This document shows positions 1 through 64,000 of a stretch of DNA of 64,000 bases, piece after piece. How positions within the stretch are numbered: position 1 is the first letter of the stretch; each line of letters starts with the position of its first letter. The position numbers were made by a program, and so were the translations under genes. Below the pieces are notes generated by a model that saw only the letters and a list, made by a program, of their open reading frames with translations, searched no databases and was not told where the DNA came from. Origin of the DNA: an uncultured Candidatus Saccharibacteria bacterium (GTDB lineage: Bacteria > Patescibacteriota > Minisyncoccia > Phycocordibacterales > CSBR16-119); the NCBI GenBank assembly GCA_964589975.1, contig CAZPVH010000003.1:5608-69607 (forward strand). Reading direction: 5' to 3'.

Positions 1-57
1 CTACATGTACCTGCGCGCCGCCGATCTCTGATTTGGTTATGGAATAAAGAATTCTCA

Positions 58-840
58 TTATTTTAGAAATTTACGGATACTATATGGCAGTATCATACTG
101 GCAAGTGGGCGCGATAAATATATTATAGAAAACCAGGAGTAATCGCCTCTTTTGATAGCTTCCCATCTGGCCCTTAGGGCGAACTTCGCTTGTTCAGTAT
201 TTTTCTTTCTCGTAATCGAATTCTCGCTAACCCGGCTTTTTAATAAATTTTCTGGCAAATTAGATAATTTTGAAATTCTATTTAATCTGAAAAACAGTTC
301 ATAGTCTTGAGCATATTTCCAATCTTCGTTATAAAACCCTGCCGTATCTAGGGAGGACTTTCTCATCATAATAGAAGAATGAAAGAACGGATTAAATCTT
401 ATCAATGACTTACTAAGGTTTTCATACTTAGTCGGGTATCTTTGCTCGCCTATTGTTTCTGATTTTTCATTAATCAATTCTGCCCACGAACCCACAAGTC
501 CGTAATCTTTATTTTCATCTAAAAATTTAACTTGTTTTTCAAATCTCTCCGGAAAAGCAATATCGTCCGCGTCCATGCGGGCAATATATTCTCCCCGTGC
601 TTTTTTAAGAGCGATGTTAAGCGACTTCGTGAGCCCCAAGTTTTCTTTATTCCCCACAAGCCTCACTCGGTCATCAGCCAGAGTATATTCGTCAATGAGT
701 ACCGCGCTCGCGTCGGTCGAAGCGTCGTCGACAATTATGAATTCAAAGTCGCCAAATGTTTGCCCAAGGATGCTGTCTATACAGGCCTTCAGATAGGCTT
801 CGCCATTCCGGACCGACATGATGACAGAAACTTTTGGCAT
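58..840 (-). CDS. glycosyltransferase family 2
   Basis: N-terminal VSVIMSVRNGEAYL...DDASTDAS and a DAD motif, typical of the GT2 (GT-A) fold. Confidence 0.85.
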   Translation of the reverse strand: MPKVSVIMSVRNGEAYLKACIDSILGQTFGDFEFIIVDDASTDASAVLIDEYTLADDRVRLVGNKENLGLTKSLNIALKKARGEYIARMDADDIAFPERFEKQVKFLDENKDYGLVGSWAELINEKSETIGEQRYPTKYENLSKSLIRFNPFFHSSIMMRKSSLDTAGFYNEDWKYAQDYELFFRLNRISKLSNLPENLLKSRVSENSITRKKNTEQAKFALRARWEAIKRGDYSWFSIIYLSRPLASMILPYSIRKFLK

Positions 841-843
841 AAT

Positions 844-1797
844 TTATACGAGTTCGAAAAACGTTTCCCAGTACCCGACTTCGAGCTTTGGATGAGAGAG
901 CATGGCGCCCATGCTCGTGGCGCAGATATCAGAGCGGCCGCGCCAGAAGCTTTTTCGGATCTCATAACCGTGCGAGCGAAGGAACTCAACGATTTCTCTG
1001 GCCGAAGAGTCTTTTTTATGAAGAAGCTCTGAATGAATTTCAATAAAGAAATACTTCGGCCTGTTACCCTCTGCTAAGGCCTTCTCCGAACCTTTCAATA
1101 TCTCTTTTTCATACCCCTCAACATCCATCCGGATGAAATCAACTTTCTTAAACTTGAGGAAATCATCGAGCGTCATGATTTCGACTTCGACTTCTTCGTA
1201 TTTCATACCCATATCTTCGCGCTTAATGAAGCTTGACAGGTTACCACGATCATAAACATAGAATTTTGCCTTGCCTCTGTTATCACCGAAAGCGGCCTGA
1301 TGGAGATCTGCGTTTCGAATATTATTTAGCTCCAAATTTTTCTTGAGTGAAGCAAAATTGTGCGGAGCTGGTTCGATGGCGTAGAGATGTCCGGTCGGAC
1401 CGGCGAGTTTCGTTTCGATAAGCGCGTAGTAGCCAATGTTCGCGCCAACTTCAAGAATCTTCATACCAGGAGTAATGATGCTTTTTACTTCTTCTGTTGA
1501 ATTTTTCTCATGAACACCATAGAGCGCCAATTCACGAGATATGCCGAGATCATTTAGATCAAGGATCATCATATTTCCTTGAACTTTTTTCATAATTTTC
1601 CCGTTCTTGAAAACGATGTAGAGAAATTTAAGAGGAATGTACTCGCGGAAAAATCGCTTCACTATAGTGAAAGCGACCGAGGCAGTCTTGCCAACAAAAA
1701 CAACCGGGCCCTTTTCCCTCAGAACCTTTATCCCCTTTTTAAAAAGGTTGTCGTTTGTTTTTAGGAGCGTATTTTTTAAATTTGATAGTCTTTTCAT
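844..1797 (-). CDS. FkbM-family SAM-dependent methyltransferase
   Basis: ILEVGANIGYYAL Rossmann/SAM motif with FkbM-like architecture. Confidence 0.75.
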   Translation of the reverse strand: MKRLSNLKNTLLKTNDNLFKKGIKVLREKGPVVFVGKTASVAFTIVKRFFREYIPLKFLYIVFKNGKIMKKVQGNMMILDLNDLGISRELALYGVHEKNSTEEVKSIITPGMKILEVGANIGYYALIETKLAGPTGHLYAIEPAPHNFASLKKNLELNNIRNADLHQAAFGDNRGKAKFYVYDRGNLSSFIKREDMGMKYEEVEVEIMTLDDFLKFKKVDFIRMDVEGYEKEILKGSEKALAEGNRPKYFFIEIHSELLHKKDSSAREIVEFLRSHGYEIRKSFWRGRSDICATSMGAMLSHPKLEVGYWETFFELV

Positions 1798-1799
1798 AA

Positions 1800-2972
1800 T
1801 TAACTGTTCTGTTTTGAAATAATATTCTGCACCGCTTCTCGGAATGTCTTTGTGAAATTTTCTTTGGTATACTTTTCTGACTCTACATATGTGATTTCAC
1901 ATCTTCTTAGAAACTCGCTTCGTGACTCTTCGGATATTGCTTTAAATTTTGAGAGAAGATAATTCATCTCGATGGATTCAAGCATATACCCAAAATCTCC
2001 TACATCCACCCCGGCCTCCAAGGTGACAATAGGAATAAGTCCACGTCGCATACACGTCGTAACTGACGTAGCGCACCCCTCCGAAGACGAAGGAAGTATA
2101 ACATATCCGCATTCGCTGGAAATCTTCCTATATTCAGCACCTTTGACATCCATAAAGCCAATAAAATGGATGTTTGGAGAAGCTGCGAGCAACGGCGCCA
2201 TAATCTTATTAAAGTCCTCTTCACTTGTCGGCGCACCTATATATAGAGTTAGTTCAGGGAGATTATGAAAGGCTTCAATCGCGAGCGGTAGGCCTTTCAT
2301 GATATTTCCATTTCCGCCAAAGTAGAGAAACTTCTTTTGATCTTTTTCAGCAATCTCTTCCTTAGAAGTCCGTAGTCCATCGTAACTTGAAAGCCAAACT
2401 CGATGAACTGGCTTACCAAACTTCCGGTAACCTTCTATCCCCCAATCATTACAGCACGTAATGATTGCTTCCGTGTGCTTTATTGATTCGATTATATCTA
2501 CATTGTGGATTAGGCGACGATATACAATTTCATTTCCCGGGAATCTTTCTAGGAATTCATCGTGGCGCTTTTTTGTAATTTGATTGCTGAGATCAGGTTC
2601 CGGACCCATAGCGTATAAAATGCGAATTGCGCTCGGCAGTCCTTTGGCGATATCGATAAAATGCTTCCCCGAATCCCCTGCGCCCAGTCCGATGAATAAA
2701 TCATATTCGTCTTTGATCTTAGACACGTGAATCATCTCTGCCGTCCTGTCGATGATGTCAACGACATAGCCAAGCTCGTTCAAAATACAGGCCATTTGGT
2801 AGCTCTCCCAATTATTTGGATGAGACAGGTCAGTAAAAGCGCCGCGCAAAAAAAACTCTTCAGTCTTGTAGTACATTAACGCTCGGCCGCGCTTTTCCTT
2901 GAGGAATCGATCAAAGCCTCTTACGAATTTCCGCCGAGCTAATTTATTAATTATTTTTTGGAATATCTTCAT
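1800..2972 (-). CDS. GT-B fold glycosyltransferase (GT1/GT4-like)
   Basis: C-terminal region ...ILPSSSEGCATSV...RRGLIPIV resembles the GT4 E-x7-E region. Confidence 0.6.
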   Translation of the reverse strand: MKIFQKIINKLARRKFVRGFDRFLKEKRGRALMYYKTEEFFLRGAFTDLSHPNNWESYQMACILNELGYVVDIIDRTAEMIHVSKIKDEYDLFIGLGAGDSGKHFIDIAKGLPSAIRILYAMGPEPDLSNQITKKRHDEFLERFPGNEIVYRRLIHNVDIIESIKHTEAIITCCNDWGIEGYRKFGKPVHRVWLSSYDGLRTSKEEIAEKDQKKFLYFGGNGNIMKGLPLAIEAFHNLPELTLYIGAPTSEEDFNKIMAPLLAASPNIHFIGFMDVKGAEYRKISSECGYVILPSSSEGCATSVTTCMRRGLIPIVTLEAGVDVGDFGYMLESIEMNYLLSKFKAISEESRSEFLRRCEITYVESEKYTKENFTKTFREAVQNIISKQNS

Positions 2973-2975
2973 CGA

Positions 2976-3890
2976 TTATTTTCCGTAAATCAGCGCGCGA
3001 AGTTCTTCTCCCGTATAGCTTTCAGCATTCTGTGTCGAGAGGGCCTCCGATGGATTCGCGTTCGTCTTTCCAGGACGAACAACATAGAAATCACCTTCAT
3101 CAAATGTGAAGTACCGCTCGCTCTCGCCGACCAGATCTTCGTGGATCTTTTCTCCTGGCGATATGCCAATGATTTCAAAGGAATCTTTTTTGAAAATAGT
3201 TTTTAGAATATCTAGAATACTCGCTTGTTTCATCTTTGGGATATAAATTTCTCCGCCGTCAGCTTTTTCTATGGCAGCGATAACAGTATTTACCGCATCA
3301 GTAAGCCTGAAGAAAAATCTCCTCATGTCTGCATGATGTAATTTTACTTCGAGCTCTGGATGCTCTTTCCAAAAAGTAATAACGCTTCCGTGCGAGTCGA
3401 TAATGTTGCCAAAGCGAGTGCAGGCAAAAGTAGTATCGGAATTCTTGTCCGCTTCTATAAACAGGCGCTCCATGATGTATTTCGTCATTCCGTAGGCATT
3501 GGACGGAGCCGCTGCTTTGTCTGTCGAAATACCGATTGCCTTTTTTATGCTTGGAGTATCTATCACTGCCTGGATGAAAGACTGCGAGCCGATAATATTA
3601 TTCAGGTAGCCCTGAGTCGGCTGCTCTTCCACCATAATTAGATCTTTCATGGCGGCTGCATGAATGGCCAGATGACATCCCCGGAGAGCATATTTTAAGG
3701 TTTCGGTATCTCTAACATCGCCAATTCGAAAAGTTAAATTAGGATTATTGAACTCCTTCATCATCTCGTACTGACGCTCCTCGTTTCGGCTATAAATGAC
3801 TATTTGATTATCTTTTCCAAGCTCTCGTGCGAGCGCTTTGCCAAGAGATCCTGTGCCGCCAGTTATGAGAATTTTCTTATCTTTGATCAT
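2976..3890 (-). CDS. NAD-dependent sugar-nucleotide 4,6-dehydratase/epimerase, PseB/CapD-like
   Basis: KKILITGGTGSLGKAL N-terminal Rossmann motif typical of the PseB/FlaA1/CapD polysaccharide-biosynthesis dehydratases. Confidence 0.75.
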   Translation of the reverse strand: MIKDKKILITGGTGSLGKALARELGKDNQIVIYSRNEERQYEMMKEFNNPNLTFRIGDVRDTETLKYALRGCHLAIHAAAMKDLIMVEEQPTQGYLNNIIGSQSFIQAVIDTPSIKKAIGISTDKAAAPSNAYGMTKYIMERLFIEADKNSDTTFACTRFGNIIDSHGSVITFWKEHPELEVKLHHADMRRFFFRLTDAVNTVIAAIEKADGGEIYIPKMKQASILDILKTIFKKDSFEIIGISPGEKIHEDLVGESERYFTFDEGDFYVVRPGKTNANPSEALSTQNAESYTGEELRALIYGK

Positions 3891-3899
3891 AAAGTTTGC

Positions 3900-4931
3900 C
3901 TATTGGTAAAGCTCTTCTATACCGCTAATAATACCTGTTCCCTGATTATTGGCAACAAATTGCTTCAACATCGGGAGACCTTCTTCCTTAGGCATTAGCC
4001 CGCCAATTCCGTCACAAATGCCAAAGACCCTTTTAGGATTCTCTACATCATCAACCAGAATATCTCCCCTGGCCCCCAAGGTTCCAGGGGTTATCAGGGA
4101 GGCGCCGTTCAAATATCGACTTCTCGGTTTTTCTAAGAGACGCCTTTGATATAGCCAATTTTCAATCATGCCGATGTAGCCGCCCAGACTTGACAGCGAA
4201 AGCACTTCAACACTTCGGGCGCGCGCCGCAGCTATGGCTTCTGGAAAAATATTTCTGTTTCCGGCATCGATTATTTTCCCCCCTGCTTTCATGGCGTCAA
4301 CAATGGAAGAGTCAATTACAGAAATGCCGGGCGTGCAGCCAATAATAAGATCTGTATCTTTTGCGCCATCTGCAAGAGTTTTGACCAGAGCAATTGAACT
4401 TCCGCTCCGCTTTATAAGATTAAGACCTTCAATAATTTTTTGGGATTTTTCGATGTCCTTATCGAAAAGGAAGACTCCTGCTCCACGTTCGCATAATTTC
4501 AAAGATATTTTTGAGCCGAGGTTCCCGGCTCCAATAATGAAAATCTTTTTACCATCAACGGACCCGAACATAGTCACGATAAAAATATCCAGAGAATCTA
4601 CTGTAAAATCATTAGGTTTCACGATAAGACACTTGCTTTTCTTTATTCTTGTCAAAAATTCTTGAGCCAAGCTTCCTGCTTCGTTCTTTACTTCACAATC
4701 AATCAAAAAATAACCGACAACTCCGTCAAAAATACTAACGATTTCATCTATACTGGATTTTTCGCGCAATATGATAGTAACGGCAATTGTTGTTTTGGTT
4801 TCTCTTGTTGACCCAAAAATTATTTCAGGATTGGTAATGTCTGCCGTCGTCGATACCAGAATCAGTTTTTCCTTCGTTGAGCCAAGTAGAACAGATTTAA
4901 GGCTTTCAAATTTTTCTCTTACATTTTCCAT
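3900..4931 (-). CDS. NAD(P)-binding Rossmann-fold protein of unknown specificity
   Basis: KIFIIGAGNLGSKISLKL dinucleotide-binding motif; family not recognised. Confidence 0.5.
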   Translation of the reverse strand: MENVREKFESLKSVLLGSTKEKLILVSTTADITNPEIIFGSTRETKTTIAVTIILREKSSIDEIVSIFDGVVGYFLIDCEVKNEAGSLAQEFLTRIKKSKCLIVKPNDFTVDSLDIFIVTMFGSVDGKKIFIIGAGNLGSKISLKLCERGAGVFLFDKDIEKSQKIIEGLNLIKRSGSSIALVKTLADGAKDTDLIIGCTPGISVIDSSIVDAMKAGGKIIDAGNRNIFPEAIAAARARSVEVLSLSSLGGYIGMIENWLYQRRLLEKPRSRYLNGASLITPGTLGARGDILVDDVENPKRVFGICDGIGGLMPKEEGLPMLKQFVANNQGTGIISGIEELYQ

Positions 4932-4932
4932 A

Positions 4933-5643
4933 CTATAAAAGTTTATCAGGATTTCCTTTTAAAATATGCTTGAGGCTCTCCGGCCCATGATTTAGATAAA
5001 GATCAAGAATTGATAGGTATGCGGCAAATTCTTTGCCCTTGAATTGCGGATACTCCGGATGCGTAAATTTCTGAAAGATGACTTTGATCCCCGCCTTGTC
5101 ATACTCTTCTGTTTTTAGATATGCTTTCGCCCCGCTTCCGGATAGATACGTATCGGCGCCGCAGACCTTGCATATTTCGAGTGTCACGTCGGTACCACCT
5201 TTTGCCTTTCCCGACAGCGACAACTCAGAGGCTCTCTTTATCTCTGTTTTTATTCCGAGCTTTTCTTTCAAGGCCAAAATCAAATCTAAGTTAAAATCAG
5301 CCAACTTCTCGTGTTTTTTAGCGTAATGGTTTTCCAAAAATTCTAGCGTTTTTGGCGCGTGTGGATGTTTCGCATAATTCTGTCTAAGTGTTGTGAGGTG
5401 CTTTTTGATTATCGGACTCTGCCAATTTATCCTTATATCGCTAATCCTTGCATCCGATGAGTGCTTAAGAAGTGGAATGGTGAGCCAAGTTGGTTTTCCG
5501 GAGGCCAAAATCTTATTCCTATTTTGAACGTTATTTTTTTCAAATTGAACGGTGTCTAAAATAACAAAAACGTCAGCCAAATGCATCTTGTGAAAAAATC
5601 CTAGCCAAGGAAAGGCCTCTGGCTGATGGATGGCAACTATCAT
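4933..5643 (-). CDS. WbqC-family protein (polysaccharide biosynthesis)
   Basis: N-terminus MIVAIHQPEAFPWLGFFHKM matches the WbqC-like family signature. Confidence 0.75.
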   Translation of the reverse strand: MIVAIHQPEAFPWLGFFHKMHLADVFVILDTVQFEKNNVQNRNKILASGKPTWLTIPLLKHSSDARISDIRINWQSPIIKKHLTTLRQNYAKHPHAPKTLEFLENHYAKKHEKLADFNLDLILALKEKLGIKTEIKRASELSLSGKAKGGTDVTLEICKVCGADTYLSGSGAKAYLKTEEYDKAGIKVIFQKFTHPEYPQFKGKEFAAYLSILDLYLNHGPESLKHILKGNPDKLL

Positions 5644-5645
5644 AT

Positions 5646-6314
5646 TTAGAGTTTCAAGCTAACGCGGACCGCCTCAAAAGCTTCGGCATATTTGCATCCG
5701 TTCTCAAAGCCGCGGATCTTGGCTCGGCCTTCGATTGCCTCAATCCAGCGCTCGCCATATTTGGCATGCTGGCTGCGGTGCTCTTTTAGTGACTCAAGCT
5801 TTTGATCAATAGTGTCGGAGATATCAAAATAAACCTGTGCCCGGAATGGGTGGTAAGAACGTCCGGATGGTGGAATAGGTTCGTACATGAAAATGTTGTA
5901 CATGTATCGCGCAGCGGAAATCGTAGCCTGAGCAGTATTTTTATGATCCTGATGAGTATCGAACACCCAGTGAGTAAAGATATACTCCGGCTTGAACTCA
6001 GACATGATCTGATCAAGCGCCTCTACCGTCGATCCGTTATACGGCACGTTCTTGTTCGGGAAATTAAGTACAACGAGGTCGGTCACCCCGAGCTTCGCTG
6101 CGGCTGCTCTGCCTTCGGTCATGGCCTCGTCGACGGTCCGAAGAACTGTCCCATCGAAATTCTGGTATGAGGAATCGGTCATAACGACCATCTTAACCTT
6201 ATGGCCCTCTTTCACAGCCTTGGCTAAAATACCCCCGCAGGCGAGTTCAATATCATCCAAATGCGCCCCTATGGCCAATATATTCATATTGTCTAATCTA
6301 CCCTTTTGGACCAA
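5646..6314 (-). CDS. PIG-L/LmbE-family N-acetylglucosaminyl deacetylase
   Basis: ILAIGAHLDDIELACGG...MVVMTD motif of the PIG-L family. Confidence 0.8.
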   Translation of the reverse strand: MVQKGRLDNMNILAIGAHLDDIELACGGILAKAVKEGHKVKMVVMTDSSYQNFDGTVLRTVDEAMTEGRAAAAKLGVTDLVVLNFPNKNVPYNGSTVEALDQIMSEFKPEYIFTHWVFDTHQDHKNTAQATISAARYMYNIFMYEPIPPSGRSYHPFRAQVYFDISDTIDQKLESLKEHRSQHAKYGERWIEAIEGRAKIRGFENGCKYAEAFEAVRVSLKL

Positions 6315-6378
6315 AAAATCAAGCCTATTTCTTAAAAACGTAAAGCAAGTATGGGAAGTATAATTTCGCGGTAGACAA

Positions 6379-7053
6379 TCACCTGGAAAGAAACCTCTCT
6401 AGCTTGTTCCGCGAATCAGCAAGAAACCCCAAGTATTTAGCACCTGTAATTTTCTCCGTATCGCTAATAATAAAGCCGGGGTTACCTTTAAAAATATTCC
6501 CGCCCCCAACAACCGATTCTTTCGCAAATCTATAATCCCCCGTAAATGATTTCCAAGTTCTATCTTTCATCCTAATCTTCGGTGAGAAAAAATAACCAAG
6601 CTTGTTGTGTGATGAGAACGCTAAAAGCCCGCCCGGCTTTAATTTTTTTGTCGCTTCCTGAAGAGCTTTGTCACGCATTTCTTTCAAATCGATATAGTCT
6701 ATTGAATTCATAGGAAACAGAACGACATCAAAACCCTGGTCCGGTAGAAATGAGAGGTCTGATGCATCACCTTCGCAGAATTCTAGGTCTCTGAATTTTT
6801 CCTGAGGAAAATTATTTTTTGCAATCTCGGTCAACTTTTTTGAGCGATCAATGCTTAAAACTTTATTCCCGTAAAGCAATAAATTTACAGGTACGCGGCC
6901 GGCCCCACCACCCAATACCAAGACGCTCTTCCCTTTTAAGTCATATCTATCGATCAGATATTTTTCCGGATTGTTCAGACTCTTTACTCGTGTCGTGTTC
7001 GCCGCGTATTTCGCGACAACTTGGTCAGACTCGTAAAGCTCTTCATTATTCAT
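6379..7053 (-). CDS. class I SAM-dependent methyltransferase
   Basis: VLVLGGGAGRV glycine-rich SAM-binding motif. Confidence 0.7.
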   Translation of the reverse strand: MNNEELYESDQVVAKYAANTTRVKSLNNPEKYLIDRYDLKGKSVLVLGGGAGRVPVNLLLYGNKVLSIDRSKKLTEIAKNNFPQEKFRDLEFCEGDASDLSFLPDQGFDVVLFPMNSIDYIDLKEMRDKALQEATKKLKPGGLLAFSSHNKLGYFFSPKIRMKDRTWKSFTGDYRFAKESVVGGGNIFKGNPGFIISDTEKITGAKYLGFLADSRNKLERFLSR

Positions 7054-8047
7054 ATAGAGAACTGATATTTTTGATAAGATCGTTAAAATTTTGGTCGATA
7101 GAATAATTCATTTCAATATTTTTCTTTAAATTACGACTGTATTCATTTCGAAGTTCTGGATTTTTAATTAAAGATTCAATTGCGTGCTTCCAGCCCTCTT
7201 TTGTTCCTACCAATAGCCCCGATTTTTTATCCTGGATAATCTGACAGGCCGAAGGTGTAAAATCTGCAACAACTGGGATTCCGAGTTGTGAGAAAACATA
7301 AATCCTTCCCGAATTATTCGACATCTTGAAACGCAGAACATAGTCATTCTTCACATAACTCTCAGGGTTACTGAAGAAAGCCCTAAATGGCCGAGCGAAA
7401 AGTTTGGGTGCCGGAAGCGCCGATGGCGCAATACCAATATCGCACTCTTTTAGATCTTCCAAAAATTTTCCTTCTTCCCACTGTATGTGCTTAACTTTAC
7501 AGATTTTTGGACAATTTTGCGTCCACCTACCCAGCTTGTCTACGTTATAAATAGCGCGCAGTTCTATATCATAAGTCTTGGCAAGTTCATCAAGCGCCCA
7601 CGATGCATCTACCATGGCATCAAGGTGCTGCTTATTCCCGTGATAGCCGATGACTATCTTTTTCTTCTCAACATGAATCTTTTCCGAAACTGGGATATCC
7701 GGGAACATATAATAAATGAAAACATTTTTGTTATATTTGAGAAAAAAATCTCTCTGCTCAATCGAAGAAACAATCAGAAAATCCGCCGCTCGGGCTTCCT
7801 CGCGCTGGCGCGAAAGCGTGACCTTTGGATCGAAAATTCCCGCCAATATTTTAGGATTCATTTGTTTGGCTTTCCTGATTTCTGAGTCTGGTGCCATAAA
7901 TAAAGCGACATCGTAGGCGCGGTAGTTATCCCAAACATTCCTTGTGGCTTCAGACAACCTTTTTACTAGCCCATCCAGAACGATGGTGCCAGCAGCTTTG
8001 TAGTTTGTATTTATGACGAATTTCATGCTGGCCTTATAACTGCCCAA
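7046..8047 (-). CDS. putative glycosyltransferase (GT-B-like), hypothetical
   Basis: C-terminal GIPVVADF...GLLVG region resembles GT1 donor-binding domain; weak. Confidence 0.45.
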   Translation of the reverse strand: MGSYKASMKFVINTNYKAAGTIVLDGLVKRLSEATRNVWDNYRAYDVALFMAPDSEIRKAKQMNPKILAGIFDPKVTLSRQREEARAADFLIVSSIEQRDFFLKYNKNVFIYYMFPDIPVSEKIHVEKKKIVIGYHGNKQHLDAMVDASWALDELAKTYDIELRAIYNVDKLGRWTQNCPKICKVKHIQWEEGKFLEDLKECDIGIAPSALPAPKLFARPFRAFFSNPESYVKNDYVLRFKMSNNSGRIYVFSQLGIPVVADFTPSACQIIQDKKSGLLVGTKEGWKHAIESLIKNPELRNEYSRNLKKNIEMNYSIDQNFNDLIKNISSLYE

Positions 8048-8658
8048 ATCTCTCCGAATTGAACAGTATGGCTATCAATCCTATAACCCGCCTGAGCAAA
8101 TTCCTTTTGGAATTGTGAAAACGTAAATTCAGTAAAGTGCGTCGTATCGAGGCGGTAATCAAGCCCGAGTTCTTTTTTATAAAGGGTCACCCACTCCCTG
8201 TCTATCATGGGCACACGGAATAGGAACTTGTCTGCGAGCGGTCGAATACTCTTTAGGAAATTTACTCTGTCGTCGATATGCTCCAACACATTCGACATGA
8301 TGATGACGTCGAATTTCTCATTTGACAAATCTTTAGTGGCATCAGCTACCCGGTATTCTATATTGACTGCTGAGTGTGCACGTCTCGCCTTTTCCACCAA
8401 ACTTTTCTCTATTTCAACTCCGGTTACTTTTTTTACTTTTTTTGCTACATCGTAAACCAGAGCACCATTGCCACAACCGATATCCAGGACTGTGTCTTCG
8501 GGACCAACATTATTTGCAAAAAATTCATGAAAGCCTATGAGGCGATGCTTGGGGTGGAGCCCTCCCTCATATTTGATTGCCAAATAGGAAATCAGTTTAT
8601 AAGAAAAGCTGTGAAGCTTAAGAGCTAATTTTAGTAAAATTTTATACAAAGCTTTCAT
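8023..8658 (-). CDS. class I SAM-dependent methyltransferase
   Basis: VLDIGCGNGALV motif, LEHI motif. Confidence 0.75.
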   Translation of the reverse strand: MKALYKILLKLALKLHSFSYKLISYLAIKYEGGLHPKHRLIGFHEFFANNVGPEDTVLDIGCGNGALVYDVAKKVKKVTGVEIEKSLVEKARRAHSAVNIEYRVADATKDLSNEKFDVIIMSNVLEHIDDRVNFLKSIRPLADKFLFRVPMIDREWVTLYKKELGLDYRLDTTHFTEFTFSQFQKEFAQAGYRIDSHTVQFGEIWAVIRPA

Positions 8659-9739
8659 AAATTAATTTCTCCTTATTTATTATTGTTTCTAGGCTATAAT
8701 CACGAACAATCATTTCTCTCGCATTAGCTCCCAGTCTATCACGCAGCTCTTTATTTTCAAGAAGTGTCTTTATCTTTTCGTGAAGGCTCTCTGCCGATAA
8801 GTCCGCCAAAAGACCCGTCTCGCCTTCGGCAATCACTTCCCTGATGCCTTTTACGTTAGTTCCAACACAGGCAAGTCCGCAAGACATGGCTTCAAGGAGA
8901 GCCTTTGGATTGCCCTCAGACTTGGAAGGCAAAATAAAAATCGCGCTTTTTGAAAGTTCTATGGGTAATTTTTCCTGAGCCACTTGGCCCAAGAAATTTA
9001 CACGCACACCTTTTTCCTTGGCCAGGTTTTGAATTTTTTCTTTTTGCGATCCGCTTCCGATAAGAAAAAGCTCGCATGGAAGACCTTTGAGTGAATCGAC
9101 CAAAAGCGGCAAATTCTTGTCTTCTTCGAGCCGGCCGACGAAAATGATCCTATTCTCTATTTGTAAAGAAAGGTTCGGCACAAAATGATCCGTATCAATA
9201 TAGTTTCTAACGACTTCGATTCGATTTTTCGGAATATTAAATTCCCGAACAATAAAATCCTGATCCTCGTTCGAAGTAATGATTATTCTGTCAGCATTTT
9301 TATACGACCAATTTTCTACAACCCTGGCAATATTTTTTTTCCACCAGGAAGCTCTGGTGGTTTTTAAATAATTCAACCACTCATACCCGGAGCGCACCAT
9401 TAATTTCTTCTTGAAGATCTTTTTGCCAATAACTCCCGCCCAAGATCCATCCATCTGATTTGTCTTGATGATATCAAGCTTGCGAAAGTGCTTAGCTCTA
9501 ATAATAGGCATCAAAAACATATACAATGCGCCTGGAATAAATTTAGGTTTTGAGATAATGCGGATGTTTTTCGGAAAAAGAAACCCATACCTTTCTTCTT
9601 TGACTCCGTACGTGAAAAAATAAATTTCTTCTATTTCTCTCGAGAGTTCGATGTATGGCCTAACCTCGCGCACCAGATTCCCCACCCTATCCCATGTAGC
9701 AAGAGAAATATTTCTCGTAAAGACAAGGCCGAGTTTCAT
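8642..9739 (-). CDS. glycosyltransferase family 4 (GT1 clan)
   Basis: IIFVGRLEEDKN...ILPSKSEGNPKALLEAMSCGLACVGT, a canonical GT4 C-terminal domain. Confidence 0.85.
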   Translation of the reverse strand: MKLGLVFTRNISLATWDRVGNLVREVRPYIELSREIEEIYFFTYGVKEERYGFLFPKNIRIISKPKFIPGALYMFLMPIIRAKHFRKLDIIKTNQMDGSWAGVIGKKIFKKKLMVRSGYEWLNYLKTTRASWWKKNIARVVENWSYKNADRIIITSNEDQDFIVREFNIPKNRIEVVRNYIDTDHFVPNLSLQIENRIIFVGRLEEDKNLPLLVDSLKGLPCELFLIGSGSQKEKIQNLAKEKGVRVNFLGQVAQEKLPIELSKSAIFILPSKSEGNPKALLEAMSCGLACVGTNVKGIREVIAEGETGLLADLSAESLHEKIKTLLENKELRDRLGANAREMIVRDYSLETIINKEKLIYESFV

Positions 9740-11727
9740 TAGAGATTATCAAGTGATAAGAATGTAATTTTCGGGAATCTGGTTTTCTGGAGCACGACGT
9801 GCGCTTTAACGTCTTGCACGAATTCAATTTCCGGATTCAGGGCTTCGGCTTCGGCGATCTTTGCCTCAGCGGTTTTAAAATCTCCGCCATACATGTAAGC
9901 CAGTGCCTCCATTGCCGGAGTTAGGGGATTTTCTGGAGAGAATTCGGCGCTGCCCGCCAACAGTGCTTTGGCTTTATCGAGCCGCTCATTACCAAGGATT
10001 GTCTCGAACATATAGAGATACGCAAGATTAACACGGGCTCGATAATAATTTGGGCGCAGCTCAATATACTCCTCATATGCTTTCGCATACATTTCCATCT
10101 CCTTCAACGCCTGCGACCTACTTTCAGGGGTAAGCGGCTGATCGCTTCCAAGGCGTGCCATCACCCCCTTGATGAGAGAACCTGAACCAATCCGGAGGCT
10201 TACGAGGCTATGGCCACCTCTTATAGCGTTCTCTATCTTTGCTTCCCTTTCAGCGTTATCACGAGTTTTCATAATCTCTACAAGGTCTTGCTGGCGGCCT
10301 TTTAATGTGAATATTATTTGGGGCACAAATGCTATAAGGAATATAAGAGCGGCCGGAACTATGACCATCTTTTCGTAATTTTTGTTTGTTTCTTCTGTTA
10401 CAACCATCTCTCTCTCGATATATAGTCCGTATCCCAAAAGAACGAATATATAAAAATATGTAACTACGGTCTGGAAAGACGTTTGCATTTGGAGTATCTG
10501 AGCGCAAATCAGGACTACTAGCATTTGAGCTTGCATATCGCTTATCAGTCCCCTTTTTGATGCCCGCACAAAAGTCCGAGCAAGTAAGAAGAGCATCACG
10601 AGCCAAGCAAGGAGGCCCAAGAACCCGACTTCCACCAGAGTATCAATAAAATAATTGTGTGCACGATCGAACCAGATCTCGCCGAGATTCTCTTCAAGGA
10701 ACAGTCGATTATCAAAATTAGATTGGTATGCCAATTCAAAATTCTCCGGACCATATCCGAGTACCGGCCTGTCTTTCACGCTCTCAAAAGCACTTTCCCA
10801 AAGAATTATCCTGGCATCGCTCGAGTTAGCCGAATATTTTTCTTGAACAAAGGACCCCGGGACAAACAAGAGTCCAAGTACCACAACAATGATTCCGCCG
10901 AAAATGCCAGAAAATATTTTCATGGCATCCTTTGACTTTGAGAAACGCAGAATTACATAACGTAATAATACAAATATAACTACGATAAACGCTGTGGCGG
11001 AGCTCGCTTGAGCGTCCCCGAGCAGAAGCGCAGGTTCCGCAAAAACTTTCGCCACACCAACATCGCCGAAAAGTATCCCGGAATTTAAAATTGCAGGATG
11101 AAGAAACTGCAATGCCAAAAGCGGGTATAGCCATTTATTTTTCCCGTTTTTCTCCTGATAAGAATCCAGGATCGCAATCAATGTAACAATGATACCGATG
11201 AGAACGAATGTTCCGGCAAAGGTTGAGTTTCCAAACAAAAACCCTGGCGCAGAGAGGCCTGTTTCGCCGCCGGGTGAAAAAAATATATCGACAAACGAAA
11301 GAAAAGAATAGAAAGCTGATGAAATAACCAGAGAAAAGCCGACGAGGCGCCAGTCTTTATTTTTTAGAAGACCGGACAAAAGATATGCCATGATGACAAG
11401 CGAAATAACCAGGATAGTCCCAGTGCCACGGATTATGTCGCCGAAGAACGAGTTCTCGGCGTTTATACCCAAAAAGGCTGCCAAAATAGAGGTCCCAAGG
11501 ACAGCACATGAAGAACAAAAAAGGATATTGTCTCGGGAAGGCAAGAATGACTTTATATGGCCTTTATACATTTCATAAGCGTAGAAAACGGCAAAAATCA
11601 CGGCAGCCCCAAGAGTATAGAAGGCCTTCGCATTCATAGGGGCATAAAACATCTTGTGAGAGTTCACAAACGGAAACACAAAAATGAATATAGCGGCCAA
11701 TATTCCGACAAACTGGACTCTTTTCAT
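9739..11727 (-). CDS. polytopic membrane protein, O-antigen ligase (Wzy_C)-like domain with C-terminal TPR repeats
   Basis: Many TM segments; central region resembles the O-antigen ligase/PglL family; C-terminal repeats (AKAYEEYIELRPNYYRARVNLAYLYM...) are TPR-like. Confidence 0.65.
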   Translation of the reverse strand: MKRVQFVGILAAIFIFVFPFVNSHKMFYAPMNAKAFYTLGAAVIFAVFYAYEMYKGHIKSFLPSRDNILFCSSCAVLGTSILAAFLGINAENSFFGDIIRGTGTILVISLVIMAYLLSGLLKNKDWRLVGFSLVISSAFYSFLSFVDIFFSPGGETGLSAPGFLFGNSTFAGTFVLIGIIVTLIAILDSYQEKNGKNKWLYPLLALQFLHPAILNSGILFGDVGVAKVFAEPALLLGDAQASSATAFIVVIFVLLRYVILRFSKSKDAMKIFSGIFGGIIVVVLGLLFVPGSFVQEKYSANSSDARIILWESAFESVKDRPVLGYGPENFELAYQSNFDNRLFLEENLGEIWFDRAHNYFIDTLVEVGFLGLLAWLVMLFLLARTFVRASKRGLISDMQAQMLVVLICAQILQMQTSFQTVVTYFYIFVLLGYGLYIEREMVVTEETNKNYEKMVIVPAALIFLIAFVPQIIFTLKGRQQDLVEIMKTRDNAEREAKIENAIRGGHSLVSLRIGSGSLIKGVMARLGSDQPLTPESRSQALKEMEMYAKAYEEYIELRPNYYRARVNLAYLYMFETILGNERLDKAKALLAGSAEFSPENPLTPAMEALAYMYGGDFKTAEAKIAEAEALNPEIEFVQDVKAHVVLQKTRFPKITFLSLDNL

Positions 11728-11809
11728 GGAAGCATTCTAGCATACAAAAAACCACCCGGTAAGGGGTGGTTTTTTGTTGACTATTCGTCAGATTCCTTAC
11801 TAACTTGCG

Positions 11810-13759
11810 TTAGTTAAGAGCCTGAGTATCGGTCTCGAACTCGCCGAGATCGAAGTCATAAACATTCTGAGTAGCTGTATCGGAGGTTGCCCAGGATACA
11901 CCCATCAGGTTAACTTTCCAGCTTCCAGCTCCACCAAGTGATGAAGTGTTTGTTCGAGTAACCTCGAGGCTGAAGTGGCCAGTCTTGTCTTCCTTGACGA
12001 GGACACCATTTGTAACACCGTTGTCGGTGACATCAGTATTCTCTTCGAAGTCAACAATTCCTGATAGACCAGATGCTGTAGCTGTTCCACCAACTGCGGC
12101 CGTGTAAAGGACCTGGTCAGATGGGACAGTTGAGAATGAAGTAGCTGTCGTAGGGGTGTCAGTGTCAGAGACATAGACATCGCCACCGAATGCTTCAACA
12201 TCGTACTCAATTACGAATACACCAGCGTCATCGTTTGCAGAGTTTCCTGAAGAAGCTGATGTGTCAGTGCTTACAAGAGTGACTCGGATACCGATTGATC
12301 GGAGCTCAGAAGCGTCAGCAGAGACGGATCCAGTGATTTCAGAATCACCAAGCTCATCACCTGCTTCGTCTTCTGCCTCAACCAATGTTCCCTGATCAGT
12401 TTCAGTTTCACCGATAGCAAATGCTACAGTGTCACCTTCTGCAAGACCAGAGTCCGCGATTGAGAAGAAGTCAGCTTCGATAGAAGCGTCAACTGTGTCT
12501 CCAGCTGGGATAGTGAAGTCAACATCATCAAAGATGTAGTCCTCATCTGTACCTGCTGAAACGCAATCAGCGTCATCGAAACAATCGAAATCTCCTACCT
12601 CTTCACCATCAATGATGAGGGCAAGGCTAGAGATAACTCCGTCAGTGTTAGTAGCTGCGCCACCAACATCAACGTTTACGCCGAACTTCTTGATCTCGAT
12701 GTCAGAGTCGCCTTCTGCTTCAAGAGTGAAGGAGAGGACTTCTACGCCATCAGTATCTTCAGTAGCGTCAACTTCGATGATTCGAGCGTCATTGATGTCT
12801 TCATTGTCAGAAGAGATCTTGAGCTCAACATCAGCTGAAGCTGAGAATGATTCGAATGAGAATGTTCGTACTGCAGTTCCAGGATCTTCTGAGATAACTG
12901 CACCGTCCGCATCCTCGAATCGAACTGATCGGAAGTCTACTGTCCAAGTGTCGCCCTCATCGTTTGTATCAAGATTTGATACACCAGAGATTGCAACTAC
13001 CAACTCTTCTGTGTCGCCCTCGCGAACGATTGCGCCAGAGTCAAGGCTGATTGTCCTTGTCCAGTCATTGTCATCATTGAACTCATCTGCATCCATGCGA
13101 GCAACTTCCTCGCCTGCGAACCAGATAGAGACCTCAGATGCATAATCTTCGAAATCAGATGTAGCTGTACCCTCATCGAATACGAGCTTAACAGCTGCGA
13201 TTTCGAGATCAGAGCCTTCATCAGCAGTGATTTCAAGACCAGCAACTTCTACATCCTCTTCATCCTCTCCAACTTCTTCGTTCTGGAGATTAGAGATGAG
13301 CATGTATTCCTCAACTGCGCCTGCTCCACCTGTTAGAGGACCAGATGTATTACCACCTGTATTTCCACCACCTGTAGTTGTGCAGCCTGTCATAGAAGCT
13401 GAATGTATAGCAGCGCCAGTCATAGGACCAACGACACCATCAGCAGTCAAGCCTTTTGAGGCCTGGAAAGCCTGGACTTTCGCCTTGGTCATAGGACCAA
13501 AGTTTCCGTCAGCAGTAGCACCAACAACTGCCTGCATAGCCATAACCTGTGAACCCTGTGAACCAACCATCAATGTGACAGTGTGGTTGTAAGTTCCACA
13601 AGAAGATGAATTTCCAGAGAGGGCTGCGAGCTGAGCCGTAAGGTCAGCAATCAAAGCCTGGAGCTCTGCGATTGTAGCAGCCTTAGCTGTACCAGCACCA
13701 ACCAAAAGGAGGGCGGCAACAGCAAAACCTGCCAACGTATTTTTTAATGTTTTACTCAT
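11810..13759 (-). CDS. secreted highly acidic surface protein with N-proximal peptidoglycan-binding (PG_binding_1-like) domain
   Basis: Signal peptide MSKTLKNTLAGFAVAALLLVGAGTAKA; segment GNFGPMTKAKVQAFQASKGLTADGVVGPMTGAAIH resembles PG_binding_1; remainder is D/E/T/S/G/V-rich repeats. Confidence 0.7.
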   Translation of the reverse strand: MSKTLKNTLAGFAVAALLLVGAGTAKAATIAELQALIADLTAQLAALSGNSSSCGTYNHTVTLMVGSQGSQVMAMQAVVGATADGNFGPMTKAKVQAFQASKGLTADGVVGPMTGAAIHSASMTGCTTTGGGNTGGNTSGPLTGGAGAVEEYMLISNLQNEEVGEDEEDVEVAGLEITADEGSDLEIAAVKLVFDEGTATSDFEDYASEVSIWFAGEEVARMDADEFNDDNDWTRTISLDSGAIVREGDTEELVVAISGVSNLDTNDEGDTWTVDFRSVRFEDADGAVISEDPGTAVRTFSFESFSASADVELKISSDNEDINDARIIEVDATEDTDGVEVLSFTLEAEGDSDIEIKKFGVNVDVGGAATNTDGVISSLALIIDGEEVGDFDCFDDADCVSAGTDEDYIFDDVDFTIPAGDTVDASIEADFFSIADSGLAEGDTVAFAIGETETDQGTLVEAEDEAGDELGDSEITGSVSADASELRSIGIRVTLVSTDTSASSGNSANDDAGVFVIEYDVEAFGGDVYVSDTDTPTTATSFSTVPSDQVLYTAAVGGTATASGLSGIVDFEENTDVTDNGVTNGVLVKEDKTGHFSLEVTRTNTSSLGGAGSWKVNLMGVSWATSDTATQNVYDFDLGEFETDTQALN

Positions 13760-14321
13760 TTATTAAATGATTATCGTTATTAATTTTCGGGAAGCCTTCG
13801 CCTTTTATTGACGAAGAAGTCCCGTTGCACGCCAACCGATAAATCAGCCGGCGCGGCTTGTCCAGAGCTTGCGCTCCGGATTTCGTTTTGAAGATTTTAA
13901 ACTCTTCAAAACAGACAGACTTTCTTTGACTTCCACTCTCTGCCTTGTGGACGAGAGCGGAAAACGAAAGCTTAAGATCTGCCTTGTCGACATGGCGGAC
14001 CTAAACCCTCGACAAAATAAAATTACCGAGTTTTTAAAACTCGAAAAATTTTTTTATTGTCAATGATCAAGTATCCTTGGGATTTCTCCCCGGCCAAGCA
14101 GTCTCCCGCAAGGCCCAACAATTTTACAACCACCTGACCCAGAGGCCAAATGGTTTGTGGATAACCCTTTTACAGATTACCCCCAAATCATCGCATATTC
14201 TGGTAAAAAACTCAATACTGGGTTTTTTAGGAACACTGATGACTCGACACTTATGACGGCGCAAGAAAAGCCATATTACATAAGGACTATTTGACAATAA
14301 TAAAATTTAATTGCCTAAATG

Positions 14322-15149
14322 TTATACGGCGGAATAACGCGTCCAGCGCCTATCCCCGGTCTTTTTGATTTTGCCACCCTCTTTCAGGGCATTTAAATCA
14401 CGTAGAATTGTTTTAGAGCTATATTCATTGAAATAAAGCAATATATCTCGTATGGAAATATCCTTCTTTTCTTTTACCAAAGCCTCAATTTTATTCTTTC
14501 TTTCCAGCATTCGCCCGGCATCAGAAGCCTCTTCCTGGGTCGAACTTGGTTTAAAAGACATGGATGGTTTTATAAAAGACATACTTCCAGTATTATGTCT
14601 TTTATTAATGTCTTTTACAGAATCGCCCTTGAGCTCCGGCAAGGCCAGATCCTTTTCATTCACTTTGAAAAAATCACTGTTAAGAACTATATTTGAGGCC
14701 TCACCTTCCCCTATCTTCATTTCTTCCATTCGTTTAAATCCTTCTAGTCGCTGCTTATTTCGGAGATCAGATATAAAATCCACCAACGCGGTTTTAAGGA
14801 TTCCGTGATTCATATCAGAAATAAAACCAACCACGACACAAACTTCGGTTAAAGACACCAGCTCCCAGCTTTTTGAAATAATTTTACCTACGTGAAAATA
14901 CAAATCTCCGGTCAATGAATAGGTCAGAGTCCTGGTGTCTGAAAGAATAGAAAGCGACACCCTTCTAATCTGCTGTCTCATTGGATCCTCTTCGGGAATC
15001 AGGTCAGTGAGCATGTAGAGGGCAGTCGTTATCTTCTCGGCTTTTTTTGTAACAGACATGAAAACTCCCTCATTTGGAATCCTTTTTATTTTATTGGACG
15101 AGCTCACGAGTACGTCTCGTCCGTAGTCTTCTCTTTCTTTATTATTCAT
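14322..15149 (-). CDS. hypothetical protein with C-terminal winged-helix DNA-binding domain (putative regulator)
   Basis: C-terminal ISIRDILLYFNEYSSKTILRDLNALKEGGKIKKTG looks like a DeoR/MarR-type wHTH; N-terminal part unrecognised. Confidence 0.5.
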   Translation of the reverse strand: MNNKEREDYGRDVLVSSSNKIKRIPNEGVFMSVTKKAEKITTALYMLTDLIPEEDPMRQQIRRVSLSILSDTRTLTYSLTGDLYFHVGKIISKSWELVSLTEVCVVVGFISDMNHGILKTALVDFISDLRNKQRLEGFKRMEEMKIGEGEASNIVLNSDFFKVNEKDLALPELKGDSVKDINKRHNTGSMSFIKPSMSFKPSSTQEEASDAGRMLERKNKIEALVKEKKDISIRDILLYFNEYSSKTILRDLNALKEGGKIKKTGDRRWTRYSAV

Positions 15150-15343
15150 GTCTTATAGATGGTTTACAGGTTAATTATACACGCAGGCTAAGTCAAAGAC
15201 AAATATTTGCAAAAGAGGCTATTGTCTATTTAAAACATTTTACGGCCGCCACGTTCATAATTAAAAAATCATTGCCACATAAGGAGATTTTCACACTTTT
15301 TGCTGATAATTAAGGCTTTTCTTGTGATACAATACGCTGGTAT

Positions 15344-17776
15344 ATGGCAAAGAAAAAATTGGATAATAAAAAGAAACCGGCAAAAGATACGCTGGGTAAA
15401 TCAGAAGTTCAAGAATTCAAAAAAATCTTGGGCGTCCACATAAGCGAAGAGACGCGAAATAGCATCGTCGCGATATCCTTTTTCGTGCTAGCCATACTCT
15501 TTATTCTCTCTGGATTCAACCTGGGCGGCGTCGCCGGCAGATTCATATATAAGAACTTGGTACATATATTAGGCGTTGGCTACATTCTCTTGCCGCTAGT
15601 CCTAATTCTTCTGGGCGCATCTTCTTACAAATCTCTCCGACCATCACTCGCCATAACCCATCTAATAAGCGGACTTCTATTCTTTCTCTCGGGTCTCGGA
15701 CTCATACATATAATAAAGGCCGACGCGGCCGGTGTTGTCGGCAAATTCACTTCTTGGCCGTTTGTAAAGCTTTTCGATGTGTACCTGGCTTTTATTTTGC
15801 TTCTGGCGGTCTTCGGTATTTCAATTATCATCATGTTCGACGCTCGCCCGAGTCTTTCTCGCTTCAAGCAAAGACTTAAAGCGCTCTTTGGTTCAAAGGA
15901 AGACGAATACTATGAGGAAGCCGATGAGGCCGACGAGCCAGAAGAGGGGCCGGCACCAGAGCCTCTACCTCTTCCTGAGGAATCAGAGCCGGAAGTTCAA
16001 CGAGAAGAGCCCCCAAAGGACGCGATGGCTTTTACCGCGGCCTGGAAGTCTACTGGCAAATATGTTCCCCCTCCCCTCTCGCTCCTTCGAAAGAATGATC
16101 AGAAAGCCGTAACAGGAGACATCAAAGCTAATTCGAACATCATCAAACGAACACTCGAGAATTTTGACATCGCTGTCGAGATGGACGAAGTCACAGTTGG
16201 ACCTACCGTGACTCGTTTTGCCCTGAAACCGGCTCAGGGTGTCAGACTTTCGCGAATTACCGCCCTTTCTAACGAGCTTCGCCTCGCGCTTGCCGCTCCG
16301 TCTATCCGTATCCAGGCCCCTATCCCAGGACAGAGTCTTGTTGGCATAGAAGTGCCGAATGTAAACAAAGCGCTCGTTGACCTCCGCAGCCTCCTCTCCA
16401 CCAAAGATTTCAAAGAAAGCTCGAAGCCTCTCCTTGTGGCGCTTGGCCGTAGCGTTTCCGGCAAAGCTGAGTATGGAAATATAGGCAAAATGCCGCACCT
16501 CTTGGTAGCCGGCGCGACTGGATCCGGTAAGTCGGTGACCGTTCACACCCTCATTACAAGTCTTATATACAGGAACGGCCCGGAGGATCTTCGTTTCATT
16601 ATGATCGACCCGAAGCGCGTCGAACTCACTCTATATAACGGCATCCCTCACCTCCTTACTCCGGTTATTACGAACCCAAAGAAGGCTATCCTCTCTCTCA
16701 AGTGGGCGGTCTCTGAAATGGAACGACGCTATGACATACTCGAGAACCATGCTGTCCGTGACATTGACTCATATCACAAGAAATTTAACGAGCAGAAAAA
16801 TCCCGATGATGCTAACGCGATGGAGCGTATGCCGTTTATATTGATCTTCATCGACGAACTTGCCGATATCATGCAGAGCTATCCACGGGAACTCGAGTCC
16901 GGTATCGTCCGCCTAGCGCAGATGTCCCGAGCCGTAGGTATTCACCTTACTCTCTCGACCCAGCGCCCATCAGTCAACGTCATCACCGGCCTCATCAAGG
17001 CAAACGTTCCGACGCGTCTCGCGCTCCAGGTCGCCAGCCAGATCGACTCCAGAACCATCCTCGACGCCGCTGGCGCAGAGAAACTCCTCGGAGCCGGAGA
17101 TATGCTCTTCGCTTCCGGCGAAATGGCCCAGCCGCAGCGTATCCAGGGAGCTTTTATTTCCGAAGACGAGGTCAAGGAAGTCGCCGGATACCTCAAGAAT
17201 CGCTACAAGAATGAGCTGGCTGATGACATCAACCTTTCCGAAGGCTCAATCAGCTCAGATAAAAGTATTTTTGACAGCCAAATAGACGACGGAGACAAAG
17301 ACGAGCTTTTTGCCGAGGCCAAAGCATTGGTAATCAAAGAAAAGAAAGCTTCAACCTCATATATCCAGCGCCGCCTAAAGATCGGTTATTCTCGCGCCGC
17401 CAGAATCCTCGACGAGCTTGAACAAGCGGGTGTTGTAGGTCCAGCCAATGGCGCCAAGCCACGCGATATCCTATCTGACGGAAACGAGGTCGCGGCCCCA
17501 AGACCGGCCGCTACGGCTGTCTTTGCGTCTGTTGCTCCAGAGCCTGCCCGTATTCACACAGTCACTAGAACGCTAGACACAGAAGACGAGGAAGACCTGA
17601 CGGACGATGTAATGGAAGATGCCGACGAAACCCCTTACGAAGAAATTCCGGTCGAAGATGAAGTTGGTGGTAACGAAATTGATGAAAGTTCAGAAATACT
17701 TCCAGAAGACAAGCCGCTTGGTCGGGAAGATGACGAGAATAGCGATAATTCGTATGACGAGAACGATAAATATTAA
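15344..17776 (+). CDS. ftsK: DNA translocase FtsK/SpoIIIE
   Basis: N-terminal TM segments, acidic linker, Walker A LLVAGATGSGKSV, FtsK motor and C-terminal gamma wHTH domain. Confidence 0.9.
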   Translation: MAKKKLDNKKKPAKDTLGKSEVQEFKKILGVHISEETRNSIVAISFFVLAILFILSGFNLGGVAGRFIYKNLVHILGVGYILLPLVLILLGASSYKSLRPSLAITHLISGLLFFLSGLGLIHIIKADAAGVVGKFTSWPFVKLFDVYLAFILLLAVFGISIIIMFDARPSLSRFKQRLKALFGSKEDEYYEEADEADEPEEGPAPEPLPLPEESEPEVQREEPPKDAMAFTAAWKSTGKYVPPPLSLLRKNDQKAVTGDIKANSNIIKRTLENFDIAVEMDEVTVGPTVTRFALKPAQGVRLSRITALSNELRLALAAPSIRIQAPIPGQSLVGIEVPNVNKALVDLRSLLSTKDFKESSKPLLVALGRSVSGKAEYGNIGKMPHLLVAGATGSGKSVTVHTLITSLIYRNGPEDLRFIMIDPKRVELTLYNGIPHLLTPVITNPKKAILSLKWAVSEMERRYDILENHAVRDIDSYHKKFNEQKNPDDANAMERMPFILIFIDELADIMQSYPRELESGIVRLAQMSRAVGIHLTLSTQRPSVNVITGLIKANVPTRLALQVASQIDSRTILDAAGAEKLLGAGDMLFASGEMAQPQRIQGAFISEDEVKEVAGYLKNRYKNELADDINLSEGSISSDKSIFDSQIDDGDKDELFAEAKALVIKEKKASTSYIQRRLKIGYSRAARILDELEQAGVVGPANGAKPRDILSDGNEVAAPRPAATAVFASVAPEPARIHTVTRTLDTEDEEDLTDDVMEDADETPYEEIPVEDEVGGNEIDESSEILPEDKPLGREDDENSDNSYDENDKY

Positions 17777-18158
17777 AAAACTCCTAAGCACCAGCCTCTT
17801 TGTGGGACTTTTCGTCTTCATCATCGGCTATTCCCTATTTCAAACCAAGGCAATAGCTAGAGGCGTTGATCTGTCAATCGATAATATCTACGATGGCCAA
17901 GTTTTTAGAGGTGAAATGCTTGCGCTTTCTGGCACAGCTGTACATGCAACTCATCTATCGGTCAATGACAAAGAAATTGTGGTAGATGAAAATAACGCCT
18001 TTTCAGAAGAATTGGTCCTCTCCGCTGGTTATAATATAATTACAGTAGAAGCGAGCGATAAATTCAATAAGCAAACCGTTAAAACTTATCGAGTTCTATA
18101 CGAAGTACCTCACGAAAACACCGGCGAAGATGTAGCAACATTACCAGATAAAGAATAA
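17754..18158 (+). CDS. small membrane-anchored hypothetical protein
   Basis: ORF track extends to 17619, overlapping ftsK; the internal Met at 17754 ([11 protein letters not shown]..., then a TM helix) is the more plausible start. The start is uncertain. Confidence 0.4.
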
Positions 18159-18162
18159 AAAT

Positions 18163-19239
18163 ATGCCACTCAAAAAGAAAAAGGCGGAAAAAGCAGAAAA
18201 GATTGTCGAGGAAAAAGACGAAGTTGTAAGCAAAGAAAGCACTGCTTCCGGAATTGAGAGCACAATCAAAGCCATCCAGACAAAATTCGGTGAAGGCTCT
18301 ATCATGAAGCTTGGCGACAGTCCGAAAGTTGGCGTAGGCGCTATTTCTACCGGATCGCTTGGTCTCGACGCCGCTCTCGGTATCGGCGGACTTCCAAAGG
18401 GTCGCATCATCGAAATATTCGGTCCGGAAAGTTCAGGTAAAACAACACTCGCCCTTCATGTCATATCCGAATCTCAAAAACGCGGCGGCATTTGTGCCTT
18501 TATCGACGCCGAGCACGCCATGGATCCTGATTACTCAAAGAAGCTCGGTGTGAAGACCGAGGAGCTCCTAATTTCCCAGCCGGATAACGGCGAGCAGGCA
18601 CTTGAAATCGCTGAGTCGCTTGTCCGATCAGGTAAGATCGACGTTATTGTCGTCGACTCCGTCGCCGCGCTCACCCCAAAGGACGAAATTGAGGGCGACA
18701 TGGGTTCGCACCAAGTTGGCAAACAAGCTCGCCTCATGTCCCAAGCCATGCGAAAACTCACTGCCCTTGTTTCCCGCACCAAGACAATCATCATTTTCAT
18801 CAACCAGATCCGCATGCAAATCGGCGTCATGTTCGGCAACCCGGAGACGACAACCGGCGGTAAAGCTCTCAAGTTCTACTCTTCCGTCCGGCTTGATATT
18901 CGCCGCATCGCTCAGATAAAGAAAGGCGAAGAGGTTGTGGGATCAAGAACAAGGGTCAAGGTGGTAAAGAATAAAGTCGCGGCTCCGTTTAAGCAAACTG
19001 AATTCGATATAATCTACGGCGAGGGTATCTCGATCGAGGGCGAACTCCTGGCGCTCGGCGAACGCATGGGGCTCATCAAGAAGTCCGGGGCGGCATACAG
19101 CTATACGCCGAAAGACGGCGACGAGGTGAAACTCGGCCGCGGCTACGACGCTACTCGCCAATTCCTCCGAGACAAAGAAAACAAAAAAGTTCGAGACACG
19201 ATACTTAAGGAAGTAACGAACGGATTAAAGGCAATCTAA
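18163..19239 (+). CDS. recA: recombinase RecA
   Basis: [13 protein letters not shown] Walker A; full-length RecA-like sequence. Confidence 0.95.
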
Positions 19240-19279
19240 ATACCAAATAAAAGAACCCCGCACTTAATTCGGGGTCCTT

Positions 19280-19822
19280 TTATTTTATGAGTTCCAGGAG
19301 TTTATAGACTAGCTGTTCTGGGTCTTCTTCGAAGACTATCGGCACATGACTCTTTTTGCCTTCGAGAGATAGGAGCCTGACCGCCTGATCCACTTCCCAA
19401 TCGCCAGTAAGGACTCCGACTGGCTTCCCCGCACGAAGCGCAATATCAAACTCGTGAAGACCCTCCATCTTCCCACAGCCGAGGATGACTGCGTCGGCGG
19501 ACTTTGACATAAACATATTCGCGCCGGCAGGTCCAAAGCCGGTATAGATGATCACATCGCCATGGTCGGTATCAAGCCTATAGCCATCGACATGCTCTTC
19601 TCTGCTCCCAGCCGGAGAAAAATAAATAACGTCGCCTCCTGCCGCTCGCGCGCCCATGGAAGCGAACATCGGAAAGCCGTGATGCGCGCCGGTCAGGACA
19701 AAGTGACCAGTCTTGGCGATCTTTCGGCCAATACGCTTAGCCTTGTCGAGAGTGTCGAGTGGAACGTTAGCTGGCTCAATCGCGCCAGCGATACAAATTT
19801 TGTACTTCTGCTTTTTTATCAC
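19280..19822 (-). CDS. TIGR00725/LOG(SLOG)-family Rossmann-fold nucleotide-binding protein
   Basis: KICIAGA...FVLTGAHHGFPMFASMGARAAGG...ILGCG resembles the LOG/DprA-like SLOG superfamily. Confidence 0.6.
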   Translation of the reverse strand: MIKKQKYKICIAGAIEPANVPLDTLDKAKRIGRKIAKTGHFVLTGAHHGFPMFASMGARAAGGDVIYFSPAGSREEHVDGYRLDTDHGDVIIYTGFGPAGANMFMSKSADAVILGCGKMEGLHEFDIALRAGKPVGVLTGDWEVDQAVRLLSLEGKKSHVPIVFEEDPEQLVYKLLELIK

Positions 19823-19874
19823 AATTTGATTATATCAAAGCTTTTGACGGTTAGCTGTTAGCTTCTAGTGGGAA

Positions 19875-19900
19875 AACGCCGCGCCGTAAGGCGCGGCGTT
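19875..19900 (-). terminator. intrinsic terminator following element A
   Basis: aacgccgcgccgtaaggcgcggcgtt perfect hairpin followed by a UUUUCCC tract on the minus strand. Confidence 0.65.
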
Positions 19901-19910
19901 TCATTCCCCT

Positions 19911-20001
19911 CTCCGCGAAGCAGAATATTTCTTTTTTGAGTCCGAGGACCTAGTGCGAAGACACGATCCCGCAGGACGAGAAAAAGAAATGTTCTGCGGA
20001 G
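19911..20001. repeat. conserved-core stem-loop element, copy A (core 19942-19975)
   Basis: Core CCGAGGACCTAGtgcgaagacaCGATCCCGCAGG inside an imperfect ~20-bp inverted repeat; it abuts the stop of the minus-strand RNase gene and precedes the hairpin terminator at 19875-19900. Confidence 0.7.
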
Positions 20002-21396
20002 CTAAAACTCCAGTTCTACTACCTGATTCTGCTCCGGCACGATAGCCGTAACGCCCAAATTATCGTGAAGTTTCTGCGCCAAGAACATTGAAACGCGTGG
20101 TTCACCCATGACCACAAATGCTTTTTTGAGCGTGTCTTTAGTGCTTTCGATGAATTTAACCAAGTGAAACGAATCTTTGTGTCCGGAGAATCCTTGGATC
20201 ATCACGACTTTCGCTCGAACATGCACGCGCTCGAACATAATCATAACCTGGTCTCGGCCTTCTTGGAGCATGCGTCCTAGAGTTCCCGGCACCTGATAGC
20301 CAGTGAGGAGGAGCGTCGCATTCGGATCCCCCAAATAATTCTTTTCATGATGAAGAATCCTTCCGCCAGAAGACATCCCAGAGCCAGCCATGATGATCTT
20401 TGGACCCGGAACTTTTAAAATATTTATTGACTCTTGAGTAATTTCCGTCTCCTTGAGCCCCGGGAAGCTAAAAATGTTGTCTCCCTGACTGATCTGCATC
20501 CGGACTGTTTCTTTAAGGAGATTTAGATGCCTTCTAAATACATCTGTTATACGAATTGCGAGCGGAGAATCAAGGAATATCTTTATTTGTGGAATCTGCT
20601 TCGATTCGACGAAATTATTGAGTTCGTAGAGAAATTCTTGGGTGCGTTCAAGTGAAAAGATCGGCACCATCAAAACGCCCTTCTTGTTATATGTTTCGAG
20701 TATGACTTTTTTCAAATTCTCTTCCCTCTCTGCGCGCTGCTCGTGATTTCTGTCGCCATAAACCGACTCCATGACAATATATTTGGCGTCGGTAATTTCT
20801 TCCGTATCAGCCAAAAGTGGCGACGGCGAGTTTCCAAGGTCCCCTGTAAAGACAATCTTCGAGCCATTGTATGTTATTTCAGCCATGACAGACCCGAGGA
20901 TATGTCCGGCGTCTTTGAAAAATACCGACAATGGCCCGAGGTGAAAATCCTCGTGATACTCATGCGTTTCCCACATATGATCAATCTTGGAGAGCACAGA
21001 TGTTCCGTACATTTCGCCGAGATGATACTTCGGCGCGGATTTCGAGTTTGCCAAAATATGCGCGGTGTCTGCAAGCATGACAGCCGTCAGATCGCGTGTA
21101 GCCGCGGTTCCGATAATTCTGCCCTTGAAGCCCTCATAAACAAGCTTAGGAATGCGGCCGATGTGATCTTCGTGAGCGTGCGTGACGATCAGTGCATCGA
21201 TATCTGCCGGATTATATGGGAATGGCTCCCAGTTATCGAATTCGGCCAGATGCTCACCCTGAATAAGGCCACAGTCCACAAGAAGACGAAACGGCTTCTC
21301 CCCCGATTCCGGCATCGTTTCGAGCAAAAAATTTGCGCCGGTCACCCAGCCCGCGCCGCCCGCAAAAGTAAGTTTTAATTTCTTAACGATGGTCAT
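20002..21396 (-). CDS. MBL-fold metallo-hydrolase, beta-CASP family ribonuclease (RNase J/CPSF-like)
   Basis: HxHxDH motif (VTHAHEDHIG), followed by beta-CASP-like and RNA-specificity regions. Confidence 0.8.
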   Translation of the reverse strand: MTIVKKLKLTFAGGAGWVTGANFLLETMPESGEKPFRLLVDCGLIQGEHLAEFDNWEPFPYNPADIDALIVTHAHEDHIGRIPKLVYEGFKGRIIGTAATRDLTAVMLADTAHILANSKSAPKYHLGEMYGTSVLSKIDHMWETHEYHEDFHLGPLSVFFKDAGHILGSVMAEITYNGSKIVFTGDLGNSPSPLLADTEEITDAKYIVMESVYGDRNHEQRAEREENLKKVILETYNKKGVLMVPIFSLERTQEFLYELNNFVESKQIPQIKIFLDSPLAIRITDVFRRHLNLLKETVRMQISQGDNIFSFPGLKETEITQESINILKVPGPKIIMAGSGMSSGGRILHHEKNYLGDPNATLLLTGYQVPGTLGRMLQEGRDQVMIMFERVHVRAKVVMIQGFSGHKDSFHLVKFIESTKDTLKKAFVVMGEPRVSMFLAQKLHDNLGVTAIVPEQNQVVELEF

Positions 21397-21802
21397 AATT
21401 ATTTGATTTCAGATAATAATAGAACATGGCGAGCATGCTACCTAGCCAACCGAATAATATGTCGCTCAGTGAATCCTTAGGTGTAGCCAGAGCTCCTTCG
21501 ATATTGAAAAGGTGCTGGACAGAGAATTCCAATATTTCCCAAAGCACAGCAATTAAAACGAATATGAAACTATTCATGAGGAGCGCCTTCCAGAAATGAT
21601 TGTCTTCGCGCCAGATACCATAAGTTTTGTAGAAGACGAAGACCAAAAAGAATGTGACGACGATGCCGCCTAGAAAGTGCATGACCATATCGAACCAAAA
21701 GAAGCTCTGATACCAAAAGAAAAAGCTTGCCAGGGCGTTCAAAACGAATACGGCAAAAATCGAAAGGCCGAACTTCCGGAAAAAAGATTTGCGGATAGAC
21801 AT
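21383..21802 (-). CDS. hypothetical multi-pass membrane protein
   Basis: Four predicted TM helices; no recognised family. Confidence 0.5.
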   Translation of the reverse strand: MSIRKSFFRKFGLSIFAVFVLNALASFFFWYQSFFWFDMVMHFLGGIVVTFFLVFVFYKTYGIWREDNHFWKALLMNSFIFVLIAVLWEILEFSVQHLFNIEGALATPKDSLSDILFGWLGSMLAMFYYYLKSNNYDHR

Positions 21803-22183
21803 GGCTTAATTCTACTAGGCTTCGAACAAAAAGAAAAACCCTTCTGATGAAGAGTATCTCTTTACGGCTATCCATGATTATCCTAGCTTTTTTAAAAAAG
21901 TGGGTGCGATGCGGTGTGGACCACGGTCCGCCCCGACGGCTCGCTCCCCTAGGATTAATGTTCTAGATAATTCGGGATAACCGTAACCACATTTTACCAG
22001 ATTTATAGAAATGCAAATACTAGACAAAAATTGATTAGAGAGTATAGTTTGGGAAAATAAAAAGCATGCTAGAGCAAGCATTCATTTACATAGGCATAGG
22101 TCTGCTCGTCTCACTACTAATAGTGAGGTTCGCATATCTATCGGTGATGGACATACCAAAACCCAAGAAGTTCTTCTGAAGCA

Positions 22184-22206
22184 AAACCCCCGTTGAACGG
22201 GGGCCT
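22184..22206 (-). terminator. intrinsic terminator downstream of ndk (bidirectional hairpin)
   Basis: aaacccccgttgaacgggggcc hairpin; U-tract on the minus strand after the stem. Confidence 0.6.
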
Positions 22207-22224
22207 TCGCTTTTATACTTTTAT

Positions 22225-22707
22225 TTACTGAGGAAAGTGATCGGCGTAAACGAAGGCCTGATCAATCTTTTCATACGAGAATAATTCGTCCTCACCGAAG
22301 AATCGGTTTACCTCATCAATCCCATTTTGAACAGAGTCTGATGCGTGAACAACATTGGACTGAATAGACATGGCCAAATCTCCACGAATGGTGCCTCCTG
22401 GAGCCTCAAATGACTTAGTAGGACCAACTATGATTCGCACAGCATCAACAGCACCAATACCAGAAAGTGCCATAACAACAACCGGAGCAGACTTCATGAA
22501 AGTCTTTATGCCGGCAAAGAAAGGTTTGTCTTTTATGTGCTTATAGTGATCCTCGAGAAGCACGTCTTCGAGCGTCAGCATCTTCATGCCGTTGATCTTG
22601 AGACCCTTTCGCTCGAATCGGCCAATGATCTCGCCTACCAGGTTACGCTGGATGGCGTCAGGCTTCATGATGATAAGGACTTTCTCGTTTTTCGGATGAG
22701 TATTCAT
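22225..22707 (-). CDS. ndk: nucleoside-diphosphate kinase
   Basis: NDK fold with active-site region NVVHASDS. Confidence 0.9.
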   Translation of the reverse strand: MNTHPKNEKVLIIMKPDAIQRNLVGEIIGRFERKGLKINGMKMLTLEDVLLEDHYKHIKDKPFFAGIKTFMKSAPVVVMALSGIGAVDAVRIIVGPTKSFEAPGGTIRGDLAMSIQSNVVHASDSVQNGIDEVNRFFGEDELFSYEKIDQAFVYADHFPQ

Positions 22708-22817
22708 AATTATTGATTGAATTTTAATAGCTGTATATTAGCATTTGATACGTGATTATATTTATTGACAAAATGAAAATAATTGGTAATATCAGATAAA
22801 CACAAACCCATAGCACC

Positions 22818-23318
22818 ATGAAGAAAATTTTTGCTCTCACGTCACTGTGTGTCCTTTTGGCCCACAGCGGCTTCTGTCAAAGCGGCATCAAGTATCCCGA
22901 CTGCAAGACTGGCGGGGCGGGCGGCTCGCTTATGGTATACGACGACAAGCTCGACGGGACGCTGGGCCATCATCCTTGGATGACCCTCCAAGAAGGCAGT
23001 TCCTGCGGCGAGGTCCTCATGGTCGTTGAGGGTGAGGTTGATTCCTGCGCGGTCTATACCTTGAACGATGTTGCCGGACGAACAGCAACGAACGGACGAA
23101 CCCTCCTCTGGGAAGGCAACGCTTACGACAAGGGCACGTTCATGACGCTCTTCCGAGGCATTGTGCCAAAGGACTATGTCCGCATCGAACAAGAAGTGAT
23201 GACGGACGGAATCTTCGGCGGGAAAAATCCGCCGAAAGCCATCCACCTCATCATCGGCACGGCCAAAGGAGAGTCGGTGATGGTCGTTTCCGCCTGCAAG
23301 TGCATGAGCGAAAACTAA
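22818..23318 (+). CDS. hypothetical secreted Cys-containing protein (GC-rich gene)
   Basis: Signal peptide MKKIFALTSLCVLLAHSGFCQSG; local GC content clearly above neighbours. Confidence 0.55.
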   Translation: MKKIFALTSLCVLLAHSGFCQSGIKYPDCKTGGAGGSLMVYDDKLDGTLGHHPWMTLQEGSSCGEVLMVVEGEVDSCAVYTLNDVAGRTATNGRTLLWEGNAYDKGTFMTLFRGIVPKDYVRIEQEVMTDGIFGGKNPPKAIHLIIGTAKGESVMVVSACKCMSEN

Positions 23319-23347
23319 GACAAGAGCGCTGTTCGAAAGAACGGCGC

Positions 23348-23399
23348 TCTTTTATATTTTTATAAACTTATCCATCACTTCCTTCTCTACTTCATCTCT
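23348..23399. repeat. direct repeat, copy 1: duplicated 3' end and terminator tail of the 909-aa ATPase gene
   Basis: 23362-23399 matches 24620-24657 at 37 of 38 positions, and the preceding T-tracts also match. On the minus strand it would encode ...RDEVEKEVMDKFIKI* versus the ATPase C-terminus ...RDEVEKEVMDKFMKI*. Confidence 0.7.
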
Positions 23400-23489
23400 T
23401 TGCCAGCCTCATTAATGAAGGTAGATTTAGTAATCATTGACAAATTACCAACATTGTGCTACCATATACGCAGACCAAAAACGAAACAC

Positions 23490-23975
23490 ATGAAAACCTT
23501 CACAACCATACTGTTGACAGTCTTCTGTCTCTTCACAAGTCGCGCCACGGCCCAAACGGGCTCGATCAGATCCCTCTTGGAAAAGAACGGTTTTGAGTGG
23601 CAATCAAGCCTTGCCCAACCAAGCGATTTCGACAACGAGAGCGACCTGGGCGCACAAACCGAGGTTACGAAACTGAAACGAGAAGAAGATGAGAAAGTGA
23701 CGACAACCGGCGTCCTGAGTTTAATCGATACGCTCAATTTCACACCGCTCAGCCTGAAAGAGTCACTTCAATACCGTGAGGACACCTACATACCCGACAT
23801 CATTGATGTTTATCACGAAAGAACGGTTGTGTTTTTCGGTTCAAGTGTTCAGGTTAGAGGGAAAACCTACTACCCAATACTACGTTGGCAGGAAGGAAGC
23901 AAGAAAGGAATAGTCACGATGACAGACAATCCTTTCTGCTGCAAAGAAGAGGTGGACATTGTAGTGAAACACTGA
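23490..23975 (+). CDS. hypothetical secreted protein
   Basis: Start chosen at the internal Met giving signal peptide MKTFTTILLTVFCLFTSRATAQ; the ORF track extends upstream to 23400. Confidence 0.5.
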   Translation: MKTFTTILLTVFCLFTSRATAQTGSIRSLLEKNGFEWQSSLAQPSDFDNESDLGAQTEVTKLKREEDEKVTTTGVLSLIDTLNFTPLSLKESLQYREDTYIPDIIDVYHERTVVFFGSSVQVRGKTYYPILRWQEGSKKGIVTMTDNPFCCKEEVDIVVKH

Positions 23976-24103
23976 AGAATGCGCGCCAGCCACGACAACG
24001 TGGCTGGCGTTTACTTTTTATCTATTGTTTTACACTTGCGTAAGCGGCCGGACTACACTACCATTGTAGTTATTAATAAGAGAAAGACGCTTTTTAAAAA
24101 TAT

Positions 24104-24559
24104 ATGAATACTAAAATCGTAGGGGGTCTATTGGCTCTAGTGCTAATTGTTCAAGTGGTGCTGGTCGGAGCAGGAACAAAGATGTCGGAAAAGATTAGCA
24201 GTATAAATGTTCAACAAGCTTCTATAATTTCTAAGGTTGATCAGGTGGCAGCGCTTGGCGCAAGCGGGGTCCTCAATCCTGGACCAACACCTGGAGGAAT
24301 TACAATCATAACCTATTATCTTTACAATAGGTGCACAGTTACAACCTATTCAGATGCTGGCACCCCTAGCACGTCTCAGGGCTATACGGTTAGTACTCCA
24401 AGCGGTCAGGGCTGTGACACATCTGGACCTCAATCTGCAACGGCAGGCACAGGCACAGGTATAACAAATAATATTGTTCCCCTTAGAGACGGCGGGGTAA
24501 GCATAAGAAATTCATCTGACATAGTAAGTACTGAAATAAAGTTTATTAAGTCACGTTAA
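24104..24559 (+). CDS. hypothetical membrane-anchored Thr/Ser/Gly-rich protein
   Basis: N-terminal TM/signal anchor MNTKIVGGLLALVLIVQVVLVGAG. Confidence 0.5.
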   Translation: MNTKIVGGLLALVLIVQVVLVGAGTKMSEKISSINVQQASIISKVDQVAALGASGVLNPGPTPGGITIITYYLYNRCTVTTYSDAGTPSTSQGYTVSTPSGQGCDTSGPQSATAGTGTGITNNIVPLRDGGVSIRNSSDIVSTEIKFIKSR

Positions 24560-24565
24560 AAGAAA

Positions 24566-24608
24566 TACATATAAAAGACCTCTTTATCATAAAAGAGGTC
24601 TTTTATTT
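24566..24608. terminator. bidirectional hairpin terminator between gene 24104-24559 and the ATPase gene
   Basis: aaaagacctctttatcataaaagaggtctttt perfect hairpin with T/A tracts on both sides. Confidence 0.6.
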
Positions 24609-24657
24609 TTTATATCTTCATAAACTTATCCATCACTTCCTTCTCTACCTCATCTCT
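24599..24657. repeat. direct repeat, copy 2: authentic 3' end of the ATPase gene
   Basis: Partner of 23348-23399; the two copies bracket a ~1.2-kb cassette containing the two small secreted-protein genes at 23490-24559. Confidence 0.7.
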
Positions 24658-27339
24658 CGGTCGTCCATACTTGAGGAATGAAAGTTCTTTGAGAGAGTCG
24701 ACAATATCTGGATTTCCTGCTGGTAAGTCTTGTGTACGAATATTGAATGGCTTAACTGGCGTACCGTCGACGAGCATGGACACATACGCATTACGGTTAT
24801 CTAGCTTCATGATGTCTTGAACGGTAAAGACTGGGTCCAAACGCTTCTGCAAAATCTCCGCATCTTCGGAACTAATACGGAATATTGCCATCGAACCAAC
24901 GTTACCGAGTACGGCATTTCGAATATCGTCCGAGAGTTGTGACAAATACTGGTGGGCAACATTAAGACCGAGCTTGTATTTTCGTGCTTCAGAGAGAATC
25001 GAAGAAATAGATGGGGTGGTGAAATTCTGAAACTCGTCTATGTAGAGATAAAACGGTGGAAAATTTGCGCCGTGCGAGTCGGCACGAGAAAGTGCTGCCA
25101 TTTGGATCTTTCCTACCAGAATGAGACCTAAGAGGTTTGCATTGATATCTCCAAGTCTTCCCTTCGAAAGGTTTACCAGTAAGATTTTCTTGTTATCAAT
25201 AATCTCGCGGAAATTAAAGCTTGATTTCTCCTGAGCGATAATTGGACGCATAATTTCGTTAGAAATAAATGTGTCGAATTTGGACGTAATATACGGAACG
25301 AAGTTCTCTAGTCCTTGCTCACCTGTAGTCGCTTCAGCGGTTTTCCAGAATTGCTTGATGATTGGGTTCGTACAACGTTCTAGCTTCATATCACGGAATT
25401 TCTTGTCAGAGAGAACACGACCAATTTCAAGAATAGTATTACCTGTGGACGGATCAGACATCACAAGTCCGGCAGAATTCTTGAAATACTGCTCGAAAAG
25501 TGGTCCACCGGCGGTCTTCATATCAAAGAGCTGACTAAAAATACCGAGGAGTTCGTTAATCACAAGCGTCTTCTGTTCCGGACGCTCTGGATCAAACTCG
25601 AGCATATTGAGGCCCATTGGCCGCGCAGTTGAGGCTGGATCGAAATAAATGACGTCATCAATGCGATGTTTTGGGATATAAGAAAGGATTTTCTGGATGT
25701 CGGATCCGTGTGGATCTATGTAGCAAACACCGTCACCCCGCTCGATATCCTGACGAATCATGTTCATCATAATACCGGTCTTACCAGTTCCAGTCTGGCC
25801 GATAACATAAAAATGCCTCATGCGATCGAGCTCCTGGAGGTAAATATCGGTATCAACTCCGCGATGCGTGTTGATACCGATTTGAACGCCGCCACCAACC
25901 ATATTGAGCGGCGCAGACGCGGAACCTGCTTTTGACTCTTTGAGCTCTGGTGAAGACGCAAGACCTACCGGGAAATGCACGAGCGTCGAGAGTTCTTTGA
26001 AATTGAGCGGCAAGGCCGAAGCTTCGGTCGGCAGGCGGAATGAAAATGAATGGAGAAACTGATCCAAATGCTTGTCGTCGACCTTTTTAAACTTGAGACT
26101 GTTTGAGCTTGGCTTCTCGAACTGAGAGAACGCCGATTCAATGTTTGCAATTATCTCGCCTGTTCGAATGGCGCTATCTGACGAAGCCACGACACGGATA
26201 TTCGCCAGCATGATGGTCGACTTGATCTTCTCGGTAATATTTTCGACAGCTTTGTCGTCGATATCCTTTTCTTCCTTCTCTTCTGTCTTCTTGGGTCCTT
26301 TCCAAAGCATTGTTCCAAAGCTCTTTAGCTCTTTCTTTACGTCGCCAAACTCATCCAATATATGCTTAAGTTTTTCGCCTTTTTTCACCTTATCAAGATA
26401 TCCGGAGAATTTCTTAATGTATCTGTCCCCCGCCGGCATGATGACGAACTGGAGCGCCGCGCCTTCTTTCGTTTTATCAAGCTTCGAGAAGGCGTTCAGG
26501 ATCGTATTCATCGGATCATGATCAAACTCATCGTGAGTTTTGAGTGGAAACACCTCATGATCGCCAAACTCTGCCGATGCCGCCATAATCGAGCCGCCTG
26601 AGTTAAAGACATTGTAATCATTCGTAACTTCGGTGATCTTTGCATTCTTGTAAAATGACAGTATCTGTTTTTCAAGCAGAGTTTTTCGATCTTTTGGAAT
26701 GGAGACATAAAAAACGATTTCCGGTGAATCATGTGATACGGCAATCTCAATTGTGAAATATTGCTTATATTTATTATTCTCCCCATTCGATATGGTCTGC
26801 ATACCGGCATAAAACTGTTCCATAGCGGAAAGAAATTCTTTGAAAGTTTTTTCTTTCTCTTCTGAAGCTGGCAGAGTTACTTCAAAAAGCGCGAGGTTGA
26901 GAGATTTCCATTCTGGCGAACTCTCGGAGAGCCCGGGGACTTGATGAGAAGTGTGGAGGAACTGAATCAAGAATCTGTGAAAGTCGTCCTCAAGATGCGG
27001 ATTATGCATACGGGAAACGATATCCATGGTGTTTTTTATACCGTGCTCTAGGAGTAGGCCATAAAGCTCTTCGATTTGACTATCATGTTCTTCTGGCTTG
27101 AGGGCCAGGACCATGCTTTCGGCCTCTTTCTCTGGCACACGGTAGCTTTCATGAAGCACTTCGGCTGAGTCGGCTTTTTTGTACGCGGAAAGCGTCTCAT
27201 GAGTCACTTCTTCGCGAGATTTTTCAAGCTTAGCACCAGCGTTCACTCTCTCTTGTTCGGCAACTTTCTCGCGCAAATAAGCGAGCTCCTCTTCAGGAGT
27301 CTTGAACGCGCCTTTTTCCATGATCTGAGCCCCTTCCAT
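24610..27339 (-). CDS. large P-loop ATPase of the FtsK/HerA/TraG(VirD4) superfamily with ~430-aa N-terminal domain of unknown function
   Basis: Walker A GQTGTGKTG followed by DPHGS; Walker B LYIDEFQNF; downstream AHQYLSQL motif as in type-IV coupling/HerA-like ATPases; no TM segments. Confidence 0.7.
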   Translation of the reverse strand: MEGAQIMEKGAFKTPEEELAYLREKVAEQERVNAGAKLEKSREEVTHETLSAYKKADSAEVLHESYRVPEKEAESMVLALKPEEHDSQIEELYGLLLEHGIKNTMDIVSRMHNPHLEDDFHRFLIQFLHTSHQVPGLSESSPEWKSLNLALFEVTLPASEEKEKTFKEFLSAMEQFYAGMQTISNGENNKYKQYFTIEIAVSHDSPEIVFYVSIPKDRKTLLEKQILSFYKNAKITEVTNDYNVFNSGGSIMAASAEFGDHEVFPLKTHDEFDHDPMNTILNAFSKLDKTKEGAALQFVIMPAGDRYIKKFSGYLDKVKKGEKLKHILDEFGDVKKELKSFGTMLWKGPKKTEEKEEKDIDDKAVENITEKIKSTIMLANIRVVASSDSAIRTGEIIANIESAFSQFEKPSSNSLKFKKVDDKHLDQFLHSFSFRLPTEASALPLNFKELSTLVHFPVGLASSPELKESKAGSASAPLNMVGGGVQIGINTHRGVDTDIYLQELDRMRHFYVIGQTGTGKTGIMMNMIRQDIERGDGVCYIDPHGSDIQKILSYIPKHRIDDVIYFDPASTARPMGLNMLEFDPERPEQKTLVINELLGIFSQLFDMKTAGGPLFEQYFKNSAGLVMSDPSTGNTILEIGRVLSDKKFRDMKLERCTNPIIKQFWKTAEATTGEQGLENFVPYITSKFDTFISNEIMRPIIAQEKSSFNFREIIDNKKILLVNLSKGRLGDINANLLGLILVGKIQMAALSRADSHGANFPPFYLYIDEFQNFTTPSISSILSEARKYKLGLNVAHQYLSQLSDDIRNAVLGNVGSMAIFRISSEDAEILQKRLDPVFTVQDIMKLDNRNAYVSMLVDGTPVKPFNIRTQDLPAGNPDIVDSLKELSFLKYGRPRDEVEKEVMDKFMKI

Positions 27340-27340
27340 C

Positions 27341-27452
27341 CCGTTAGTGACAGGTCGCGGTCGTCATTCCGCCACCAGCAATTAAATTTATAATCTTGGT
27401 CATAGTTTCTTACATATGCATTTTACCCGCACGCGACCGCGGTCACTAACGG
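27341..27452. promoter_or_regulatory. long imperfect inverted repeat flanking a 68-nt AT-rich spacer, immediately upstream of the 909-aa ATPase start codon
   Basis: Arm 1 at 27341-27363 (ccgttagtgacaggtcgcggtcg) and arm 2 at 27432-27452 (cgcgaccgcggtcactaacgg), which contains the 10-bp palindrome GACCGCGGTC. Arm 1 begins 2 nt after the start codon on the minus strand. Confidence 0.6.
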
Positions 27453-27558
27453 GATCCATATGGATAATATTGTAACATGAAAGAAAAAGACCCTTGTTGC
27501 CAAGCAAAGCGAAAGAGCCGGCAGAACCGGCTCTTAAGTAAACTTCTTACACAGGCCT

Positions 27559-27795
27559 TTACGATTTCGACAAGCTTTCAGGGGAATACCATTCGGGAAC
27601 AGTACTCCAATTGTCGTCCATAAGCACAGGAACGTAGCGCTTATCCATCGGCGTTTTTGTCTCAACCAGCGAGACAGCCACGACCCGACCTTTGCGATGG
27701 CCCACTTTCACAAGTTCGCCAGCTGTGAATTCTCCGAACTTGAAAGCCATTTCTTGAACCTTAACGCCAGTAGCATTTTCCGTGGCTGTTGCCAT
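27559..27795 (-). CDS. hypothetical small protein
   Basis: 78-aa ORF followed by a hairpin terminator; no recognised family and not IF-1-like. Confidence 0.4.
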   Translation of the reverse strand: MATATENATGVKVQEMAFKFGEFTAGELVKVGHRKGRVVAVSLVETKTPMDKRYVPVLMDDNWSTVPEWYSPESLSKS

Positions 27796-27829
27796 GAGTT
27801 CTTGTTTTTCGAGATTATAGAGAAAGACC

Positions 27830-28594
27830 CTACTTTGTCAATACGATAGGACCCTTCTCGGTTATGGCGACAGTATGTTCAAAGTGGGCTGAGAGTGATG
27901 CGTCGTCGGTGATATATGTGTATTCGTCATCTGTCACACAGACTTCCCCGCTTCCGATGTTAAGCATCGGCTCAATCGCTATAACCATGCCAACGACAAG
28001 CTTCTCACCACTGCCAGCCTTACCATAGTTCGGCACACAAGGATCTTCGTGCACGCTGTAACCAACACCGTGACCAGAAAGAATTTTTACAATTCCATAA
28101 CCTAGAGGCTTCACAAAAGATTCAACAGCGTGGCCGATGTCGCCCGTGGTGTTCCCCACTTTCGCTGCTTTGACCGCGCGCTCCAGAGCTTCGCGCGTCG
28201 CTTTCATGAGCGCCGTTGCTTCTTTTGAAACTTTTCCAACCGGAACAGTGATGGCGCCGTCGGTAATGAGACCTTTATGAACAAGCCCGAGGTCGAGTGA
28301 AACAATATCTCCTTCTTCGAGTAAAACGTCTTTATTCGGAATCCCGTGCACCACTTCGTCATTTATGGAAACGCAGAGTGCCGCCGGATACGGATATGAG
28401 ACCCCTTCGGGTGTGTAATTGAGAAATGCCGGCTTATCTCCTCCTTCTTTGATGAGTTTTCTAGCCAAGATGTCTAGCGCTTTTGTCGAGACGCCGGGTA
28501 AGGCCGCTTTTGCGACTTCACGAAGAATAGCGGCATGGCGTCGGCCGCCTTCTTTCATCGTCTCTATTTCTTTTTCTGACTTCAGCCTGATCAT
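27830..28594 (-). CDS. map: type I methionyl aminopeptidase
   Basis: MetAP pita-bread fold motifs (DIVSLDLG...HG.GY). Confidence 0.9.
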   Translation of the reverse strand: MIRLKSEKEIETMKEGGRRHAAILREVAKAALPGVSTKALDILARKLIKEGGDKPAFLNYTPEGVSYPYPAALCVSINDEVVHGIPNKDVLLEEGDIVSLDLGLVHKGLITDGAITVPVGKVSKEATALMKATREALERAVKAAKVGNTTGDIGHAVESFVKPLGYGIVKILSGHGVGYSVHEDPCVPNYGKAGSGEKLVVGMVIAIEPMLNIGSGEVCVTDDEYTYITDDASLSAHFEHTVAITEKGPIVLTK

Positions 28595-28598
28595 CGGA

Positions 28599-29189
28599 CT
28601 ATTTTATAGCTTCAACTTTTGCAATGATTTCTTTATGTACGTCTTCTATAGATTGCTCGCCGTTTATCTCGTAGAAATCATAATCCTTGTTGTCATAGAA
28701 GTACGCCATGGCTGGCACAACATTCCAGTCGAACCATGAAAGACGAGACTTGATGTACTCATCGGAGTCATCACTTCGTCCGCGCGACTTCAATCGGTCA
28801 AACGACCATTGGTCCGATGTCTTAATAAAGAAAACAATCGGTTTGCTGAGTTTGAAGAATTTTACGGCGGAGTCGAGGACCGGGGCCTCATCAGGGCGGC
28901 GACAAAGACCGTCGAGGATAAGATCGCGCTTGCCGTCGAATTTGTTTACCAAGTCCCCTGTCCAAAGCCAGATCGGGAGGAAAACCGGCATAAGTCCGCC
29001 ATGAGAGAGAACCTCTTTTGTCATCTGGGCGGAGTAATTTGACTGATCGATAAAGTTCCTGAATTTCTGTCCGGTTTCTATATAAATAGGCTCAACCCCC
29101 TTTTTATCAAGGATATATTTTTTCAGCATTTCAGCCTGAGTGCCCTTGCCGGAGCCGGAACGGCCGAAGAAGATGAATGTTTGTTGCAT
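28599..29189 (-). CDS. adk: adenylate kinase-family nucleoside monophosphate kinase
   Basis: P-loop GRSGSGKGTQAE typical of adenylate kinases; adk-map gene order. Confidence 0.75.
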   Translation of the reverse strand: MQQTFIFFGRSGSGKGTQAEMLKKYILDKKGVEPIYIETGQKFRNFIDQSNYSAQMTKEVLSHGGLMPVFLPIWLWTGDLVNKFDGKRDLILDGLCRRPDEAPVLDSAVKFFKLSKPIVFFIKTSDQWSFDRLKSRGRSDDSDEYIKSRLSWFDWNVVPAMAYFYDNKDYDFYEINGEQSIEDVHKEIIAKVEAIK

Positions 29190-29244
29190 ACGGCTGATTA
29201 TAGCGGAAAAGGGCTAAAAACAAAGTGGCTTAAATATCAAGGAA

Positions 29245-29274
29245 AATGCCCCTCCGCAAGGAGGGGCATTTTCT
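29245..29274 (-). terminator. intrinsic terminator following element B (downstream of rpsR)
   Basis: aaaatgcccctccgcaaggaggggcatttt perfect hairpin with flanking U-tract. Confidence 0.65.
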
Positions 29275-29290
29275 TAAATCATCTTTTGGT

Positions 29291-29370
29291 GGAGCAACAT
29301 GCCCATTTTAGAATCCGAGGACCTAGCGTAGCGATCCCGCAGGATTATAAAATGGGCAAATTGCGGAGCG
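29291..29370. repeat. conserved-core stem-loop element, copy B (core 29315-29343)
   Basis: Core CCGAGGACCTAGcgtagCGATCCCGCAGG inside an inverted repeat; it lies between the rpsR stop (29375) and the hairpin terminator at 29245-29274. Confidence 0.7.
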
Positions 29371-29374
29371 TTCG

Positions 29375-29575
29375 CTATTCAGCGACGAATGGAAGGAGTC
29401 CCATGATCCTGGCGCGTTTGACGGCGAGAGAGACTTTCTTCTGATTCTTTGAAGAGAGCTTGGTCTTTCGCTTACCCATGAGGCGTGCAGAAGCATCCAA
29501 GAACTGCTTCAGAATCGCAGTGTCCTTGTAGTCGATATGCTTTATATTGTTCGATGAGAAATAATCTTGCTGCAT
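29375..29575 (-). CDS. rpsR: 30S ribosomal protein S18
   Basis: S18 signature; rpsF-ssb-rpsR context. Confidence 0.85.
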   Translation of the reverse strand: MQQDYFSSNNIKHIDYKDTAILKQFLDASARLMGKRKTKLSSKNQKKVSLAVKRARIMGLLPFVAE

Positions 29576-29585
29576 AAATTAATAT

Positions 29586-29657
29586 TAGTGAATAGTGGTT
29601 AGTGAATAGTGTCTAGGAACTATCTTCTAATCACTAGAAGCTAGTCACTAGTCACTC
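29586..29657. repeat. compound direct/inverted repeat in ssb-rpsR intergenic region
   Basis: Tandem TAGTGAATAGTG-like units on the left and CACTAG units on the right form an imperfect palindrome between the ssb stop and rpsR start. Confidence 0.55.
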
Positions 29658-29658
29658 G

Positions 29659-30135
29659 TTAAAACGGGATGTCTTCTGGATTTATATCATCATCCGGATA
29701 CTCAATAGTCTCAAGCTCTGGAGCGCGCATTGGAGCATCCTGCTCTGGAGAATTGGCTGGCGCGGAGTTATTTCCTCCGCCATAGTTCCCTGCCCCTCCT
29801 CCCATCCCCCCAGCTCTCGGGCCAAACTGAATGGTGTCGGCGATGATTTCAGTTCTATACTTCTTGGCTCCATCGGCGTCCCAGCTTCTAGTCTGCATGC
29901 GGCCTTCCACGAGTATAGAAGAACCCTTCTTCATGTACTGAGCAACTATCTCTGCCTGGCGGCCGAAAGTCACAACATTGTGAAAATCAGTTGATTCTTG
30001 CTTGGCGCCGTTCTTGTCCTTCCAAGTTCGGTTTGTAGCGACGCTGAAATTTGTGACTTTGATACCCGACGGAAGGGCTTTCATCTCGGGATCGCGGGTC
30101 AGATTCCCAATGACCATGGCTTTGTTGAGATACAT
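29659..30135 (-). CDS. ssb: single-stranded DNA-binding protein
   Basis: OB-fold SSB N-terminus, Gly-rich linker and acidic tail DDDINPEDIPF. Confidence 0.9.
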   Translation of the reverse strand: MYLNKAMVIGNLTRDPEMKALPSGIKVTNFSVATNRTWKDKNGAKQESTDFHNVVTFGRQAEIVAQYMKKGSSILVEGRMQTRSWDADGAKKYRTEIIADTIQFGPRAGGMGGGAGNYGGGNNSAPANSPEQDAPMRAPELETIEYPDDDINPEDIPF

Positions 30136-30301
30136 CCCGTTTGAGATAGCAAATTATTAATTTGCGTATCCTTGCTTAAATTTTGATAATTTTTGCGACC
30201 GTTGGTTCATTATACTTTTTGTCATAATTTCTAACCATGGGATCTCTAACGGGATACATAAGTTAGAAGTTATTTGATAACGGTAACTCCATTGTAGGAG
30301 A

Positions 30302-30781
30302 CTATTTAACTTCTGGCAACGACTCCTCCTCAACCATTTCCTCAATCTTCTTGTCAACAGCTGCTTCATCCATCGGAGCCGCGCCGCCTGCGGCTTCCGC
30401 GGCTGTTCTCTTGACTGGTCGCTGGTAAGCAAGTTTTGGGGTTGCCAATGTGCTCTCTCGGACAGTCTTCACGATTATGAATCGGAGAATATCGAGGTTC
30501 TTATCCATCAGCGCCTTGAATCCTTCGATCTCTGATGCTTCGATTTCAAACTTTATCCAACCAAAGTATGCTGTTCTAAATCGGCGAACTTTGTTTTCAA
30601 TCTCCTTTCCAAGCTCGTAAGCAAGCTCTCGCATCTGAGGAAACTGTTCAGCAATGACTGATGCTTCCATCTTCGCCAAGGTATCCTTTATACCAGTGAC
30701 AACTTTAGTAACTTCGTCTTCTGACAAGTTCGGGAGAACATGGTATCCGAGCTCGTAGATTTTCTTGTTTGTTTCTTCCAT
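30302..30781 (-). CDS. rpsF: 30S ribosomal protein S6 (with C-terminal extension)
   Basis: S6-like N-terminal domain; position upstream of ssb-rpsR. Confidence 0.8.
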   Translation of the reverse strand: MEETNKKIYELGYHVLPNLSEDEVTKVVTGIKDTLAKMEASVIAEQFPQMRELAYELGKEIENKVRRFRTAYFGWIKFEIEASEIEGFKALMDKNLDILRFIIVKTVRESTLATPKLAYQRPVKRTAAEAAGGAAPMDEAAVDKKIEEMVEEESLPEVK

Positions 30782-30911
30782 AATTTTTACTTTATTTATA
30801 ATGTTTTATCCAATAAAAAAACGCATCGTATCGGACCAAGCGACGGCCTGTAATTTCAAGGCAGTCGAACGAGACGTTGTAGGGATATTAGTATAAATCT
30901 TCTTTTTTGGC

Positions 30912-31103
30912 AAGAGAAAAGCCTTGTCATCGACAAGGCTTTTCGGGCTGAATCGTGCATGGGGCGATGAACCCCTACCGATACCTACCGTATGTTGATC
31001 CCCCTAGGGAGACTGCGGCTGAAGAACTTTAGGCCATAGCGGGAGCGGCATTTTGCCGCCCCGCCACAGCCTTTCGGAATTTGGTGTTTTGGACTTTTTG
31101 TTC
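30912..31103 (-). ncRNA. candidate ~190-nt structured noncoding RNA of unknown class
   Basis: Bounded by the promoter above and a hairpin plus U-tract terminator (30920-30940). No ORF with an RBS; contains an extended GC-rich helix (GGCUGUGGCGGGGCGGC-AAAAU-GCCGCUCCCGCUAUGGCC) and further hairpins. Confidence 0.3.
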
Positions 31104-31109
31104 TCTCAG

Positions 31110-31137
31110 ACTATAGCATATACGAAATATTTGTCAA
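31110..31137 (-). promoter_or_regulatory. sigma70-like promoter (TTGACA-16-TGcTATAGT) driving a noncoding transcript toward rpsF
   Basis: On the minus strand: tgcTTGACAaatatttcgtatatgcTATAGT, with a TGn extended -10. Confidence 0.5.
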
Positions 31138-31150
31138 GCAATTTTCATTA

Positions 31151-31187
31151 TCCTTAAAAAGGAAAAGCCCCGCGTAAGGCGAGGCTT
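31151..31187 (-). terminator. intrinsic terminator of the tatD transcript
   Basis: aagccccgcgtaaggcgaggctt hairpin followed by UUUUCCUUUUU on the minus strand. Confidence 0.55.
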
Positions 31188-31376
31188 CTTGGATCTGTCA
31201 CAAGGGGCGACAGACTTCCATCAAGATCTTCATCTTCAAAAGTACCGACATCCCTCGACGGGAGGAGGACATGGACATCCTCCTTGTTCCCGCCGGGAAT
31301 GCATCTACAGAACATCAGCTGAAGTCTTTCGACCCACTATCGTGTTTGCAGCACTGCCAATGTCCGTACTTTTATA

Positions 31377-32189
31377 TCACAATGGCCATACTGGGTCAAC
31401 GCAGAACAAATTTTTGACGTTTTGGAGAATTTGAAGGCGGACGGATTCTGGGTCGAGCCCTTTGATTTCCGCAATTTTCTTTACGATTTCTTCTACCATC
31501 CACGGCTCGCATTCCTTCCCTCTATAAGGATTTGGCGCAACAAATGGTGCGTCTGTTTCGGTAAGGATCCGATCGATCGGTGTCATTCGAATGACTTCGT
31601 CATAATCTCTTGCGAATGTGATTACACCGGTGAATGATAAGTAAAACCCGAGTTTCAGGAAACGCTCTGCGACATCAGGACTACCAACAAAGAAGTGGAC
31701 GTCGCCGCGGATATTTTGATCTTGGCGAGCTTCAAGAATTTCTAGGACATCTTCATATGCATCCATTGTTCCCTTTTGAGGACGAACATGCAGAATTAAG
31801 GGAAGATTTTTTTCGATCGCAAGATCAATTTGTTTAATGAAAATTTCTTTCTGAAGATTTTTTGTTTCTATATCGCTCGCTTCAATACGGAAATAATCGA
31901 GCCCACATTCACCAATCGCAACAACCTTATCCTTGCTTGCCAACTCTTTGAACTTATCAAGATCAAACTCTTTCTTAACAGCGTCACTAGGATGAAAACC
32001 GACTGAGGCGAATAAGTTCGCAGATTTTTGCGCAATTTCCACCGCGAGCAAAGAAGTATCGTAGTCGGTGCCGACAGTAATCGTGCCAACTTCTTTTTCT
32101 TCGAGAACTTTTATTATCTCACCTTGACGCTCCGACAGAGGAGACAAATTCAAATGAGAATGAATATCGAAATATTTCATACTAGGCAA
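31377..32189 (-). CDS. tatD: TatD-family metal-dependent hydrolase (DNase)
   Basis: MKYFDIHSHLNL start and TatD fold; conserved metG-tatD pairing. Confidence 0.85.
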   Translation of the reverse strand: MPSMKYFDIHSHLNLSPLSERQGEIIKVLEEKEVGTITVGTDYDTSLLAVEIAQKSANLFASVGFHPSDAVKKEFDLDKFKELASKDKVVAIGECGLDYFRIEASDIETKNLQKEIFIKQIDLAIEKNLPLILHVRPQKGTMDAYEDVLEILEARQDQNIRGDVHFFVGSPDVAERFLKLGFYLSFTGVITFARDYDEVIRMTPIDRILTETDAPFVAPNPYRGKECEPWMVEEIVKKIAEIKGLDPESVRLQILQNVKNLFCVDPVWPL

Positions 32190-33663
32190 GTCGATTGAAT
32201 AGTGGGGTTTCTGGCATCTTGTTTTCTTGAACCAAGAATAATATTTTCTCAGCTGTCTTTGGTAAAAATGGTTTCAACCAGATAGAAAGTTGATTTATAT
32301 GTGAAAGAAGTATCCCAACAACCTCCTTCGCTTCATCAGGATTCGTCTTTATCAGACTAAAGGGCTTTTTTTCGGCAATAACACCATCCACGGAGGTGGC
32401 GAACAGCATTATTTTCTCCATTGCCTTGCTCAAATCGTAATCACTAATATGTCCCCTGATCTCACTATCCAATGTAAGATAATACTGATTTGGCTCTGGG
32501 AAAACATGTGGTTCTTTAACGCCATATGTCGTTGCCATTTTCATCACTCTCGAAACGAGATTGCCGATACCATTCGCTAGCCCTGCCTGATAAGCTTCCC
32601 TAATAGATTCCAGAGTCATATCAGAATCTTCAAATGGATTAACGTGCCTGAGCAAATAGTAACGCAAAACGTCCGAAGAAAGGTCGCCTGCAACGGATTC
32701 ATATTCTTTTACGAGATCATAGGGGTTTATTACGTTTCCAAGAGATTTGGACATCTTCTGTCCACCTGAATTTATAAAACCATTAATGATGATATTATCC
32801 GTATTAGGTAAATCTGCTGCGAGAAGTATTGCCTGCCACATCATGGACTGCTGGCGAACGTTGTCTTTGCCGCAATACTGAATCTTTAGGCCGTCCTGCC
32901 AGAATTTCTTAAAGTTTCCGCTACTGTCTTCTGGCCAACCGAGCGTCGAAACATAGTTCGTTAGCGCGTCAAACCACACATACATTACATGAGACTCGTC
33001 TCCGGGCACCGGCACGCCCCAAGACATCTTTTCAGTTGGTCTCGAGATAGAAAAATCCTGAAGTCCCCTTTCGATAAAGGCTTTCATCTCATTGAAACGG
33101 AAATCTGGAATAACAAGTTCTGATTTGTCTGCGTAGAGTTTTTTTAGCTTATCTTCAAGTTTCGAAAGCGCGAAGAAATAATTCTCTTCGTCTCGAAGCT
33201 CGATCTCCTTGTTCGGATGGATCGGACATTTGCCATTCTCGAGCTCCGAGTCGGTTTTCTCAAGCTCGCAGCCGACGCAATATTTCGTCTGATAGTTCTT
33301 CTTGTAGATATAGCCGTTCTTATTAACTCGGCGCCACATTTCCTGCGCCGCTGAGACATGGTGCTCATCGGTAGTGCGAATGAAATGCACGTCGTCTGAA
33401 ATTCCAAGCAGATCTTTCAGTCCTCGAAATTTCTCAGCATAAAAATCAACGTATTCCTTTACGTCCTGTCCCGCTTTCGTGGCGTCAGAGAGAAGTTTCT
33501 GACCATGTTCGTCTGTTCCGGTATTAAAAAAAACAGAATGTCCAAGAGATTTATAAAACCTTGCCAGCGCGTCAGCGCGGATTATTTCCATAGCAAAACC
33601 GACGTGCGGGTCAGAATTAACATATGGGAGCGTCGTAGTGATATAAATATTTTTTTTACTCAT
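32182..33663 (-). CDS. metG: methionine--tRNA ligase
   Basis: YITTTLPYVNSDPHVGFA HIGH region and KMSKS region. Confidence 0.9.
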   Translation of the reverse strand: MSKKNIYITTTLPYVNSDPHVGFAMEIIRADALARFYKSLGHSVFFNTGTDEHGQKLLSDATKAGQDVKEYVDFYAEKFRGLKDLLGISDDVHFIRTTDEHHVSAAQEMWRRVNKNGYIYKKNYQTKYCVGCELEKTDSELENGKCPIHPNKEIELRDEENYFFALSKLEDKLKKLYADKSELVIPDFRFNEMKAFIERGLQDFSISRPTEKMSWGVPVPGDESHVMYVWFDALTNYVSTLGWPEDSSGNFKKFWQDGLKIQYCGKDNVRQQSMMWQAILLAADLPNTDNIIINGFINSGGQKMSKSLGNVINPYDLVKEYESVAGDLSSDVLRYYLLRHVNPFEDSDMTLESIREAYQAGLANGIGNLVSRVMKMATTYGVKEPHVFPEPNQYYLTLDSEIRGHISDYDLSKAMEKIMLFATSVDGVIAEKKPFSLIKTNPDEAKEVVGILLSHINQLSIWLKPFLPKTAEKILFLVQENKMPETPLFNRLA

Positions 33664-34705
33664 TTTCTTGCTTCATAAGACGCTCTTTCTCGAGGTCATT
33701 TATATATTCTAACATTGTCACAGCAACTGGAACTCCCAGGATAAGTCCCCAGAAACCAGCCAAGGAAACCCCGACAAGCACCGCCAAAATAACAACCAAT
33801 GGTGAAACTCCCGTCATCTTGTTCACCACGAGTGGAGCAATCAAATACCCTTCAAGTTGTTGAACAACGGTGTAGAGAGCTACAACCATTAGGGCTAGCG
33901 AGATTCCCCCGGCGCCAAATGCCAGCGAAACTGCCGGGATAGCCGCCAAAAATATTCCGAAAGGAATAAGCTCAAATATAGCCGCCACAACGGCCAGAAG
34001 AATAGCCTGTGGCACGTCGAGAAGCGTTAGACCGATGAAGGTCAGAACTCCGACAACAAGGCCGAGGATCATCTGACCCTGCATCCACCGAGCGATCTTT
34101 CTCTGGGAGCGCTGCCAGAGATCAATTACATACGCCTCTTTTCGGACAGGCGTCAGGATGCGGAGGAAGGATTCGATTCCATCCGCCGAAACAGACAGAT
34201 AAAAAGAGATTATGATAACCAAGACGACATTCAAGAGTCCGCCGAAGAAAGCTGACAAAGTGTTCCCGAATCCGGAAAGAATAATTCCCAAGAAGACTTC
34301 AAAGTTTGAAATTAGATTTCCGGACTCTGACAAACTTTCTGCGGAAGGCAAACTTTCAGGATTTATGCCACCGAGAAATGACGCGCCTTGGGGAATATAC
34401 TCGGATATGACCGGCAAGATATGCGTGATCTCGACTACCAAGACCGGCAGGAAGAAGTAGAAGACTCCGGCAAAGAAACAGAAGGTTATGAGATACATGA
34501 GGACAATCGAGAGTATACGACTCATGCCGAAGCGAATTCGGGCGGCTTCTGCCGAGGTGCGAATGAAGGAGGCTAAAACCACAGACGTCAAAACCACCAA
34601 AACCAAGCTCTTCAGGAAGAAAAGCGAGAAGACGAAAGCCGATAGGACCAAGATATTGAAGAGGGTCCGTCGGCTGATATTTACGGTATATACCTTGTTT
34701 TCCAT
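33656..34705 (-). CDS. AI-2E (PerM/UPF0118) family transporter
   Basis: Eight-TM architecture and family-typical central loop. Confidence 0.75.
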   Translation of the reverse strand: MENKVYTVNISRRTLFNILVLSAFVFSLFFLKSLVLVVLTSVVLASFIRTSAEAARIRFGMSRILSIVLMYLITFCFFAGVFYFFLPVLVVEITHILPVISEYIPQGASFLGGINPESLPSAESLSESGNLISNFEVFLGIILSGFGNTLSAFFGGLLNVVLVIIISFYLSVSADGIESFLRILTPVRKEAYVIDLWQRSQRKIARWMQGQMILGLVVGVLTFIGLTLLDVPQAILLAVVAAIFELIPFGIFLAAIPAVSLAFGAGGISLALMVVALYTVVQQLEGYLIAPLVVNKMTGVSPLVVILAVLVGVSLAGFWGLILGVPVAVTMLEYINDLEKERLMKQENE

Positions 34706-34738
34706 TAGGGCAACTATACCAATATGAGAGGCTTTTGG

Positions 34739-36079
34739 CTATTTAAAGGTATCTTTGAAATAGGCGGATAAATCTGCGATCTTTAGACGCTCCTGGGATC
34801 CATCATTCCTATGGCGGATGGTGACAGAATCGTCTTCGAGAGAGTCAAAGTCTACAACAACGCAGAAAGGCGTGCCGATCTCGTCCTGGCGGCGATATCG
34901 CTTGCCGATATTTCCATTGTCGTCCCAAACGACATCTCCGAATAAAGCTTTCAAATGAGCAAAAACTTCTTCAGCTTTCTTTACAAGCTCTTCTTTATTC
35001 TTGAGAAGCGGCGAGACACAGATCTTGTACGGCGCGATCTTTGGATCAAGTGCAAGATAAACCCGCATGTCCTCTCCTTCGCCGTCTTCGCGGTAAGCTG
35101 AAGTGAGCAGGGCAAGAATTGTTCGATCAAGGCCAAATGACGGCTCTATGACGTGCGGAGTGAAAACCTGGACGCCATTTTCATTCTGGAAACGATATTC
35201 GAGTTTCTCGCCGGACGCCTCGGTATGTTTTGAGAGATCGTAATCGCCGCGATACGCGAGACCGTAAAGCTCTTTCTGGCCAAATGGGTATTCGAATTCG
35301 AAATCAATCGTGCGGGACGAATAGTGCGCGCGGTCGCCGTCAGGAATCTCGACGTCATGAACCTTGTTCATGTCGAGTCCAATCTCCCCCATCCATTCAA
35401 GTATCTCGTCTTTCCAATATTCAAAATGCTTCTGCCACTCGTCCGGGTGGACAAAGTATTCTATTTCCATCTGCTCAAGCTCCCGGAGGCGGAAGATAAA
35501 ATCGCGCGGCGTGATCTCGTTTCGAAAAGCCTTGCCAATCTGCGCGATGCCGAATGGAACCTTCGGTTGCATGGAATCAACGACGTTTTTGAAGTTCACG
35601 AAAATTCCTTGCGCCGTCTCTGGGCGTAGATAAGAGGTCGCTGAGGAGTCCTCGGCCGCGCCAACTTTAGTACTAAGCATCATATTGAATTGGCGAACTT
35701 CGCCAAATTCTCCTTTACACTCCGGGCACTTTCCTTCGGGCGGCGGGACGGGTAACTGGTCAGCGCGAAAACGCTTTTTGCATTTCTTGCACTCGACTAA
35801 CGGATCAGAAAAATGGTCAACGTGGCCGGTTGTCTGCCACACCTTTTGGTTCATAAGAATCGCCGCGTTCAAGCGGTACATATCACGTCTGCTTCTTATG
35901 AATCTATTCTTCCAAGATGTTACGACATTGTCGCGCATCATCTCACCTAGTGGACCGTAGTCATAGGTTCCCGCCAGCCCTCCATAAATCTCAGAGCCCT
36001 GGAAGACAAAACCACGGCGCTTGGCGAGGGAGACGATTTTCTGCATCAGGTCAGCCTGATTGTTATTCAACGGCGTCAT
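34739..36079 (-). CDS. glyQS: glycine--tRNA ligase (dimeric class II type)
   Basis: Class II motifs; N-terminus IVSLAKRRGFVFQGSEIYGGLAGTYDYGPLG. Confidence 0.9.
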   Translation of the reverse strand: MTPLNNNQADLMQKIVSLAKRRGFVFQGSEIYGGLAGTYDYGPLGEMMRDNVVTSWKNRFIRSRRDMYRLNAAILMNQKVWQTTGHVDHFSDPLVECKKCKKRFRADQLPVPPPEGKCPECKGEFGEVRQFNMMLSTKVGAAEDSSATSYLRPETAQGIFVNFKNVVDSMQPKVPFGIAQIGKAFRNEITPRDFIFRLRELEQMEIEYFVHPDEWQKHFEYWKDEILEWMGEIGLDMNKVHDVEIPDGDRAHYSSRTIDFEFEYPFGQKELYGLAYRGDYDLSKHTEASGEKLEYRFQNENGVQVFTPHVIEPSFGLDRTILALLTSAYREDGEGEDMRVYLALDPKIAPYKICVSPLLKNKEELVKKAEEVFAHLKALFGDVVWDDNGNIGKRYRRQDEIGTPFCVVVDFDSLEDDSVTIRHRNDGSQERLKIADLSAYFKDTFK

Positions 36080-37964
36080 TATCTGAATTATAGTTACTAT
36101 CGAGATTTAGTCTAGTATTGATTGGACCCATACCTCGGGACAAATCCTGGCCCGTATAGGCATCTTTCCCTGTCAGAACGGTATCAAGAGTAAGTCTTGG
36201 AACAGAGCCAGACTGCGAACCTGAGGGGTTTAGCTTTACCTGAAAATACAACTGCTTTGGAGCTGAAGAAAGCCCCACATACGGCTCGAGTGTGCCAATA
36301 TCCCATATTATCTCGCGGTTACTTGGATTATAGGACACACTTTGATTTGTTGGACTTACTTCGTCTACCCAGTCAACAAAAGAAGGGAGCGAGGAGCGAG
36401 CCTTAGCGTTCGTAACTCGACTCGAGGTATTTACAACATTCCAAACTATAGTGTATGTCGTGCTAGTTCCCGGAGATGGTGGAATGGGCCCCGTATTTGT
36501 AAATGGGCCAGAATTATACAAAGCGTTACCGGTAATCTGAAGAGAAGAACCGTATTTAATTTTTTTCTTTATGAAATTCTCTATCTCAGTGAATTGATTC
36601 CCCTGCGATGGCTGGCGGCCCTTTACCGAAAGCGAAATATTTATTTCCGGATTCTGGAGCGTGGAATTAGAAAAAGCGATAGGTTTGAATCGGAACATTA
36701 ATTCATTTTCATCACCCGGGTCAATGCTTCGGAGCGCACTAAGTGTCTCACCATTCCAGGTTATCTCATTTCTAATTGGGTCATAAAATCCCCCTTCAGC
36801 CTCTATAGTGCCAGGATCAAAGGCGCTACCCGAAAAAGCCGCCGTAATTTCCACATCGGTAATCTTTGTATCGAAATTATTTTTAATACTAATTTCTCCG
36901 TCAGCCACCTGGCCCGGACGACCAACTACCTCTTGCGCCTCGCTATTGTTTACACTAAAGGCCAAGTCGAGAAATGGTTTTTCAATTGAAATGATGTAGT
37001 TTTCGGAATTAAATTGGGTGCCAATACGCTGTTCATCTTCTGGGTCTTTGGTACCGGTAAAAATGTTAAAAGCCCGCTCTTCTCCGGCATCTGCCGCCAA
37101 AACACCGTTTATAGAAACCGTTTTTTCTGCGCCCTTGGATAGATCTCCGAGGTCCCAGATATTATTTGAAAAAGTCGGCTCAGGCGTTGCAGACTTAAAA
37201 TCGAATCCCGGCGGATAATCGACAACCAGCATCATACCGACTACAGCTGTATCAGTATTAAGGCTCGTTGTGACGCTCCAGCTAAGATCCTGATTGGTGT
37301 TTGTGACTTCTGGACCATCGATCACAATATTTACAGGGGTTGAGGATATGTTAACAACATATAACTTCTCTTTGACAAAGATTGCGCTCGAACCCTTGAC
37401 CCTGTATTCCAGAGTAATATTTACATCGCGCGTAGTCCCCTGTTGGCCAAAAAGCGTCAGCGTTATGAGCTTCTCAATCTTTCCTCCTGCTGGAATACTA
37501 CCCACAGTTATACGATCACTTCGAAGCTCTTCGGTCGAGCCTGAGCCTTCCTGATACTGGAGAATCAAATCGCTATAATCGAGCGACACATTATTTCTAT
37601 TGATGAGCTCTATCTTGAGCGGTAATTCTTCCCCTCCAGAGACAAAGGCATTACCCAGGATATTTATATCAATATTGTCAGCCGAGACAGTATTCCTGCC
37701 GCCAAAGAACATCATGAGGCCAAAACCGATCGAGAGGATGAAAAAAATTATCGTTCCCAAAAAGAATTTTCGGAACATCGTGTTTTGAAGCAAACTCTTT
37801 TTCCTGGCGCGGGGTGGCGGAGGCGCGTCTTTGGGCCATGAATCTTTTACTTCATGTTCTGTCTCCATAATGGGGCCACGAGGTTTCAAATTCAGATTTG
37901 GAGTTTTCGGACTATAGATTTTTTCTTTGAGCCGTTCAATATGGCTTTTTCTCTTTGGAGGCAT
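36063..37964 (-). CDS. large membrane-anchored extracellular protein, hypothetical (beta-rich repeat domains)
   Basis: N-terminal basic region, one TM helix, then ~550 aa of beta-rich sequence. Confidence 0.55.
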   Translation of the reverse strand: MPPKRKSHIERLKEKIYSPKTPNLNLKPRGPIMETEHEVKDSWPKDAPPPPRARKKSLLQNTMFRKFFLGTIIFFILSIGFGLMMFFGGRNTVSADNIDINILGNAFVSGGEELPLKIELINRNNVSLDYSDLILQYQEGSGSTEELRSDRITVGSIPAGGKIEKLITLTLFGQQGTTRDVNITLEYRVKGSSAIFVKEKLYVVNISSTPVNIVIDGPEVTNTNQDLSWSVTTSLNTDTAVVGMMLVVDYPPGFDFKSATPEPTFSNNIWDLGDLSKGAEKTVSINGVLAADAGEERAFNIFTGTKDPEDEQRIGTQFNSENYIISIEKPFLDLAFSVNNSEAQEVVGRPGQVADGEISIKNNFDTKITDVEITAAFSGSAFDPGTIEAEGGFYDPIRNEITWNGETLSALRSIDPGDENELMFRFKPIAFSNSTLQNPEINISLSVKGRQPSQGNQFTEIENFIKKKIKYGSSLQITGNALYNSGPFTNTGPIPPSPGTSTTYTIVWNVVNTSSRVTNAKARSSLPSFVDWVDEVSPTNQSVSYNPSNREIIWDIGTLEPYVGLSSAPKQLYFQVKLNPSGSQSGSVPRLTLDTVLTGKDAYTGQDLSRGMGPINTRLNLDSNYNSDNDAVE

Positions 37965-37984
37965 AGATACATTCTAGCACACGA

Positions 37985-38569
37985 CTACATGAGCTGTGTT
38001 GCGGCAAGTGATTTATTGAGCTCTTTGATAATAGATTTTTTCGTCGAAGTTAGCCGAGCGAGCGTCTCAGTGGTGAACGGACTCTTCGCAAGTCCGCCGA
38101 GCGCGTCGGCGTCGCCCCAATACCCGAGCCCTGAAAGAATTTTTAGAACAAGGAGAGCCTCAATACTCTCCATTTCATCCTGCTTCGGATGAGTATTCGA
38201 GGTGAATTCAAAAGCTGCTACCAACTCGTCGAAAAGGTGCTCGTGCGGTTCTTCTTCCGGCGCAAGCTTGGCGATTAGCTGGAGTCCGCGGATACGCGAA
38301 CTTGTCGAGAGGCTCTTTTTAGAATTCAAATCATGAATCGGCCTGGCGGAAACAAGCCGCCAGAAAGTCTTGCCTTTCACAAGGCTCGCATCGATGTATT
38401 TGAAATCCTGAACGAAGTAACGGAGGCGGGATTCCATTTTCCGGATTCCCATGGCTTTCGCGCGAATAACGCCAAAGTCTTTTGTAAACAGATGAAATGT
38501 CTTATCCGCCTCCCCGGTGTTTCGAGTCGACATCACAAACGCTTCAGTGTGATAAATAGTGTGAGACAT
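37985..38569 (-). CDS. recO: DNA repair protein RecO
   Basis: N-terminal OB-fold region resembles RecO (TEAFVMSTRNTGEADKTFHLFTKDFGVIRAKAMG). Confidence 0.65.
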   Translation of the reverse strand: MSHTIYHTEAFVMSTRNTGEADKTFHLFTKDFGVIRAKAMGIRKMESRLRYFVQDFKYIDASLVKGKTFWRLVSARPIHDLNSKKSLSTSSRIRGLQLIAKLAPEEEPHEHLFDELVAAFEFTSNTHPKQDEMESIEALLVLKILSGLGYWGDADALGGLAKSPFTTETLARLTSTKKSIIKELNKSLAATQLM

Positions 38570-41500
38570 TATTTCTCGATTTTTGTTTCCTCACCTCCCC
38601 ATTTAATTTCTTTGATTCCGGCGGTTTTCTTTAGCTCGTCTTCAAAGCCGCTAATTATATCCTTCTGGCTTTCTGGAATGGTTAGATTTACGAGATCGCT
38701 TGGTGACAAATTCTGATCCTTTCGCATACCTTGTACGCCTCGCAAGAACTTTCGGAAATCACCCTCACGCCTCAACTCTGGTGTAATCTCATGATTAAGC
38801 AATGTGGTTGTAGTCAAATTTCCATCGAAAATAACTTTTCTAACATTTAATTCCTCACTTACAACTACTGCCGTACCCCCGGAGAGAGAAATTACAGAAC
38901 TTATGCTTTCAAGCGGTTGACTAACTTCAATTCCTGCTTTTTTGCGCTCTTGTAAACCATTTGTGACTACTACTCTGGCGTCCCTCATCTCATCGATAAC
39001 TCTTTGATCAACTTTTTTACTTTCGGGCCATTTCGCAAGATGTACACTTTCGACATCATTCGACAATTTGAGCTTCTGCCAAATGTCCTCTGCTGCAAAA
39101 GGCGCGAATGGAGCCATAAGTTTGGCGACATCAACAAGTACCGCGTAAAGCGTGCGCTTTGCATCAGCATCTCCATCCTTGAGCCTGTCTCGAGAACGTC
39201 GTAGATACCAAGTTGATAGATCGTCGATAAAATCTCGAAGTGCTCTGACAGGTTCAAGAAGCTTGTAGTTATCGAGATTTTCCGTCATCGAGTTCGTAAG
39301 CTCTTTCAGCCGCTCCATAATCCAGATATCGAGCACATTGGAACTCTTCGGAACTTCGGAAGTCTCCAGGCTCTTGTCGCGGTAAAGCTCATAAAAGGCC
39401 AAAACGTTATAGAAAAGATTAAAAACTTTATTTCGAAGCTCAGCCACGGTCTTCTCGTCAAAGTTCTTCGAATCTCCCGGCTGGTTCACCGAATACATCC
39501 AGAGGCGAAGCGTATCAACGCCATATTTGTCCATCATTTCCCAAGGATTGACGATGTTTCCGATAGACTTCGACATCTTCTTTCCTTTCGAGTCCAGGAT
39601 GTGCCCCAAGCAGATACAGTTTTTGTAAGCCTGGCCTTTGCCCATGAGGACGCCAACGGCGTGGAGCGTATAGAACCATCCACGAGTTTGGTCGACGGCT
39701 TCAGAAATGAAATCTGCTGGATAACCCGCACCATCAACATATTCTTTATTCTCAAACGGATAGTGGTGTTGAGCAAAAGGCATGGCGCCGGAATCGAACC
39801 AGACATCCATAACTTCTTTTACTCGACGAAATTCCTTTCCATTTTTAACGAGCACGACGTCGTCGATAAATGGACGATGAAGATCAAATTCCTTTTTCGT
39901 GCGAGTGTCTACATATACTGGAAACACTTCCCCGTTTTCGATTTCATGGAAAAGATGCTCCGCGGCATAGTCGTTGCCGAAGCCGCGCAACAGTTTGATT
40001 CCCATTTCATCTGTACCCTGATGAGCAAAACAAACAATAGTCTTGCCAGCATGTTTTTCAATTATATCCTCGAGGAAATCCTTGACCCTGACCTGCAGGT
40101 CTGCCCAGCTCTCGCCTGTGCCTCCACGCTTGAAAACAAATCTCTCATCGGGAGTCATTGCCTTATAGGCGTCGCGCTCAGCTTTGATGCTTGGGTCATG
40201 CTGAGTCTTTTCTTCCCAATTACCACTGCTGATTTCGGCAAGGCGCTCATCCGTGATCATTTCCTTACCGGACAATTTCAAATACGGCTCAGCAGTTTGT
40301 CTGGCACGGAGAATTGGCGAACAATAGACAACGTCAATATCATGGTCGGTAAGCTTCTTGGCCGTTTCTTTTGCCTGCTTTTGTCCGAGTTCAGTCAATG
40401 GATGAGCTTCGCGAGCACTCGAAGAAACCAGGCCAACATTGGCATCTGACTGTCCGTGGCGAACAAAAATTATTTTAGTTATGGATTGCTTGGTATGTTT
40501 CTTGAGTTCCTCGACGCTTCCGACAACCCACTTCTCACCATCTTCGGCTACCCAAACCGGAAGAGGCGTGCCCCAATAACGCTCACGAGAAATAGCCCAG
40601 TCTTTGATTTCGCGTAGCCATTCGCCAAAACGACCTTCTTTGATATGAGACGGTTCCCAGTTAATTTTTTCGTTTTCTTTCACCAGCTCGTCACGAAGCT
40701 CGGACATACGGATGTACCAAGAATCTCGCGCATAATATATGAGCGGAGTTTTACATCGCCAGCAGTGCGGATATGTGTGTTCGTAGTTTTTCTTTCCAAA
40801 AAATAGTCCACGTGCGGTAAGGTCGTTTATAACATCGACGGCAAGTGTTGGTTTGCCGTTTTCGTCTTTCTCCATTGCAAATCGTCCAGAGAAAAAGGAA
40901 GTTTCAGGAAGAAACTTTCCATCAACGCCGACAACGTGTTCTTTCGGAAGACCAACTTTCGTCCCAAGCTCGAAGTCATCCTGTCCGTACATGGGCGCAA
41001 TGTGCACAATTCCTGTTCCGTCTTCGGTGGTGACGAAGTCGGCTGAGTAAACTTTATGAGATTTATCGTTTGGTTTGATGAAGTCGTAAAGGGGCTCATA
41101 TGAAAGACCGACAAGATCTGAACCTTTCACTTCCCCAATAACTTCATAACCATCTTTTAGAGCCTCAATTCGACTCTTGGCAATGATTAGAATCTCTTCT
41201 CCAACCTTGGCCTTTACATAATCAATCTTTCCGCCAACTGCCAACGCGACATTTCCAGGCAGCGTCCAAGGTGTAGTAGTCCAAGCAAGAACATAAGTGT
41301 TCTCTTCCCCTAGAACTTTAAACTTCACGAATATCGAAAGATCTTTTACATCTTCATACCCCTGCGCAAGCTCATGCGACGCAAGTGGTGTTCCGCAACG
41401 TGAGCACCATGGCACGATTCTATAATCTTTATAAAGTAGTCCACGTTCATTTACTTTTGCCAAAACATTCCAAAGAGACTCGATGTATGAATTGTCGAAT

Positions 41501-41952
41501 GTGAAATATGCATTCTTCTTGTCTACCCAGTAGCCGATACGGTCAGTAAAGTCTTCCCAGTCCTTGATGTATTGAAAAACGGATTCCTTGCACTCCTTAT
41601 TAAACTTCTCAATTCCGTATTCTTCGATAGCTTTTTTCGAGTTAAGTCCTAGTTTCTTTTCAATCTGAAGTTCCACCGGGAGTCCGTGAGTATCCCAACC
41701 GCCCTGACGACGCACATGAAAGCCTTGCATAGTTTTATAGCGTGGGATCACGTCCTTGAAAGCCCGAGCTTCCAAGTGATGTAGTGCTGGTTTCGCGTTC
41801 GCTGTCGGAGGTCCTTCGAAAAAGACGAATTCACCAGAAGGGCTTTCCTTTTGGAGGGTTTTATCAAAAATCTTATTGTCCTGCCAAAATTTTAGGACTT
41901 CTTCTTCCTTCCGAGCCGTGTCGGATTTTAGTTCCGGTTCCTTTTCCATCAT
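38569..41952 (-). CDS. ileS: isoleucine--tRNA ligase carrying an inserted histidine-phosphatase (PGM-like) domain
   Basis: IleRS hallmarks (GWDTHGLPVE, WTTTPWTLPGN, ISRERYWGTP, VWFDSG, KMSKS) plus ~200-aa insert with RHG and HQG motifs. Confidence 0.9.
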   Translation of the reverse strand: MMEKEPELKSDTARKEEEVLKFWQDNKIFDKTLQKESPSGEFVFFEGPPTANAKPALHHLEARAFKDVIPRYKTMQGFHVRRQGGWDTHGLPVELQIEKKLGLNSKKAIEEYGIEKFNKECKESVFQYIKDWEDFTDRIGYWVDKKNAYFTFDNSYIESLWNVLAKVNERGLLYKDYRIVPWCSRCGTPLASHELAQGYEDVKDLSIFVKFKVLGEENTYVLAWTTTPWTLPGNVALAVGGKIDYVKAKVGEEILIIAKSRIEALKDGYEVIGEVKGSDLVGLSYEPLYDFIKPNDKSHKVYSADFVTTEDGTGIVHIAPMYGQDDFELGTKVGLPKEHVVGVDGKFLPETSFFSGRFAMEKDENGKPTLAVDVINDLTARGLFFGKKNYEHTYPHCWRCKTPLIYYARDSWYIRMSELRDELVKENEKINWEPSHIKEGRFGEWLREIKDWAISRERYWGTPLPVWVAEDGEKWVVGSVEELKKHTKQSITKIIFVRHGQSDANVGLVSSSAREAHPLTELGQKQAKETAKKLTDHDIDVVYCSPILRARQTAEPYLKLSGKEMITDERLAEISSGNWEEKTQHDPSIKAERDAYKAMTPDERFVFKRGGTGESWADLQVRVKDFLEDIIEKHAGKTIVCFAHQGTDEMGIKLLRGFGNDYAAEHLFHEIENGEVFPVYVDTRTKKEFDLHRPFIDDVVLVKNGKEFRRVKEVMDVWFDSGAMPFAQHHYPFENKEYVDGAGYPADFISEAVDQTRGWFYTLHAVGVLMGKGQAYKNCICLGHILDSKGKKMSKSIGNIVNPWEMMDKYGVDTLRLWMYSVNQPGDSKNFDEKTVAELRNKVFNLFYNVLAFYELYRDKSLETSEVPKSSNVLDIWIMERLKELTNSMTENLDNYKLLEPVRALRDFIDDLSTWYLRRSRDRLKDGDADAKRTLYAVLVDVAKLMAPFAPFAAEDIWQKLKLSNDVESVHLAKWPESKKVDQRVIDEMRDARVVVTNGLQERKKAGIEVSQPLESISSVISLSGGTAVVVSEELNVRKVIFDGNLTTTTLLNHEITPELRREGDFRKFLRGVQGMRKDQNLSPSDLVNLTIPESQKDIISGFEDELKKTAGIKEIKWGGEETKIEK

Positions 41953-42066
41953 TTGAATTTAACATAAAAGCAAACTTTTCAGAAGCCAAAAGATTCTGGT
42001 TTAACAGTATTTCTAGTATATTGACTTTTATACAATAGTATGATATAAAACACCAAAACCTACACT

Positions 42067-42411
42067 ATGCCCATTGAAGGAAACCTCACACGCGTAAAGA
42101 CCGAAAATGACAATTATCTGGTCTTTCTGACAAACGAAAGCGGAGAGCCATTCGGAAAAGCCTGCTACGCAACTCCGGAAGGCGTGCTCATAGAGCGAAC
42201 CAAGCGCGGCGCCCTGTCCGAAACCAACCGAGCAAAGAAGACCTGGGGCGAGGCCTACCAGGAAGAGCGCGTGCCCGAAGATGAGCATCAGCGCTTCGCT
42301 ACCCTCTTCTCCGAAGAGCCCCAGTTGCATTCATTTGGCCCAAACGTGAAGGAAGGCCCATTCGCCAAACTTGGCGCCATGCTCCAAGACGAGCAAGACA
42401 GCATCCACTGA
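42067..42411 (+). CDS. hypothetical protein (GC-rich gene)
   Basis: Preceded by TTGACT-17-TATAAA promoter-like sequence and followed by hairpin plus T-tract terminator at 42419-42451. Confidence 0.55.
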   Translation: MPIEGNLTRVKTENDNYLVFLTNESGEPFGKACYATPEGVLIERTKRGALSETNRAKKTWGEAYQEERVPEDEHQRFATLFSEEPQLHSFGPNVKEGPFAKLGAMLQDEQDSIH

Positions 42412-42418
42412 CAAACGA

Positions 42419-42451
42419 CAGCCCCGCAATTCGCGGGGCTGGCTTGTTTTT
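42419..42451 (+). terminator. intrinsic terminator after hypothetical gene 42067-42411
   Basis: cagccccgcaattcgcggggctg hairpin followed by gcttgttttt. Confidence 0.65.
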
Positions 42452-42471
42452 AGATGAGAGGCAGGTTATAA

Positions 42472-42744
42472 ATGAAAAAACGACAGCACATGGTTTCCAG
42501 GAACAAAGCATGGCAATGCGTCTTGCGCTTCCTGAGGCAGCGCCGACGCCGGGAGTGCTTACGGAAAGCAGTAAGAAGCATCTTCTACAACAGGCCGAGC
42601 CGGGGCTTCGACTTCGTCAGGTATTTCATGCATGAGGGAAACTTCACAACCCTCAAACACGCCTTCGACAATTTCTATGGGAGAGCTATGCGAACTTCCG
42701 CTTTCCGCAAGCTCTTCAATAAGAATATCCGCAACATAGCGTAA
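42472..42744 (+). CDS. hypothetical basic small protein
   Basis: ORF followed immediately by hairpin plus T-tract at 42744-42776; could be spurious. Confidence 0.35.
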   Translation: MKKRQHMVSRNKAWQCVLRFLRQRRRRECLRKAVRSIFYNRPSRGFDFVRYFMHEGNFTTLKHAFDNFYGRAMRTSAFRKLFNKNIRNIA

Positions 42745-42751
42745 AGCCGGG

Positions 42752-43303
42752 TCATGGACCCGGCTTTCTGCTTTTCCAAAATTGTTGCACGTATCGCTTC
42801 GGTCGCCCCACTTCGAACCGGAGGAATTCCTTGAAGTAACAGAAGCGAGAAAACCTGCCCGGTCTAATACCCTCGGCAGGATAACATGAAAGCTCGTGAA
42901 GCTTCAGTCCATCGACAGAATAGAGACTATGGCGAGTGTACCTCTTCCAGATCTCCTCATTGTCTTCAGGATCAAGATCTTCGATCAAAATCGAAGGATC
43001 TCTCATCCCGAGCACGTAACCACTGAACTCTGCCAGACTGATAAGAGCCAAGAGATACTGTTCTCTTGCCGCCATCATCTTTTTGAATTCCGGACGTTTG
43101 CGAAAAAGTCCTGTTTGACTGCTGAAAGGATCGTCCGCTCTTTCACGCTGCATGTCAGTCGTGAATTCGATACTTCGGTCAAATGTGTAGACCTCCTTCG
43201 CTTTCACCAAGTTTTCGTAGAGGCCAGCGCGAACCCTGTCCAAGAAAGACAGGTATCTGTACCATATGATCATGCAAAGAATCAAGGGGCCAAAGTAAAT
43301 CAT
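42752..43303 (-). CDS. hypothetical protein with N-terminal hydrophobic segment
   Basis: 183-aa ORF with no recognised family; its 3' end overlaps the 42744-42776 hairpin. Confidence 0.5.
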   Translation of the reverse strand: MIYFGPLILCMIIWYRYLSFLDRVRAGLYENLVKAKEVYTFDRSIEFTTDMQRERADDPFSSQTGLFRKRPEFKKMMAAREQYLLALISLAEFSGYVLGMRDPSILIEDLDPEDNEEIWKRYTRHSLYSVDGLKLHELSCYPAEGIRPGRFSRFCYFKEFLRFEVGRPKRYVQQFWKSRKPGP

Positions 43304-43348
43304 CTCTTTGGTTTTTTACCATCTTAAGTTTTTTATCATCAATGTCAA

Positions 43349-45016
43349 TTACATCCTCTCTGGAGCTTTCATCCCTAGGAGATTAAGGCCGTTTTGGATA
43401 GTTTGGCCGACAGATTTGGCAATAGATAGGTTATAACCAGCGTTTGGATTTTCTGAGTCAATAATTTTCGTATTGGCGTACCAACTGTTAAAAGCACGGC
43501 AGAGGTCGAGGAGATACACCGCCACATGATGCGGCGCAAAGTCCGATATCGAAGTCTCGACAATTTCTGGGAAACGGTAAATAAGTTTTTCGACTTCAGT
43601 AACTTCCCTATCAGCTTTCGGAGTACCAACTTTGATTCCTATCTCCCCTGCTTTTACAAGAATAGAATTTATTCGTGCATTGGTGTACTGGAGATATGGT
43701 CCAGAGTCACCTTCAAATGACAGTGACGTTTCTGGATCGAAATTTATATTCTGTCCGGGCTTTGATTTAAGAATTGAAAACTTTATAGCGCCAATAGCAA
43801 TCATGTCTAAAGTTTCCGGAGAAAGTTCTCTATCACCTGATTTTTCTTTTACTTCTTCTAGAATTGTACTCAGTATTTCTGTCGCAAGAGGGACTCCGCC
43901 AAGTCTGGAAGACATCTTCTGACCCTTGAAACTCATACGTCCGTGTGGAACATGGTGACTATTCTCTGCCCACAACGCATTAATTTTCTTCGCCGAGTCG
44001 AGAACAATATCGAAATGCGGAACCTGCTGATAGTCAGTTACGAAAACTGAAACATCAGGACTATATTTATCAAATTTAATTTTTAGAAGGCCCAGATCTT
44101 TCGCTTCATATGTTGGGTTACCTTGGCTGTTCACGAATACAGCAGTATTTAGATGCTTATCTGCTTCATTTGGTATGTAAACAATAGCCCCTTCGCTTTC
44201 GGTAAAAATAGCTGGAGTGTTTTGTCTAACCAATTCTCCGCCAACGACACCGGCCTCACTCTCAAATATATAGTCGTTGAAATGTGATCCGAGTCTTTTT
44301 GTCACTTCTTCGAAATATCTAATATTGAAATCTTTACACGCTTCAAAAAGAGAAAATTCTGGCGAAGATTTACTTGAGTACAAATTATCCGCAATCTCTT
44401 TAACCTTGACTTGAATACTCTCGTCTACTTCGTAGCGCTTCGTACCTTCTACATATGCGTCGCCAAGCATTTCAATAGTAAAATCGGATGCATTTTTTTC
44501 AAGAAGTATGAAAATTGCCTTAGCGATACCAAGTGAAATATCGGACGGGAATGTAAGGGACGTAACATCCGCACCACTTGCCTTCATGAGTCGGTATAGC
44601 GATTCACCAATGGCATTGTTCATCATGTGACCAATGTGAAATGGCTTGAAAAGGTTAGGACTCGAATGTTCAACCAGAATTTTCTTTCCCTTATGAATTT
44701 CAATATTCCCAAAATCTGAACCTATATTAGAAACAGCATCCGCAAAAAACTTCGGCGTGAGATAAAAATTTATGAATCCCGGACCAGCGACTTCTACGTT
44801 CTCTACTGTTTCGTCAGTGGTGATACTCTCAGCAATCTTTTGAGCAACCTCTTTCGGACTCATGCCGAGTTTTTTCCCAAGTATCATGGCGACGTTCACC
44901 GCGTATTCCCCGTGGGCAAAATCTACTGGATGCTCAATAGCAAAGTTGGGCGCTTCCCATCCAAGAGACTCGAGTGCTTTCAATACCAAATTCCTGATGT
45001 GATTTCTAGCTTCCAT
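43349..45016 (-). CDS. argS: arginine--tRNA ligase
   Basis: HSSPNLFKPFHIGHMMN HIGH region; class I ArgRS architecture. Confidence 0.9.
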   Translation of the reverse strand: MEARNHIRNLVLKALESLGWEAPNFAIEHPVDFAHGEYAVNVAMILGKKLGMSPKEVAQKIAESITTDETVENVEVAGPGFINFYLTPKFFADAVSNIGSDFGNIEIHKGKKILVEHSSPNLFKPFHIGHMMNNAIGESLYRLMKASGADVTSLTFPSDISLGIAKAIFILLEKNASDFTIEMLGDAYVEGTKRYEVDESIQVKVKEIADNLYSSKSSPEFSLFEACKDFNIRYFEEVTKRLGSHFNDYIFESEAGVVGGELVRQNTPAIFTESEGAIVYIPNEADKHLNTAVFVNSQGNPTYEAKDLGLLKIKFDKYSPDVSVFVTDYQQVPHFDIVLDSAKKINALWAENSHHVPHGRMSFKGQKMSSRLGGVPLATEILSTILEEVKEKSGDRELSPETLDMIAIGAIKFSILKSKPGQNINFDPETSLSFEGDSGPYLQYTNARINSILVKAGEIGIKVGTPKADREVTEVEKLIYRFPEIVETSISDFAPHHVAVYLLDLCRAFNSWYANTKIIDSENPNAGYNLSIAKSVGQTIQNGLNLLGMKAPERM

Positions 45017-45019
45017 ATA

Positions 45020-46249
45020 TTAGATATCTTTCATGATAATAGAATTTTGCCCAGCTAGTATCCAGTGTTTTTTGTCCTTTGTTACTTTTAGATTATTGAG
45101 CCATGCGTCTTCGATATAAATTACCTTTTCGACGCCGTCATTGAAATCGAGATGTATAACCTCAGTTTTCTGATTCTCGAAAGATCCTTTCCTTAAATAC
45201 ATTATTTTCGTTGGACTTATTACTTGAACATATTCTCGTGAAAAATTGTCATCGAACGCGCGACGCTGCAGAGTCTTGCCATTCTGGTCAACAATCTTTG
45301 CCACACTGAGTGGTTCCATCTCTCCCGGACCGTCTATCTCCTCCCCCACCATTGCGATTAGTTTAAGCTCCTGATCAAGCTCTACTCCGCCCATAAGCAT
45401 GCCCGAGGTCTCGCCGATATCCGCCACGAATTTGTTTGGCACATCAACTATGTAATCAAATGACCCATCGTCAAATCCGGCATTTACCCTAGCAATCTTT
45501 TCTGGCTCTATCCATTCAGCAAACCGCAGAGTCGACGACGGCATATCTATTCCAAGATTTGTATCGGCAGTTTTTGTTTGAGTGTCCCAAATGGCCAAGA
45601 TTCGTCCACGACCTGCTTCATATAGATTATCGATGGAGTTTTCTTGGTAGCCGAGTATACGTTTTGAGTCGCTGTACCATGCGTAGGCACCGTCGTACTG
45701 TTTGTCTGAGATTGTAGAAATTGTTTTAGCTCCTAGGTCGATTACACGAATACCCTTGTTCGTGTTATAAGCAAACTTCTTCTCGTCTGGTGAAAAGAAT
45801 CCTGTAAACGTCATATTCGCATCTGCATAGCTGTCTACTTTGCCGTCCGAAAGACGTGTGATGAAAATCTTGTCATTCTCTACGGACGCAAGCATGTTGC
45901 TGGAGCTCCATAATCCGAGCGGAGACCCGGGGATTTCCCACACTCTTCCGTCAGAGAGATCTGCAATGAAAATCATATTGTCGAATCGTGTCCCCTCTTC
46001 AAAGACTCCCCCAAACATAAGATAACTTTCATCTGGCGATAACTCCAAGTATCCGCCAAGCTTGTTTATCCCGAGGCCTAGCTCCGTAACCGGACGATTC
46101 CAAATATTTGCTTTTGCATTAAAGCCTTCATTTTTGGCAGGTTTTTCTTCGGTAGGAACAGGTGTCTCCACTTCAGTATTTTTAAAATACCTGAAGCCGA
46201 AAAAAGCGACAACTGCAATGACGACAATTGTTAGGATTGATTTAATCAT
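45020..46249 (-). CDS. membrane-anchored beta-propeller (TolB/PD40-like) protein, hypothetical
   Basis: N-terminal TM helix and repeated beta-strand-rich blades. Confidence 0.5.
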   Translation of the reverse strand: MIKSILTIVVIAVVAFFGFRYFKNTEVETPVPTEEKPAKNEGFNAKANIWNRPVTELGLGINKLGGYLELSPDESYLMFGGVFEEGTRFDNMIFIADLSDGRVWEIPGSPLGLWSSSNMLASVENDKIFITRLSDGKVDSYADANMTFTGFFSPDEKKFAYNTNKGIRVIDLGAKTISTISDKQYDGAYAWYSDSKRILGYQENSIDNLYEAGRGRILAIWDTQTKTADTNLGIDMPSSTLRFAEWIEPEKIARVNAGFDDGSFDYIVDVPNKFVADIGETSGMLMGGVELDQELKLIAMVGEEIDGPGEMEPLSVAKIVDQNGKTLQRRAFDDNFSREYVQVISPTKIMYLRKGSFENQKTEVIHLDFNDGVEKVIYIEDAWLNNLKVTKDKKHWILAGQNSIIMKDI

Positions 46250-46779
46250 TTATCTTTCAGTAAATCTTTGTGCTCCTTCGTGAGTTTCTGAAGCTTTGGT
46301 GTGATGACTATCTGGCAATACATCTTGTCTTTGTTCTTTGCAAAATAATCTCGGTGGTAATCTTCGGCTGGATAAAAATCATCGGCTAGTGCAACTTCTG
46401 TCACAATGGATTTTCCATCTGAAAGTTTCGCACCATGCTCCTTGATTTTTTCTTCTATTACTTCTTTCTGGGTATGGTCGGTGTAAAATATTGCGGAACG
46501 GTATTGGCTGCCAACGTCGGCGCCTTGGCGGTCGAGCGTTGTAGGATCATGACTATCAAAGAAAACATCGAGGATGGCTTCGGTTGAAACATGCTGACTG
46601 TCATATTCCACTTTTACGACTTCGGCATGACCGGTATTTCCGGAACAGACTTGTTCATAGGTCGGATTTGCAACATGTCCGCCCAGATATCCTGGGGTCA
46701 CGGAGAGTACGCCATGGAGAGCACGAAATACCGCCTCAGTACACCAGAAACATCCACCGGCTAGATAAATGGTCTCCAT
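46246..46779 (-). CDS. msrA: peptide-methionine (S)-S-oxide reductase
   Basis: Active-site motif GGCFWC. Confidence 0.9.
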   Translation of the reverse strand: METIYLAGGCFWCTEAVFRALHGVLSVTPGYLGGHVANPTYEQVCSGNTGHAEVVKVEYDSQHVSTEAILDVFFDSHDPTTLDRQGADVGSQYRSAIFYTDHTQKEVIEEKIKEHGAKLSDGKSIVTEVALADDFYPAEDYHRDYFAKNKDKMYCQIVITPKLQKLTKEHKDLLKDK

Positions 46780-46805
46780 GTGCTCAGTTTATCATAAATC
46801 AAGAC

Positions 46806-47309
46806 TCAAATCTTCCTGCTATCATACGCCCAATGGAGGATGGCCTGACGCTGGCGGGGACGGCATGTCATATCCCCGACTCTGCAATTATTGGATACCT
46901 GCGCCATATGCCGGCGGATGGCTTTCCAGCGTTTTATCTGCCTCGCATCTTCAGCCGGAATCCTGCGACCCATATAGTAACGACAATACCACTGAAACCA
47001 CCCACGCGGATCTTCGGGGTAAATCCAGCCTTTCTTTTGCCAAACCGAGAGTGGCTGGCTGGCGTTCATCTTGAAAAGATTAATTTCCTTATCACGTGGG
47101 CCTGTGGCAAACTTGGCCCGAGCAAACCACGACTCTGGGAACTCTTTCGTACAGTCGCGCATATACACCCCGCCGAATACACCCAGAGCGAGCATCTCCG
47201 CAGGAGTGAGGTCGGGCTTGAAGTCGGGCGCGAAGTTCCGTCCCGCGGGCTCAGTAAGATTGTACTTATAGCCCTTTTGCATCTTGTCATTTACAACTAC
47301 TTTTTTCAT
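46806..47309 (-). CDS. hypothetical Trp/Arg-rich protein (GC-rich gene)
   Basis: 167-aa ORF, GWFQWYCRYYMGRR-type composition; family not recognised. Confidence 0.5.
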   Translation of the reverse strand: MKKVVVNDKMQKGYKYNLTEPAGRNFAPDFKPDLTPAEMLALGVFGGVYMRDCTKEFPESWFARAKFATGPRDKEINLFKMNASQPLSVWQKKGWIYPEDPRGWFQWYCRYYMGRRIPAEDARQIKRWKAIRRHMAQVSNNCRVGDMTCRPRQRQAILHWAYDSRKI

Positions 47310-47385
47310 GCAGATATTCTATCAAATCGGCCAATTCACCGGTATGATAGAATTGATCCGTTATCAGGTTTAACAAATTTAAATT

Positions 47386-48081
47386 ATGAAAAGTTTTGCA
47401 ACAATATTAGTCCTATTAGTGGTTGTCGTCGGCGGGTACTTCCTATTAAAGGCCGATCCTGACATGCCAACTCCAAACGAAAATACAACTGGCGACGCGC
47501 CGATGAGCGGCGAAAATACTGAAGTTAATGAATCAATAGACGGGACCAAGGAATTTGACACTTCAGCAAGTTCGGCAAAATGGACCGGGTCAAAGACTCT
47601 CATCAAGGATTATTACGATGTCGGCAGCATAAACATCAAAAGCGGTAATGCGGTCTTCACGAACGGAATTCTGACCGGTGGCCAGGTCGTATTCGACATG
47701 AATTCAATAGCTACGACTTCGACAGGCAAAGGAAACGACGCCGACACAACCTCAAAAATGGCCGGACACCTGAAGTCTGATGCATTCTTTGATGTTGCGA
47801 AATATCCGGAAGCAAAGTTTGTCATCACAAGCGCCGCTAAAGAATCAGGCACCACGTACCTAGTTACTGGCGATCTGACAATTAAAGGAAAAACTGCTCC
47901 GGCAAGCTTCCCTGTCCAAGTAACGCAGTCGGCTGATGAAAAGGCTGTAATCTCTGGAACTGCAACCATCGACCGGACTGTTTACGATGTCCGGTTTGGC
48001 TCGACGAAATTCTTCCAGGACCTCGGGGACAACGTAATCAACGACGAATTCACACTCGAGTTCAGGGCAGTGACGAAATAA
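47386..48081 (+). CDS. YceI-family periplasmic protein
   Basis: Signal/anchor plus YceI-like domain (KSDAFFDVAKYPEAKF...TIKGKTAP). Confidence 0.8.
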   Translation: MKSFATILVLLVVVVGGYFLLKADPDMPTPNENTTGDAPMSGENTEVNESIDGTKEFDTSASSAKWTGSKTLIKDYYDVGSINIKSGNAVFTNGILTGGQVVFDMNSIATTSTGKGNDADTTSKMAGHLKSDAFFDVAKYPEAKFVITSAAKESGTTYLVTGDLTIKGKTAPASFPVQVTQSADEKAVISGTATIDRTVYDVRFGSTKFFQDLGDNVINDEFTLEFRAVTK

Positions 48082-48126
48082 GTATCTATAGATAAAAAAG
48101 TTCCCCGCACATCGTGCGGGGTTCTT

Positions 48127-48615
48127 TTATACTGCGTGGTTTTCTACAACCTCAATGCCCATCTCATGCAAACTCCTACGGACAGCTCGTCCATGCGCAT
48201 TGAATTGATTCAGGGCGCTCTTCTCAGAGATCGTTTCGCTGATGAACCTGTTTTCGCGCTCGGTCAACTCGTATAAGTAGCCCCCTCCCTCCCAATCTTC
48301 ATTGAAGATAAAGATGAAGGATTTTTCTGCTCCCCTGTTGAGACCCTTGCAGCGGATCCAGCGTTCCTTCAGGGCGTCTCGGAAGAAGCCTTTGGCCTTC
48401 ATAGAAGTGAGGATCGGCGACAAGCTTGTCAGCTTCAGGATGTCCAGAAAGAGAAGTCTCATCTCTCCCATGTCTTCGTTCGTAACCGAGACTTCTTTGA
48501 AGGGCACATACTCAGGAAACAGATCGATGCTCCGGAGCGTGAGACTCTTCTTACCCTCAGGTGTAATCACTGACACCAGATGAAGCCTTGGGATGCCCCA
48601 CTTATTGTTTTCCAT
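48127..48615 (-). CDS. hypothetical protein
   Basis: 162-aa ORF, no recognised family. Confidence 0.45.
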   Translation of the reverse strand: MENNKWGIPRLHLVSVITPEGKKSLTLRSIDLFPEYVPFKEVSVTNEDMGEMRLLFLDILKLTSLSPILTSMKAKGFFRDALKERWIRCKGLNRGAEKSFIFIFNEDWEGGGYLYELTERENRFISETISEKSALNQFNAHGRAVRRSLHEMGIEVVENHAV

Positions 48616-48669
48616 TTGTGCTGGTTTTTAGCGATACTACCTTTCACGAACCAGGTTGTCAATAAATAT

Positions 48670-49050
48670 CTAGAGAGGCACCGAGACAAGCGCGAGAATG
48701 ATGAGAAGCGATCCCGCTAACGCAAGATTTTTTGAGAAATTTATCTCATCGCTCATGCGTTCAGCCGCAGAAGAATGCGGGATCTTCCAGAATGCGTGCA
48801 TAGAGAATGCCGTAGCAATAAGAAAGGCAACAAGAAGCCAGAGTCCAACGACAACAGCTACGCCAGTTAGGATAGAAGCTCCGCCCGCGATGAGAAGTAC
48901 GCCGGTAAGCATAACCCCCTCTTTCGCCATTGGTATCTTCTTTGACTGTGCGTACGAAGTCATGCCATGTAGATTTTTGAAATGGTTTATACCGCTCCAA
49001 ATAAAGTATCCGCCCACGAGAATTCTGCCGATGATAAATATGCTGTCCAT
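48670..49050 (-). CDS. DoxX-family membrane protein
   Basis: IIGRILVGGYFIWSGINHF motif and 4-TM DoxX topology. Confidence 0.75.
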   Translation of the reverse strand: MDSIFIIGRILVGGYFIWSGINHFKNLHGMTSYAQSKKIPMAKEGVMLTGVLLIAGGASILTGVAVVVGLWLLVAFLIATAFSMHAFWKIPHSSAAERMSDEINFSKNLALAGSLLIILALVSVPL

Positions 49051-49131
49051 ATTGTTTTGCTTGTTAATTTATAACCTTGGATACATTTTAACATATCCCA
49101 AAGATGAAAGGCCCCACACGGTGGGGCCTCT

Positions 49132-49551
49132 TCATTCCTTCAAGGCTATCAAGAGAGCCTTCAAGCGAGCTTCGATATTCTTACCAGCCTGACTCTCTCT
49201 GACCTTCTCATATTCACTATCCATGCCTCCATCAGCCGTCTCAATGAAGTGACCGACAGTGCCTCGGTTTCTTCCATAGATCCCCGCGGCCGTTTCTTTA
49301 ACACTCGCCACATTCCCCAGAGCTTCCAGTATGTCGAGAGTCGAAACCATGAGGAACCCTCGGAACGTCGCCAATTCCTTCGTCTTACTCGGACTGAAAA
49401 CATCTTCTGGCCTAATGCCGAGCGACTCGCCTTCTTTGATGCAAGCAATAGCCGTATCAGCAAACAAAGCCTCTGGACTTCCCGGCGGATAGTAGTGGCC
49501 AAGAGTCTTTTGGGTATAATCCCAGATCTTTACGCCTTTGAAATTGAGCAT
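49132..49551 (-). CDS. hypothetical protein
   Basis: 139-aa ORF, no recognised family. Confidence 0.45.
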   Translation of the reverse strand: MLNFKGVKIWDYTQKTLGHYYPPGSPEALFADTAIACIKEGESLGIRPEDVFSPSKTKELATFRGFLMVSTLDILEALGNVASVKETAAGIYGRNRGTVGHFIETADGGMDSEYEKVRESQAGKNIEARLKALLIALKE

Positions 49552-49744
49552 TTTTTGTTGGTTTTTGATAAGTCTACTCAGATCGTAGCTTTTGTCAAAA
49601 GGAATTCCGGAGGATTAAAATCGTAATTTAGGGCTTGAAACTCCTAGTAAACCTATATAAATAAGGCTCTTTGGCCTTGACATTTTGGTCATTTAGTGCT
49701 ACTATATATAGGAAAACTGAACATAACACAACTGCATACAAAAC

Positions 49745-51355
49745 ATGGAAACTACCACCACCACCGAAGGCGCTGAGGCGCCCAAGAAGCCTCGCGGAGA
49801 AAAGATGAGAAGGTTTGGGCAGAACTTGGCCGAATTTGCCAAGCAAAGTCCAGGCTGGATCGCCTCGTTCTTCTCGGTTTTCTTGAACTTCATGATGACG
49901 CTGTTCACTTGGGTAGCCGGCTGTGACCTGGCTGTGATCGGCACGATGCCGACTGGCGAGATCAACAAGAAGGCTGCTATCGGCCTCACCATGCTGTTCA
50001 CGATCGCTGTGGCAGCGTTCGCTGCCGGAAATGCCGGGGCGATATTCCTCTCTCCAGGCCTCGTGATACCCTTCGCCATATTGTGGGCCGGCGTGATCTT
50101 CTCTATCGATCGCGCCATCATCGTCTTCATGGACACCAAACAGGCTCATGCGGCTGCGAATGGCAATGGCACAAGCAATTGGAGCAAGTGGAGCGCCATC
50201 GGTGGTCGCTTTGTAATCATCTTCTGCATGAGCTATCTAACCTCGACAGCTGTCGAGATGCTCATCTTCGAGAAAGAGATCGAAGGCGTCATTTCTGAGA
50301 AGCGAGACAAGCAATCGGAAAAAGTCCGCAATGAATCGGACTCTCTCCGAAACGTTCTCTCTGCAGAAAAAGCAACGATAAACGAAACGCTGAGTGGCAA
50401 ACGTGGCGAACTCGCAAGCTATGCATCGACCCTCGACGCTGAGATCAACGCTCTGCGCCAGAATATCCAGGCCGAACAGGACACCCTCAGACTTGAGATC
50501 CAAGGCCGAGTAGGTTCAGGAAAACAAGGTGCGGGACCTGCCGCGGAAGCAATCAGGGCAAACATCTCGGCAGACGAAGCTGAGTTGGCTGAGCTCATCG
50601 CAAAACGCGGTGCTCTGATCGCAGGATCAGTTGCTCAAAGCGAAGTGAAAGCGAACGAAGAGTTCGCCGATAACCGCTTCAAGGAACTCGACGAACGGCG
50701 CAAAATAATCGATGAAGACGAGACGAGGAAACTCGCCGAGGTTACAACGGTGGTTGGTGATGGCTTCAAAGATCGCTACCTGGCCCTGCAAAGGCTTTGG
50801 AGCGATACACCATTCCTGATGTTTATGGTGTTTCTGCTTCTCATGATCATCGAATCGATGCCAATCCTCTTGAAGCTATTCTCCGGAATCGGCCGATATG
50901 AGGAAGGTCTGGCGCAACAATACGCCCAGCACAAAGCCGACAAGATGAACGCCGTGGCCATGAAGTTAACTGAGAACCAGCTAACTCACGAAAACGGAAT
51001 GCTTGCCATAACCAAGAAACTAAATGAAGTAAGGCAGCAGAACACGGAGCTCATGACCGAACATGCCCGCATCGCGACACAGCGCGAAACTGAGCTCGCT
51101 GAAGCTGAAAAGGCCCGGAGAGCAAACGCCTCGACCGCAAGCCTAGACGAGTTCGATTCTGAGCTCGAGCTGATGGATAAGAAATTGAGCAAAGCCGCTG
51201 CCTTCGTTAAGAAAGCAGATATAACCTTGGTAATTGATGAAACCTCTAATTCTCCGGAATCAAGATGGACCATCAAGGCTATCAAGGAAAGGTTCTTCGA
51301 TGCCATCAAACTGAAGGCTACAAAAGCCACAGAGGTGGCTGAGGAAGAAGCCTAA
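49745..51355 (+). CDS. DUF4407-like membrane protein with long coiled-coil region (GC-rich gene)
   Basis: N-terminal cluster of TM helices, ~250-aa coiled-coil, second hydrophobic segment; TTGACA-17-TACTAT promoter-like sequence just upstream. Confidence 0.6.
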   Translation: METTTTTEGAEAPKKPRGEKMRRFGQNLAEFAKQSPGWIASFFSVFLNFMMTLFTWVAGCDLAVIGTMPTGEINKKAAIGLTMLFTIAVAAFAAGNAGAIFLSPGLVIPFAILWAGVIFSIDRAIIVFMDTKQAHAAANGNGTSNWSKWSAIGGRFVIIFCMSYLTSTAVEMLIFEKEIEGVISEKRDKQSEKVRNESDSLRNVLSAEKATINETLSGKRGELASYASTLDAEINALRQNIQAEQDTLRLEIQGRVGSGKQGAGPAAEAIRANISADEAELAELIAKRGALIAGSVAQSEVKANEEFADNRFKELDERRKIIDEDETRKLAEVTTVVGDGFKDRYLALQRLWSDTPFLMFMVFLLLMIIESMPILLKLFSGIGRYEEGLAQQYAQHKADKMNAVAMKLTENQLTHENGMLAITKKLNEVRQQNTELMTEHARIATQRETELAEAEKARRANASTASLDEFDSELELMDKKLSKAAAFVKKADITLVIDETSNSPESRWTIKAIKERFFDAIKLKATKATEVAEEEA

Positions 51356-51410
51356 CCATGTACAGTATGCAAAAAGGGCCCCCGTTAGCGGGGGCCCTTT
51401 TTCGTTCATG

Positions 51411-52676
51411 TTAGACAAATTTTTCCGGCACTTTGAATCTCTTGGCGAGCTTCACTATCTCAGCTTTTGCCATAGCCAAAGTTTTCTTGTCATCCTTATT
51501 TCTGAGAACCTCGATCATGATCTCCGCCACGCGCGCGCAGTCTTTTTCTTTGAAGCCACGAGTCGTGATGGCCGGCGTGCCGAAGCGAATACCGGATGGA
51601 TCCATGGGCTTTCTGACATCGTCGGCTATGGCGTTCATATTGAGGGTGATCCCGACAGTGTCGAGAGTCGTCTGCGCTTCCTTCCCTGTTACGCCAAGCG
51701 AGCCGAAAACGTCCGCGAGTATCAAATGGTTATCGGTCCCTCCGGCAATCATGCGGATCTCCTCGCGCTTAAAAACTTTCTCCATGGCCTTGGCGTTTTT
51801 GAGAACTTGTTTGGCGTATTTTTTAAAAGATGGCTTGAGAGCTTCGCCGAAAGCAACTGCTTTGGCCGCAATGACGTTCATGTGCGGTCCGCCTTGGAGA
51901 CCAGGGAAAATAGCTTTATTTATTTTCTGAATAATTTCCTCGTTCTCTCGGACCAGGATCATACCGCCACGTGGACCACGGAGAGTCTTGTGAGTTGTTG
52001 TTGTAATAACATCAAACCCGGCGTCAAAAGGATTAGGTAGCGCGCCGCCGGCAATAAGGCCAGCGATGTGAGCCATATCAGCCACGGTGATAGCTCCAAC
52101 TTCGCGGGCAATAGAGACAAATTTCTTGTAATCAAGATTACGAGGGTACGCAGAAAATCCAGCCAAGATTATCTTCGGCCTCTCCTTTAGAGCAACTTTC
52201 CGGAGCTCAGCGTAATCAATCTCGCCCGTCTCAATATTTTTCATCTTGTATCTAACAAATCGAAAAACCTTGGCCGGGAATGTTACAGGATGCCCGTGCG
52301 TGAGATGTCCGCCGTGAGATAGATCCATGCCGAGCACAGTGTCTCCTGGCTCAAGGAGGGCCGCGTAGACAGCCATATTCGCCGGCGCGCCGGAGAGCGG
52401 CTGGACGTTTGCATATTTGCACTTGAACAATTTACAGGCGCGGGCAATGGCCAGATTCTCTATTTGGTCCGTAAATTCCTGGCCGCCATAATATCGCCGG
52501 CCGGGGTAGCCTTCGGAATACTTATTCGTAAAGACGGAGCCGTTTGCTTCTCTGACCGCGAGCGACACATAATTCTCGGATGGAATAAGCTCCAGGCCTT
52601 CGGCCTCTCGCTTCTCCTCGCCCGCTATAGCGCGAGCTACATCTTTATCTTGTTTTTTTATGAAATATTTTTTCAT
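51411..52676 (-). CDS. glyA: serine hydroxymethyltransferase
   Basis: SHMT motifs (LELIPSENY, HGGHLTHG, TTTTHKTLRGPRGG). Confidence 0.95.
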   Translation of the reverse strand: MKKYFIKKQDKDVARAIAGEEKREAEGLELIPSENYVSLAVREANGSVFTNKYSEGYPGRRYYGGQEFTDQIENLAIARACKLFKCKYANVQPLSGAPANMAVYAALLEPGDTVLGMDLSHGGHLTHGHPVTFPAKVFRFVRYKMKNIETGEIDYAELRKVALKERPKIILAGFSAYPRNLDYKKFVSIAREVGAITVADMAHIAGLIAGGALPNPFDAGFDVITTTTHKTLRGPRGGMILVRENEEIIQKINKAIFPGLQGGPHMNVIAAKAVAFGEALKPSFKKYAKQVLKNAKAMEKVFKREEIRMIAGGTDNHLILADVFGSLGVTGKEAQTTLDTVGITLNMNAIADDVRKPMDPSGIRFGTPAITTRGFKEKDCARVAEIMIEVLRNKDDKKTLAMAKAEIVKLAKRFKVPEKFV

Positions 52677-52678
52677 GT

Positions 52679-53104
52679 CTATTTATCTCCTGTCGAACCG
52701 AAGCCACCGATGCCCCTGACAGTATCGGTTATTTCCTGAGTCTCGATCAAATTGCAATCTTCGAACTTCTGAACAAGCATCTGAGAAACCTTTGTGCCGG
52801 CTTCGACGATCTGCTCCTTATCCGAAGTATTATACAGGGACAGCATTACTTCGCCACGGTAGCCGGAATCAATAACCCCGCCCATGACTTTCAGGCCCTT
52901 TTGGAAAGAAATACTCGACTTGTCCCAAAAAAGCCCGACATATCCGTCCGGAATCTCGACAGCGATGCCGGTTCGAATGCTTCTTTGGCTTTGCGGCAAG
53001 AGTCGCACGGTTTCGAGAGCGAAGAAATCTATTCCCGCGTCACCCGGATTTCCCTTTTTGGGAGGCTTCGCGCCAGATTCTAAAATTTTAAATCGTAGTT
53101 CCAT
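52679..53104 (-). CDS. dut: dUTP diphosphatase
   Basis: dUTPase motifs (GDAGIDF, GVIDSGYRGE). Confidence 0.9.
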   Translation of the reverse strand: MELRFKILESGAKPPKKGNPGDAGIDFFALETVRLLPQSQRSIRTGIAVEIPDGYVGLFWDKSSISFQKGLKVMGGVIDSGYRGEVMLSLYNTSDKEQIVEAGTKVSQMLVQKFEDCNLIETQEITDTVRGIGGFGSTGDK

Positions 53105-53107
53105 AAA

Positions 53108-53803
53108 TTATTTTGTCTTTAGTTTCTTCATCACATATTCGAACACATCTTCATGAATAGATTCGATTGACCTCATGCGCCGGCCATCCGTACAACCGAT
53201 CCGATGAAAGGTCTTATCGATCTTTGAGAGCCAAAGCGCCGTAGCTCGAGTGCGAGTCAGGTGGGCAGTATCGGCCTCAGCCACATCCTGCTTGCCCTTG
53301 GCGTACTTCTTCTTGGCTTTAGCCCACTTGTCGGCTAGAAGCTTTTGGCTTACTGGAACTGGCACATCCAGAAAGACAATTATGTCCGGACGCGGGATGC
53401 CGAAGACCTGATGCTCCATTGTATCGAGCCAAGAAAGCAGCGCTTGGCGCTTCGCATGGCTCTTGATCTTCGAGCCTTGATGGATCTTGCTAGAGCTCGC
53501 GTAGCGATCACACACGACCGTATATTCCTTCTTAAGCCAATCCTCTAAAACCTTTTTCGACTCAAACCTATCCGCGGCATATATGACCGAAGCGATCTTC
53601 GGATGGATATTCATAAAGTCGTAGTAACGCTCCGTGAGGCAGTGTCCGATAAACTTGCCAAAGAAATTATCTTCATAGCGTGGGAAGTCGATTGAAACAG
53701 CCTTCTTCCCCTCTTTTCGGAGACGTTCAATGAGGATTTTAGCCTGGGTAGCTTTGCCGGAACCGTCAGTACCGTCAATGACGATGAGTTTGCCTCTTTT
53801 CAT
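53108..53803 (-). CDS. tmk: thymidylate kinase
   Basis: P-loop IVIDGTDGSGKATQ and DRY motif CDRYASSS..HQG. Confidence 0.8.
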   Translation of the reverse strand: MKRGKLIVIDGTDGSGKATQAKILIERLRKEGKKAVSIDFPRYEDNFFGKFIGHCLTERYYDFMNIHPKIASVIYAADRFESKKVLEDWLKKEYTVVCDRYASSSKIHQGSKIKSHAKRQALLSWLDTMEHQVFGIPRPDIIVFLDVPVPVSQKLLADKWAKAKKKYAKGKQDVAEADTAHLTRTRATALWLSKIDKTFHRIGCTDGRRMRSIESIHEDVFEYVMKKLKTK

Positions 53804-53895
53804 GCATGGATTGTAACACAGCCCGAGGATTGACGAATTTACTTAAAAAATGCCAAACCCGGGCCTGATTCCAAGGTGGCCTGAAGTCCGATATA

Positions 53896-54753
53896 ATGAG
53901 CGGTATGAAAAACTACCAGGACCTCATGAAGAAAATCATGGACCAGGGTGTCGATCGTGAAGGACGAAACGGCAAGACTCGCGGACTTTTTACCGAGCAG
54001 CTTCGTTTCGATCTTACTGAAGGCTTCCCGGCCATGACGACCAAAAAATTAGCTTTCCGATCAGCTGCGGCGGAACTTTTCTGGTTTATGTCCGGATATT
54101 CGGATAACAATGAGCTCACACGACTCGGCTGCAATATCTGGACAGAGAATGCCGAAGCTCCCTACTGGAAGCCAAAGGCGAAATTCGATGGCGACCTGGG
54201 CCGGATCTACGGCGTGCAGTGGCGCGACTGGATAAATTCCGAGGGCAAGCACTTCGATCAGCTCCAAAGCATTATCGACCGCCTTCGGACAGACCCGAGC
54301 GACCGCCGCCTAATCGTGACCGCCTGGAATCCGGGCGAGCTCGACCAGATGGCCCTGCCGCCATGCCACATGATGTTCCAGTTCTTTGTGGCAAACGGCA
54401 AGCTCTCGCTCCACATGTTCCAAAGAAGTTGCGACATGTTCCTAGGAGTACCGTTTAACATCGCTTCCTACGCCCTCATGCTTTCCCTGGTGGCCCAGAT
54501 GACGAATCTGGTTCACGGAGAACTCATCCTAACTCTCGGCGACGCGCATATTTACCACGATCATTTTGACGCCGTTAAAGAGCAGCTTGAGAGGACGCCT
54601 TATGCCTTGCCGAAGCTTTGGATCAATCCGAGCATCAAGACGCTGGAGGATCTTGATACGAAAAAGATAAAGGATCCGGACGGAGTATATGAATTAGTGA
54701 AGCTTGTCGATTATCAGTCTCATCCCGCTATAAAGGCGAAGATGGCAGTTTAA
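53896..54753 (+). CDS. thyA: thymidylate synthase (ThyA type)
   Basis: ThyA catalytic region ALPPCHMMFQF and full-length similarity. Confidence 0.95.
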   Translation: MSGMKNYQDLMKKIMDQGVDREGRNGKTRGLFTEQLRFDLTEGFPAMTTKKLAFRSAAAELFWFMSGYSDNNELTRLGCNIWTENAEAPYWKPKAKFDGDLGRIYGVQWRDWINSEGKHFDQLQSIIDRLRTDPSDRRLIVTAWNPGELDQMALPPCHMMFQFFVANGKLSLHMFQRSCDMFLGVPFNIASYALMLSLVAQMTNLVHGELILTLGDAHIYHDHFDAVKEQLERTPYALPKLWINPSIKTLEDLDTKKIKDPDGVYELVKLVDYQSHPAIKAKMAV

Positions 54754-54760
54754 GAAAATT

Positions 54761-55444
54761 ATGGCGCTATCAGACAAAAGGATATTGGAAGAAATGAAGA
54801 AGGGCGATATCATCATCGACCCGTTTATCAGAAAGAATCTCGCGACTTCGAGCTATGACCTCACGCTCGGCGAATTCTATTTCCGCGAGCAGCCACCAAA
54901 GTACAACCACAATCTCTTTAACATCTGGAACCAAGAGCACGTTGAACATGTCTGGGGCAAGAAGGCCTTTAAGGCCGAAAAAGCGAGCGAGGTATTCAAG
55001 AAATATAACTTCAATTACGTCGGCATAGACCGGAACGACAGAGTGATCCTGATCCGACCTGGAGAAACGATTTTGGCCCACACAAACGAGTTTATCGGTG
55101 GCAAGAATCATATCACAACCATGATGAAAGCCCGCTCATCCATGGGCCGAAGCTTCATAGAGGTTTGTAAGTGCGCAGGCTGGGGCGATGTAGGCTATGT
55201 GAACCGATGGACAATGGAAATTACGAACAATTCAAAAAATTACGCCATCCCCCTCGTTGTCGGCCGCCGCATTGCCCAACTCGTTTTCTTCGAGACCGGA
55301 CCGATCCTTGATCGCGACTATACCAAGGCCGGAAAATACTCGACTTCAACTGATCTAAAGGTCTTGAAGAAAAAATGGAAACCAAGCGATATGATCCCAC
55401 GGCTTTACAAAGACGCGAATGGAGAGAAGAAGAAAAAGAAATGA
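54761..55444 (+). CDS. dcd: dCTP deaminase family protein
   Basis: Dcd/dUTPase-like jelly-roll motifs (RSSMGRSFIEV...GW.G....E). Confidence 0.75.
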   Translation: MALSDKRILEEMKKGDIIIDPFIRKNLATSSYDLTLGEFYFREQPPKYNHNLFNIWNQEHVEHVWGKKAFKAEKASEVFKKYNFNYVGIDRNDRVILIRPGETILAHTNEFIGGKNHITTMMKARSSMGRSFIEVCKCAGWGDVGYVNRWTMEITNNSKNYAIPLVVGRRIAQLVFFETGPILDRDYTKAGKYSTSTDLKVLKKKWKPSDMIPRLYKDANGEKKKKK

Positions 55445-55932
55445 TTTCCATTATTTCTTCCATTCAGATGAGCGACCGAGGCCTCGGCTACGAGAACGAC
55501 CTCCTTTTCAAGATCCCGGAAGACCTCAAGCGCTTCCGCGATCTGACCATAGGACATCCGGTCATCATGGGTCGACGAACCTGGGAATCCCTACCACTAA
55601 AATTCCGCCCGCTCCCCGGAAGAACGAATATAGTCATTACATCAAAAGACTTAAGTGCTAGCCCGGAAGTCATCGTCTGCAAAAACGTTGAAGACGCCGT
55701 GAGTGAAGCTAAAAAGCTCGATAAAGATTTCGCCATCATCGGCGGCGCCATGGTTTTCAATAAGACGCTTCCCTATACCAACAGGCTCCTTCTAACTGAA
55801 ATAGAGGGTAACAAGACATCCGACACCTTTTTCCCGGAATTCAAAAATGATTTCGTGCTAGAAAATTCCGCCGGACCATTTGAGACAGCTGAAGGAATAA
55901 AATACTGGTTCAACGACTACAAAAGAAAATAA
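55441..55932 (+). CDS. folA: dihydrofolate reductase
   Basis: Start moved to Met at 55441 (ATGA overlap with dcd); DHFR motifs IMGRRTWESLP, IIGG. Confidence 0.85.
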   Translation: MISIISSIQMSDRGLGYENDLLFKIPEDLKRFRDLTIGHPVIMGRRTWESLPLKFRPLPGRTNIVITSKDLSASPEVIVCKNVEDAVSEAKKLDKDFAIIGGAMVFNKTLPYTNRLLLTEIEGNKTSDTFFPEFKNDFVLENSAGPFETAEGIKYWFNDYKRK

Positions 55933-55956
55933 TTCCCTTTCTCTCCCTCTCCTCAG

Positions 55957-56043
55957 CAAAAGAAAAAACACATTTCCGAATCCCGAGGACCTAGTGACGT
56001 TGTCACGATCCCGCAGGGTGAGGAAATGTGTTTTTTCTTTTGC
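55957..56043. repeat. conserved-core stem-loop element, copy C (core 55983-56017)
   Basis: Core CCGAGGACCTAGtgacgttgtcaCGATCCCGCAGG inside a perfect 21-bp inverted repeat (gcaaaagaaaaaacacatttc / gaaatgtgttttttcttttgc); between convergent dfrA and rplK stops. Confidence 0.75.
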
Positions 56044-56046
56044 TTC

Positions 56047-56478
56047 CTACTTCACCTCTATGCCCATCGATCGGCATTGCCCTTCAACAATCTTCATGGC
56101 GGCTTCGATAGTGTTTGCTGAGAGATCCTTCATCTTTAGAGTCGCGATTTCTTCAACCTTGGCCCTACTAATCGTTCCAGCCTTCTTTGTGGCGTTTTTT
56201 GATGATCCCTTGTCGATCCCAGCGGCCTTGAGGATTAAGGGGCCAGTAAGTGGGGTTTTGGTATCGAATTCGTAGGTCCTATCCTCGAATACACGAAGTT
56301 TGACTGAAACCTTGCCCTGACCGATCATATCCTTTGTTCGATCGTTGAATTCTGTAACGAAAACACCAATAGGAATACCAGCCTGACCGATGGTAGGACC
56401 AATAGGCGGAGCTGGCGTTGCGCGCCCGGCTTCGATCTGCATTTTAACGTTTTTTACTACTTTCTTTTTGCTGGCCAT
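56047..56478 (-). CDS. rplK: 50S ribosomal protein L11
   Basis: L11 N-terminal PPIGPTIGQ motif. Confidence 0.95.
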   Translation of the reverse strand: MASKKKVVKNVKMQIEAGRATPAPPIGPTIGQAGIPIGVFVTEFNDRTKDMIGQGKVSVKLRVFEDRTYEFDTKTPLTGPLILKAAGIDKGSSKNATKKAGTISRAKVEEIATLKMKDLSANTIEAAMKIVEGQCRSMGIEVK

Positions 56479-56496
56479 AATGGGTCTTAGATTAGC

Positions 56497-57045
56497 TTAA
56501 ATCTTCCTAACTTGCAAGAAGTCCAATTCTACCGGAGTTTCGCGCCCGAACATGGACACCAGGACATTCACTTTGCCCCTTTCAGTATCGACTGAGTTCA
56601 CCTTACCCTCTAAGTCCTTAAACGGGCCATCGACGATAGAAACTGTCTCACCTGGAATCATGTCTATCTCATGTTTCGCTCCATCATCCTTCTTCATGCG
56701 GCCGAGGAGCATGTTGATTTCAGCCGGAGAGACCGGGACGGGGTTAACGCCGGCGCCAACGAAGCCAGTCACGCGCGGAGTGTTTCGAACCACGTACCAA
56801 GAGTCGTCGTTAACAATCATGTCAACAAGCACGTAGCCAGGGTAGATCTTCTCTTCGACTTCGACGCGCTTTCCTCCTTTGATCTTGATATTCTTTTCTG
56901 TCGGAACTATAACGTCAAAAATCTTATCCTGCATACCAAGGCTGTCGATACGCTGCTTCAAATTTCTCTGAACAGCATTCTCATAGCCGGCATAGGTGTG
57001 GATAGCGTACCAGTTTCTTTCTTGTGGAAGTTCTTGCTTGGCCAT
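56497..57045 (-). CDS. nusG: transcription termination/antitermination factor NusG
   Basis: NGN domain WYAIHTYAGYEN and C-terminal KOW domain. Confidence 0.9.
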   Translation of the reverse strand: MAKQELPQERNWYAIHTYAGYENAVQRNLKQRIDSLGMQDKIFDVIVPTEKNIKIKGGKRVEVEEKIYPGYVLVDMIVNDDSWYVVRNTPRVTGFVGAGVNPVPVSPAEINMLLGRMKKDDGAKHEIDMIPGETVSIVDGPFKDLEGKVNSVDTERGKVNVLVSMFGRETPVELDFLQVRKI

Positions 57046-57048
57046 ATG

Positions 57049-57231
57049 TTAGTTAATTAGGCTTTGTAATCCTTTAGCAAAGAGGACATCCAGGAGGCCG
57101 AGGTAGTAGGCTACAATGAGGGAAATGGCGAAAACAGCAATCGTGTAGCGGATTGTTTCTGCGCGAGTCGGCCACTTGATGTGCCTAGTCTCGCCGAGCG
57201 ACTCCTTTATGTATGTGAAAAATTTAGTCAT
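57049..57231 (-). CDS. secE: preprotein translocase subunit SecE
   Basis: 60-aa single-TM protein in secE-nusG-rplK order. Confidence 0.85.
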   Translation of the reverse strand: MTKFFTYIKESLGETRHIKWPTRAETIRYTIAVFAISLIVAYYLGLLDVLFAKGLQSLIN

Positions 57232-57404
57232 ATATTTTGATTACTCCCCCCTTTAAAAAAACGCCCCGGAAGGCATGAATGAACAATACTCCTTCCAGGG
57301 ATAAAAGTCAAATGGCAGAATTTTTCCAAAATATGTGCAAAACTTTTATTGTTTCATGAAAGTTATGTGTACAATTATGTCATCGATAATCTATTTTTTA
57401 TTTT

Positions 57405-57680
57405 ATGGCAGAACAAGAAGAAACTAAAACAAAAAAAGTCGTGAAAAAGAAACCAGCAAAAAAAGCGTCTGCCCCAAAAGAGGACGCGAGTAAAAATATC
57501 CTTCACATTAAAAAGCATGATGGCAATTTCGGCTCGATCGGGAAAAGCGTCGGCACGGCCGCAGTCATCATGACCGCGCTCGTCATCACCATCGCCCCGG
57601 CTTCCGTCTGGATCCTAGGTCCAGTCATCGGTGCCATGGCCATATTCGGGATCGCTATGGGATACTTCGCATCGAAATAG
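57405..57680 (+). CDS. hypothetical small membrane protein (Lys-rich N-terminus, two TM helices)
   Basis: ORF followed by a perfect GC-rich hairpin at 57710-57737. Confidence 0.5.
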   Translation: MAEQEETKTKKVVKKKPAKKASAPKEDASKNILHIKKHDGNFGSIGKSVGTAAVIMTALVITIAPASVWILGPVIGAMAIFGIAMGYFASK

Positions 57681-57709
57681 CTGATAGCGTATAGCTTATA
57701 GAAAACGAA

Positions 57710-57737
57710 AAGCCCTGCGTGCGTGCACGCAGGGCTT
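57710..57737. terminator. bidirectional GC-rich hairpin terminator
   Basis: aagccctgcgtgcgtgcacgcagggctt perfect palindromic stem between convergent genes 57405-57680 and 57742-58281. Confidence 0.6.
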
Positions 57738-57741
57738 TCGA

Positions 57742-58281
57742 TTACTTGTTCACTTTCTCATCCTCAGCCAACATTTCCATCTGATAGCCGGGACGAATGA
57801 TGACGCCCTGATCAAGTAGTGTCTTGGTGTCTATCCAGATCACTTTGTTCAGGAATTTGAACGGTAAGTTCACTCTATCCAATAGCTCGAGACTAAGCTC
57901 GCGCAGGATCTCTTTCGCATAGGCTTCATTGAGTCCGGATTCATCAGCAGTGGTATCCTCCTCATGTCTACCTTTGAATTGGAAGATTGACTCAAGAAGA
58001 TCGAGACCGGTCTTACCTTCAACAACCTTATCTGTACCTTTGTAATGCTCATTGCCTGGCACGTCTTCCTTGCGCAAACTATTAGGAACTGTCAGGGTGA
58101 AAAAAGCGCATTTGCCACTCGATTTCTCACGAATGCAGCATACGCCCTTCCAATAACTCAAGAGTGTGTGATAGCATGTACGCCCCCAATCATCTTGATA
58201 TTGTGACCCGTGATTCCACGAGTTATCCAAGAGTCCGACTTGAAATTCAAGGTTCAGAGTTATCCCTTCAAGGATCATCAT
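57742..58281 (-). CDS. hypothetical protein
   Basis: 179-aa ORF, no recognised family. Confidence 0.45.
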   Translation of the reverse strand: MMILEGITLNLEFQVGLLDNSWNHGSQYQDDWGRTCYHTLLSYWKGVCCIREKSSGKCAFFTLTVPNSLRKEDVPGNEHYKGTDKVVEGKTGLDLLESIFQFKGRHEEDTTADESGLNEAYAKEILRELSLELLDRVNLPFKFLNKVIWIDTKTLLDQGVIIRPGYQMEMLAEDEKVNK

Positions 58282-58340
58282 GAGCGTAGGTGTTGTTTGT
58301 CTTTAATCTACTCCTCCCCCGCTGCTTTTGCAAGCATGAG

Positions 58341-58364
58341 AAAATCCGCTTCACAGCGGATTTT
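58341..58364 (-). terminator. intrinsic terminator following element D (downstream of fusA)
   Basis: aaaatccgcttcacagcggatttt hairpin followed by a UUUUCUC tract on the minus strand. Confidence 0.65.
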
Positions 58365-58377
58365 CCTCTTTCTCTAA

Positions 58378-58462
58378 GCGGAGCAAAATCTGAATTTTCT
58401 GAACCCGAGGACCTAGCAAAGCGATCCCGCAGCGGTGAAGAAAATTCAGATTTTGCGGAGCG
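58378..58462. repeat. conserved-core stem-loop element, copy D (core 58405-58432)
   Basis: Core CCGAGGACCTAGcaaagCGATCCCGCAG inside a 17-bp inverted repeat; it lies between the fusA stop (58467) and the hairpin terminator at 58341-58364. Confidence 0.7.
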
Positions 58463-58466
58463 ACTT

Positions 58467-60629
58467 TTATTTCGCTGGCGTGCCTGCGCGCTTCTTGATG
58501 ATCTCTTCGGCAACGTTCTTTGGCACAACATCGTAGCGGAGGAATTCCATTGTGAAGTTTCCGCGGCCGGCCGTCATCGAACGGAGATTATTGATGTAGC
58601 CGAACATTTCAGAGAGTGGTACGACAGCTTTAATAGCCTGGACCATTCCTCGGTCTTCGGTACCCTCAACGAGTCCTCGCTTTGAAGCAATGTCGCCTGT
58701 GATGTCTCCCATGTTTGCATGAGGGGCCACAACTTCAACTTTCATCATAGGCTCAAGGATAACTGGATTCGCTTTTCGCGCAGCTTCCTGGAAGGCCATG
58801 GAGCCGGCGATCTTGAAGGCGATTTCTGAGGAGTCGACATCGTGGTATGAACCGTCGTAAAGCTCGACGCGAACATCAGTAATTGGATAACCAGCCACCA
58901 CACCGCGCTGCATAGATTCGATAATACCCTTTTCGACAGCCGGGATAAATTCGTTCGGGATGACGCCTCCTTTGATGGCGTTAACGAACTCGAGCCCGTC
59001 TTCACGAGTCGTGTTCTTTGGCAAGTCTTCAACAGGAATACTGTAGTCGATTGGAGAAAGGCGAATTCTGACATGGCCGTACTGACCGCGTCCGCCGGAC
59101 TGCTTAACGTATTTGTGATCGACTTCGGCATTGCCTTTGATGGTTTCGCGGAAAGCGACCTGCGGCGCGGAAGTGTTCGCCTCAACGGAGAATTCCCTCT
59201 TCATGCGGTCAACGAGGATTTCCAAGTGTAGTTCTCCCATACCAGCGATGATGGTTTCGCCAGTTTCAGGATCAGATGATACGCGGAATGTTGGATCTTC
59301 GGCGGAGAGACGCGACAGGGCAAGGCCCATTTTCTCCTGATCAGCCTTAGTTTTCGGCTCGATTCGCATGGAAATAACCGGCTCAGGGGCGATGATTCGT
59401 TCAAGGATGATCGGCTTGTCTTCATCGCAAAGAGTGTCAGATGTCGTTGTGTCTTTGAGGCCGACGGCCGCGGCAATTTCACCGGCGTAAACAACCTTTA
59501 CCTCTTCTCGTTCGTTGGCGTGCATACGGAGGATTCGGCCAATACGCTCTTTAGTATTTTTTGTCGCATTGTAAACATATGATCCGGCTTCTAGAGAACC
59601 CGAGTAAACGCGGATGAAAGTGAGCTGGCCGACGTATGGATCAGACTGAAGCTTGAACGCGAGCGCGGAAAGAGGCGCTGTGTCAGAAGGCTCCCTGGTG
59701 ATAGTCTCTCCGGTATTCGGATCAATTCCGTGAGTCATCGGGATATCGAGAGGCGATGGCAAATAGTCGACAACGCCGTCAAGGACGAGCTGAACGCCTT
59801 TGTTCTTCAAAGCTGATCCCGCAAAAACTGGGAAGATAGCATTATTGATGACAGCCTTTCGTAGGACCTTCTTTAGATCTTCGATTGGAAAATCTGTCTT
59901 GCCATCAAGATACTCTGACATCATCTTCTCGTCATTTTCGACGATTTTTTCTAGGAGTTCCATATGGAATTTCTCCGCCTCGGTCTTGTAAGCTTCAGGG
60001 ATTTCCATTTCAATAACATCTTTGCCCTTGTCGCCTTCGAACCTGTAGGCCTTCATCTTTAGGAGGTCGATGACAGCTTCGAACTGGTCTTCTAGACCGA
60101 TCGGGATCTGAATTCGAACGGCTTTCTTCGTGAGGCGGGCTAGGATAGACTCGTATGATTTCTCAAAAGAGGCTCCGGTTCGGTCGAGCTTGTTGATGAA
60201 GCAGAGGCGCGGAACATTTCCTTCGTCGGCATAGCGCCAGTTCGTTTCTGACTGAGGCTCAACGCCGGCCACGCCGTCAAAGACGACGACTGCGCCGTCG
60301 AGAACGCGGAGGGATCGCTTAACTTCGATCGTGAAGTCGATGTGTCCCGGGGTGTCGATCAGGTTAAAGCGAGTCTTCTTCGTCGTGTCGCCTTTCGGCA
60401 TGTAAGTCGGGCTCCAGAAACAAGTTGTGGCGGCGGAGGTAATGGTGATTCCCCTCTCTCGCTCCTGCTCCATCCAGTCCATGACCGTGTCGCCCTCGTG
60501 AACTTCGCCGATCTTGTGGGACATTCCGGTATAAAAAAGCACGCGCTCAGATGTCGTGGTCTTACCAGCATCGATGTGCGCGATGATTCCAAAATTTCTA
60601 ACTTTCTCCAGAGGATAATCCCTTCCCAT
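58467..60629 (-). CDS. fusA: elongation factor G
   Basis: G domain [14 protein letters not shown]; full EF-G length. Confidence 0.95.
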
Positions 60630-60678
60630 ATAAAAAATTGTTAATATTAATTATTCAAATTTAATCTCGCCCGCGAAA

Positions 60679-61149
60679 TTACCAAGCAAAGTGAGCAAAG
60701 GCCTTGTTGGCCTCGGCCATCTTGTGAGTATCGTCTCGCTTTTTGATAGCGAAGCCTTCGCTGTTGTAAGCCTGGAGAAGCTCTTCAGAAAGAGCCTTGT
60801 CCATCTTGATGCCACTCTTTGAGCGTGCGGCTTCTATGATCCATCGCATAGCGAGCTGGAGTCGGCGCTCGGCCCGAACTTCACGAGGAACCTGATAGTT
60901 GGCTCCGCCGACACGGCGTGAGCGGACTTCCATGGAAGGAGAAGCATTTTTAAGAGCCATGTCGAAAACTTCTAGCGGATTTGGATTTCCCGTTTTCTCC
61001 TTTATGTTCTCGAGGGTCTGATAGACAACCTTTTCAGCCGTGATGCGCTTGCCGTCCTGCATGATGTAGTTAATGAAACGAGAAAGCTTCTCAGAGTTGT
61101 AGACTCGATCAGCTTTGACAATATTTCGATTTTTGACTTTCCTTCGCAT
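60679..61149 (-). CDS. rpsG: 30S ribosomal protein S7
   Basis: S7 family sequence; str operon order. Confidence 0.95.
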   Translation of the reverse strand: MRRKVKNRNIVKADRVYNSEKLSRFINYIMQDGKRITAEKVVYQTLENIKEKTGNPNPLEVFDMALKNASPSMEVRSRRVGGANYQVPREVRAERRLQLAMRWIIEAARSKSGIKMDKALSEELLQAYNSEGFAIKKRDDTHKMAEANKAFAHFAW

Positions 61150-61162
61150 GAATTATTTAAAA

Positions 61163-61579
61163 TTATTTACCTTTTGGTTTCTTATTGCCGTATTTACTTC
61201 GAGCGTTTCGGCGCTTCTCAACTCCCTGCGCATCTAGAACTCCTCTCACGACGGTGTATCGTACTCCGATGAGGTCTTTCACGCGACCCGACCGAAGCAT
61301 AACAACGGAGTGCTCCTGGAGGCTGTGGCCTTCTCCTGGGATATAAGCTGTGACTTCCATACCGTTAGTCAAGCGGACTCGGGCAATCTTTCGGAGAGCT
61401 GAGTTTGGCTTCTTAGGGGTTGTAGTTGTAACCTTAGTACAAACACCTCGCTTGAATGGAGAAAAGTATGAGGTTGGGCGATTTGTAATAGTGTTGAAGC
61501 CACGAGTAAGAGCCAGGGTCTTGGATTTCCTGACTGTCTTCTTTCGCGGCTTTTTGATTAGTTGATTTATTGTCGCCAT
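61163..61579 (-). CDS. rpsL: 30S ribosomal protein S12
   Basis: Start set at [10 protein letters not shown] (61579); the longer ORF-track start adds an implausible 35-aa extension. Confidence 0.9.
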
Positions 61580-61708
61580 TTCTTTCGTAAAGAAAAAGTA
61601 GTCCAAAAAGACTAGTGGGGACACTTTACTATGTGGCGTTAAAGAATGCAAGCCCTTTTGACCATAAAAGCAGAAAGCCCCCAACCGGATGGTCGGGGGC
61701 GCTTCGCA

Positions 61709-63442
61709 TTACGGGTTCACCATGATCCGGCGGGTGCCGGCTTCACCACCCACAAAGAACATACCTGTCACCTTCGGGACGAAGAAGTCGCCGCCGTTGG
61801 CAAGGATCTGCCCTCCTGAGTCGACCAAGAAACATCCCTGTGGGATTAGGATCGGTTGATCGACCCTAATCACCTGTGAACCAGAGACCGTCGTAGTGAC
61901 GGCAACAACATGTCCGACGATCTTCGTCGTACCATCTGTATCCGTCTGACGGAGCCTGTAGTAGCTCGTGCCGAGAAGCGGATCAGAGTCAATGGCATCA
62001 TAGATCGTCTGTTGTTGGCTATTCCCAAGACTATGGACACGGAGCACCTCTGTGAAGCCAAGCCCGTCAACCGACCTTTCGATCGAGTAGTAGTCGTTGT
62101 TCCGCTCCGACGCCGTCGCCCAGTCAAGCCGCACCACTCCGTCATCGGCAAATGCCCTGAAGTAAAGAAGCGTGACGGGAAGGGTTGTAATCGAGCATGG
62201 CACTGACAGCGGACTATATTCCGTCATGTCGCTGCCTGCATATTCGGAGAACACTGCGTTCGTCCAAGCATACAAGCTCGAATTGGTCAGAACAGTGAAG
62301 TTCGAGTAGGAGGATGGCACGATACTCATCGAACCGAGCAGCTCGCACGCATCCCCAGAGATTACACCAGTGACCACATCGATACGCGTCATCATTATGC
62401 CTGGTGTTATGCCAGCGGTCGTAGGAACGATGAGATCAGATCCTTCGATGGCCATATCAGCGCAAACGGCGCCGAAGGTATTCACGTCGCGTGACCAGAC
62501 TACCGATCCCGAAGGATCGATTTTCCAGACCGTCGAAACGTAAGGGGAAGTCCTGCTTCCACCAATGAAGACACTGCCATCATCTGCCGCCAGAATCTTA
62601 CTAGCAATCAGGTATTGACCCGATATACAGAAGACTGACGGTGTAGATGCAAGAGAGAATGCATTATCGAGCCGAATAAGCCCCATGCGATCCCCCATCG
62701 GACCAGCTCTCGTCACAATCGTTATTCCTGCAGACGTCACTGACGCCGCGTAAAATATGTCGTGATAGAGCGTGGAACCGTAACTGCGGTGTAGCGTGAC
62801 TGTTCCATCTTGATCGAATACTGAGAGGAACACGTTTGAGTTACCACCGACAGGCTCTGTCCCAAGGACCACTGTATTCGATCCCTGACAGATAACCGCT
62901 GACGCATCAGAAGTACTGATACCAACGAGTATCTTTGACCAAAGCAGGTCTCCCGCGGCACTTAGACGCAAGAGCGCCATATCGAAGCCTGAGCCCAGGA
63001 GAACCGAGATACTTCCATCCGAAGCTTCAGCCACATCATAGGCGATGTCGCTAGCAAGAAAGAAGTTTCGCGTCCACAAGGTATCAAGATTCGCGTCATA
63101 TCGGCAAACATAAGCACGCGTCTCGCCGGTAAGTTGAGTATTCCCGGCGGCAATGTAACCACCTGAAGCCGCTTTTACGAGAGCCGAGTAAGTACCCGTA
63201 GCTAATTGCTTAGAAGCCGGGTCGACATATCCGTAACCGAATCGAGTTATGGAAGCTCTTTCTACAAACCCAGGAGACAGGCTGACATAGCCAGCCGCAA
63301 CATAGGTATCGTAGCCATCATAGACCATGGCATTGGTGAGGAGAGCACTGCCGGCTCCCCCCATCGGCAATAGCCGGAAAGCCTGCTGGGCGAATGTATG
63401 TGCGCCAGCAAGACTGAGGAGGAGGGCCAGGAAGTGTCTCAT
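61709..63442 (-). CDS. secreted beta-propeller-like protein with C-terminal beta-sandwich domain (GC-rich gene)
   Basis: Signal peptide MRHFLALLLSLAGAHTFAQQ; repeated blade-like segments; C-terminal domain with LDWAT...YYSIERS...YYRLRQTDTDG pattern; a hairpin terminator follows immediately. Confidence 0.6.
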   Translation of the reverse strand: MRHFLALLLSLAGAHTFAQQAFRLLPMGGAGSALLTNAMVYDGYDTYVAAGYVSLSPGFVERASITRFGYGYVDPASKQLATGTYSALVKAASGGYIAAGNTQLTGETRAYVCRYDANLDTLWTRNFFLASDIAYDVAEASDGSISVLLGSGFDMALLRLSAAGDLLWSKILVGISTSDASAVICQGSNTVVLGTEPVGGNSNVFLSVFDQDGTVTLHRSYGSTLYHDIFYAASVTSAGITIVTRAGPMGDRMGLIRLDNAFSLASTPSVFCISGQYLIASKILAADDGSVFIGGSRTSPYVSTVWKIDPSGSVVWSRDVNTFGAVCADMAIEGSDLIVPTTAGITPGIMMTRIDVVTGVISGDACELLGSMSIVPSSYSNFTVLTNSSLYAWTNAVFSEYAGSDMTEYSPLSVPCSITTLPVTLLYFRAFADDGVVRLDWATASERNNDYYSIERSVDGLGFTEVLRVHSLGNSQQQTIYDAIDSDPLLGTSYYRLRQTDTDGTTKIVGHVVAVTTTVSGSQVIRVDQPILIPQGCFLVDSGGQILANGGDFFVPKVTGMFFVGGEAGTRRIMVNP

Positions 63443-63510
63443 GTGTTTGGTTTTTTGTTTATTTTGTGAACCCTTTACAAAGGGCAGATTTCCCTTTATT
63501 TATAACATTT

Positions 63511-63547
63511 TTAAAGAAAAAAGTCAAGGGTTATCCACAACCCTTGA
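63511..63547 (-). terminator. intrinsic terminator downstream of gene 63593-63997
   Basis: gtcaagggttatccacaacccttgac hairpin with a U6 tract on the minus strand. Confidence 0.55.
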
Positions 63548-63592
63548 CTTTTCGCCCTTTTGCCTTAAAACCCTTATTTTATGGGGTTTTCG

Positions 63593-63997
63593 CTAGACCT
63601 CAAAATTCTGGCCGATAAATCCCTTTTTAACTCGAAAAGTTTCGGAAGTATAGATTTCTTTGTATTCATCTTCCCCGATCTTCTTTTCAATCTTTACGTA
63701 GTATTCGCCATTTGGCACCAAGACATAGTACTTCCCGGTTTTACCAATGATGGCGTGGGCAATTTCTTTCTTTAGAGCCTTTGAATAAACTTTCACGAGT
63801 CCGAATGATAACGGGAATCCGCTCCCCGCTTCGGAAACGTATCCCGGCTTCTTTGGCTTCACTCCAAAAAGTCGAAGAATGAATACGGCAGCATAAACAC
63901 CCAGCAAAATATAGTTTAGTGTTGAAGGTCCCGTCACGAGAAGCACCAAAGAAGACACGAGCCCGCCCCAGAACGCAACACCGGCGATGTGCGCCAA
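63593..63997 (-). CDS. hypothetical membrane protein (may extend beyond window edge)
   Basis: 134-aa ORF with two TM helices; the start lies within 3 nt of the window end. Confidence 0.4.
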   Translation of the reverse strand: MAHIAGVAFWGGLVSSLVLLVTGPSTLNYILLGVYAAVFILRLFGVKPKKPGYVSEAGSGFPLSFGLVKVYSKALKKEIAHAIIGKTGKYYVLVPNGEYYVKIEKKIGEDEYKEIYTSETFRVKKGFIGQNFEV

Positions 63998-64000
63998 GAA

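Follow-up and report, generated by a model that had tools for sequence, protein, structure and literature searches.

The element that follows rpsR in the 64-kb window (the window being the whole stretch of DNA that was analysed) is a member of an apparently undescribed family of 3′-end hairpins found in a clade of Candidatus Saccharibacteria. It is one of four copies in the window and is called copy B here. Within positions 29150–29600, read on the minus strand, rpsR lies upstream and adk (28599–29189) downstream of it. The rpsR coding sequence (29375–29575, minus strand), taken from the open reading frame (ORF) list, matches the ribosomal protein S18 family (Pfam PF01084 Ribosomal_S18, E = 5.7e-19) and ends in a UAG stop codon at 29375–29377; ssb and rpsF are located upstream of it, and public assemblies contain a protein 100% identical to the window S18. 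Copy B as a whole occupies 29289–29369 (minus strand). Its 5′ flank, GCUCC (29365–29369), belongs to a GCTYCGC pattern seen around copies A, B, and D and in about 20 related copies, and the complete GCUCCGC motif (29363–29369) begins 6 nt past the rpsR stop, its final GC opening the stem. Both arms of the long stem (P1 plus P1b) were identified from the RNA fold and from inverted repeat I4: the 5′ arm, GCAAUUUGCCCAUUUUAUAAUCC, at 29342–29364 and the 3′ arm, GGAUUCUAAAAUGGGCAUGUUGC, at 29294–29316. The folded RNA has a predicted energy of −29 kcal/mol (z-score −5.35). Enclosed by the arms is what we term the class-1 core, UGCG-GGAUC-G[CUACG]C-UA-GGUCC-UC (29317–29341), delimited by a covariance model, by invariant positions, and by pair counts, and made up of an internal loop that is asymmetric, a 5-bp segment that does not vary, a bulged UA, and a small hairpin of variable sequence; the model matches it with 62.6 bits (E = 5.7e-16). 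The element closes with UCCAC (29289–29293), which by sequence is a degenerate form of the UYC-GC flank.

A preliminary description of this DNA had placed a core, CCGAGGACCTAGcgtagCGATCCCGCAGG, at 29315–29343, and the sequence is indeed present there on the plus strand. The position therefore stands, but the strand has to be reversed: the gene sense is minus, and the plus-strand core is the reverse complement of the likely RNA. The arms named in that description (29301–29314 and 29344–29357) pair at 13 of 14 positions, and they reach further than it had proposed, to 23 nt each (29294–29316 and 29342–29364) with 87% complementarity. The proposed order of rpsR stop, element, and terminator was also recovered, the stop being at 29375–29377 and a separate intrinsic-terminator-like hairpin being called on the minus strand at 29242–29273 (terminator scan; inverted repeat I24); this hairpin has a 4-nt loop above 14 perfect pairs and ends in a U-rich tail. 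Between 29150 and 29420 the terminator scan reported two sites where 0.3 were expected, the second lying within the hairpin just described, and it did not call copy B itself, which lacks a G+C-rich stem with a direct U-tract. Two ORFs that overlap the element (29181–29444, plus; 29323–29496, minus) are mechanical, and a coding role for them was rejected, the lengths of the copies differing out of frame.

Using a covariance model built from the core, we found exactly four copies in the window, all in one shared orientation; a search for the core with up to three mismatches found one second copy there. Copy A (19915–20002, minus; core 19944–19973, 58 bits) follows a β-CASP RNase gene (20002–21396), and its flank overlaps the G of that gene's stop codon. 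Copy C (55955–56044, minus; core 55985–56015, 57.2 bits) lies 2 nt past the stop of rplK (56047–56478) and has a 23-bp perfect stem without the GCUYCGC flanks. Situated between convergent rplK and folA, it has no separate terminator and is the sole hairpin at that position. Copy D (58378–58461, minus; core 58407–58431, 53.2 bits) follows fusA (58467–60629) and carries both GCUCCGC flanks. In the region of copy C (55375–56478), rplK, encoding L11, closes an operon with nusG, and the next gene is the convergent folA, not rplA. A separate terminator-like hairpin comes after each of copies A, B, and D, so that the common architecture first proposed for these three copies holds for the order of stop, element, and hairpin; a terminator was called on the gene strand for copy B alone, the hairpin after copy A (about 19876–19903) not being called by the simple scan and that after copy D (58340–58365) being called on the plus strand only. 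Chance is excluded as the source of the copies by three results: the 12-mers CCGAGGACCTAG and CGATCCCGCAGG occur four and five times in the window against 0.12 and 0.33 expected, the four elements are the four longest inverted repeats of the 64 kb, and the fold z-scores of the window copies range from −5.3 to −9.3. The GCTYCGC motif itself is not enriched elsewhere in the window (24 found, 19.8 expected).

The placement raises the question of whether the element is simply an unusually long intrinsic terminator, with an A-run (GCAAAAU) and a U-run (AUUUUGC) in its outer stem and the core as a passenger in the apical loop. It shares with intrinsic terminators its gene-end location and an A-tract/U-tract stem base like that of the genome's ordinary terminators. 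Moreover, copy C is the only hairpin between rplK and folA, and in two related loci described below (L027 and L029) the element is the sole structure between rpsR and the adk promoter; an "empty" version at a third locus, L025, resembles a plain terminator. However, the scan does not call copy B, whose 3′ arm ends in AUGUUGCUCC with the U-run paired within the stem. In the element generally a G-C clamp closes the U-run and UYC-GC comes next, and a core of 25–31 nt replaces the small loop of a terminator. The terminator reading also leaves the invariant core and the UYC flanks unexplained. Since ordinary terminators exist in this genome and a separate hairpin stands after copies A, B, and D, that after B being called as a terminator, the element appears to be additional to the terminator, and we regard the terminator reading as distinctly unlikely. 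An anti-terminator pairing between the 3′ arm and the downstream terminator was considered and rejected as not general, amounting to 6 nt in copy B, to an A/U-run in copy D, and to nothing in copy A.

Aligning 17–23 copies gave a consensus that, in the RNA sense, reads from the stop codon and 0–10 nt through the 5′ half GC-UYC-[GCAAAAY...16-28 bp stem]-(YUCR)-CC(C)-UGCG-GGAKC-G[2-5 bp hairpin]C and on through the 3′ half UA-GGUCC-UC-GG(G)-(AUUC)-[...stem...RUUUUGC]-UYC-GC. The core measures 25–31 nt, and 19 of its positions are invariant in 17 copies. The long stem is near-perfect and AU-rich and varies between copies in sequence and length while its pairing is kept. Its 7-nt base, GCAAAAU/AUUUUGC, is common to most copies and absent from copy A, L010a, and the copy at the β-CASP site of L027; the remainder of the arms varies. 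Covariation supports the helices next to the core. Among 23 model-aligned copies, one pair of the 3-bp helix adjoining the core is CG in 9, UA in 8, AU in 2, and GC in 1, and the second pair of the apical hairpin is CG in 12 and UA in 10. The covariation score was 0.262 compared with 0.103 in shuffled alignments, a value reached by none of 500 shuffles, and it exceeded all slid controls. The GGAUC/GGUCC segment shows no covariation: changes in it, including U to G in six copies, lose pairing. Because it never covaries, this segment may not be a helix and may instead be conserved as sequence. The apparent direct repeat GCUYCGC can be read, as a suggestion, as an outer 2-bp GC/GC helix with a symmetric 3 × 3 UYC/UYC loop below the stem; in L003b the outer flank pair is AC/GU instead, and in L029 and L023 it is GU/GC or GC/GU. 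A pseudoknot or switch between flank (UYCGCA) and core (UGCGGG) found no support: the core is retained in copy C and L004, which have no flanks, and the variant cores of L024 and L032 are uncompensated.

The outer stems of 24 elements contain 414 Watson–Crick pairs and about 10 defects (1–2 G:U in the gene sense, 4 A·C, 3 other mismatches, and 2 bulges). So perfect a stem is unusual for selection at the RNA level only and suggests mismatch correction within the palindrome at the DNA level. The ordinary terminators of the window have equally perfect stems, so stem perfection does not discriminate between readings.

The orientation of the copies is the main argument for a role at the level of RNA, or at least one coupled to transcription. 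In all of the first 13 copies of the window's type, the stop of a long ORF in the same sense lies 11–26 nt before the core match, and five further copies lie behind DUF8128 or β-CASP genes on the same strand. The locus L003 contains two copies about 100 nt apart that point towards each other, each behind its own gene, which argues against an orientation set by the direction of replication. As every copy is in the sense of the gene upstream, orientation follows transcription. Within the core, one pair reads U:G on the gene strand but would be a mismatched C·A on the other; the counts of G:U against A·C as a strand test (1–2 and 4) are uninformative.

The stem starts 3–11 nt past the stop in nearly all copies, including those behind the β-CASP RNase gene, rpsR, rplK, and fusA, and in several copies the flank overlaps the G of a UAG stop. 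This closeness would suit a translation brake coupled to termination, in which the ribosome must melt the stem to reach the stop and stalling lowers the output of the upstream gene. Liang, Rudd and Deutscher reportedly found in 2015 that E. coli REPs within about 15 nt of a stop codon lower upstream gene output by stalling. Plain terminators in the window, however, abut stop codons equally closely, so the spacing may reflect genome compaction; in the lineage of L014 and L015 the same-sense stop lies 90–110 nt before the core, and a brake leaves the conserved core unexplained. We therefore think a translation brake very unlikely. A recoding signal of the SECIS or PYLIS type was rejected on other grounds: UAG, UAA, and UGA stops all occur before the element, and element lengths are out of frame.

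In total we identified 23 copies of the core, with none expected by chance and every one from Candidatus Saccharibacteria. When one genome per species was scanned for the exact pattern, 12 loci were returned, of which the seven with a flanking stem all come from Candidatus Saccharibacteria metagenome-assembled genomes (MAGs), and a metagenome scan yielded seven loci, four of them real (L014, L015, L017, and L018). Matches without a flanking stem were dismissed as chance; they came from three metagenome contigs and from genome contigs of Akkermansiaceae, Chloroflexi, Actinomycetota, and Acidobacteriota, and the loci set aside in this way are L002, L005, L006, L008, L011, L013, L016, and L019. 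A BLASTN search of the element against phages and plasmids gave no match, and a pattern scan of viral contigs gave one match without a stem, taken as chance. The genes upstream of the copies encode S18, L11, EF-G, β-CASP RNase, DUF8128, ABC ATPase, UvrD, ComM-like, NYN, SLOG, fn3, and HTH proteins. Given this diversity the element is a general gene-end feature, and a tie to translation genes was rejected, copies also following the ABC ATPase, UvrD, ComM-like, NYN, SLOG, fn3, and HTH genes.

We detected no match in the window to Rfam 15 at the gathering threshold, and ARAGORN found no tRNA or tmRNA there. When the Rfam search of the element was relaxed to E values up to 10, only weak matches to microRNA precursor, potC, and leader-type models overlapped it (8.9–20.8 bits, against thresholds of 44–95); the highest-scoring weak matches fall on the neighboring terminator. 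In literature naming Saccharibacteria or Patescibacteria we found no description of the element. The element bears only short resemblances to the sarcin–ricin loop, SRP domain IV, and Y RNA; mimicry of them was rejected, the strand being wrong (the sarcin–ricin-like GAGGACC is on the plus strand) or the defining loops absent, with the Rfam models silent. Another reading is a small ribozyme that cleaves itself and so trims the mRNA at its 3′ end. In its favor, the core is small, multicopy, and near-invariant, and its conserved nucleotides are concentrated in one internal loop and one bulge that separate helices of variable sequence. Yet no Rfam ribozyme model matched at E up to 10, only about eight conserved nucleotides are unpaired, and there is no sign of a tertiary contact, the possible flank–core pairing failing in variant copies. 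We consider the ribozyme reading highly improbable.

To compare the rpsR site among relatives, nine lineages were retrieved through S18 homologs, as pieces of 8–20 kb. The class-1 core is present at this site in the window and in L022, and again in L027/L028, whose S18 is 84% identical and whose stem shares UGCC(C/G)AUUUU with copy B. L024 has a decayed core with a G+C-rich insert, in a stem that shares AUUUUAUAAUCCUG with copy B and is recognizably orthologous. L025/L026 and L029/L030 have the same flanks and a long perfect stem around unrelated inner structures, and the L025 element holds a nested mini-copy. L031 carries a third conserved inner module (ACCAGAAUA...) without flanks, L032 has the flanks around a 6-bp hairpin followed by a terminator, and L023 and L033 have a plain terminator only. 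L023 and L024 have identical S18 yet differ in presence or absence of the element at both the rpsR and the β-CASP sites. The stem segments shared by the window, L027, and L024 indicate that the site was inherited, with compensated changes. The preliminary description had made conservation of its arrangement in related genomes a matter on which the proposal depended, and the outcome is divided: the same core persists in L027/L028 and, decayed, in L024, whereas other inserts, a mini-hairpin, or a terminator take its place in L025, L029, L031, L032, L023, and L033. The rpsR arrangement is thus inherited in part and subject to fast turnover, with a modular design of a common chassis and exchangeable cargo.

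The third cargo, ACCAGAAUA-[hairpin]-UUUCUUCYGCCUCG-[hairpin]-CGGCRAGC, occurs after the β-CASP gene in L027 (19121–19234) and after rpsR in L031 (about 5456–5560), enclosed both times by long perfect stems; GCUNCGC flanks are present at one of the two sites and absent from the other. In L007 a tandem second copy of the element (6337–6430, minus sense) lies about 95 nt downstream of the copy at 6526–6603. Its 21-bp stem is G+C-rich, and its core, UGCGAAAGCG...CUAAGUCCUC, is degenerate, scoring 23.6 bits with the GGAUC/GGUCC pairing lost; this second copy is probably decaying.

Directly behind the rpsR terminator, a TATAAT box (29197–29202, minus strand) was read from the sequence 7 nt 5′ of the adk start codon (29187–29189). 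In the window and in L022, L024, L025, L027, and L029, adk has TATAAT 6–8 nt before its ATG and no Shine–Dalgarno sequence, which suggests, at the level of sequence, a leaderless adk transcript that starts from a promoter of its own. This box was not among the calls of the simple two-hexamer promoter scan. Because adk has its own TATAAT box, read-through from rpsR into adk is less important than the preliminary description had assumed. A different insert is found at another gene start in the window: at 27338–27455 (minus sense), 114 nt with perfect 12-bp terminal inverted repeats, CCCGTTAGTGAC...GTCACTAACGGG, stand directly upstream of the start codon of DUF8128 (24610–27339), with a TACAAT box just upstream. 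This insert is flanked by ATGGAT and ATGGAA, so that the start codon appears duplicated. Its inverted repeats recur in L003 (646–727), L024 (7421–7542), L029 (15805–15925), and L027 (9354–9472), in the last case at the start of ssb with ATGTAT duplicated. Judged from these sequences, the insert looks like a small mobile element landing at leaderless gene starts.

The turnover at orthologous sites is what would be expected under the strongest rival explanation, which is that the element is a selfish or neutral palindromic DNA repeat in the mould of REP/BIME elements or miniature inverted-repeat transposable elements (MITEs), persisting where insertion is harmless, with arms kept matched by template switching and with no RNA function. 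Close relatives differ in its presence at the same sites. The arms are near-perfectly Watson–Crick paired, essentially without wobble pairs. A recognizable stem consensus, GCAAAAUCUAAAUUUUC, recurs in many copies together with the constant flanks, behind unrelated genes and in different genomes, which suggests spread by copying. To this can be added the mini-copy nested inside the L025 element and the separate terminal-inverted-repeat element which, with its site-specific duplications, indicates that small-element mobility occurs in the same genomes. Against a purely selfish origin, every copy lies in the sense of its upstream gene, the convergent pair of L003 included, and it is the asymmetric center that is most conserved, not the arms, the opposite of what REPs and MITEs show. 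The flanks are alike at every site and so are not ordinary target-site duplications; that interpretation was rejected, the same 7-mer occurring at all sites and around the nested copy and showing no enrichment elsewhere. The GTAG/CGTC tag is absent, no transposase is linked to the element within the 64 kb of this genome, and a second lineage has the core within a covarying hairpin of greater size. On balance we hold a selfish or neutral repeat to be possible and somewhat unlikely.

The larger hairpin just mentioned was found in L014, L015, L017, and L018, which belong to another Saccharibacteria lineage as judged by the named homologs of the neighboring gene. In these loci the class-1 core sits at the tip of an irregular hairpin of about 170–190 nt (L018 3400–3590, plus; L015 about 1985–2130, plus; L017 about 975–1100, plus; L014 about 110–270, minus), located 3′ of ORFs and in the same sense. 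Its inner stems covary between loci (AUACGACAGAC/GUCUUGUCGAU compared with GAAUUACAAAGU/ACUUUGUAAUU), and the larger L018 RNA had no match in Rfam. The hairpin also contains a conserved CAAUCAC bulge and is preceded by a small hairpin, GACACUUUUUAAAAAGUGUC. From this re-use, the core behaves as a portable RNA module. A stronger form of the idea, that the class-1 core is a portable module read by a dedicated trans-acting factor or itself catalytic, within a lineage-specific post-transcriptional system that places interchangeable cargo on a common hairpin chassis, seems to us rather unlikely. Some of the competing readings are mutually compatible.

Other hairpin families are present in the relatives. 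One multicopy family shares the design of the element, with a variable A-tract/U-tract outer stem and a conserved inner CUGAAAG-UCCGUACUGUUUGAGG...GAGUUUACGGAC-CUUUCUGG; it occurs at L023 15102–15196 and 18352–18447, L024 5934–6028 and 9404–9503, and L025 10357–10457, and sits at places taken by plain terminators in the window, which has no copy of it. A further recurring intergenic hairpin, with the conserved stem CCCCACACCTAYTTTTT.../...AAAAARTAGGTGTGGGG, occurs at L027 17226–17306 and 19905–19974, L007 2062–2204 and 3414–3548, and L024 7260–7410 and was not seen in the window.

The explanation we prefer, tentatively and with somewhat less than even confidence, is that the element is a cis-acting hairpin of the 3′ untranslated region (UTR), whose duplex takes part in mRNA 3′-end processing or stability, whose core docks a specific factor, and whose evolutionary turnover is REP-like. 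The sense orientation, the covarying helices, the invariant asymmetric core, the placement between stop and terminator, and the re-use of the core lead us to read it as a 3′-UTR RNA; transcription through the element, its cleavage or protection, and the binding of a factor are steps that we infer. Copy B would be transcribed at the end of the rpsF-ssb-rpsR message from the minus strand. The RNA would then fold into a stem of about 23 bp with a UYC/UYC internal loop at its base and the 25–31 nt core as a cap. By analogy with REP-stabilized messages and the T7 RNase III signals, such a duplex may block 3′-exonucleases, and its length would also allow a double-strand-specific RNase to act on it. 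A putative trans-acting protein or nuclease would dock on the invariant core. Over evolution the family would be gained, lost, and remodelled at gene ends in the manner of REP/BIME elements.

REP/BIME elements of Enterobacteria and Pseudomonas often lie a few nucleotides past a stop codon, and as transcribed 3′-UTR hairpins they stabilize the upstream mRNA. Like them, the element is an extragenic palindrome present in several copies, four of them in the 64 kb and every one following a stop codon at the end of a gene, and it is gained and lost between relatives. REPs are described as having a conserved stem with a GTAG or CGTC tag recognized by a RAYT transposase (PMC3733652). In contrast, each of the four window copies has a stem of its own sequence and length, and invariance is confined to the core of the element; the ends read GCUYC|GC...GC|UYCGC, with neither GTAG nor CGTC at the foot of the stem. 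The element would work most like the gene-end hairpins of the REP/BIME type, with the pattern of conservation inverted.

In the T7 RNase III processing signals of the R1.1 type, an intercistronic or 3′ hairpin is cleaved in a loop, which leaves a protective 3′ hairpin on the upstream message. These signals have about two duplex turns and an asymmetric loop at the end of a cistron, to which the 23-nt arms, UGCG/UC loop, and upper helix of the element correspond; the likeness is one of layout (lower stem, asymmetric loop, upper stem), sequence similarity not being expected, and the element differs in being a cellular multicopy family with a much longer lower stem. Like the MITEs Correia, ERIC, RUP, and BOX, the element is a small noncoding intergenic repeat that forms a hairpin, and some bacterial MITEs are known RNase III substrates. 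In MITEs, however, the terminal inverted repeats are conserved and each site has its own duplication, whereas the ends of the element vary beyond 7 nt and its flanks are one motif (GCUYCGC) at nearly every site and around the nested copy as well. Integron attC sites likewise follow directly on ORFs and are hairpins that are defined by structure, vary in sequence, and have a short conserved motif at either end. The element has no RYYYAAC/GTTRRRY core sites, ending instead in GCAAAAU/AUUUUGC; it follows rpsR, rplK, fusA, and an RNase gene rather than cassettes, its conserved part is central, and its orientation follows transcription. By the features compared, it is not a REP, a MITE, an attC site, a terminator, or a member of an Rfam family.

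Saccharibacteria are reduced, epibiotic bacteria, and to our knowledge their RNA biology is almost unexplored. On sequence grounds the element makes a solid candidate, within a phylum that has received little study, for a novel repeat family or structured RNA motif. An invariant asymmetric core within freely varying stems is the reverse of the REP pattern and points to a specific reader, which may be a nuclease, an RNA-binding protein, or a catalytic RNA. Should the core serve for docking or cleavage, it would determine the way in which highly expressed messages, such as those for S18, L11, EF-G, and an RNase J-like enzyme, are finished or stabilized, and it would offer a compact handle for genetic tools. 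If the element is a selfish palindrome, it would still document an orientation-locked repeat family and a modular chassis-plus-cargo design, useful for genome annotation and for avoiding false gene calls.

Follow-up and report, generated by a model that had tools for sequence, protein, structure and literature searches.

Our analysis suggests that the spacer between tatD and rpsF of a Paceibacteria/Parcubacteria (CPR) genome contains a real, independent gene for a non-coding RNA, and we consider this likely. The gene, here called RNA A, has the hallmarks by which stand-alone sRNA genes are recognized: its own promoter, its own intrinsic terminator and no conserved coding potential. It also shows a highly stable fold and partial conservation, and it is independent of the rpsF promoter. 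RNA A represents a new family within a well-known category, the orphan small RNA genes of bacteria. We rate at about even chances the full explanation, in which RNA A is a stand-alone gene of a subclade-restricted family whose product would act in trans as a candidate protein-binding platform. To our knowledge, regulatory or structural RNAs are hardly known from the CPR/Patescibacteria.

The window, i.e. the whole stretch of 64,000 nucleotides (64 kb) that was analyzed, was placed in the Paceibacteria/Parcubacteria by comparison of its S6 protein. The minus strand carries, in this order, metG (33663-32182), tatD (32189-31377), a 595-nt spacer, rpsF (30781-30302), ssb and rpsR. RNA A is the RNA gene flagged by an earlier, sequence-only reading of this DNA, and RNA B is its neighbor upstream in the same spacer. 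Related loci that were compared with the window are given L-numbers (L001, L089, L097 etc.); L082 is an unrelated metagenome contig. The earlier account of the locus holds in that it described a discrete, structured non-coding transcript, but it missed RNA B, the modular and fast evolution of the family, and the emptiness of the tatD-rpsF slot in most relatives.

Promoter and terminator of RNA A

The predicted features of the RNA A gene are as follows.

31132-31137, minus strand: -35 element TTGACA, with a conserved AAAATtGC just before it
31110-31118, minus strand: extended -10 element TGcTATAGT (TG at 31118-31117, TATAGT at 31115-31110), separated from the -35 by a 16-nt spacer
30912-31104, minus strand: predicted RNA A transcript of ~193 nt, with its 3′ end in the U-tract
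31104-31100, minus strand: AGAAC of the closing helix P1, paired with GUUCU in the minimum-energy fold
31073-31099, minus strand: CA-rich 27-nt segment AAAAAGUCCAAAACACCAAAUUCCGAA, predicted by the fold to be mostly single-stranded
31032-31071, minus strand: long hairpin M, GGCUGUGGCGGGGCGGC / GCCGCUCCCGCUAUGGCC, predicted by the fold to have 17 bp, of which three are G.U, and a single bulged U
31021-31031, minus strand: conserved linker UAAAGUUCUUC, whose GUUCU pairs in P1 (minimum-energy fold and alignment)
30998-31013, minus strand: small hairpin UCUCC-CUAG-GGGGA, then conserved AUCAACAUA (minimum-energy fold)
30946-30985, minus strand: third, species-specific hairpin domain (minimum-energy fold)
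30912-30944, minus strand: intrinsic terminator with a 13-bp stem and a GAU loop, followed by UUUUCUCUU (sequence and fold)

The promoter TTGACA-16-TGcTATAGT had been reported with the correct sequence and coordinates, and it scores 11/12 with an extended -10. Only two sites scoring at least 11/12 occur in the 64 kb, and the RNA A promoter alone among them carries the TG; block shuffles yield an expectation of 0.12 TG-extended sites of at least 11/12 per 64-kb window. The window’s sole 12/12 promoter (TTGACA-16-TATAAT; 27808-27841, minus strand) is located at the 3′ end of the map gene and precedes a 78-aa ORF (27795-27559). The transcription start of RNA A was inferred at 6-8 nt past the -10 element.

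The terminator stem proposed at 30920-30940, ~190 nt downstream, is also present. Its core, AGCCUUGUC-GAU-GACAAGGCU (30940-30920), is lengthened by A-U pairs to 30944-30916, and seven of the nine nucleotides after the stem are U. This U-tract overlaps the -35 element of the rpsF promoter. We predict that a near-consensus, σ70-type promoter with an extended -10 drives transcription of RNA A, and that the strong intrinsic terminator ends it as a stable non-coding RNA of ~193 nt. The product would be abundant and folded, and would act in trans.

Predicted fold and coding potential

RNA A has a minimum free energy of -82.3 kcal/mol, compared with -55.2 ± 4.3 kcal/mol for dinucleotide shuffles (z = -6.3), and 0 of 200 shuffles equaled it. 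The GC content is 0.56-0.58 in the RNA A interval and 0.33-0.41 in its flanks, in agreement with the high GC and self-complementarity noted in the sequence-only reading. Both the minimum-energy and the centroid fold consist of a row of four independent hairpins, and the 3′ end, being the terminator, is not paired with the 5′ end. The minus strand gives a more stable fold and a stronger z-score than the plus strand. Moreover, the three G.U pairs of the long helix would, as read from the sequence, become A.C mismatches on the plus strand. Together, the stronger z-score and the G.U pairs point to transcription from the minus strand.

An extended helix of 18 bp had been claimed for this interval. 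The helix is real (31071-31032), but it has 17 bp plus one bulged U. Two further hairpins that had been proposed, UCUCC-CUAG-GGGGA and the GGGG-UUCAUCG-CCCC stem, are both present in the minimum-energy fold; the latter belongs to the third hairpin domain, which also contains two CGGUAGG repeats. No conserved ORF was found in RNA A, as its short ORFs are without an RBS and are unconserved in L089, L001 and L097. The claim that the interval has no ORF with an RBS is therefore upheld, whereas the stated maximum of 15 codons is not: a 34-codon ATG ORF (30960-30856), likewise without an RBS, starts within RNA A and crosses its terminator.

Strong folding alone is not special in this genome, since other spacers, too, are dense in hairpins. 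The most structured spacer of the window (13770-14300; -209.9 kcal/mol, z = -9.8) is strongly strand-asymmetric and has no Rfam match. This 530-nt intergenic stretch, on the minus strand, is composed almost entirely of consecutive, near-perfect hairpins. Two other gene-flanking spacers on the minus strand (19930-19990 and 58380-58450) have in common a ~60-nt repeat, CUGCGGGAUCG..(U)UGC.CUAGGUCCUCGG..UCA.AAAA, which lies inside long inverted repeats with a terminator after each copy (z of -7 to -10).

A conserved core and its possible function

A core of ~70-100 nt is common to the RNA A of the window and three other species (L089, L001 and L097). The significantly similar part, of ~70 nt, consists of the long hairpin's 3′ strand, then (U)AAGUUCUU and a spacer, a small hairpin with CCC-loop-GGG, and AUCAnnAUA. 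The conserved portion of RNA A is its 5′ domain, with the helix P1, the CA-rich single-stranded segment, hairpin M and the small hairpin. Over the ~70-nt core, the window is 76% identical to L089 across 67 nt (E = 4e-10) and 68% identical to L097 across 47 nt, while L001 and L097 share 72% over 65 nt. The S6 proteins of L089 and the window are 78% identical by BLASTP and 81% in a MAFFT alignment. The string AAGUUCUU is kept in L089, L001, L095 and L097, and the 3′ strand of the long hairpin can be aligned with L089, L001 and L097. A profile built from the four core sequences matches just those four. An nhmmer search of 80 rpsF loci with RNA A gave matches only in the promoter and the rpsF leader. 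Full-length members of the family could not be aligned with MAFFT and RNAalifold. No repeat copies of RNA A were found elsewhere in the 64-kb window, and neither two pattern scans of viral contigs nor blastn against phage genomes gave a match.

Both core hairpins recur when each core sequence is folded independently. Compared by hand in the order window/L001/L097, base pair 3 of the long hairpin reads C-G/U-A/U-A, base pair 4 U.G/U-A/C-G and base pair 5 G.U/C-G/C-G. The homologs of the small hairpin are UUCCC-UAAA-GGGAA (L089), ACCC-UUCG-GGGU (L001) and ACCC-CUAG-GGGU (L097), with outer pairs of U-A in L089, A-U in L001 and L097, and C-G/U.G in the window. The three sequences in which the 5′ side is available all have the closing helix GAAC/GUUC; the contig of L089 (assembly GCA_020049755.1) starts inside the long hairpin, so that its 5′ part is missing from the comparison. 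These compensatory changes come from three or four sequences, and with so few the covariation in the core is suggestive rather than statistical. A comparison of the region upstream of rpsF had been proposed in the sequence-only reading. It produced a ~70-nt core with compensatory pairs in four species, but the 3′ half of RNA A (~90 nt) has no alignable counterpart in any homolog, L089 included. The position of the core also differs: it lies at the start of the transcript in the window, and in the middle of the RNA in L001 (~340 nt) and L097 (~585 nt).

How might such an RNA work? Conservation in the family is concentrated in stems and the adjoining linker, and the unpaired 5′ stretch is unconserved; for this reason we favor protein binding over base pairing. 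The conserved hairpin module may be a binding platform for a protein, which it could sequester or scaffold. As a specific mechanism for RNA A, however, protein binding is put forward only tentatively, and we would not bet on it.

An alternative is that RNA A is a base-pairing sRNA, in which the CA-rich 5′ segment (31099-31073) or the AAGUUCUU linker serves as a seed for mRNAs and the hairpins stabilize the molecule. RNA A does have the classic layout of such an sRNA, in that an unstructured 5′ region precedes a folded body that ends in an intrinsic terminator, and AAGUUCUU is the best conserved single-stranded string. However, L001 and L097 have not retained the 27-nt 5′ segment, of which AAGUCC, near the 5′ end, is shared with L091 and L087. 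A crude duplex scan of RNA A against 56 translation-initiation regions of the window did not outperform scans with shuffled RNA. The complement, GAAGAACTT, has mildly enriched matches, but these do not lie at gene starts, and in the longer family members (340-585 nt) the core sits mid-molecule. We therefore regard a base-pairing role as rather unlikely.

RNA B, a predicted second RNA gene upstream

The first ~215 nt of the tatD-rpsF spacer, immediately upstream of RNA A, are occupied by a second predicted RNA gene.

31155-31399, minus strand: RNA B gene of ~200 nt, including its promoter (RNA at ~31365-31155), recognized by promoter, fold and terminator

The promoter of RNA B, TTGACC (31399-31394)-17-TGaTATAAA (31379-31371), has a -10 element that overlaps the tatD stop codon, and its terminator lies at 31189-31163. 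The predicted fold is a three-way junction (z = -5.1). RNA B has no Rfam match. Its core has the form CAUUCCCGGCGGG-hairpin-CCCGUCGAGGGAUGUCGGUACUUUU, and the base of the hairpin is invariant: CAUUCCCGGCGGG/CCCGyCGaGGGAUG with a bulged A, then UCGGUACUUUU. RNA B is better conserved than RNA A; L087, L088 and L090 carry the core CAUUCCCGGCGGG-hairpin-CCCGyCGAGGGAUGUCGGUACUUUU almost without change, and RNA B is recognized there by its covariance model with scores of 75-89 bits. A covariance model of the hairpin (R1) recovers the four RNA B copies, with a marginal match in L095 (16 bits) and a weak one in L091.

The shared layout and a GGCGGG...CCCGC helix made the two RNAs look like paralogs by eye. 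This relationship has no objective support, since the model of the RNA B hairpin still misses RNA A when its filters are turned off. Also considered and dropped were the hammerhead-like CUGAUG strings of RNA B, as the defining core is incomplete and Rfam is silent.

The tatD-rpsF slot in related genomes

In most relatives, the slot is empty. The spacer upstream of rpsF is <200 nt in 58 of 80 representative genomes, and rpsF typically follows ~110 nt after tatD. In one subclade, a single RNA gene or a pair of them is inserted in the slot, with lengths between 190 and ~585 nt. The inserts of L004, L005, L011, L091, L095 and L097 open with a near-identical promoter, spacer included, of the pattern AAAATyGCTTGACAAATAnTTTnTATATGCTA; this pattern has no further occurrence in the window or in those six loci. 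The promoter is shared among species whose S6 proteins are just 42-72% identical. At the other end, the insert finishes in a terminator whose tail, GGCTTTTCTCTTGCCAAAA, doubles as the -35 element of rpsF, and this junction is conserved in L004, L005, L097, L087 and L011. Between these boundaries, the six promoter-sharing inserts have a GC-rich interior of 260 to ~585 nt with fold z-scores of -5 to -7, and the interiors are mostly unalignable between species. Judged by these comparisons, the outer boundaries of the RNA A family appear to be old and conserved, and the interior seems to change by gain, loss and replacement of modules.

The longest member of the family is found in L097 (1228-1840), where a single RNA of ~585 nt (z = -6.9) with the same promoter contains a tandem pair of long-hairpin modules. 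L097 and L091 have the 13-nt string AACCGCCUGGUGU exactly in common.

The slot is not always used in this way. RNA B is present alone in L087, L088, L090 and L096, and there is no RNA gene in the close relatives L002, L093, L094 and L098. In L099 (1878-2393; also in L100), a relative whose TatD is 83% identical, an ORF of 171 aa, which has a promoter and a terminator of its own, occupies the slot in place of an RNA gene; the ORF belongs to no Pfam or PADLOC family. Since an ORF can take the place of the RNA gene, the tatD-rpsF slot behaves as a small, variable cargo site. The occurrence among close relatives of slots that lack an RNA gene, hold only RNA B or bear an ORF indicates that the RNA gene is dispensable and the slot plastic, and the gene in this slot appears to be old as well. 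Overall, RNA A looks like an undescribed and fast-evolving family that is limited to one subclade of the Paceibacteria (Patescibacteria/CPR).

A metagenome scan with the conserved promoter pattern gave six loci, none of which (0/6) has the tatD-rpsF context; these are a recombinase gene, an array of phage-like promoters and a stretch of high GC content. In L082 (~1000-1726, minus strand), an unrelated metagenome contig of 173 kb, the identical 26-nt promoter precedes a ~700-nt stretch far richer in GC than its AT-rich surroundings, with a terminator at the end.

A slot of this kind could also be an insertion or recombination hot spot filled with hairpins, decayed terminators and a fossil promoter, so that any transcript is neutral or selfish and RNA A has no function of its own. 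The patchy presence of the gene among close relatives and the unrelated ORF of L099 fit this idea, as do the unalignable interior outside the ~70-nt core, the other hairpin arrays of the window and the resemblance of modules made of a long hairpin plus (A)AGUUCUUUU to terminators, which is clear in L095. On the other hand, a near-perfect promoter, spacer included, has been kept across lineages with S6 only ~42% identical, and the core helices show compensatory changes. CPR/Patescibacteria genomes, at ~1 Mb, are small and dense and offer little room for non-functional DNA, and RNA A has neither repeat copies in the window nor a phage match. On balance, we find a functionless RNA A improbable.

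Relationship of RNA A to rpsF and its leader

The rpsF gene possesses its own promoter and leader.

30782-30913, minus strand: rpsF promoter and conserved leader, separate from RNA A

The promoter scores 9/12 and is situated between RNA A and rpsF, with the sequence TTGCCA-17-TAATAT (30913-30885). The leader (~30878-30816, ~60 nt) is 88-98% identical across the clade, relatives without an RNA gene included. Its stem, inner hairpin and CUUGGUCCGAUA (CCG) bulge are arranged as in the S6:S18 type, for which a conserved CCG/CCR bulge between the hairpin and the 3′ strand of the closing stem has been published (PMC3854524). Rfam did not detect this S6:S18-type element. The leader spans positions ~35-95 nt ahead of the start codon, with a U-run after the closing stem. 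This distance and the U-run suggest transcription attenuation rather than masking of the RBS.

RNA A ends 131 nt before the rpsF start codon, as the ~130 nt given previously had indicated. Because the terminator (30944-30912) and the separate promoter (30913-30885) lie between them, RNA A is not the rpsF leader. The argument made earlier against a simple riboswitch is strengthened by a promoter and leader that follow the terminator and are kept where the RNA is absent, and we predict that RNA A is no rpsF riboswitch.

A role in cis on the rpsF-ssb-rpsR operon could still take the form of regulated read-through of the terminator, as in an attenuator-type leader, or of insulation from tatD transcription. 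RNA A is directly upstream of rpsF on the same strand, and in all family members the terminator tail is fused to the rpsF -35. Further, ribosomal protein operons need strong promoters, and that of rpsF scores only 9/12. However, the terminator is strong (13-bp stem, 7 U in 9 nt), there is no evident alternative anti-terminator pairing, and the rpsF promoter and S6:S18-type leader are unchanged in L002, L093, L094 and L098, where the RNA gene is missing. A cis role therefore seems to us quite improbable.

The proximity to rpsF also allows a more speculative view of the family, to which we give equally little weight: the modular, fast-evolving RNAs of 190 to ~585 nt might be decoys or scaffolds for S6:S18 or another protein of the 30S platform. 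They would then be built from repeated long-hairpin modules, and the version in the window would be split into two genes.

A narrower form of this idea is that an S6:S18-type site in RNA A itself titrates S6:S18, or a neighboring 30S platform protein, in trans. Such titration would tie the supply of ribosomal proteins to the amount of the RNA. RNA A adjoins rpsF-rpsR, the predicted fold leaves UUCCGAAA single-stranded in the stretch that joins the closing helix to the long hairpin, and the string UCCGA can be found in rpsF leaders of the clade as well. Yet the CCG lies 5′ of the hairpin in RNA A, whereas it lies 3′ in the leader and in 16S rRNA, and L001 lacks it in the corresponding segment. 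Moreover, finding a matching 5-mer within 27 nt has a chance expectation of ~3%. Such a titrating site in RNA A is very unlikely. The S6:S18 motif was rejected as a class for RNA A, given that its sole unpaired CCG (31077-31075) is 5′ of the hairpin and absent from L001.

Comparison with known RNA classes

Searches with Rfam 15 at the gathering score gave no match in the 64-kb window or in 40 related loci. In E-value mode, only noise was obtained in four regions, including 30400-31600 at E <= 10 with relaxed filters. The best Rfam match in the region was FasX, which was rejected because it scored 28 bits against a cut-off of 100, was on the wrong strand and covered the terminator alone. ARAGORN found no tRNA or tmRNA in the 64 kb. 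An Rfam/Infernal scan had been suggested with the sequence-only reading, and it revealed no known class. In accordance with the same reading, SRP RNA and RNase P RNA have no Rfam match at either the gathering or the E-value threshold, and tmRNA and tRNA-like RNAs were rejected by ARAGORN and Rfam. No Rfam match was found for raiA, ROOL, GOLLD or OLE in the window or in the loci with long relatives. A T-loop-like GGGGUUCAUCGCCCC in RNA A was dropped, as the defining core is incomplete and Rfam is silent.

6S RNA forms a closed rod with a central bubble and is conserved in shape more than in sequence. A 6S-like identity had been left open for RNA A, and it is not supported: no model of RF00013 and its clan matches at E <= 10, homologous loci included, and the homologs range from 190 to ~585 nt. 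The two ends of RNA A do not pair with each other, and there is no central bubble but a row of hairpins. Like 6S RNA, RNA A is of similar size and probably abundant, and its promoter and position are kept while its sequence is poorly conserved. It differs in having no model match, closing stem, central bubble or terminal stem, and in being missing from close relatives. A divergent housekeeping RNA (6S, or a reduced SRP, RNase P or tmRNA) is highly improbable, for although ~190 nt and a strong promoter recall 6S, which keeps its shape and not its sequence, no Rfam match at E <= 10 with relaxed filters and no ARAGORN match was obtained, and the row of hairpins, homologs of 190-585 nt and loss in close relatives do not fit.

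The option of a novel sRNA, in contrast, agrees with every test that was run, as no Rfam, tRNA or tmRNA match was found. Among known systems, RNA A resembles stand-alone sRNA genes such as those of the Rsa RNAs of Staphylococcus and the SR RNAs of Bacillus. These, too, are independent intergenic units of 100-300 nt that have a σ70 promoter but no ORF, fold into stable hairpins, end in a Rho-independent terminator and occur within a narrow phylogenetic range. In contrast to these, the conserved part of RNA A is a helical module and not an unpaired seed, and the length of its family varies three-fold through gain and loss of modules. The raiA motif, ROOL and OLE are, like RNA A, GC-rich and heavily folded and, as predicted for RNA A, independently transcribed, and the L097 relative reaches ~585 nt; conservation of RNA A is far lower, however, and it is restricted to one Paceibacteria subclade and often lost. 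RNA A resembles the S6:S18 motif (PMC3854524) in its location upstream of rpsF and in an unpaired CCG beside a hairpin, but its CCG is unconserved and flanks the hairpin on the opposite side, and RNA A is cut off from rpsF by a terminator and a promoter.

Conclusions

In conclusion, the RNA A locus is a concrete candidate for an RNA gene whose promoter and boundaries have been kept over deep divergence while its body has been remodeled. It is of interest for its CPR host, its evolution with fixed ends and a fluid interior, its tandem arrangement with RNA B, and long relatives that approach the size of the ‘ornate’ RNAs. If RNA A were to have no function, it would be an example of how hairpin-rich spacers can mimic genes in CPR genomes. 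If the family did provide decoys or scaffolds for a 30S platform protein, it would point to an RNA-based control of ribosome production in bacteria with minimal genomes. If it is expressed and functional, RNA A would be among the first lineage-specific RNAs described for the CPR radiation, and would represent an RNA gene that evolves by gain and loss of modules at a fixed address beside a ribosomal protein operon.

Follow-up and report, generated by a model that had tools for sequence, protein, structure and literature searches.

The junction between the convergent dfrA and rplK genes, in a 64,000-nucleotide stretch of DNA from an uncultured Candidatus Saccharibacteria bacterium (hereafter, the window), carries a 90-nt hairpin situated immediately 3' of rplK (L11). 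This hairpin, referred to as copy C, belongs to a family of lineage-specific gene-end palindromes of a Saccharibacteria clade, which has no Rfam match and no description in the searchable literature. We give slightly better than an even chance to the reading that copy C is an rplK-oriented member of this family that additionally ends both of the operons meeting at the junction, its conserved core being a sense-strand RNA module. Judged from sequence and folding models, the boundary of the two convergent operons very probably lies at copy C, whose anatomy fits that of a factor-independent bidirectional terminator; termination at the hairpin itself is plausible on the same grounds. To our knowledge, Saccharibacteria and other CPR bacteria have tiny genomes with almost no characterised non-coding elements. 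In this context, the family is of interest as a set of elements kept directly past the stop codons of core genes (S18, L11, EF-G and a beta-CASP RNase), and its novelty lies in the combination of an oriented, stop-adjacent position, an invariant and portable core, fast-evolving Watson-Crick arms, and interchangeability with terminators at orthologous sites.

A family of gene-end palindromes with an invariant core

The conserved core that an earlier note on this DNA had placed at the apex of copy C is bipartite and invariant across the four copies of the window (A to D; Table 1). The pattern CCGAGGACCTAG-N(3-30)-CGATCCCGCAG has four matches in the window, all on the plus strand and with 5-11 nt between the two halves, versus 0.00 expected from shuffled sequences. 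The core totals 22 invariant nt, and its sense form reads 5'-CUGCGGGAUCG-(mini-hairpin)-CUAGGUCCUCG-3'. A covariance model (R1) built from 15 copies scored copy C at 59.4 bits (E about 1e-17), and its search of the window found no copies beyond A-D. All four window copies are intergenic, lie on the minus strand in their sense form, and are found 0-10 nt past stop codons. One box of copy A overlaps by 1 nt the stop codon of the beta-CASP RNase gene (20002-21396), and the boxes of copy D read GCGGAGC on the plus strand (58378-58384 and 58455-58461). On the minus strand, a terminator with a GC-rich stem and a U-tract comes after each of copies A, B and D (19873-19902, 29242-29275 and 58340-58366, respectively); past copy B, the terminator at 29242-29275 precedes adk.

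In the window and in its relatives alike, every copy runs in the same sense as the gene whose stop codon lies 0-10 nt upstream. The element had previously been treated as strand-neutral, and this is contradicted by the orientation of the core, which always follows the gene that the element abuts. For copy C this gene is rplK, on the minus strand, so that transcription from dfrA would yield only the complementary sequence of the core. The rule is illustrated by the related locus L012, where two convergent genes are separated by a pair of copies that face each other at a distance of 30 nt, each in the sense of the gene that it follows. Furthermore, the G-U pairs of the core and of the apical mini-hairpin (P3) occur on the sense strand only, where the plus strand would give C-A mismatches. 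The pairs beside the core covary, three of them having changed on both sides (score 0.173, versus 0.062 for shuffled alignments; 0/500 reach it). The minimum-free-energy fold gives the core an inner helix (GGGAUC/GGUCCU) that is invariant in 15 canonical copies; this register is doubtful, as six variant cores break it in 15 of 36 cells, and a shifted inner register suits these variants better, yet imperfectly. K-turn, loop E and GNRA-receptor motifs were dropped as candidates for the core after a check by eye; its internal loop, beside the GC-UNY-GC mini-hairpin, may be UAA/GAN-like.

The exact core was found at 45 loci in a scan of 185,579 species genomes. Seven of these loci (L002, L012, L014, L019, L028, L030 and L045) have hairpin flanks and low GC content, and they come from four uncultured Candidatus Saccharibacteria metagenome-assembled genomes (MAGs) only; the other 38/45 are chance matches in high-GC DNA lacking hairpin flanks. 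Chance also accounts for 72 of the 76 loci from the metagenome scan with the exact core, and for the single viral locus. The covariance model added diverged copies: L012b, L019b, L030b, L124 and two in L125. The L11 proteins most similar to that of the window are encoded on the same MAG contigs as the element-bearing loci, and L11 identity among the element-bearing genomes is only 79-92%. Across this distance, orthologous 3' sites are shared at rpsR (window copy B and L045), a comM-like gene (L012b and L030b), rplK (window copy C, L124 and L128/129) and fusA (window copy D and L125). The arms of the orthologs differ in sequence, each copy keeping its own complementarity. Broadly, the basal stem of ~20 bp (P1) varies from copy to copy, and a heptamer, GCUYCGC, flanks most copies in direct orientation; these boxes are missing at copy C, at its L124 ortholog and at L014.

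The related genomes also contain many elements past stop codons that lack the core and show the order GCUYCGC box, perfect ~20-bp palindrome, variable interior, box (Table 1). Their interiors often hold a canonical terminator, and some elements are nested, as in L125, where the element at 8022-8155 encloses another at 8051-8122. At a further L125 site (17485-17647), two convergent genes share one palindrome, which has inverted boxes at its two ends. L130 contains, at 19882-20432, a gene for a reverse transcriptase (Pfam RVT_1), about 9 kb from the rplK element and with no evident link to it.

The core is also present on a second scaffold. In four low-GC metagenome contigs (L074, L076, L085 and L093), an identical core caps a rod-like imperfect hairpin of ~145 nt, which is part of a conserved intergenic element (about 235 nt) that is multi-copy and occurs in unrelated gene contexts; L076 has two copies, one of them with the same scaffold but a different apex, AAGGCGCUACGCUUCCUCCUAG. 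On this basis, the core behaves as a portable module.

Regarding identity with described RNAs, Rfam 15 gave no match in the window at the gathering score, only generic long-hairpin (miRNA-type) models on copy C at E <= 10, and no match on L074, L076, L085 or L093; ribozymes, SRP RNA, 6S RNA, tmRNA and Y RNA were dropped as candidate identities after these scans. With ARAGORN, neither the window nor the surroundings of smpB in L093 yielded a tRNA or tmRNA. BLAST comparison of copy C with plasmid and phage collections returned no match, and a full-text literature search using the core sequences and Saccharibacteria repeats found nothing relevant.

Table 1. Coordinates of the copies, of the parts of copy C, of the neighbouring genes and of related elements (window positions, unless a related locus is named).
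Feature	Positions	Strand	Remarks
Copy A	19920-19997; with GCUYCGC boxes 19915..20002	-	Adjoins stop of beta-CASP metallo-beta-lactamase ribonuclease gene
Copy B	29294-29364; with boxes 29290..29369	-	5 nt past rpsR stop (29375-29377)
Copy C, whole hairpin	55955..56044	sense = minus (rplK)	2 nt from rplK stop, 22 nt from dfrA stop
Copy C, P1 5' arm, sense strand AGCAAAAGAAAAAACACAUUUCC	56022..56044	-	A-rich; complement of plus-strand U-tract
Copy C, P1 3' arm, sense strand GGAAAUGUGUUUUUUCUUUUGCU	55955..55977	-	Includes minus-strand U-tract U6CU4 (55958-55968)
Copy C, U-tract UUUUUUCUUUU	56031..56041	+	3' of upper hairpin when thyA-dcd-dfrA is transcribed
Copy C, upper hairpin, 62 nt	55969..56030	either strand	9-bp stem CACAUUUCC/GGAAAUGUG plus core; proposed terminator hairpin on both strands
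Copy C, core 5' half, sense strand CCUGCGGGAUCG	56006..56017	-	Invariant, n=15 copies
Copy C, P3, variable apical mini-hairpin	55995..56005	-	UGAC-AAC-GUCA in copy C; GC-UNY-GC in most copies
Copy C, core 3' half, sense strand CUAGGUCCUCGG	55983..55994	-	Invariant, n=15 copies
Copy D	58383-58456; with boxes 58378..58461	-	5 nt past fusA stop; fusA ends at 58467
rplK (L11)	56047..56478	-	Last gene of secE-nusG-rplK; stop 56047-56049
dfrA (DHFR)	55375..55932	+	Last gene of thyA-dcd-dfrA; stop 55930-55932; converges on rplK
Coreless box-palindrome elements, L125	8022-8155, 10439-10555, 17342-17463, 17485-17647		
Coreless box-palindrome elements, L131	2714-2832, 4122-4182, 9132-9289		
Coreless box-palindrome elements, other loci	L127 10439-10591; L130 10439-10556; L132 10439-10562; L134 10439-10558		
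Second-scaffold element	L076 283-505, 1954-2189; L093 3400-3635; L074 about 150-250; L085 about 1000-1095		

Copy C at the dfrA/rplK junction

The plus-strand operon thyA-dcd-dfrA and the minus-strand operon secE-nusG-rplK converge at copy C, and the gene identities proposed from the open reading frames were borne out by Pfam (DHFR_1, DCD, Thymidylat_synt, Ribosomal_L11, NusG and SecE). The longest dfrA ORF, which begins at 55375, overlaps the 3' end of dcd (54761-55444) by 70 nt; since a shorter DHFR, of 163 aa, was called on the source contig, the true dfrA start is probably downstream of 55375. In this clade, rplK is not followed by rplA, its place being taken by a variable region and a convergent DHFR gene, and the genes for dTMP synthesis (tmk, thyA, dcd, dfrA and dut) are clustered beside secE-nusG-rplK.

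Both arms described earlier, gcaaaagaaaaaacacatttc (55957-55977) and gaaatgtgttttttcttttgc (56023-56043), are present and perfectly complementary, and the perfect pairing is longer than first noted, extending over 23 bp (55955-55977 with 56022-56044). The 101-nt region of copy C folds with -48.2 kcal/mol on the plus strand and -49.3 kcal/mol on the minus strand (z = -8.8 and -8.5, respectively), and none of 200 shuffled sequences is equally stable. The 3' arm is U-rich whichever strand is read, as had been claimed: it is identical on both strands and carries the tail UUUUUUCUUUUGCU. The hairpin measures 62-90 nt, with a basal stem rich in A and U. When the A/U-rich base of P1 is taken as the tract, the upper 62-nt hairpin retains -26.6 kcal/mol (plus) and -27.2 kcal/mol (minus), with a 9-bp stem beside the U-tract that contains four G-C pairs and encloses a structured insert of 44 nt.

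Several observations point to this hairpin as the place where both operons end. Copy C is the sole hairpin in the 114-nt convergent junction, and, in agreement with the earlier note, no separate terminator comparable to those following A, B and D is found between the dfrA and rplK stop codons. The genome represented by the window uses canonical L-shaped terminators, GC-rich at convergent junctions, and four other convergent junctions have one canonical bidirectional terminator each (19247-19281, 24571-24606, about 51364-51402 and 57708-57739). The canonical terminators of the genome span -12 to -27 kcal/mol, and the upper hairpin of copy C matches the most stable of them; UUUUUUCUUUU (U6CU4), which stands directly past the upper hairpin on both strands, is better than the U-tracts of most of them. 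The suggestion that copy C is a bidirectional terminator is supported in part; a consensus terminator scan did not call it. The scan passes over copy C because the 44-nt structured insert stands in the place of the loop; copy C lacks the short loop (3-8 nt) and the compact, GC-rich stem expected of intrinsic terminators.

The same site in related genomes is informative in this respect. A homologous arrangement of box, 20-bp palindrome and box is found at the 3' end of rplK in eight related loci. Canonical terminators lie inside this palindrome in L125/126, L127, L130, L132/133 and L134, and the L128/129 site has the core together with a canonical terminator (AAAAAACCAGCC...GGCUGGUUUUUU) inserted in the P3 apical hairpin. 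As the palindromes of the relatives mostly enclose terminators, the rplK 3' site would be the operon termination region throughout the clade. A comparable exchange occurs at the convergent recA/SLOG junction, where the window has the canonical bidirectional terminator at 19247-19281 and L014 a core-type element (5887-5974), which is box-less and overlaps both stop codons. The element can thus replace or enclose a canonical terminator at orthologous junctions.

Copy C and its closest relative, L124, agree at 46/46 arm positions and differ in the interior of the element; identity between their rplK genes is 83% over the whole gene and 57% at third codon positions. It is accordingly the sequence of these arms that is conserved, not their pairing alone, as expected if the A- and U-tracts matter. 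Among the copies examined, those with U-poor 3' arms (A, B and L030a) always have a separate terminator, and those with U-rich 3' arms (C, L124 and L014) have none. The separate terminators at A, B and D imply that the element as such is not a sufficient terminator.

In the explanation that we favour, a family element starts 0-10 nt past a stop codon and consists of a Watson-Crick P1 of ~20 bp, usual GCUYCGC boxes and the invariant apical core, and at most sites a canonical intrinsic terminator lies beyond it. On either strand, copy C has an A-rich arm on the 5' side and a U-rich arm on the 3' side. A polymerase arriving from either direction would then produce the 62-nt hairpin (about -27 kcal/mol) followed by UUUUUUCUUUU, and both the secE-nusG-rplK and the thyA-dcd-dfrA transcripts would end at copy C. 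The core is envisaged as a sense-strand RNA module of the rplK transcript only, most likely serving protein binding or a tertiary contact, and it would be dispensable for termination. Rho-dependent termination or tolerated convergent read-through may otherwise operate at the dfrA/rplK junction.

Alternative explanations and likeness to known systems

A different origin for these features is possible, though clearly less probable than termination by a gene-end RNA element: the family may be a selfish palindromic repeat acting at the DNA level, of the MITE, foldback or REP type, with termination at copy C as an incidental by-product of a long hairpin with A/T-rich arms. Under this explanation, an enzyme recognising the core, cleaving at the GCUYCGC (GCGRAGC) boxes, or both, would mobilise the element as a single-stranded DNA hairpin, and the arms would be kept complementary by palindrome correction through template switching, with no selection on RNA. 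The composition of the arms agrees with it. In 29 palindromes of this type, 546 pairs are Watson-Crick, 5 are G-U, 10 are A-C and 8 are other combinations; the P1 arms show no excess of G-U on the sense strand, which indicates that pairing is constrained equally on both strands. Strictly Watson-Crick arms of this kind fit equally well a structure that folds from either strand and a palindrome maintained in DNA by template switching. Since arm pairing fits the latter too, compensatory changes in P1 are no proof of RNA-level selection, a lesson that applies to RNA-motif discovery in general, as compensatory changes in long palindromes need not mean RNA selection. Other observations in favour of a DNA-level repeat are the loose arm consensus, GCAAAAUCUnAAUUUUCU, with arms of different copies differing by up to about 40% and the complementarity within each copy perfect; the arms of window copy D and L012b, which differ by only 1 nt although they follow different genes in different genomes; and the flanking of the palindrome by direct repeats of one heptamer.

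The distribution of the element is also relevant here. Of the relatives compared at the fusA 3' end, L125 shares the element with the window, and six others have just a canonical terminator directly after the stop codon. Such presence/absence at orthologous sites, as judged from sequence comparison, suggests mobility rather than an indispensable function. Together, the fusA and recA sites, the nesting of elements in L125, the loose arm consensus and the multi-copy second scaffold, which stands in unrelated gene contexts (L076 twice, and L093), indicate gain and loss over evolution in the manner of REP or MITE sequences.

Nevertheless, several results are difficult to accommodate in a purely DNA-level repeat. 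The asymmetric core follows the upstream gene in every copy, which is unexpected of a strand-neutral palindrome. The flanking direct repeats are always the same heptamer, GCUYCGC, absent at copy C and L014, and this constancy is unlike an ordinary target-site duplication. As to a MITE identity, the presence/absence polymorphism agrees with it, but the constant heptamer and the variable arms leave it doubtful. Copies persist at orthologous positions across 79-92% L11 identity with the core invariant and the arms turning over, and at copy C the arms are conserved in sequence and not in pairing alone. Finally, no transposase or other mobilising gene was found beside any copy in the approximately 64 kb of the window plus the flanks inspected.

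The family can be compared with several described systems. REP and BIME sequences, which are imperfect palindromes, have been reported to stabilise upstream mRNA and to act as weak terminators, and REP sequences less than 15 nt from a stop codon to affect translation. The present elements resemble REP/BIME of Enterobacteria (and also ERIC and RUP) in being multi-copy, extragenic 3' palindromes, often a few nt past stop codons and within the mRNA. They differ from REP in that the REP stem is conserved, with 5' GT(A/G)G and no conserved apical core; here the stems vary below an invariant apex and are flanked by GCUYCGC rather than GTAG. No RAYT gene came to light in the 64-kb window or the flanks of the related loci. 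Correia elements (CREE) and paired DNA-uptake sequences (DUS) of Neisseria are gene-end inverted repeats that double as terminators or processing sites, and the likeness to them extends to a dispersed occurrence with presence/absence polymorphism. However, Correia elements end in conserved inverted repeats of 26 bp and duplicate a TA target, and DUS pairs are short and very abundant, whereas the arms of the present element are not conserved. Reading the GCUYCGC boxes as uptake sequences was rejected because of their mere 2-fold (approximately) enrichment in the window, where all boxes outside A, B and D are inside genes.

With canonical bidirectional terminators, copy C shares a hairpin flanked by an A-tract and a U-tract, its location at a convergent junction and a comparable energy; it departs from them in its length of 62-90 nt, its AU-rich base and the 44-nt insert that replaces a loop of 3-8 nt. 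This insert is asymmetric and invariant in sequence, unlike terminator loops, and is common to copies that are not terminators. Integron attC sites are similar in being hairpins placed right after an ORF stop codon, oriented with the ORF and conserved in structure with variable sequence. The attC identity was rejected because the inverse core sites RYYYAAC/GTTRRRY are missing, the base of the family hairpin being GCAAAA/UUUUGC; in contrast to attC, the boxes are direct and not inverted, and instead of cassettes, housekeeping genes in orthologous positions lie upstream. An integrase was likewise not seen in the 64-kb window or in the flanks of the related loci. By analogy, the closest systems in action would be REP/BIME, Correia elements and paired uptake sequences, and the closest in position and mechanism would be the bidirectional intrinsic terminator.

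It is unlikely that the element is a sense-strand module of the 3'-UTR that acts post-transcriptionally and is no terminator, the convergent operons ending by Rho or by overlap. Such a module might bind a protein or an RNase and thereby stabilise or process the mRNA, or it might form a roadblock coupled with the termination of translation; the latter is considered because the element starts inside the ribosome footprint of the stop codon. The invariant, sense-oriented core with G-U pairs on the sense strand only, the constant distance of 0-10 nt from the stop codon and the highly expressed genes that the element follows (rpsR, rplK and fusA) are all consistent with this role. Copies A, B and D have their own downstream terminators, so the element must do something else there. 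Yet this explanation does not account for the replacement of terminators by copy C and L014 at convergent junctions, nor for the avoidance of G-U in the arms, and the terminators inside the palindromes of relatives would truncate the RNA ahead of the 3' arm. An independent small RNA gene or self-cleaving ribozyme, intergenic by chance, is highly improbable: a conserved core on variable stems does resemble small ribozymes, and L093 has a rod-like ~145-nt RNA with the same apex, antisense to both neighbours, but no promoter precedes the window copies, which start 0-10 nt past stop codons, variant cores alter the supposedly catalytic invariant positions, and Rfam, ribozyme classes included, gave no match beyond generic hairpin models (gathering score; E <= 10).

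Returning to copy C as a gene-end element that also ends both operons, a broader proposal can be advanced tentatively, and we hold it to be rather doubtful as a whole. The core might be a new sense-strand RNA recognition module, recruiting a factor to housekeeping mRNAs at their 3' ends in Saccharibacteria and to the ~145-nt rod RNA in other uncultured bacteria of low GC content. The box-palindrome-box scaffolds might in turn be self-maintaining, lineage-specific cassettes that carry either the core or a terminator and are evolutionarily interchangeable with ordinary terminators. Should the core bind a factor, this would point to a layer of 3'-end biology particular to the lineage. If copy C terminates in both directions, a dispersed repeat would have been recruited as an operon boundary in a reduced genome, and a natural terminator with a large structured insert would be available to probe the limits of hairpin-dependent termination.

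Two other repeats were observed in the window. A perfect 14-bp inverted repeat, ATCCCGTTAGTGAC/GTCACTAACGGGAT (27338-27351 and 27442-27455, arms 90 nt apart), is intergenic, upstream of a minus-strand gene of 909 aa (24610-27339), and unrelated to the core element; Rfam gave nothing in this region (27338-27455). The repeat is also present in L012 (646-727) and L045 (2847-2957), and it is thus a conserved feature. A direct repeat of 50 nt, 94% identical between its copies at 23350-23399 and 24608-24657, adjoins a terminator at each of these positions, and a third, weaker copy is found at 28600-28649.

Follow-up and report, generated by a model that had tools for sequence, protein, structure and literature searches.

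Several classes of palindromic element are known to lie close to bacterial genes. Correia/NEMIS elements and the ERIC/IRU MITEs are hairpin repeats of 70–150 bp that occur near genes, are co-transcribed with them, act as RNase III substrates or as modulators of mRNA stability, and are polymorphic for presence or absence. MITEs have terminal inverted repeats of conserved sequence, and their target-site duplication depends on the site of insertion (TA for Correia). attC sites form an imperfect hairpin just 3' of a gene, with structure conserved over sequence, a variable terminal structure and a 7-bp core site at the cassette boundary. Their recombinogenic strand is the one complementary to the coding strand, their core sites, RYYYAAC and GTTRRRY, are inverted, and the cassettes carry ORFs and lie beside an intI/attI platform. 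Elements of the IS200/IS605 group end in imperfect hairpins of ~20 nt with specific cleavage tetranucleotides and are mobile as single-stranded DNA. REP sequences mostly follow ORFs, are included in transcripts and occupy different sites in different strains; mRNA stabilisation or partial termination has been proposed as their role, and mobilisation in trans as single-stranded DNA hairpins as their mode of movement (PMC3733652; bioRxiv 10.64898/2026.03.23.713779).

We analysed a palindromic element, copy D, within a 64,000-nucleotide stretch of DNA (the window) from an uncultured Candidatus Saccharibacteria bacterium. Direct reading of the window sequence gives an 84-base hairpin directly 3' of fusA, the gene for elongation factor G (EF-G); the coordinates of this locus and of the other copies are collected in the table. 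The original prediction, made from the sequence alone, had described an element with a 17-bp stem, beginning 5 nt beyond the fusA stop and followed by a terminator, a core at 58405–58432 and the heptamer GCGGAGC in direct orientation just outside both arms. All of these features were found where they had been placed, with every coordinate correct. The arms, caaaatctgaattttct (58384–58400) and agaaaattcagattttg (58439–58455), are perfect complements, with an 18th pair added by G58383 and C58456, and the core reads CCGAGGACCTAG-CAAAG-CGATCCCGCAG. The fusA mRNA carries the complement, GCUCCGC...CCUGCGGGAUCG...CUAGGUCCUCGG...GCUCCGC. Folded as RNA, copy D has z-scores of −4.9 (+ strand) and −4.1 (− strand), with none of 200 shuffles folding equally well; the z-scores for folding as DNA are −4.6 and −3.6. 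Three independent Logan contigs (L031, L032 and L038) are 100% identical to the window across the regions of copies B, C and D, and the window element is thus not an assembly artefact.

Table. Features of the copy D locus, the four copies in the window and the boundary heptamers of core-bearing copies.
Feature	Position	Strand	Stop-distal flank	Stop-proximal flank	Remarks
fusA (EF-G) CDS	58467–60629	−			720-aa ORF; Pfam GTP_EFTU, EFG_III, EFG_IV and EFG_C; homologues of up to 95% identity named elongation factor G
fusA stop codon	58467–58469				TAA
Stop-proximal boundary repeat of copy D	58455–58461	+		GCGGAGC	GCUCCGC in fusA mRNA; equivalent position GCGGAGC or GCGAAGC in A, B, L001, L003 and L004
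Stop-distal boundary repeat of copy D	58378–58384	+	GCGGAGC		Counterparts in other copies GCGAAGC, GTGGAGC, GCGAAGT and GCGTAGC
Outer stem, left arm	58383–58400	+			18 bp with 58439–58456
Outer stem, right arm	58439–58456	+			Partner of 58383–58400
Tandem mismatch GA	58401–58402	+			Opposite G58437 and A58438; G·A/A·G on + strand, U·C/C·U in mRNA
Core, 5' half CCGAGGACCTAG	58405–58416	+			Invariant in all 8 strict copies and 4 metagenomic type-2 hairpins
Apical mini-hairpin CAAAG	58417–58421	+			Variable; 5–11 nt in other copies, stem co-varies
Core, 3' half CGATCCCGCAG	58422–58432	+			Invariant
Bidirectional intrinsic-terminator-like hairpin	58340–58365	both			After copy D in the fusA transcript; from terminator scan
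Copy A	19915–20002	+	GCGAAGC	GCGGAGC	TAG stop of beta-CASP nuclease gene (20002–21396, minus) overlaps last base of flank
Copy B	29289–29369	+	GTGGAGC	GCGGAGC	5 nt after rpsR stop (29375–29575, minus); orthologous copy in L004/L039
Copy C	55955–56044	+			No GCGNAGC flank; 23-bp stem; between convergent DHFR and rplK, 2 nt after rplK stop
Copy D	58378–58461	+	GCGGAGC	GCGGAGC	5-nt gap between flank and fusA stop
L001			GCGAAGT	GCGGAGC	
L003			GCGGAGC	GCGGAGC	
L004			GCGTAGC	GCGAAGC	

Copy D belongs to a family. A covariance model run over every position of the window found exactly four copies (A–D), all on the + strand, and the core was matched twice at three or fewer mismatches against an expectation of 0.00. 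Within these 64 kb the copies share a single orientation and an identical core; their arm sequences differ yet stay complementary. An exact-pattern scan of one genome per species added four copies (L001–L004) in three uncultured Candidatus Saccharibacteria MAGs, downstream of an ABC ATPase gene, a LOG-family gene, uvrD and rpsR. The core remains invariant while neighbouring proteins differ by ~17%. Within the core, the variable mini-hairpin keeps its pairing, with pair 50/102 read as CG in six sequences and as UA in three. Similarity extends to the stems of non-orthologous copies, with 15 of 20 positions shared by D and L001, which points to common descent by dispersal.

A pattern scan of metagenomes returned 12 stretches. 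In four of them (L006, L008, L011 and L013), which we call type-2 hairpins, the identical core caps a different, rod-like hairpin of ~150 nt that has GGGG...CCCC ends and no GCGNAGC flank, and in which 14 of 49 pairs are compensatory. The other eight lack the hairpin context and were treated as chance, as were seven stretches from a scan of viral contigs, in which the covariance model found no element. Conservation of the core goes far beyond what pairing alone requires and the core is common to the type-2 hairpins too; it is best explained as a specific recognition module, probably for a protein. Rfam 15 gave no match in the whole window at the gathering score and, at E ≤ 10 around copy D, sub-threshold noise only. 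The type-2 loci have no Rfam match either, and ARAGORN found no tRNA or tmRNA at them, including the locus beside an smpB remnant. BLAST searches of phages and plasmids with copy D returned no match, and a literature search covering the core sequences and RNA motifs, REPs and MITEs of Saccharibacteria and CPR bacteria found no relevant paper. The family of palindromic elements in Saccharibacteria appears to be undescribed so far.

The edges of the element are marked by the heptamer. A similar sequence had been noticed in the original prediction next to the stop-proximal arm of copies A (CTGCGGAGC) and B (TGCGGAGCG) and taken as a hint of an additional short conserved flank, a suggestion to be abandoned if further copies were not enriched for it. 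Reading of both copies agreed with this observation and revealed far-side partners that had been overlooked, each with one mismatch: GCGAAGC at 19915–19921 in A and GTGGAGC at 29289–29295 in B. When the copies were aligned with their flanks, the motif was present on both sides, exactly or with one mismatch, in six of the eight core-bearing copies (A, B, D, L001, L003 and L004). Further copies are indeed enriched for it, the core variants of L035 and L036 among them. Two copies, C and L002, are missing the flank; their stems are longer, and each is set between convergent genes. The heptamer also brackets at least seven more post-stop hairpins of related Saccharibacteria that have different interiors. 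Outside the strict core copies it stands on both sides in L024, L025 and L029 at rplK, L033 and L036 at rpsR, L035 and L036 at the DUF8128 gene, L035 at the beta-CASP gene, and L042. The flank reading was therefore right as far as it went, and the flank is a broader feature of a wider set of post-stop hairpins.

Across these elements the consensus is GC-GNA-GC (GCGGAGC, GCGAAGC or GCGTAGC), with variation concentrated at position 4. About 20 of 30 flanks fit GCGNAGC exactly and the rest are off at one position, with two (the GCTTATGTTTTGCTCCGT type and GACTCCGC) shifted or variant. The bare heptamer GCGGAGC is not enriched in the window (11 occurrences against 8 expected), and GCGNAGC occurs 16 times on its + strand against ~10 expected. 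Its placement is non-random: in A, B and D it lies exactly at the stem base on both sides, and two exact 7-mers would occur there by chance with a probability of ~6 × 10⁻⁵ per element. Since GC is self-complementary, the two heptamers can add two GC/GC pairs around a symmetric 3 × 3 GNA × GNA loop. RNAalifold predicts such a flank-extended hairpin, in which these pairs hold in 96% of cells. The heptamer is more general than the core and forms the edge of a replaceable unit.

Evidence of replacement came from orthologous sites, which were collected via EF-G and S18 homologues and their contigs. At the fusA site, no element was found in seven relatives (L024–L030) whose EF-G is 95–86% identical; a plain terminator stands right after the stop, and copy D was thus either gained in the lineage of the window or lost repeatedly elsewhere. 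The rpsR site holds the core element in the window strain and in the L004/L039 group, a different two-hairpin interior between the same GCTCCGC flanks in L033, a diverged-core version in L036 and a 160-nt expanded version in L042; in L035 and L037 it is empty, with a terminator only. At the beta-CASP site, an element is present in the window and in L035 and absent from L036. The genomes L035, L036 and L037 are ~87% identical in nucleotides. The rplK site, occupied by copy C in the window, has GCTTCGC-flanked hairpins with three different interiors in L024, L025 and L029, and none in L030.

Two of these genomes, L024 and L029, are 98.3% identical over 5.8 kb. At the 3' end of rplK they agree at 100% up to GCTTCGCA and again from TGCTTCGC; between the GCTTCGC repeats, 112 nt with two internal hairpins stand against a 49-nt plain hairpin of different sequence. 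The difference is confined to the space between the repeats, which indicates that the 7-nt repeat bounds a unit replaced as a block, an event seen in this one near-identical pair. We also looked for an empty site with alignable flanks at the fusA, rpsR, rplK and beta-CASP sites, 20 loci in all, and found none; intergenic DNA at these loci is too diverged to align except between L024 and L029, both of which are filled, with different cassettes. Together, these sites show that elements are gained, lost or replaced among related genomes. Sharp breakpoints at a 7-mer could, against mobility, also arise from a constrained motif that borders a fast-evolving hairpin.

Comparative data support the hairpin itself. 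In an alignment of 12 sequences, which was fitted to the model and is biased toward structure, 97.1% of cells are paired and 20 of 27 pairs are changed on both sides; RNAalifold, run free of the model, gave compensatory changes in 17 of 27 pairs. None of 500 shuffles of the 12-sequence alignment reached any of five measures, and sliding the partner by 1–3 columns lowered the paired fraction to 39–55%. A tandem mismatch, G·A/A·G on the + strand and pyrimidine–pyrimidine in the mRNA, is kept 3–5 bp below the core in seven of the eight core copies. The element comprises four or five parts, chiefly a GCGNAGC boundary in direct repeat at both ends (GCUNCGC in mRNA); an A/T-rich stem of 13–23 bp, whose sequence drifts with pairing kept by compensatory changes; the tandem purine mismatch, conserved in most copies; and an exchangeable apical module, which in the subfamily of the window is an invariant core of 12 + 11 nt around a small variable hairpin. 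Compensatory divergence of the stem, together with a core that is invariant across species, looks like long-term purifying selection rather than recent copy-and-paste, and in that respect speaks against mobility.

On balance, we consider it probable, though well short of settled, that copy D is one of a set of lineage-specific modular palindromic intergenic elements of a Candidatus Saccharibacteria clade, mobile or recombining in a REP/MITE-like manner and co-transcribed as a 3'UTR hairpin. Movement or exchange of the unit would take place at the DNA level via a hairpin or single-strand intermediate, with the GCGNAGC repeats as putative recognition, cleavage or crossover sites for an enzyme supplied in trans. 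A Pfam scan of ~50 ORFs of the window for a transposase, recombinase or HUH gene found none, which counts against mobility. Once in place, the element may act in the manner of REP and ERIC sequences, its 3'UTR stem-loop blocking 3' exonucleases or offering a site to a double-strand RNase.

The position of the elements relative to genes is strict. The sample is small, with ~17 elements taken from MAG and metagenome contigs, but no element begins more than 5 nt from a stop codon (17 of 17, overlaps with the stop included), and all share one orientation to the gene concerned. In four, the first G of the flank is part of a TAG stop; in L002 the stop falls inside the element. Copies A, B and D are each then followed by a canonical terminator. 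With the elements lying in one orientation between the stop and, where present, the terminator, the 3'UTR carries GCUNCGC-hairpin-GCUNCGC. Copy D itself was rejected as an intrinsic terminator, which would need a G+C-rich stem with a U tract directly behind it: the scan reports only the separate hairpin at 58340–58365, and the 3' arm of copy D ends in UUUUGCUCCGC. Where convergent genes have no other terminator between them, as at copies C and L002, the element may also serve to end transcription. The tight adjacency to stop codons is a feature that a purely DNA-level mechanism does not explain, a further point against mobility.

The main rival explanation, which we regard as possible but doubtful, starts from this placement 0–5 nt from the stop and ahead of the terminator in fixed orientation. 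The element would be a purely cis-acting structured 3'UTR RNA without mobility, either bound by a single RNA-binding protein or RNase or acting as a small ribozyme or aptamer, with the GCUNCGC pair as its basal helix and its gains and losses as ordinary regulatory turnover. Such an RNA would account for the strong covariation, for a core that is invariant despite the ~17% difference in neighbouring proteins, and for the recurrence of the same core on top of ~150-nt rod-like hairpins at independent loci; however, Rfam has no match to it even at permissive thresholds, and the upstream genes are functionally unrelated (EF-G, L11, S18, beta-CASP nuclease, ABC ATPase, UvrD and a LOG-family protein). 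Against it, too, orthologous sites do not keep the element, and a whole cassette is swapped between its flanks in genomes that are 98.3% identical. The sense strand is the one certain to be transcribed. In it, the core can form a near-continuous helix (CCUG/CGGG plus GGGAUC/GGUCCU) with three G·U pairs, and a SNP among strains of the L040 group leaves a G·U pair intact in that strand only, both of which favour a sense RNA; the conserved mismatches, by contrast, are pyrimidine–pyrimidine there. The purine-rich motifs (GNA × GNA and the tandem G·A) are antisense to the mRNA, so that any function of the sense RNA would have to use the pyrimidine-rich loops, a point that also weighs against the favoured reading.

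The modular, mobile reading can also be carried further, to a version that we hold tentatively and think rather unlikely. In this form, ultrasmall CPR bacteria would harbour a new class of mobile cassette carried on a hairpin: a long palindrome within direct GC-GNA-GC mini-hairpin repeats, with interchangeable apical modules, that is put in or exchanged just after stop codons when folded single-stranded DNA recombines in a strand-specific way. One such module, the invariant 29-nt core, would then be a new structured nucleic-acid motif that also tips a stand-alone RNA of ~150 nt in other uncultured bacteria.

In another alternative, which we consider unlikely, the functional form is folded single-stranded DNA, namely the GCGNAGC strand that lies antisense to the upstream gene. 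Its putative mini-hairpins at the ends and apex, tandem sheared G·A pairs and long stem would be recognised by an HUH/Y1 transposase, an attC-type tyrosine recombinase or a primase. The heptamer d(GCGNAGC) is the published consensus of a very stable DNA mini-hairpin (Hirao and co-workers; review PMC13037366), of which the RNA version is much less stable (PMC13037366); standard parameters do not predict this stability (PMC13037366), and nearest-neighbour folding does not model it. All flank variants fit this consensus, with their variation at N, as do the apical loops GCGAAGC and GCGTAGC. The ends are direct rather than inverted repeats, as in strand-specific transposition of single-stranded DNA, and the apex ranges from a plain loop to a branched form, which resembles the variable terminal structure of attC.

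Strand statistics lean the same way, but weakly. Of 17 elements, 10 fold better as the antisense (GCGNAGC) strand, by up to 14 kcal/mol, and four fold worse; the mean difference is about −3 kcal/mol over the 16 tabulated elements. The conserved non-canonical motifs, being purine-rich on this strand, likewise favour it. Of 12 isolated stem mismatches, nine are G·T on the GCGNAGC strand; an unbiased typing of arm mismatches gave 21 versus 17. Folding energies and mismatch typing thus show a weak trend toward the GCGNAGC strand as the functional one. This strand is, however, the template for transcription and also, by GC skew (−0.05, + strand) and gene orientation, the leading-strand template, hence the strand least exposed as single-stranded DNA, and no enzyme of the kinds named above was found among the window ORFs. 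A promoter-like site that would give rise to a + strand RNA was sought and none was found; on that strand, a bidirectional terminator lies just upstream of copy D.

Finally, an ordinary cut-and-paste MITE with GCGGAGC as its target-site duplication, or a coincidental direct repeat, would explain a 7-bp direct repeat that brackets an inverted repeat in a multi-copy element of polymorphic presence, but is highly improbable: GCGNAGC flanks elements at 10 or more different loci in several species, a recurrence that excludes a chance repeat (already at odds with the probability of two exact 7-mers at a stem base) and an ordinary duplication, which would vary by site, and the arms are not conserved around an invariant centre, the reverse of a MITE.

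Several known motifs were compared with the element and rejected. A kink-turn or box C/D motif does not apply, the tandem G·A/A·G on the + strand sitting in a continuous helix without a bulge. A bacterial SECIS or other recoding hairpin is excluded by stops that are TAA or TAG with no UGA. Only GAGGACC is shared with the sarcin–ricin loop and only CGATCCCGCA with the T-arm of tRNA-Ala, and the conserved loops of SRP RNA domain IV (GGAAGCAGC type) are missing. The CS-6 motif of ssoA, TAGCGT, is not conserved among the copies, and the elements are not in tandem as in TIGR arrays.

The genomes of Saccharibacteria and other CPR bacteria measure ~1 Mb and contain very little non-coding DNA, and to our knowledge almost nothing is known of CPR non-coding elements. 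The family described here offers a handle both on the protection or processing of mRNA 3' ends and on mobile DNA that survives in reduced genomes. Its elements lie directly after the stops of core genes (EF-G, L11 and S18), turn over among close relatives, and combine a defined 7-nt boundary with an invariant core. Were the boundary repeat a true recombination site, genetic tools for Saccharibacteria, which have reportedly become transformable only recently (PMC10633639), could use it as a natural landing pad. If the element is only a REP-like passenger, the family would extend the catalogue of bacterial palindromic repeats only modestly.

How the elements compare with the described systems can be set out class by class. 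Like REP, BIME and REPIN sequences, they are short palindromes after ORFs, between co-directional or convergent genes, which form 3'UTR hairpins and vary in position between strains. By location, co-transcription and strain-variable positions they resemble REPs and REPINs, and they differ in having neither the tag nor a conserved palindrome of 20–40 bp. REPs, at 20–40 bp, keep their sequence along the entire stem and have a one-sided unpaired tag, GTAG or CGTC; the elements here have arms of 18–23 bp or more that vary freely in sequence around an invariant centre, and a GCGNAGC tag in direct orientation at both ends. The host, moreover, is a CPR bacterium, and Pfam identified no RAYT among the ORFs of the window. 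With Correia/NEMIS and ERIC/IRU the elements share the nature of gene-adjacent, co-transcribed hairpin repeats that are polymorphic for presence or absence; unlike MITEs, they have a constant 7-nt direct repeat, variable arms and exchangeable apical modules, and we do not assign them to that class.

The likeness to attC lies in an imperfect post-gene hairpin with structure conserved over sequence, a variable terminal structure, a putative recombinogenic strand complementary to the coding strand and a 7-bp boundary. In contrast to attC, the GCGNAGC flanks are direct, the window holds no integrase and the neighbours are housekeeping genes, which sets the elements apart from attC sites. In common with the PATEs of IS200/IS605, they have putative small hairpins at both ends in the same orientation on one strand, lack a variable target-site duplication and may move as single-stranded DNA; no TnpA or TnpB gene was found in the window, however, and the long central palindrome has no counterpart in that group. 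In sequence, the flank and the apical loops GCGAAGC and GCGTAGC, with their natural variation at N, are exact matches to the consensus of the DNA mini-hairpin d(GCGNAGC), which, unlike the elements here, is a physico-chemical motif and not a genetic element. Three features depart from the described palindromic families: a constant 7-nt direct repeat at both ends, free arms around an invariant centre, and apical modules that are exchangeable.

Copy B, the hairpin element 3' of rpsR, is built around the core, an invariant 12+11-nt sequence enclosing a small variable apical hairpin. A Logan contig, L031, matches window positions 29315-34461 at 100% identity, representing an independent assembly of the same strain, and terminates exactly within the copy B core. 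Such an endpoint would be expected were the core a multi-copy repeat at which assemblies break. Between two sets of strains that are 98.2% identical (L039, L041 and L045 versus L040, L043, L044 and L046), the orthologous rpsR-downstream element differs at a single position of its 5' arm (in mRNA sense), where C is replaced by T; a G-C pair thereby becomes G.U when read on the sense strand, or A.C on the antisense strand. At the copy D locus, a promoter-like sequence lies immediately after the fusA terminator and is possibly the promoter of the downstream gene, whose 179-residue product had no Pfam match.

The window contains further repeats. A 50-nt direct repeat comprises the final codons and stop of a 909-residue DUF8128 gene (24610-27339, minus strand), and its second copy looks like the leftover of a duplicated 3' end. 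Two bidirectional terminator hairpins are 80% complementary or similar across 35 nt (ATAAAAGAACCCCGCAC...GGGGTYCTTTTAT), a likeness that suggests a common template behind even the plain terminators of this genome.

Coordinates of the repeats, hairpins and candidate promoter
Feature	Location	Remarks
Candidate promoter, TTGCAA-17 nt-TAGATT	window 58305-58333 (-)	8/12 consensus positions; below scan threshold
50-nt direct repeat	window 23350-23399, 24608-24657	94% identical; spacing 1258 nt
Bidirectional terminator hairpins	window 19247-19281, 48096-48130	unrelated loci
Elements with another interior	L033:10200-10328; L025:16929-17062	
Second hairpin repeat family	L024:8859-8950, 14169-14260, about 15590-15690; L029:3541-3632, 5215-5306	related Saccharibacteria genome
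Palindromic element, ~180-200 nt	L035:15078-15259, about 18330-18560 (3' of beta-CASP gene); L036:9382-9564; L033 about 10340-10560	
Rod-like core hairpins	L013:3395-3585(-); L008:1945-2140(-); L011:930-1125(-); L006:115-310(+)	metagenome contigs

Contigs of related Saccharibacteria carry other hairpin designs. A conserved loop, TTGTAAACA/TGTAAAC, over a co-varying stem (GGCGCG/CGCGCC versus CCGGC/GCCGG) is common to the two elements with another interior, which also hold a nested unit that copies the outer design, GACTCGC-AAAA-stem-TTTT-GCTCCGT. The second hairpin family is made up of a stem, CCCnCACAnCTACTTTTTGAT, an interior reading GGGCTCCGCCAwGCGCCTTnGGCGCG, within which the heptamer GCTCCGC occurs, and a complementary arm. 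The palindromic element, reading ...gtccgtactgtttgaggaaagg...cctttct...tacgg... plus ggttacttttgc...ggcaaaagtaa, occupies sites that are not orthologous, and its L035 and L036 versions are 84% identical; it looks like another mobile intergenic repeat.

In four metagenome contigs, the core forms the apex of rod-like hairpins of ~150 nt that end in GGGG...CCCC, with compensatory changes at 14 of the 49 predicted pairs. Searches of these loci with Rfam and ARAGORN returned no match. Their direction relative to adjacent genes is not constant, as expected of a stand-alone small-RNA gene; in L013, the hairpin is placed immediately upstream of a truncated smpB-like ORF. The rod-like hairpins differ from the window elements in their stems and lack the 7-nt boundary flank GCGNAGC, but their 29-nt core is identical.
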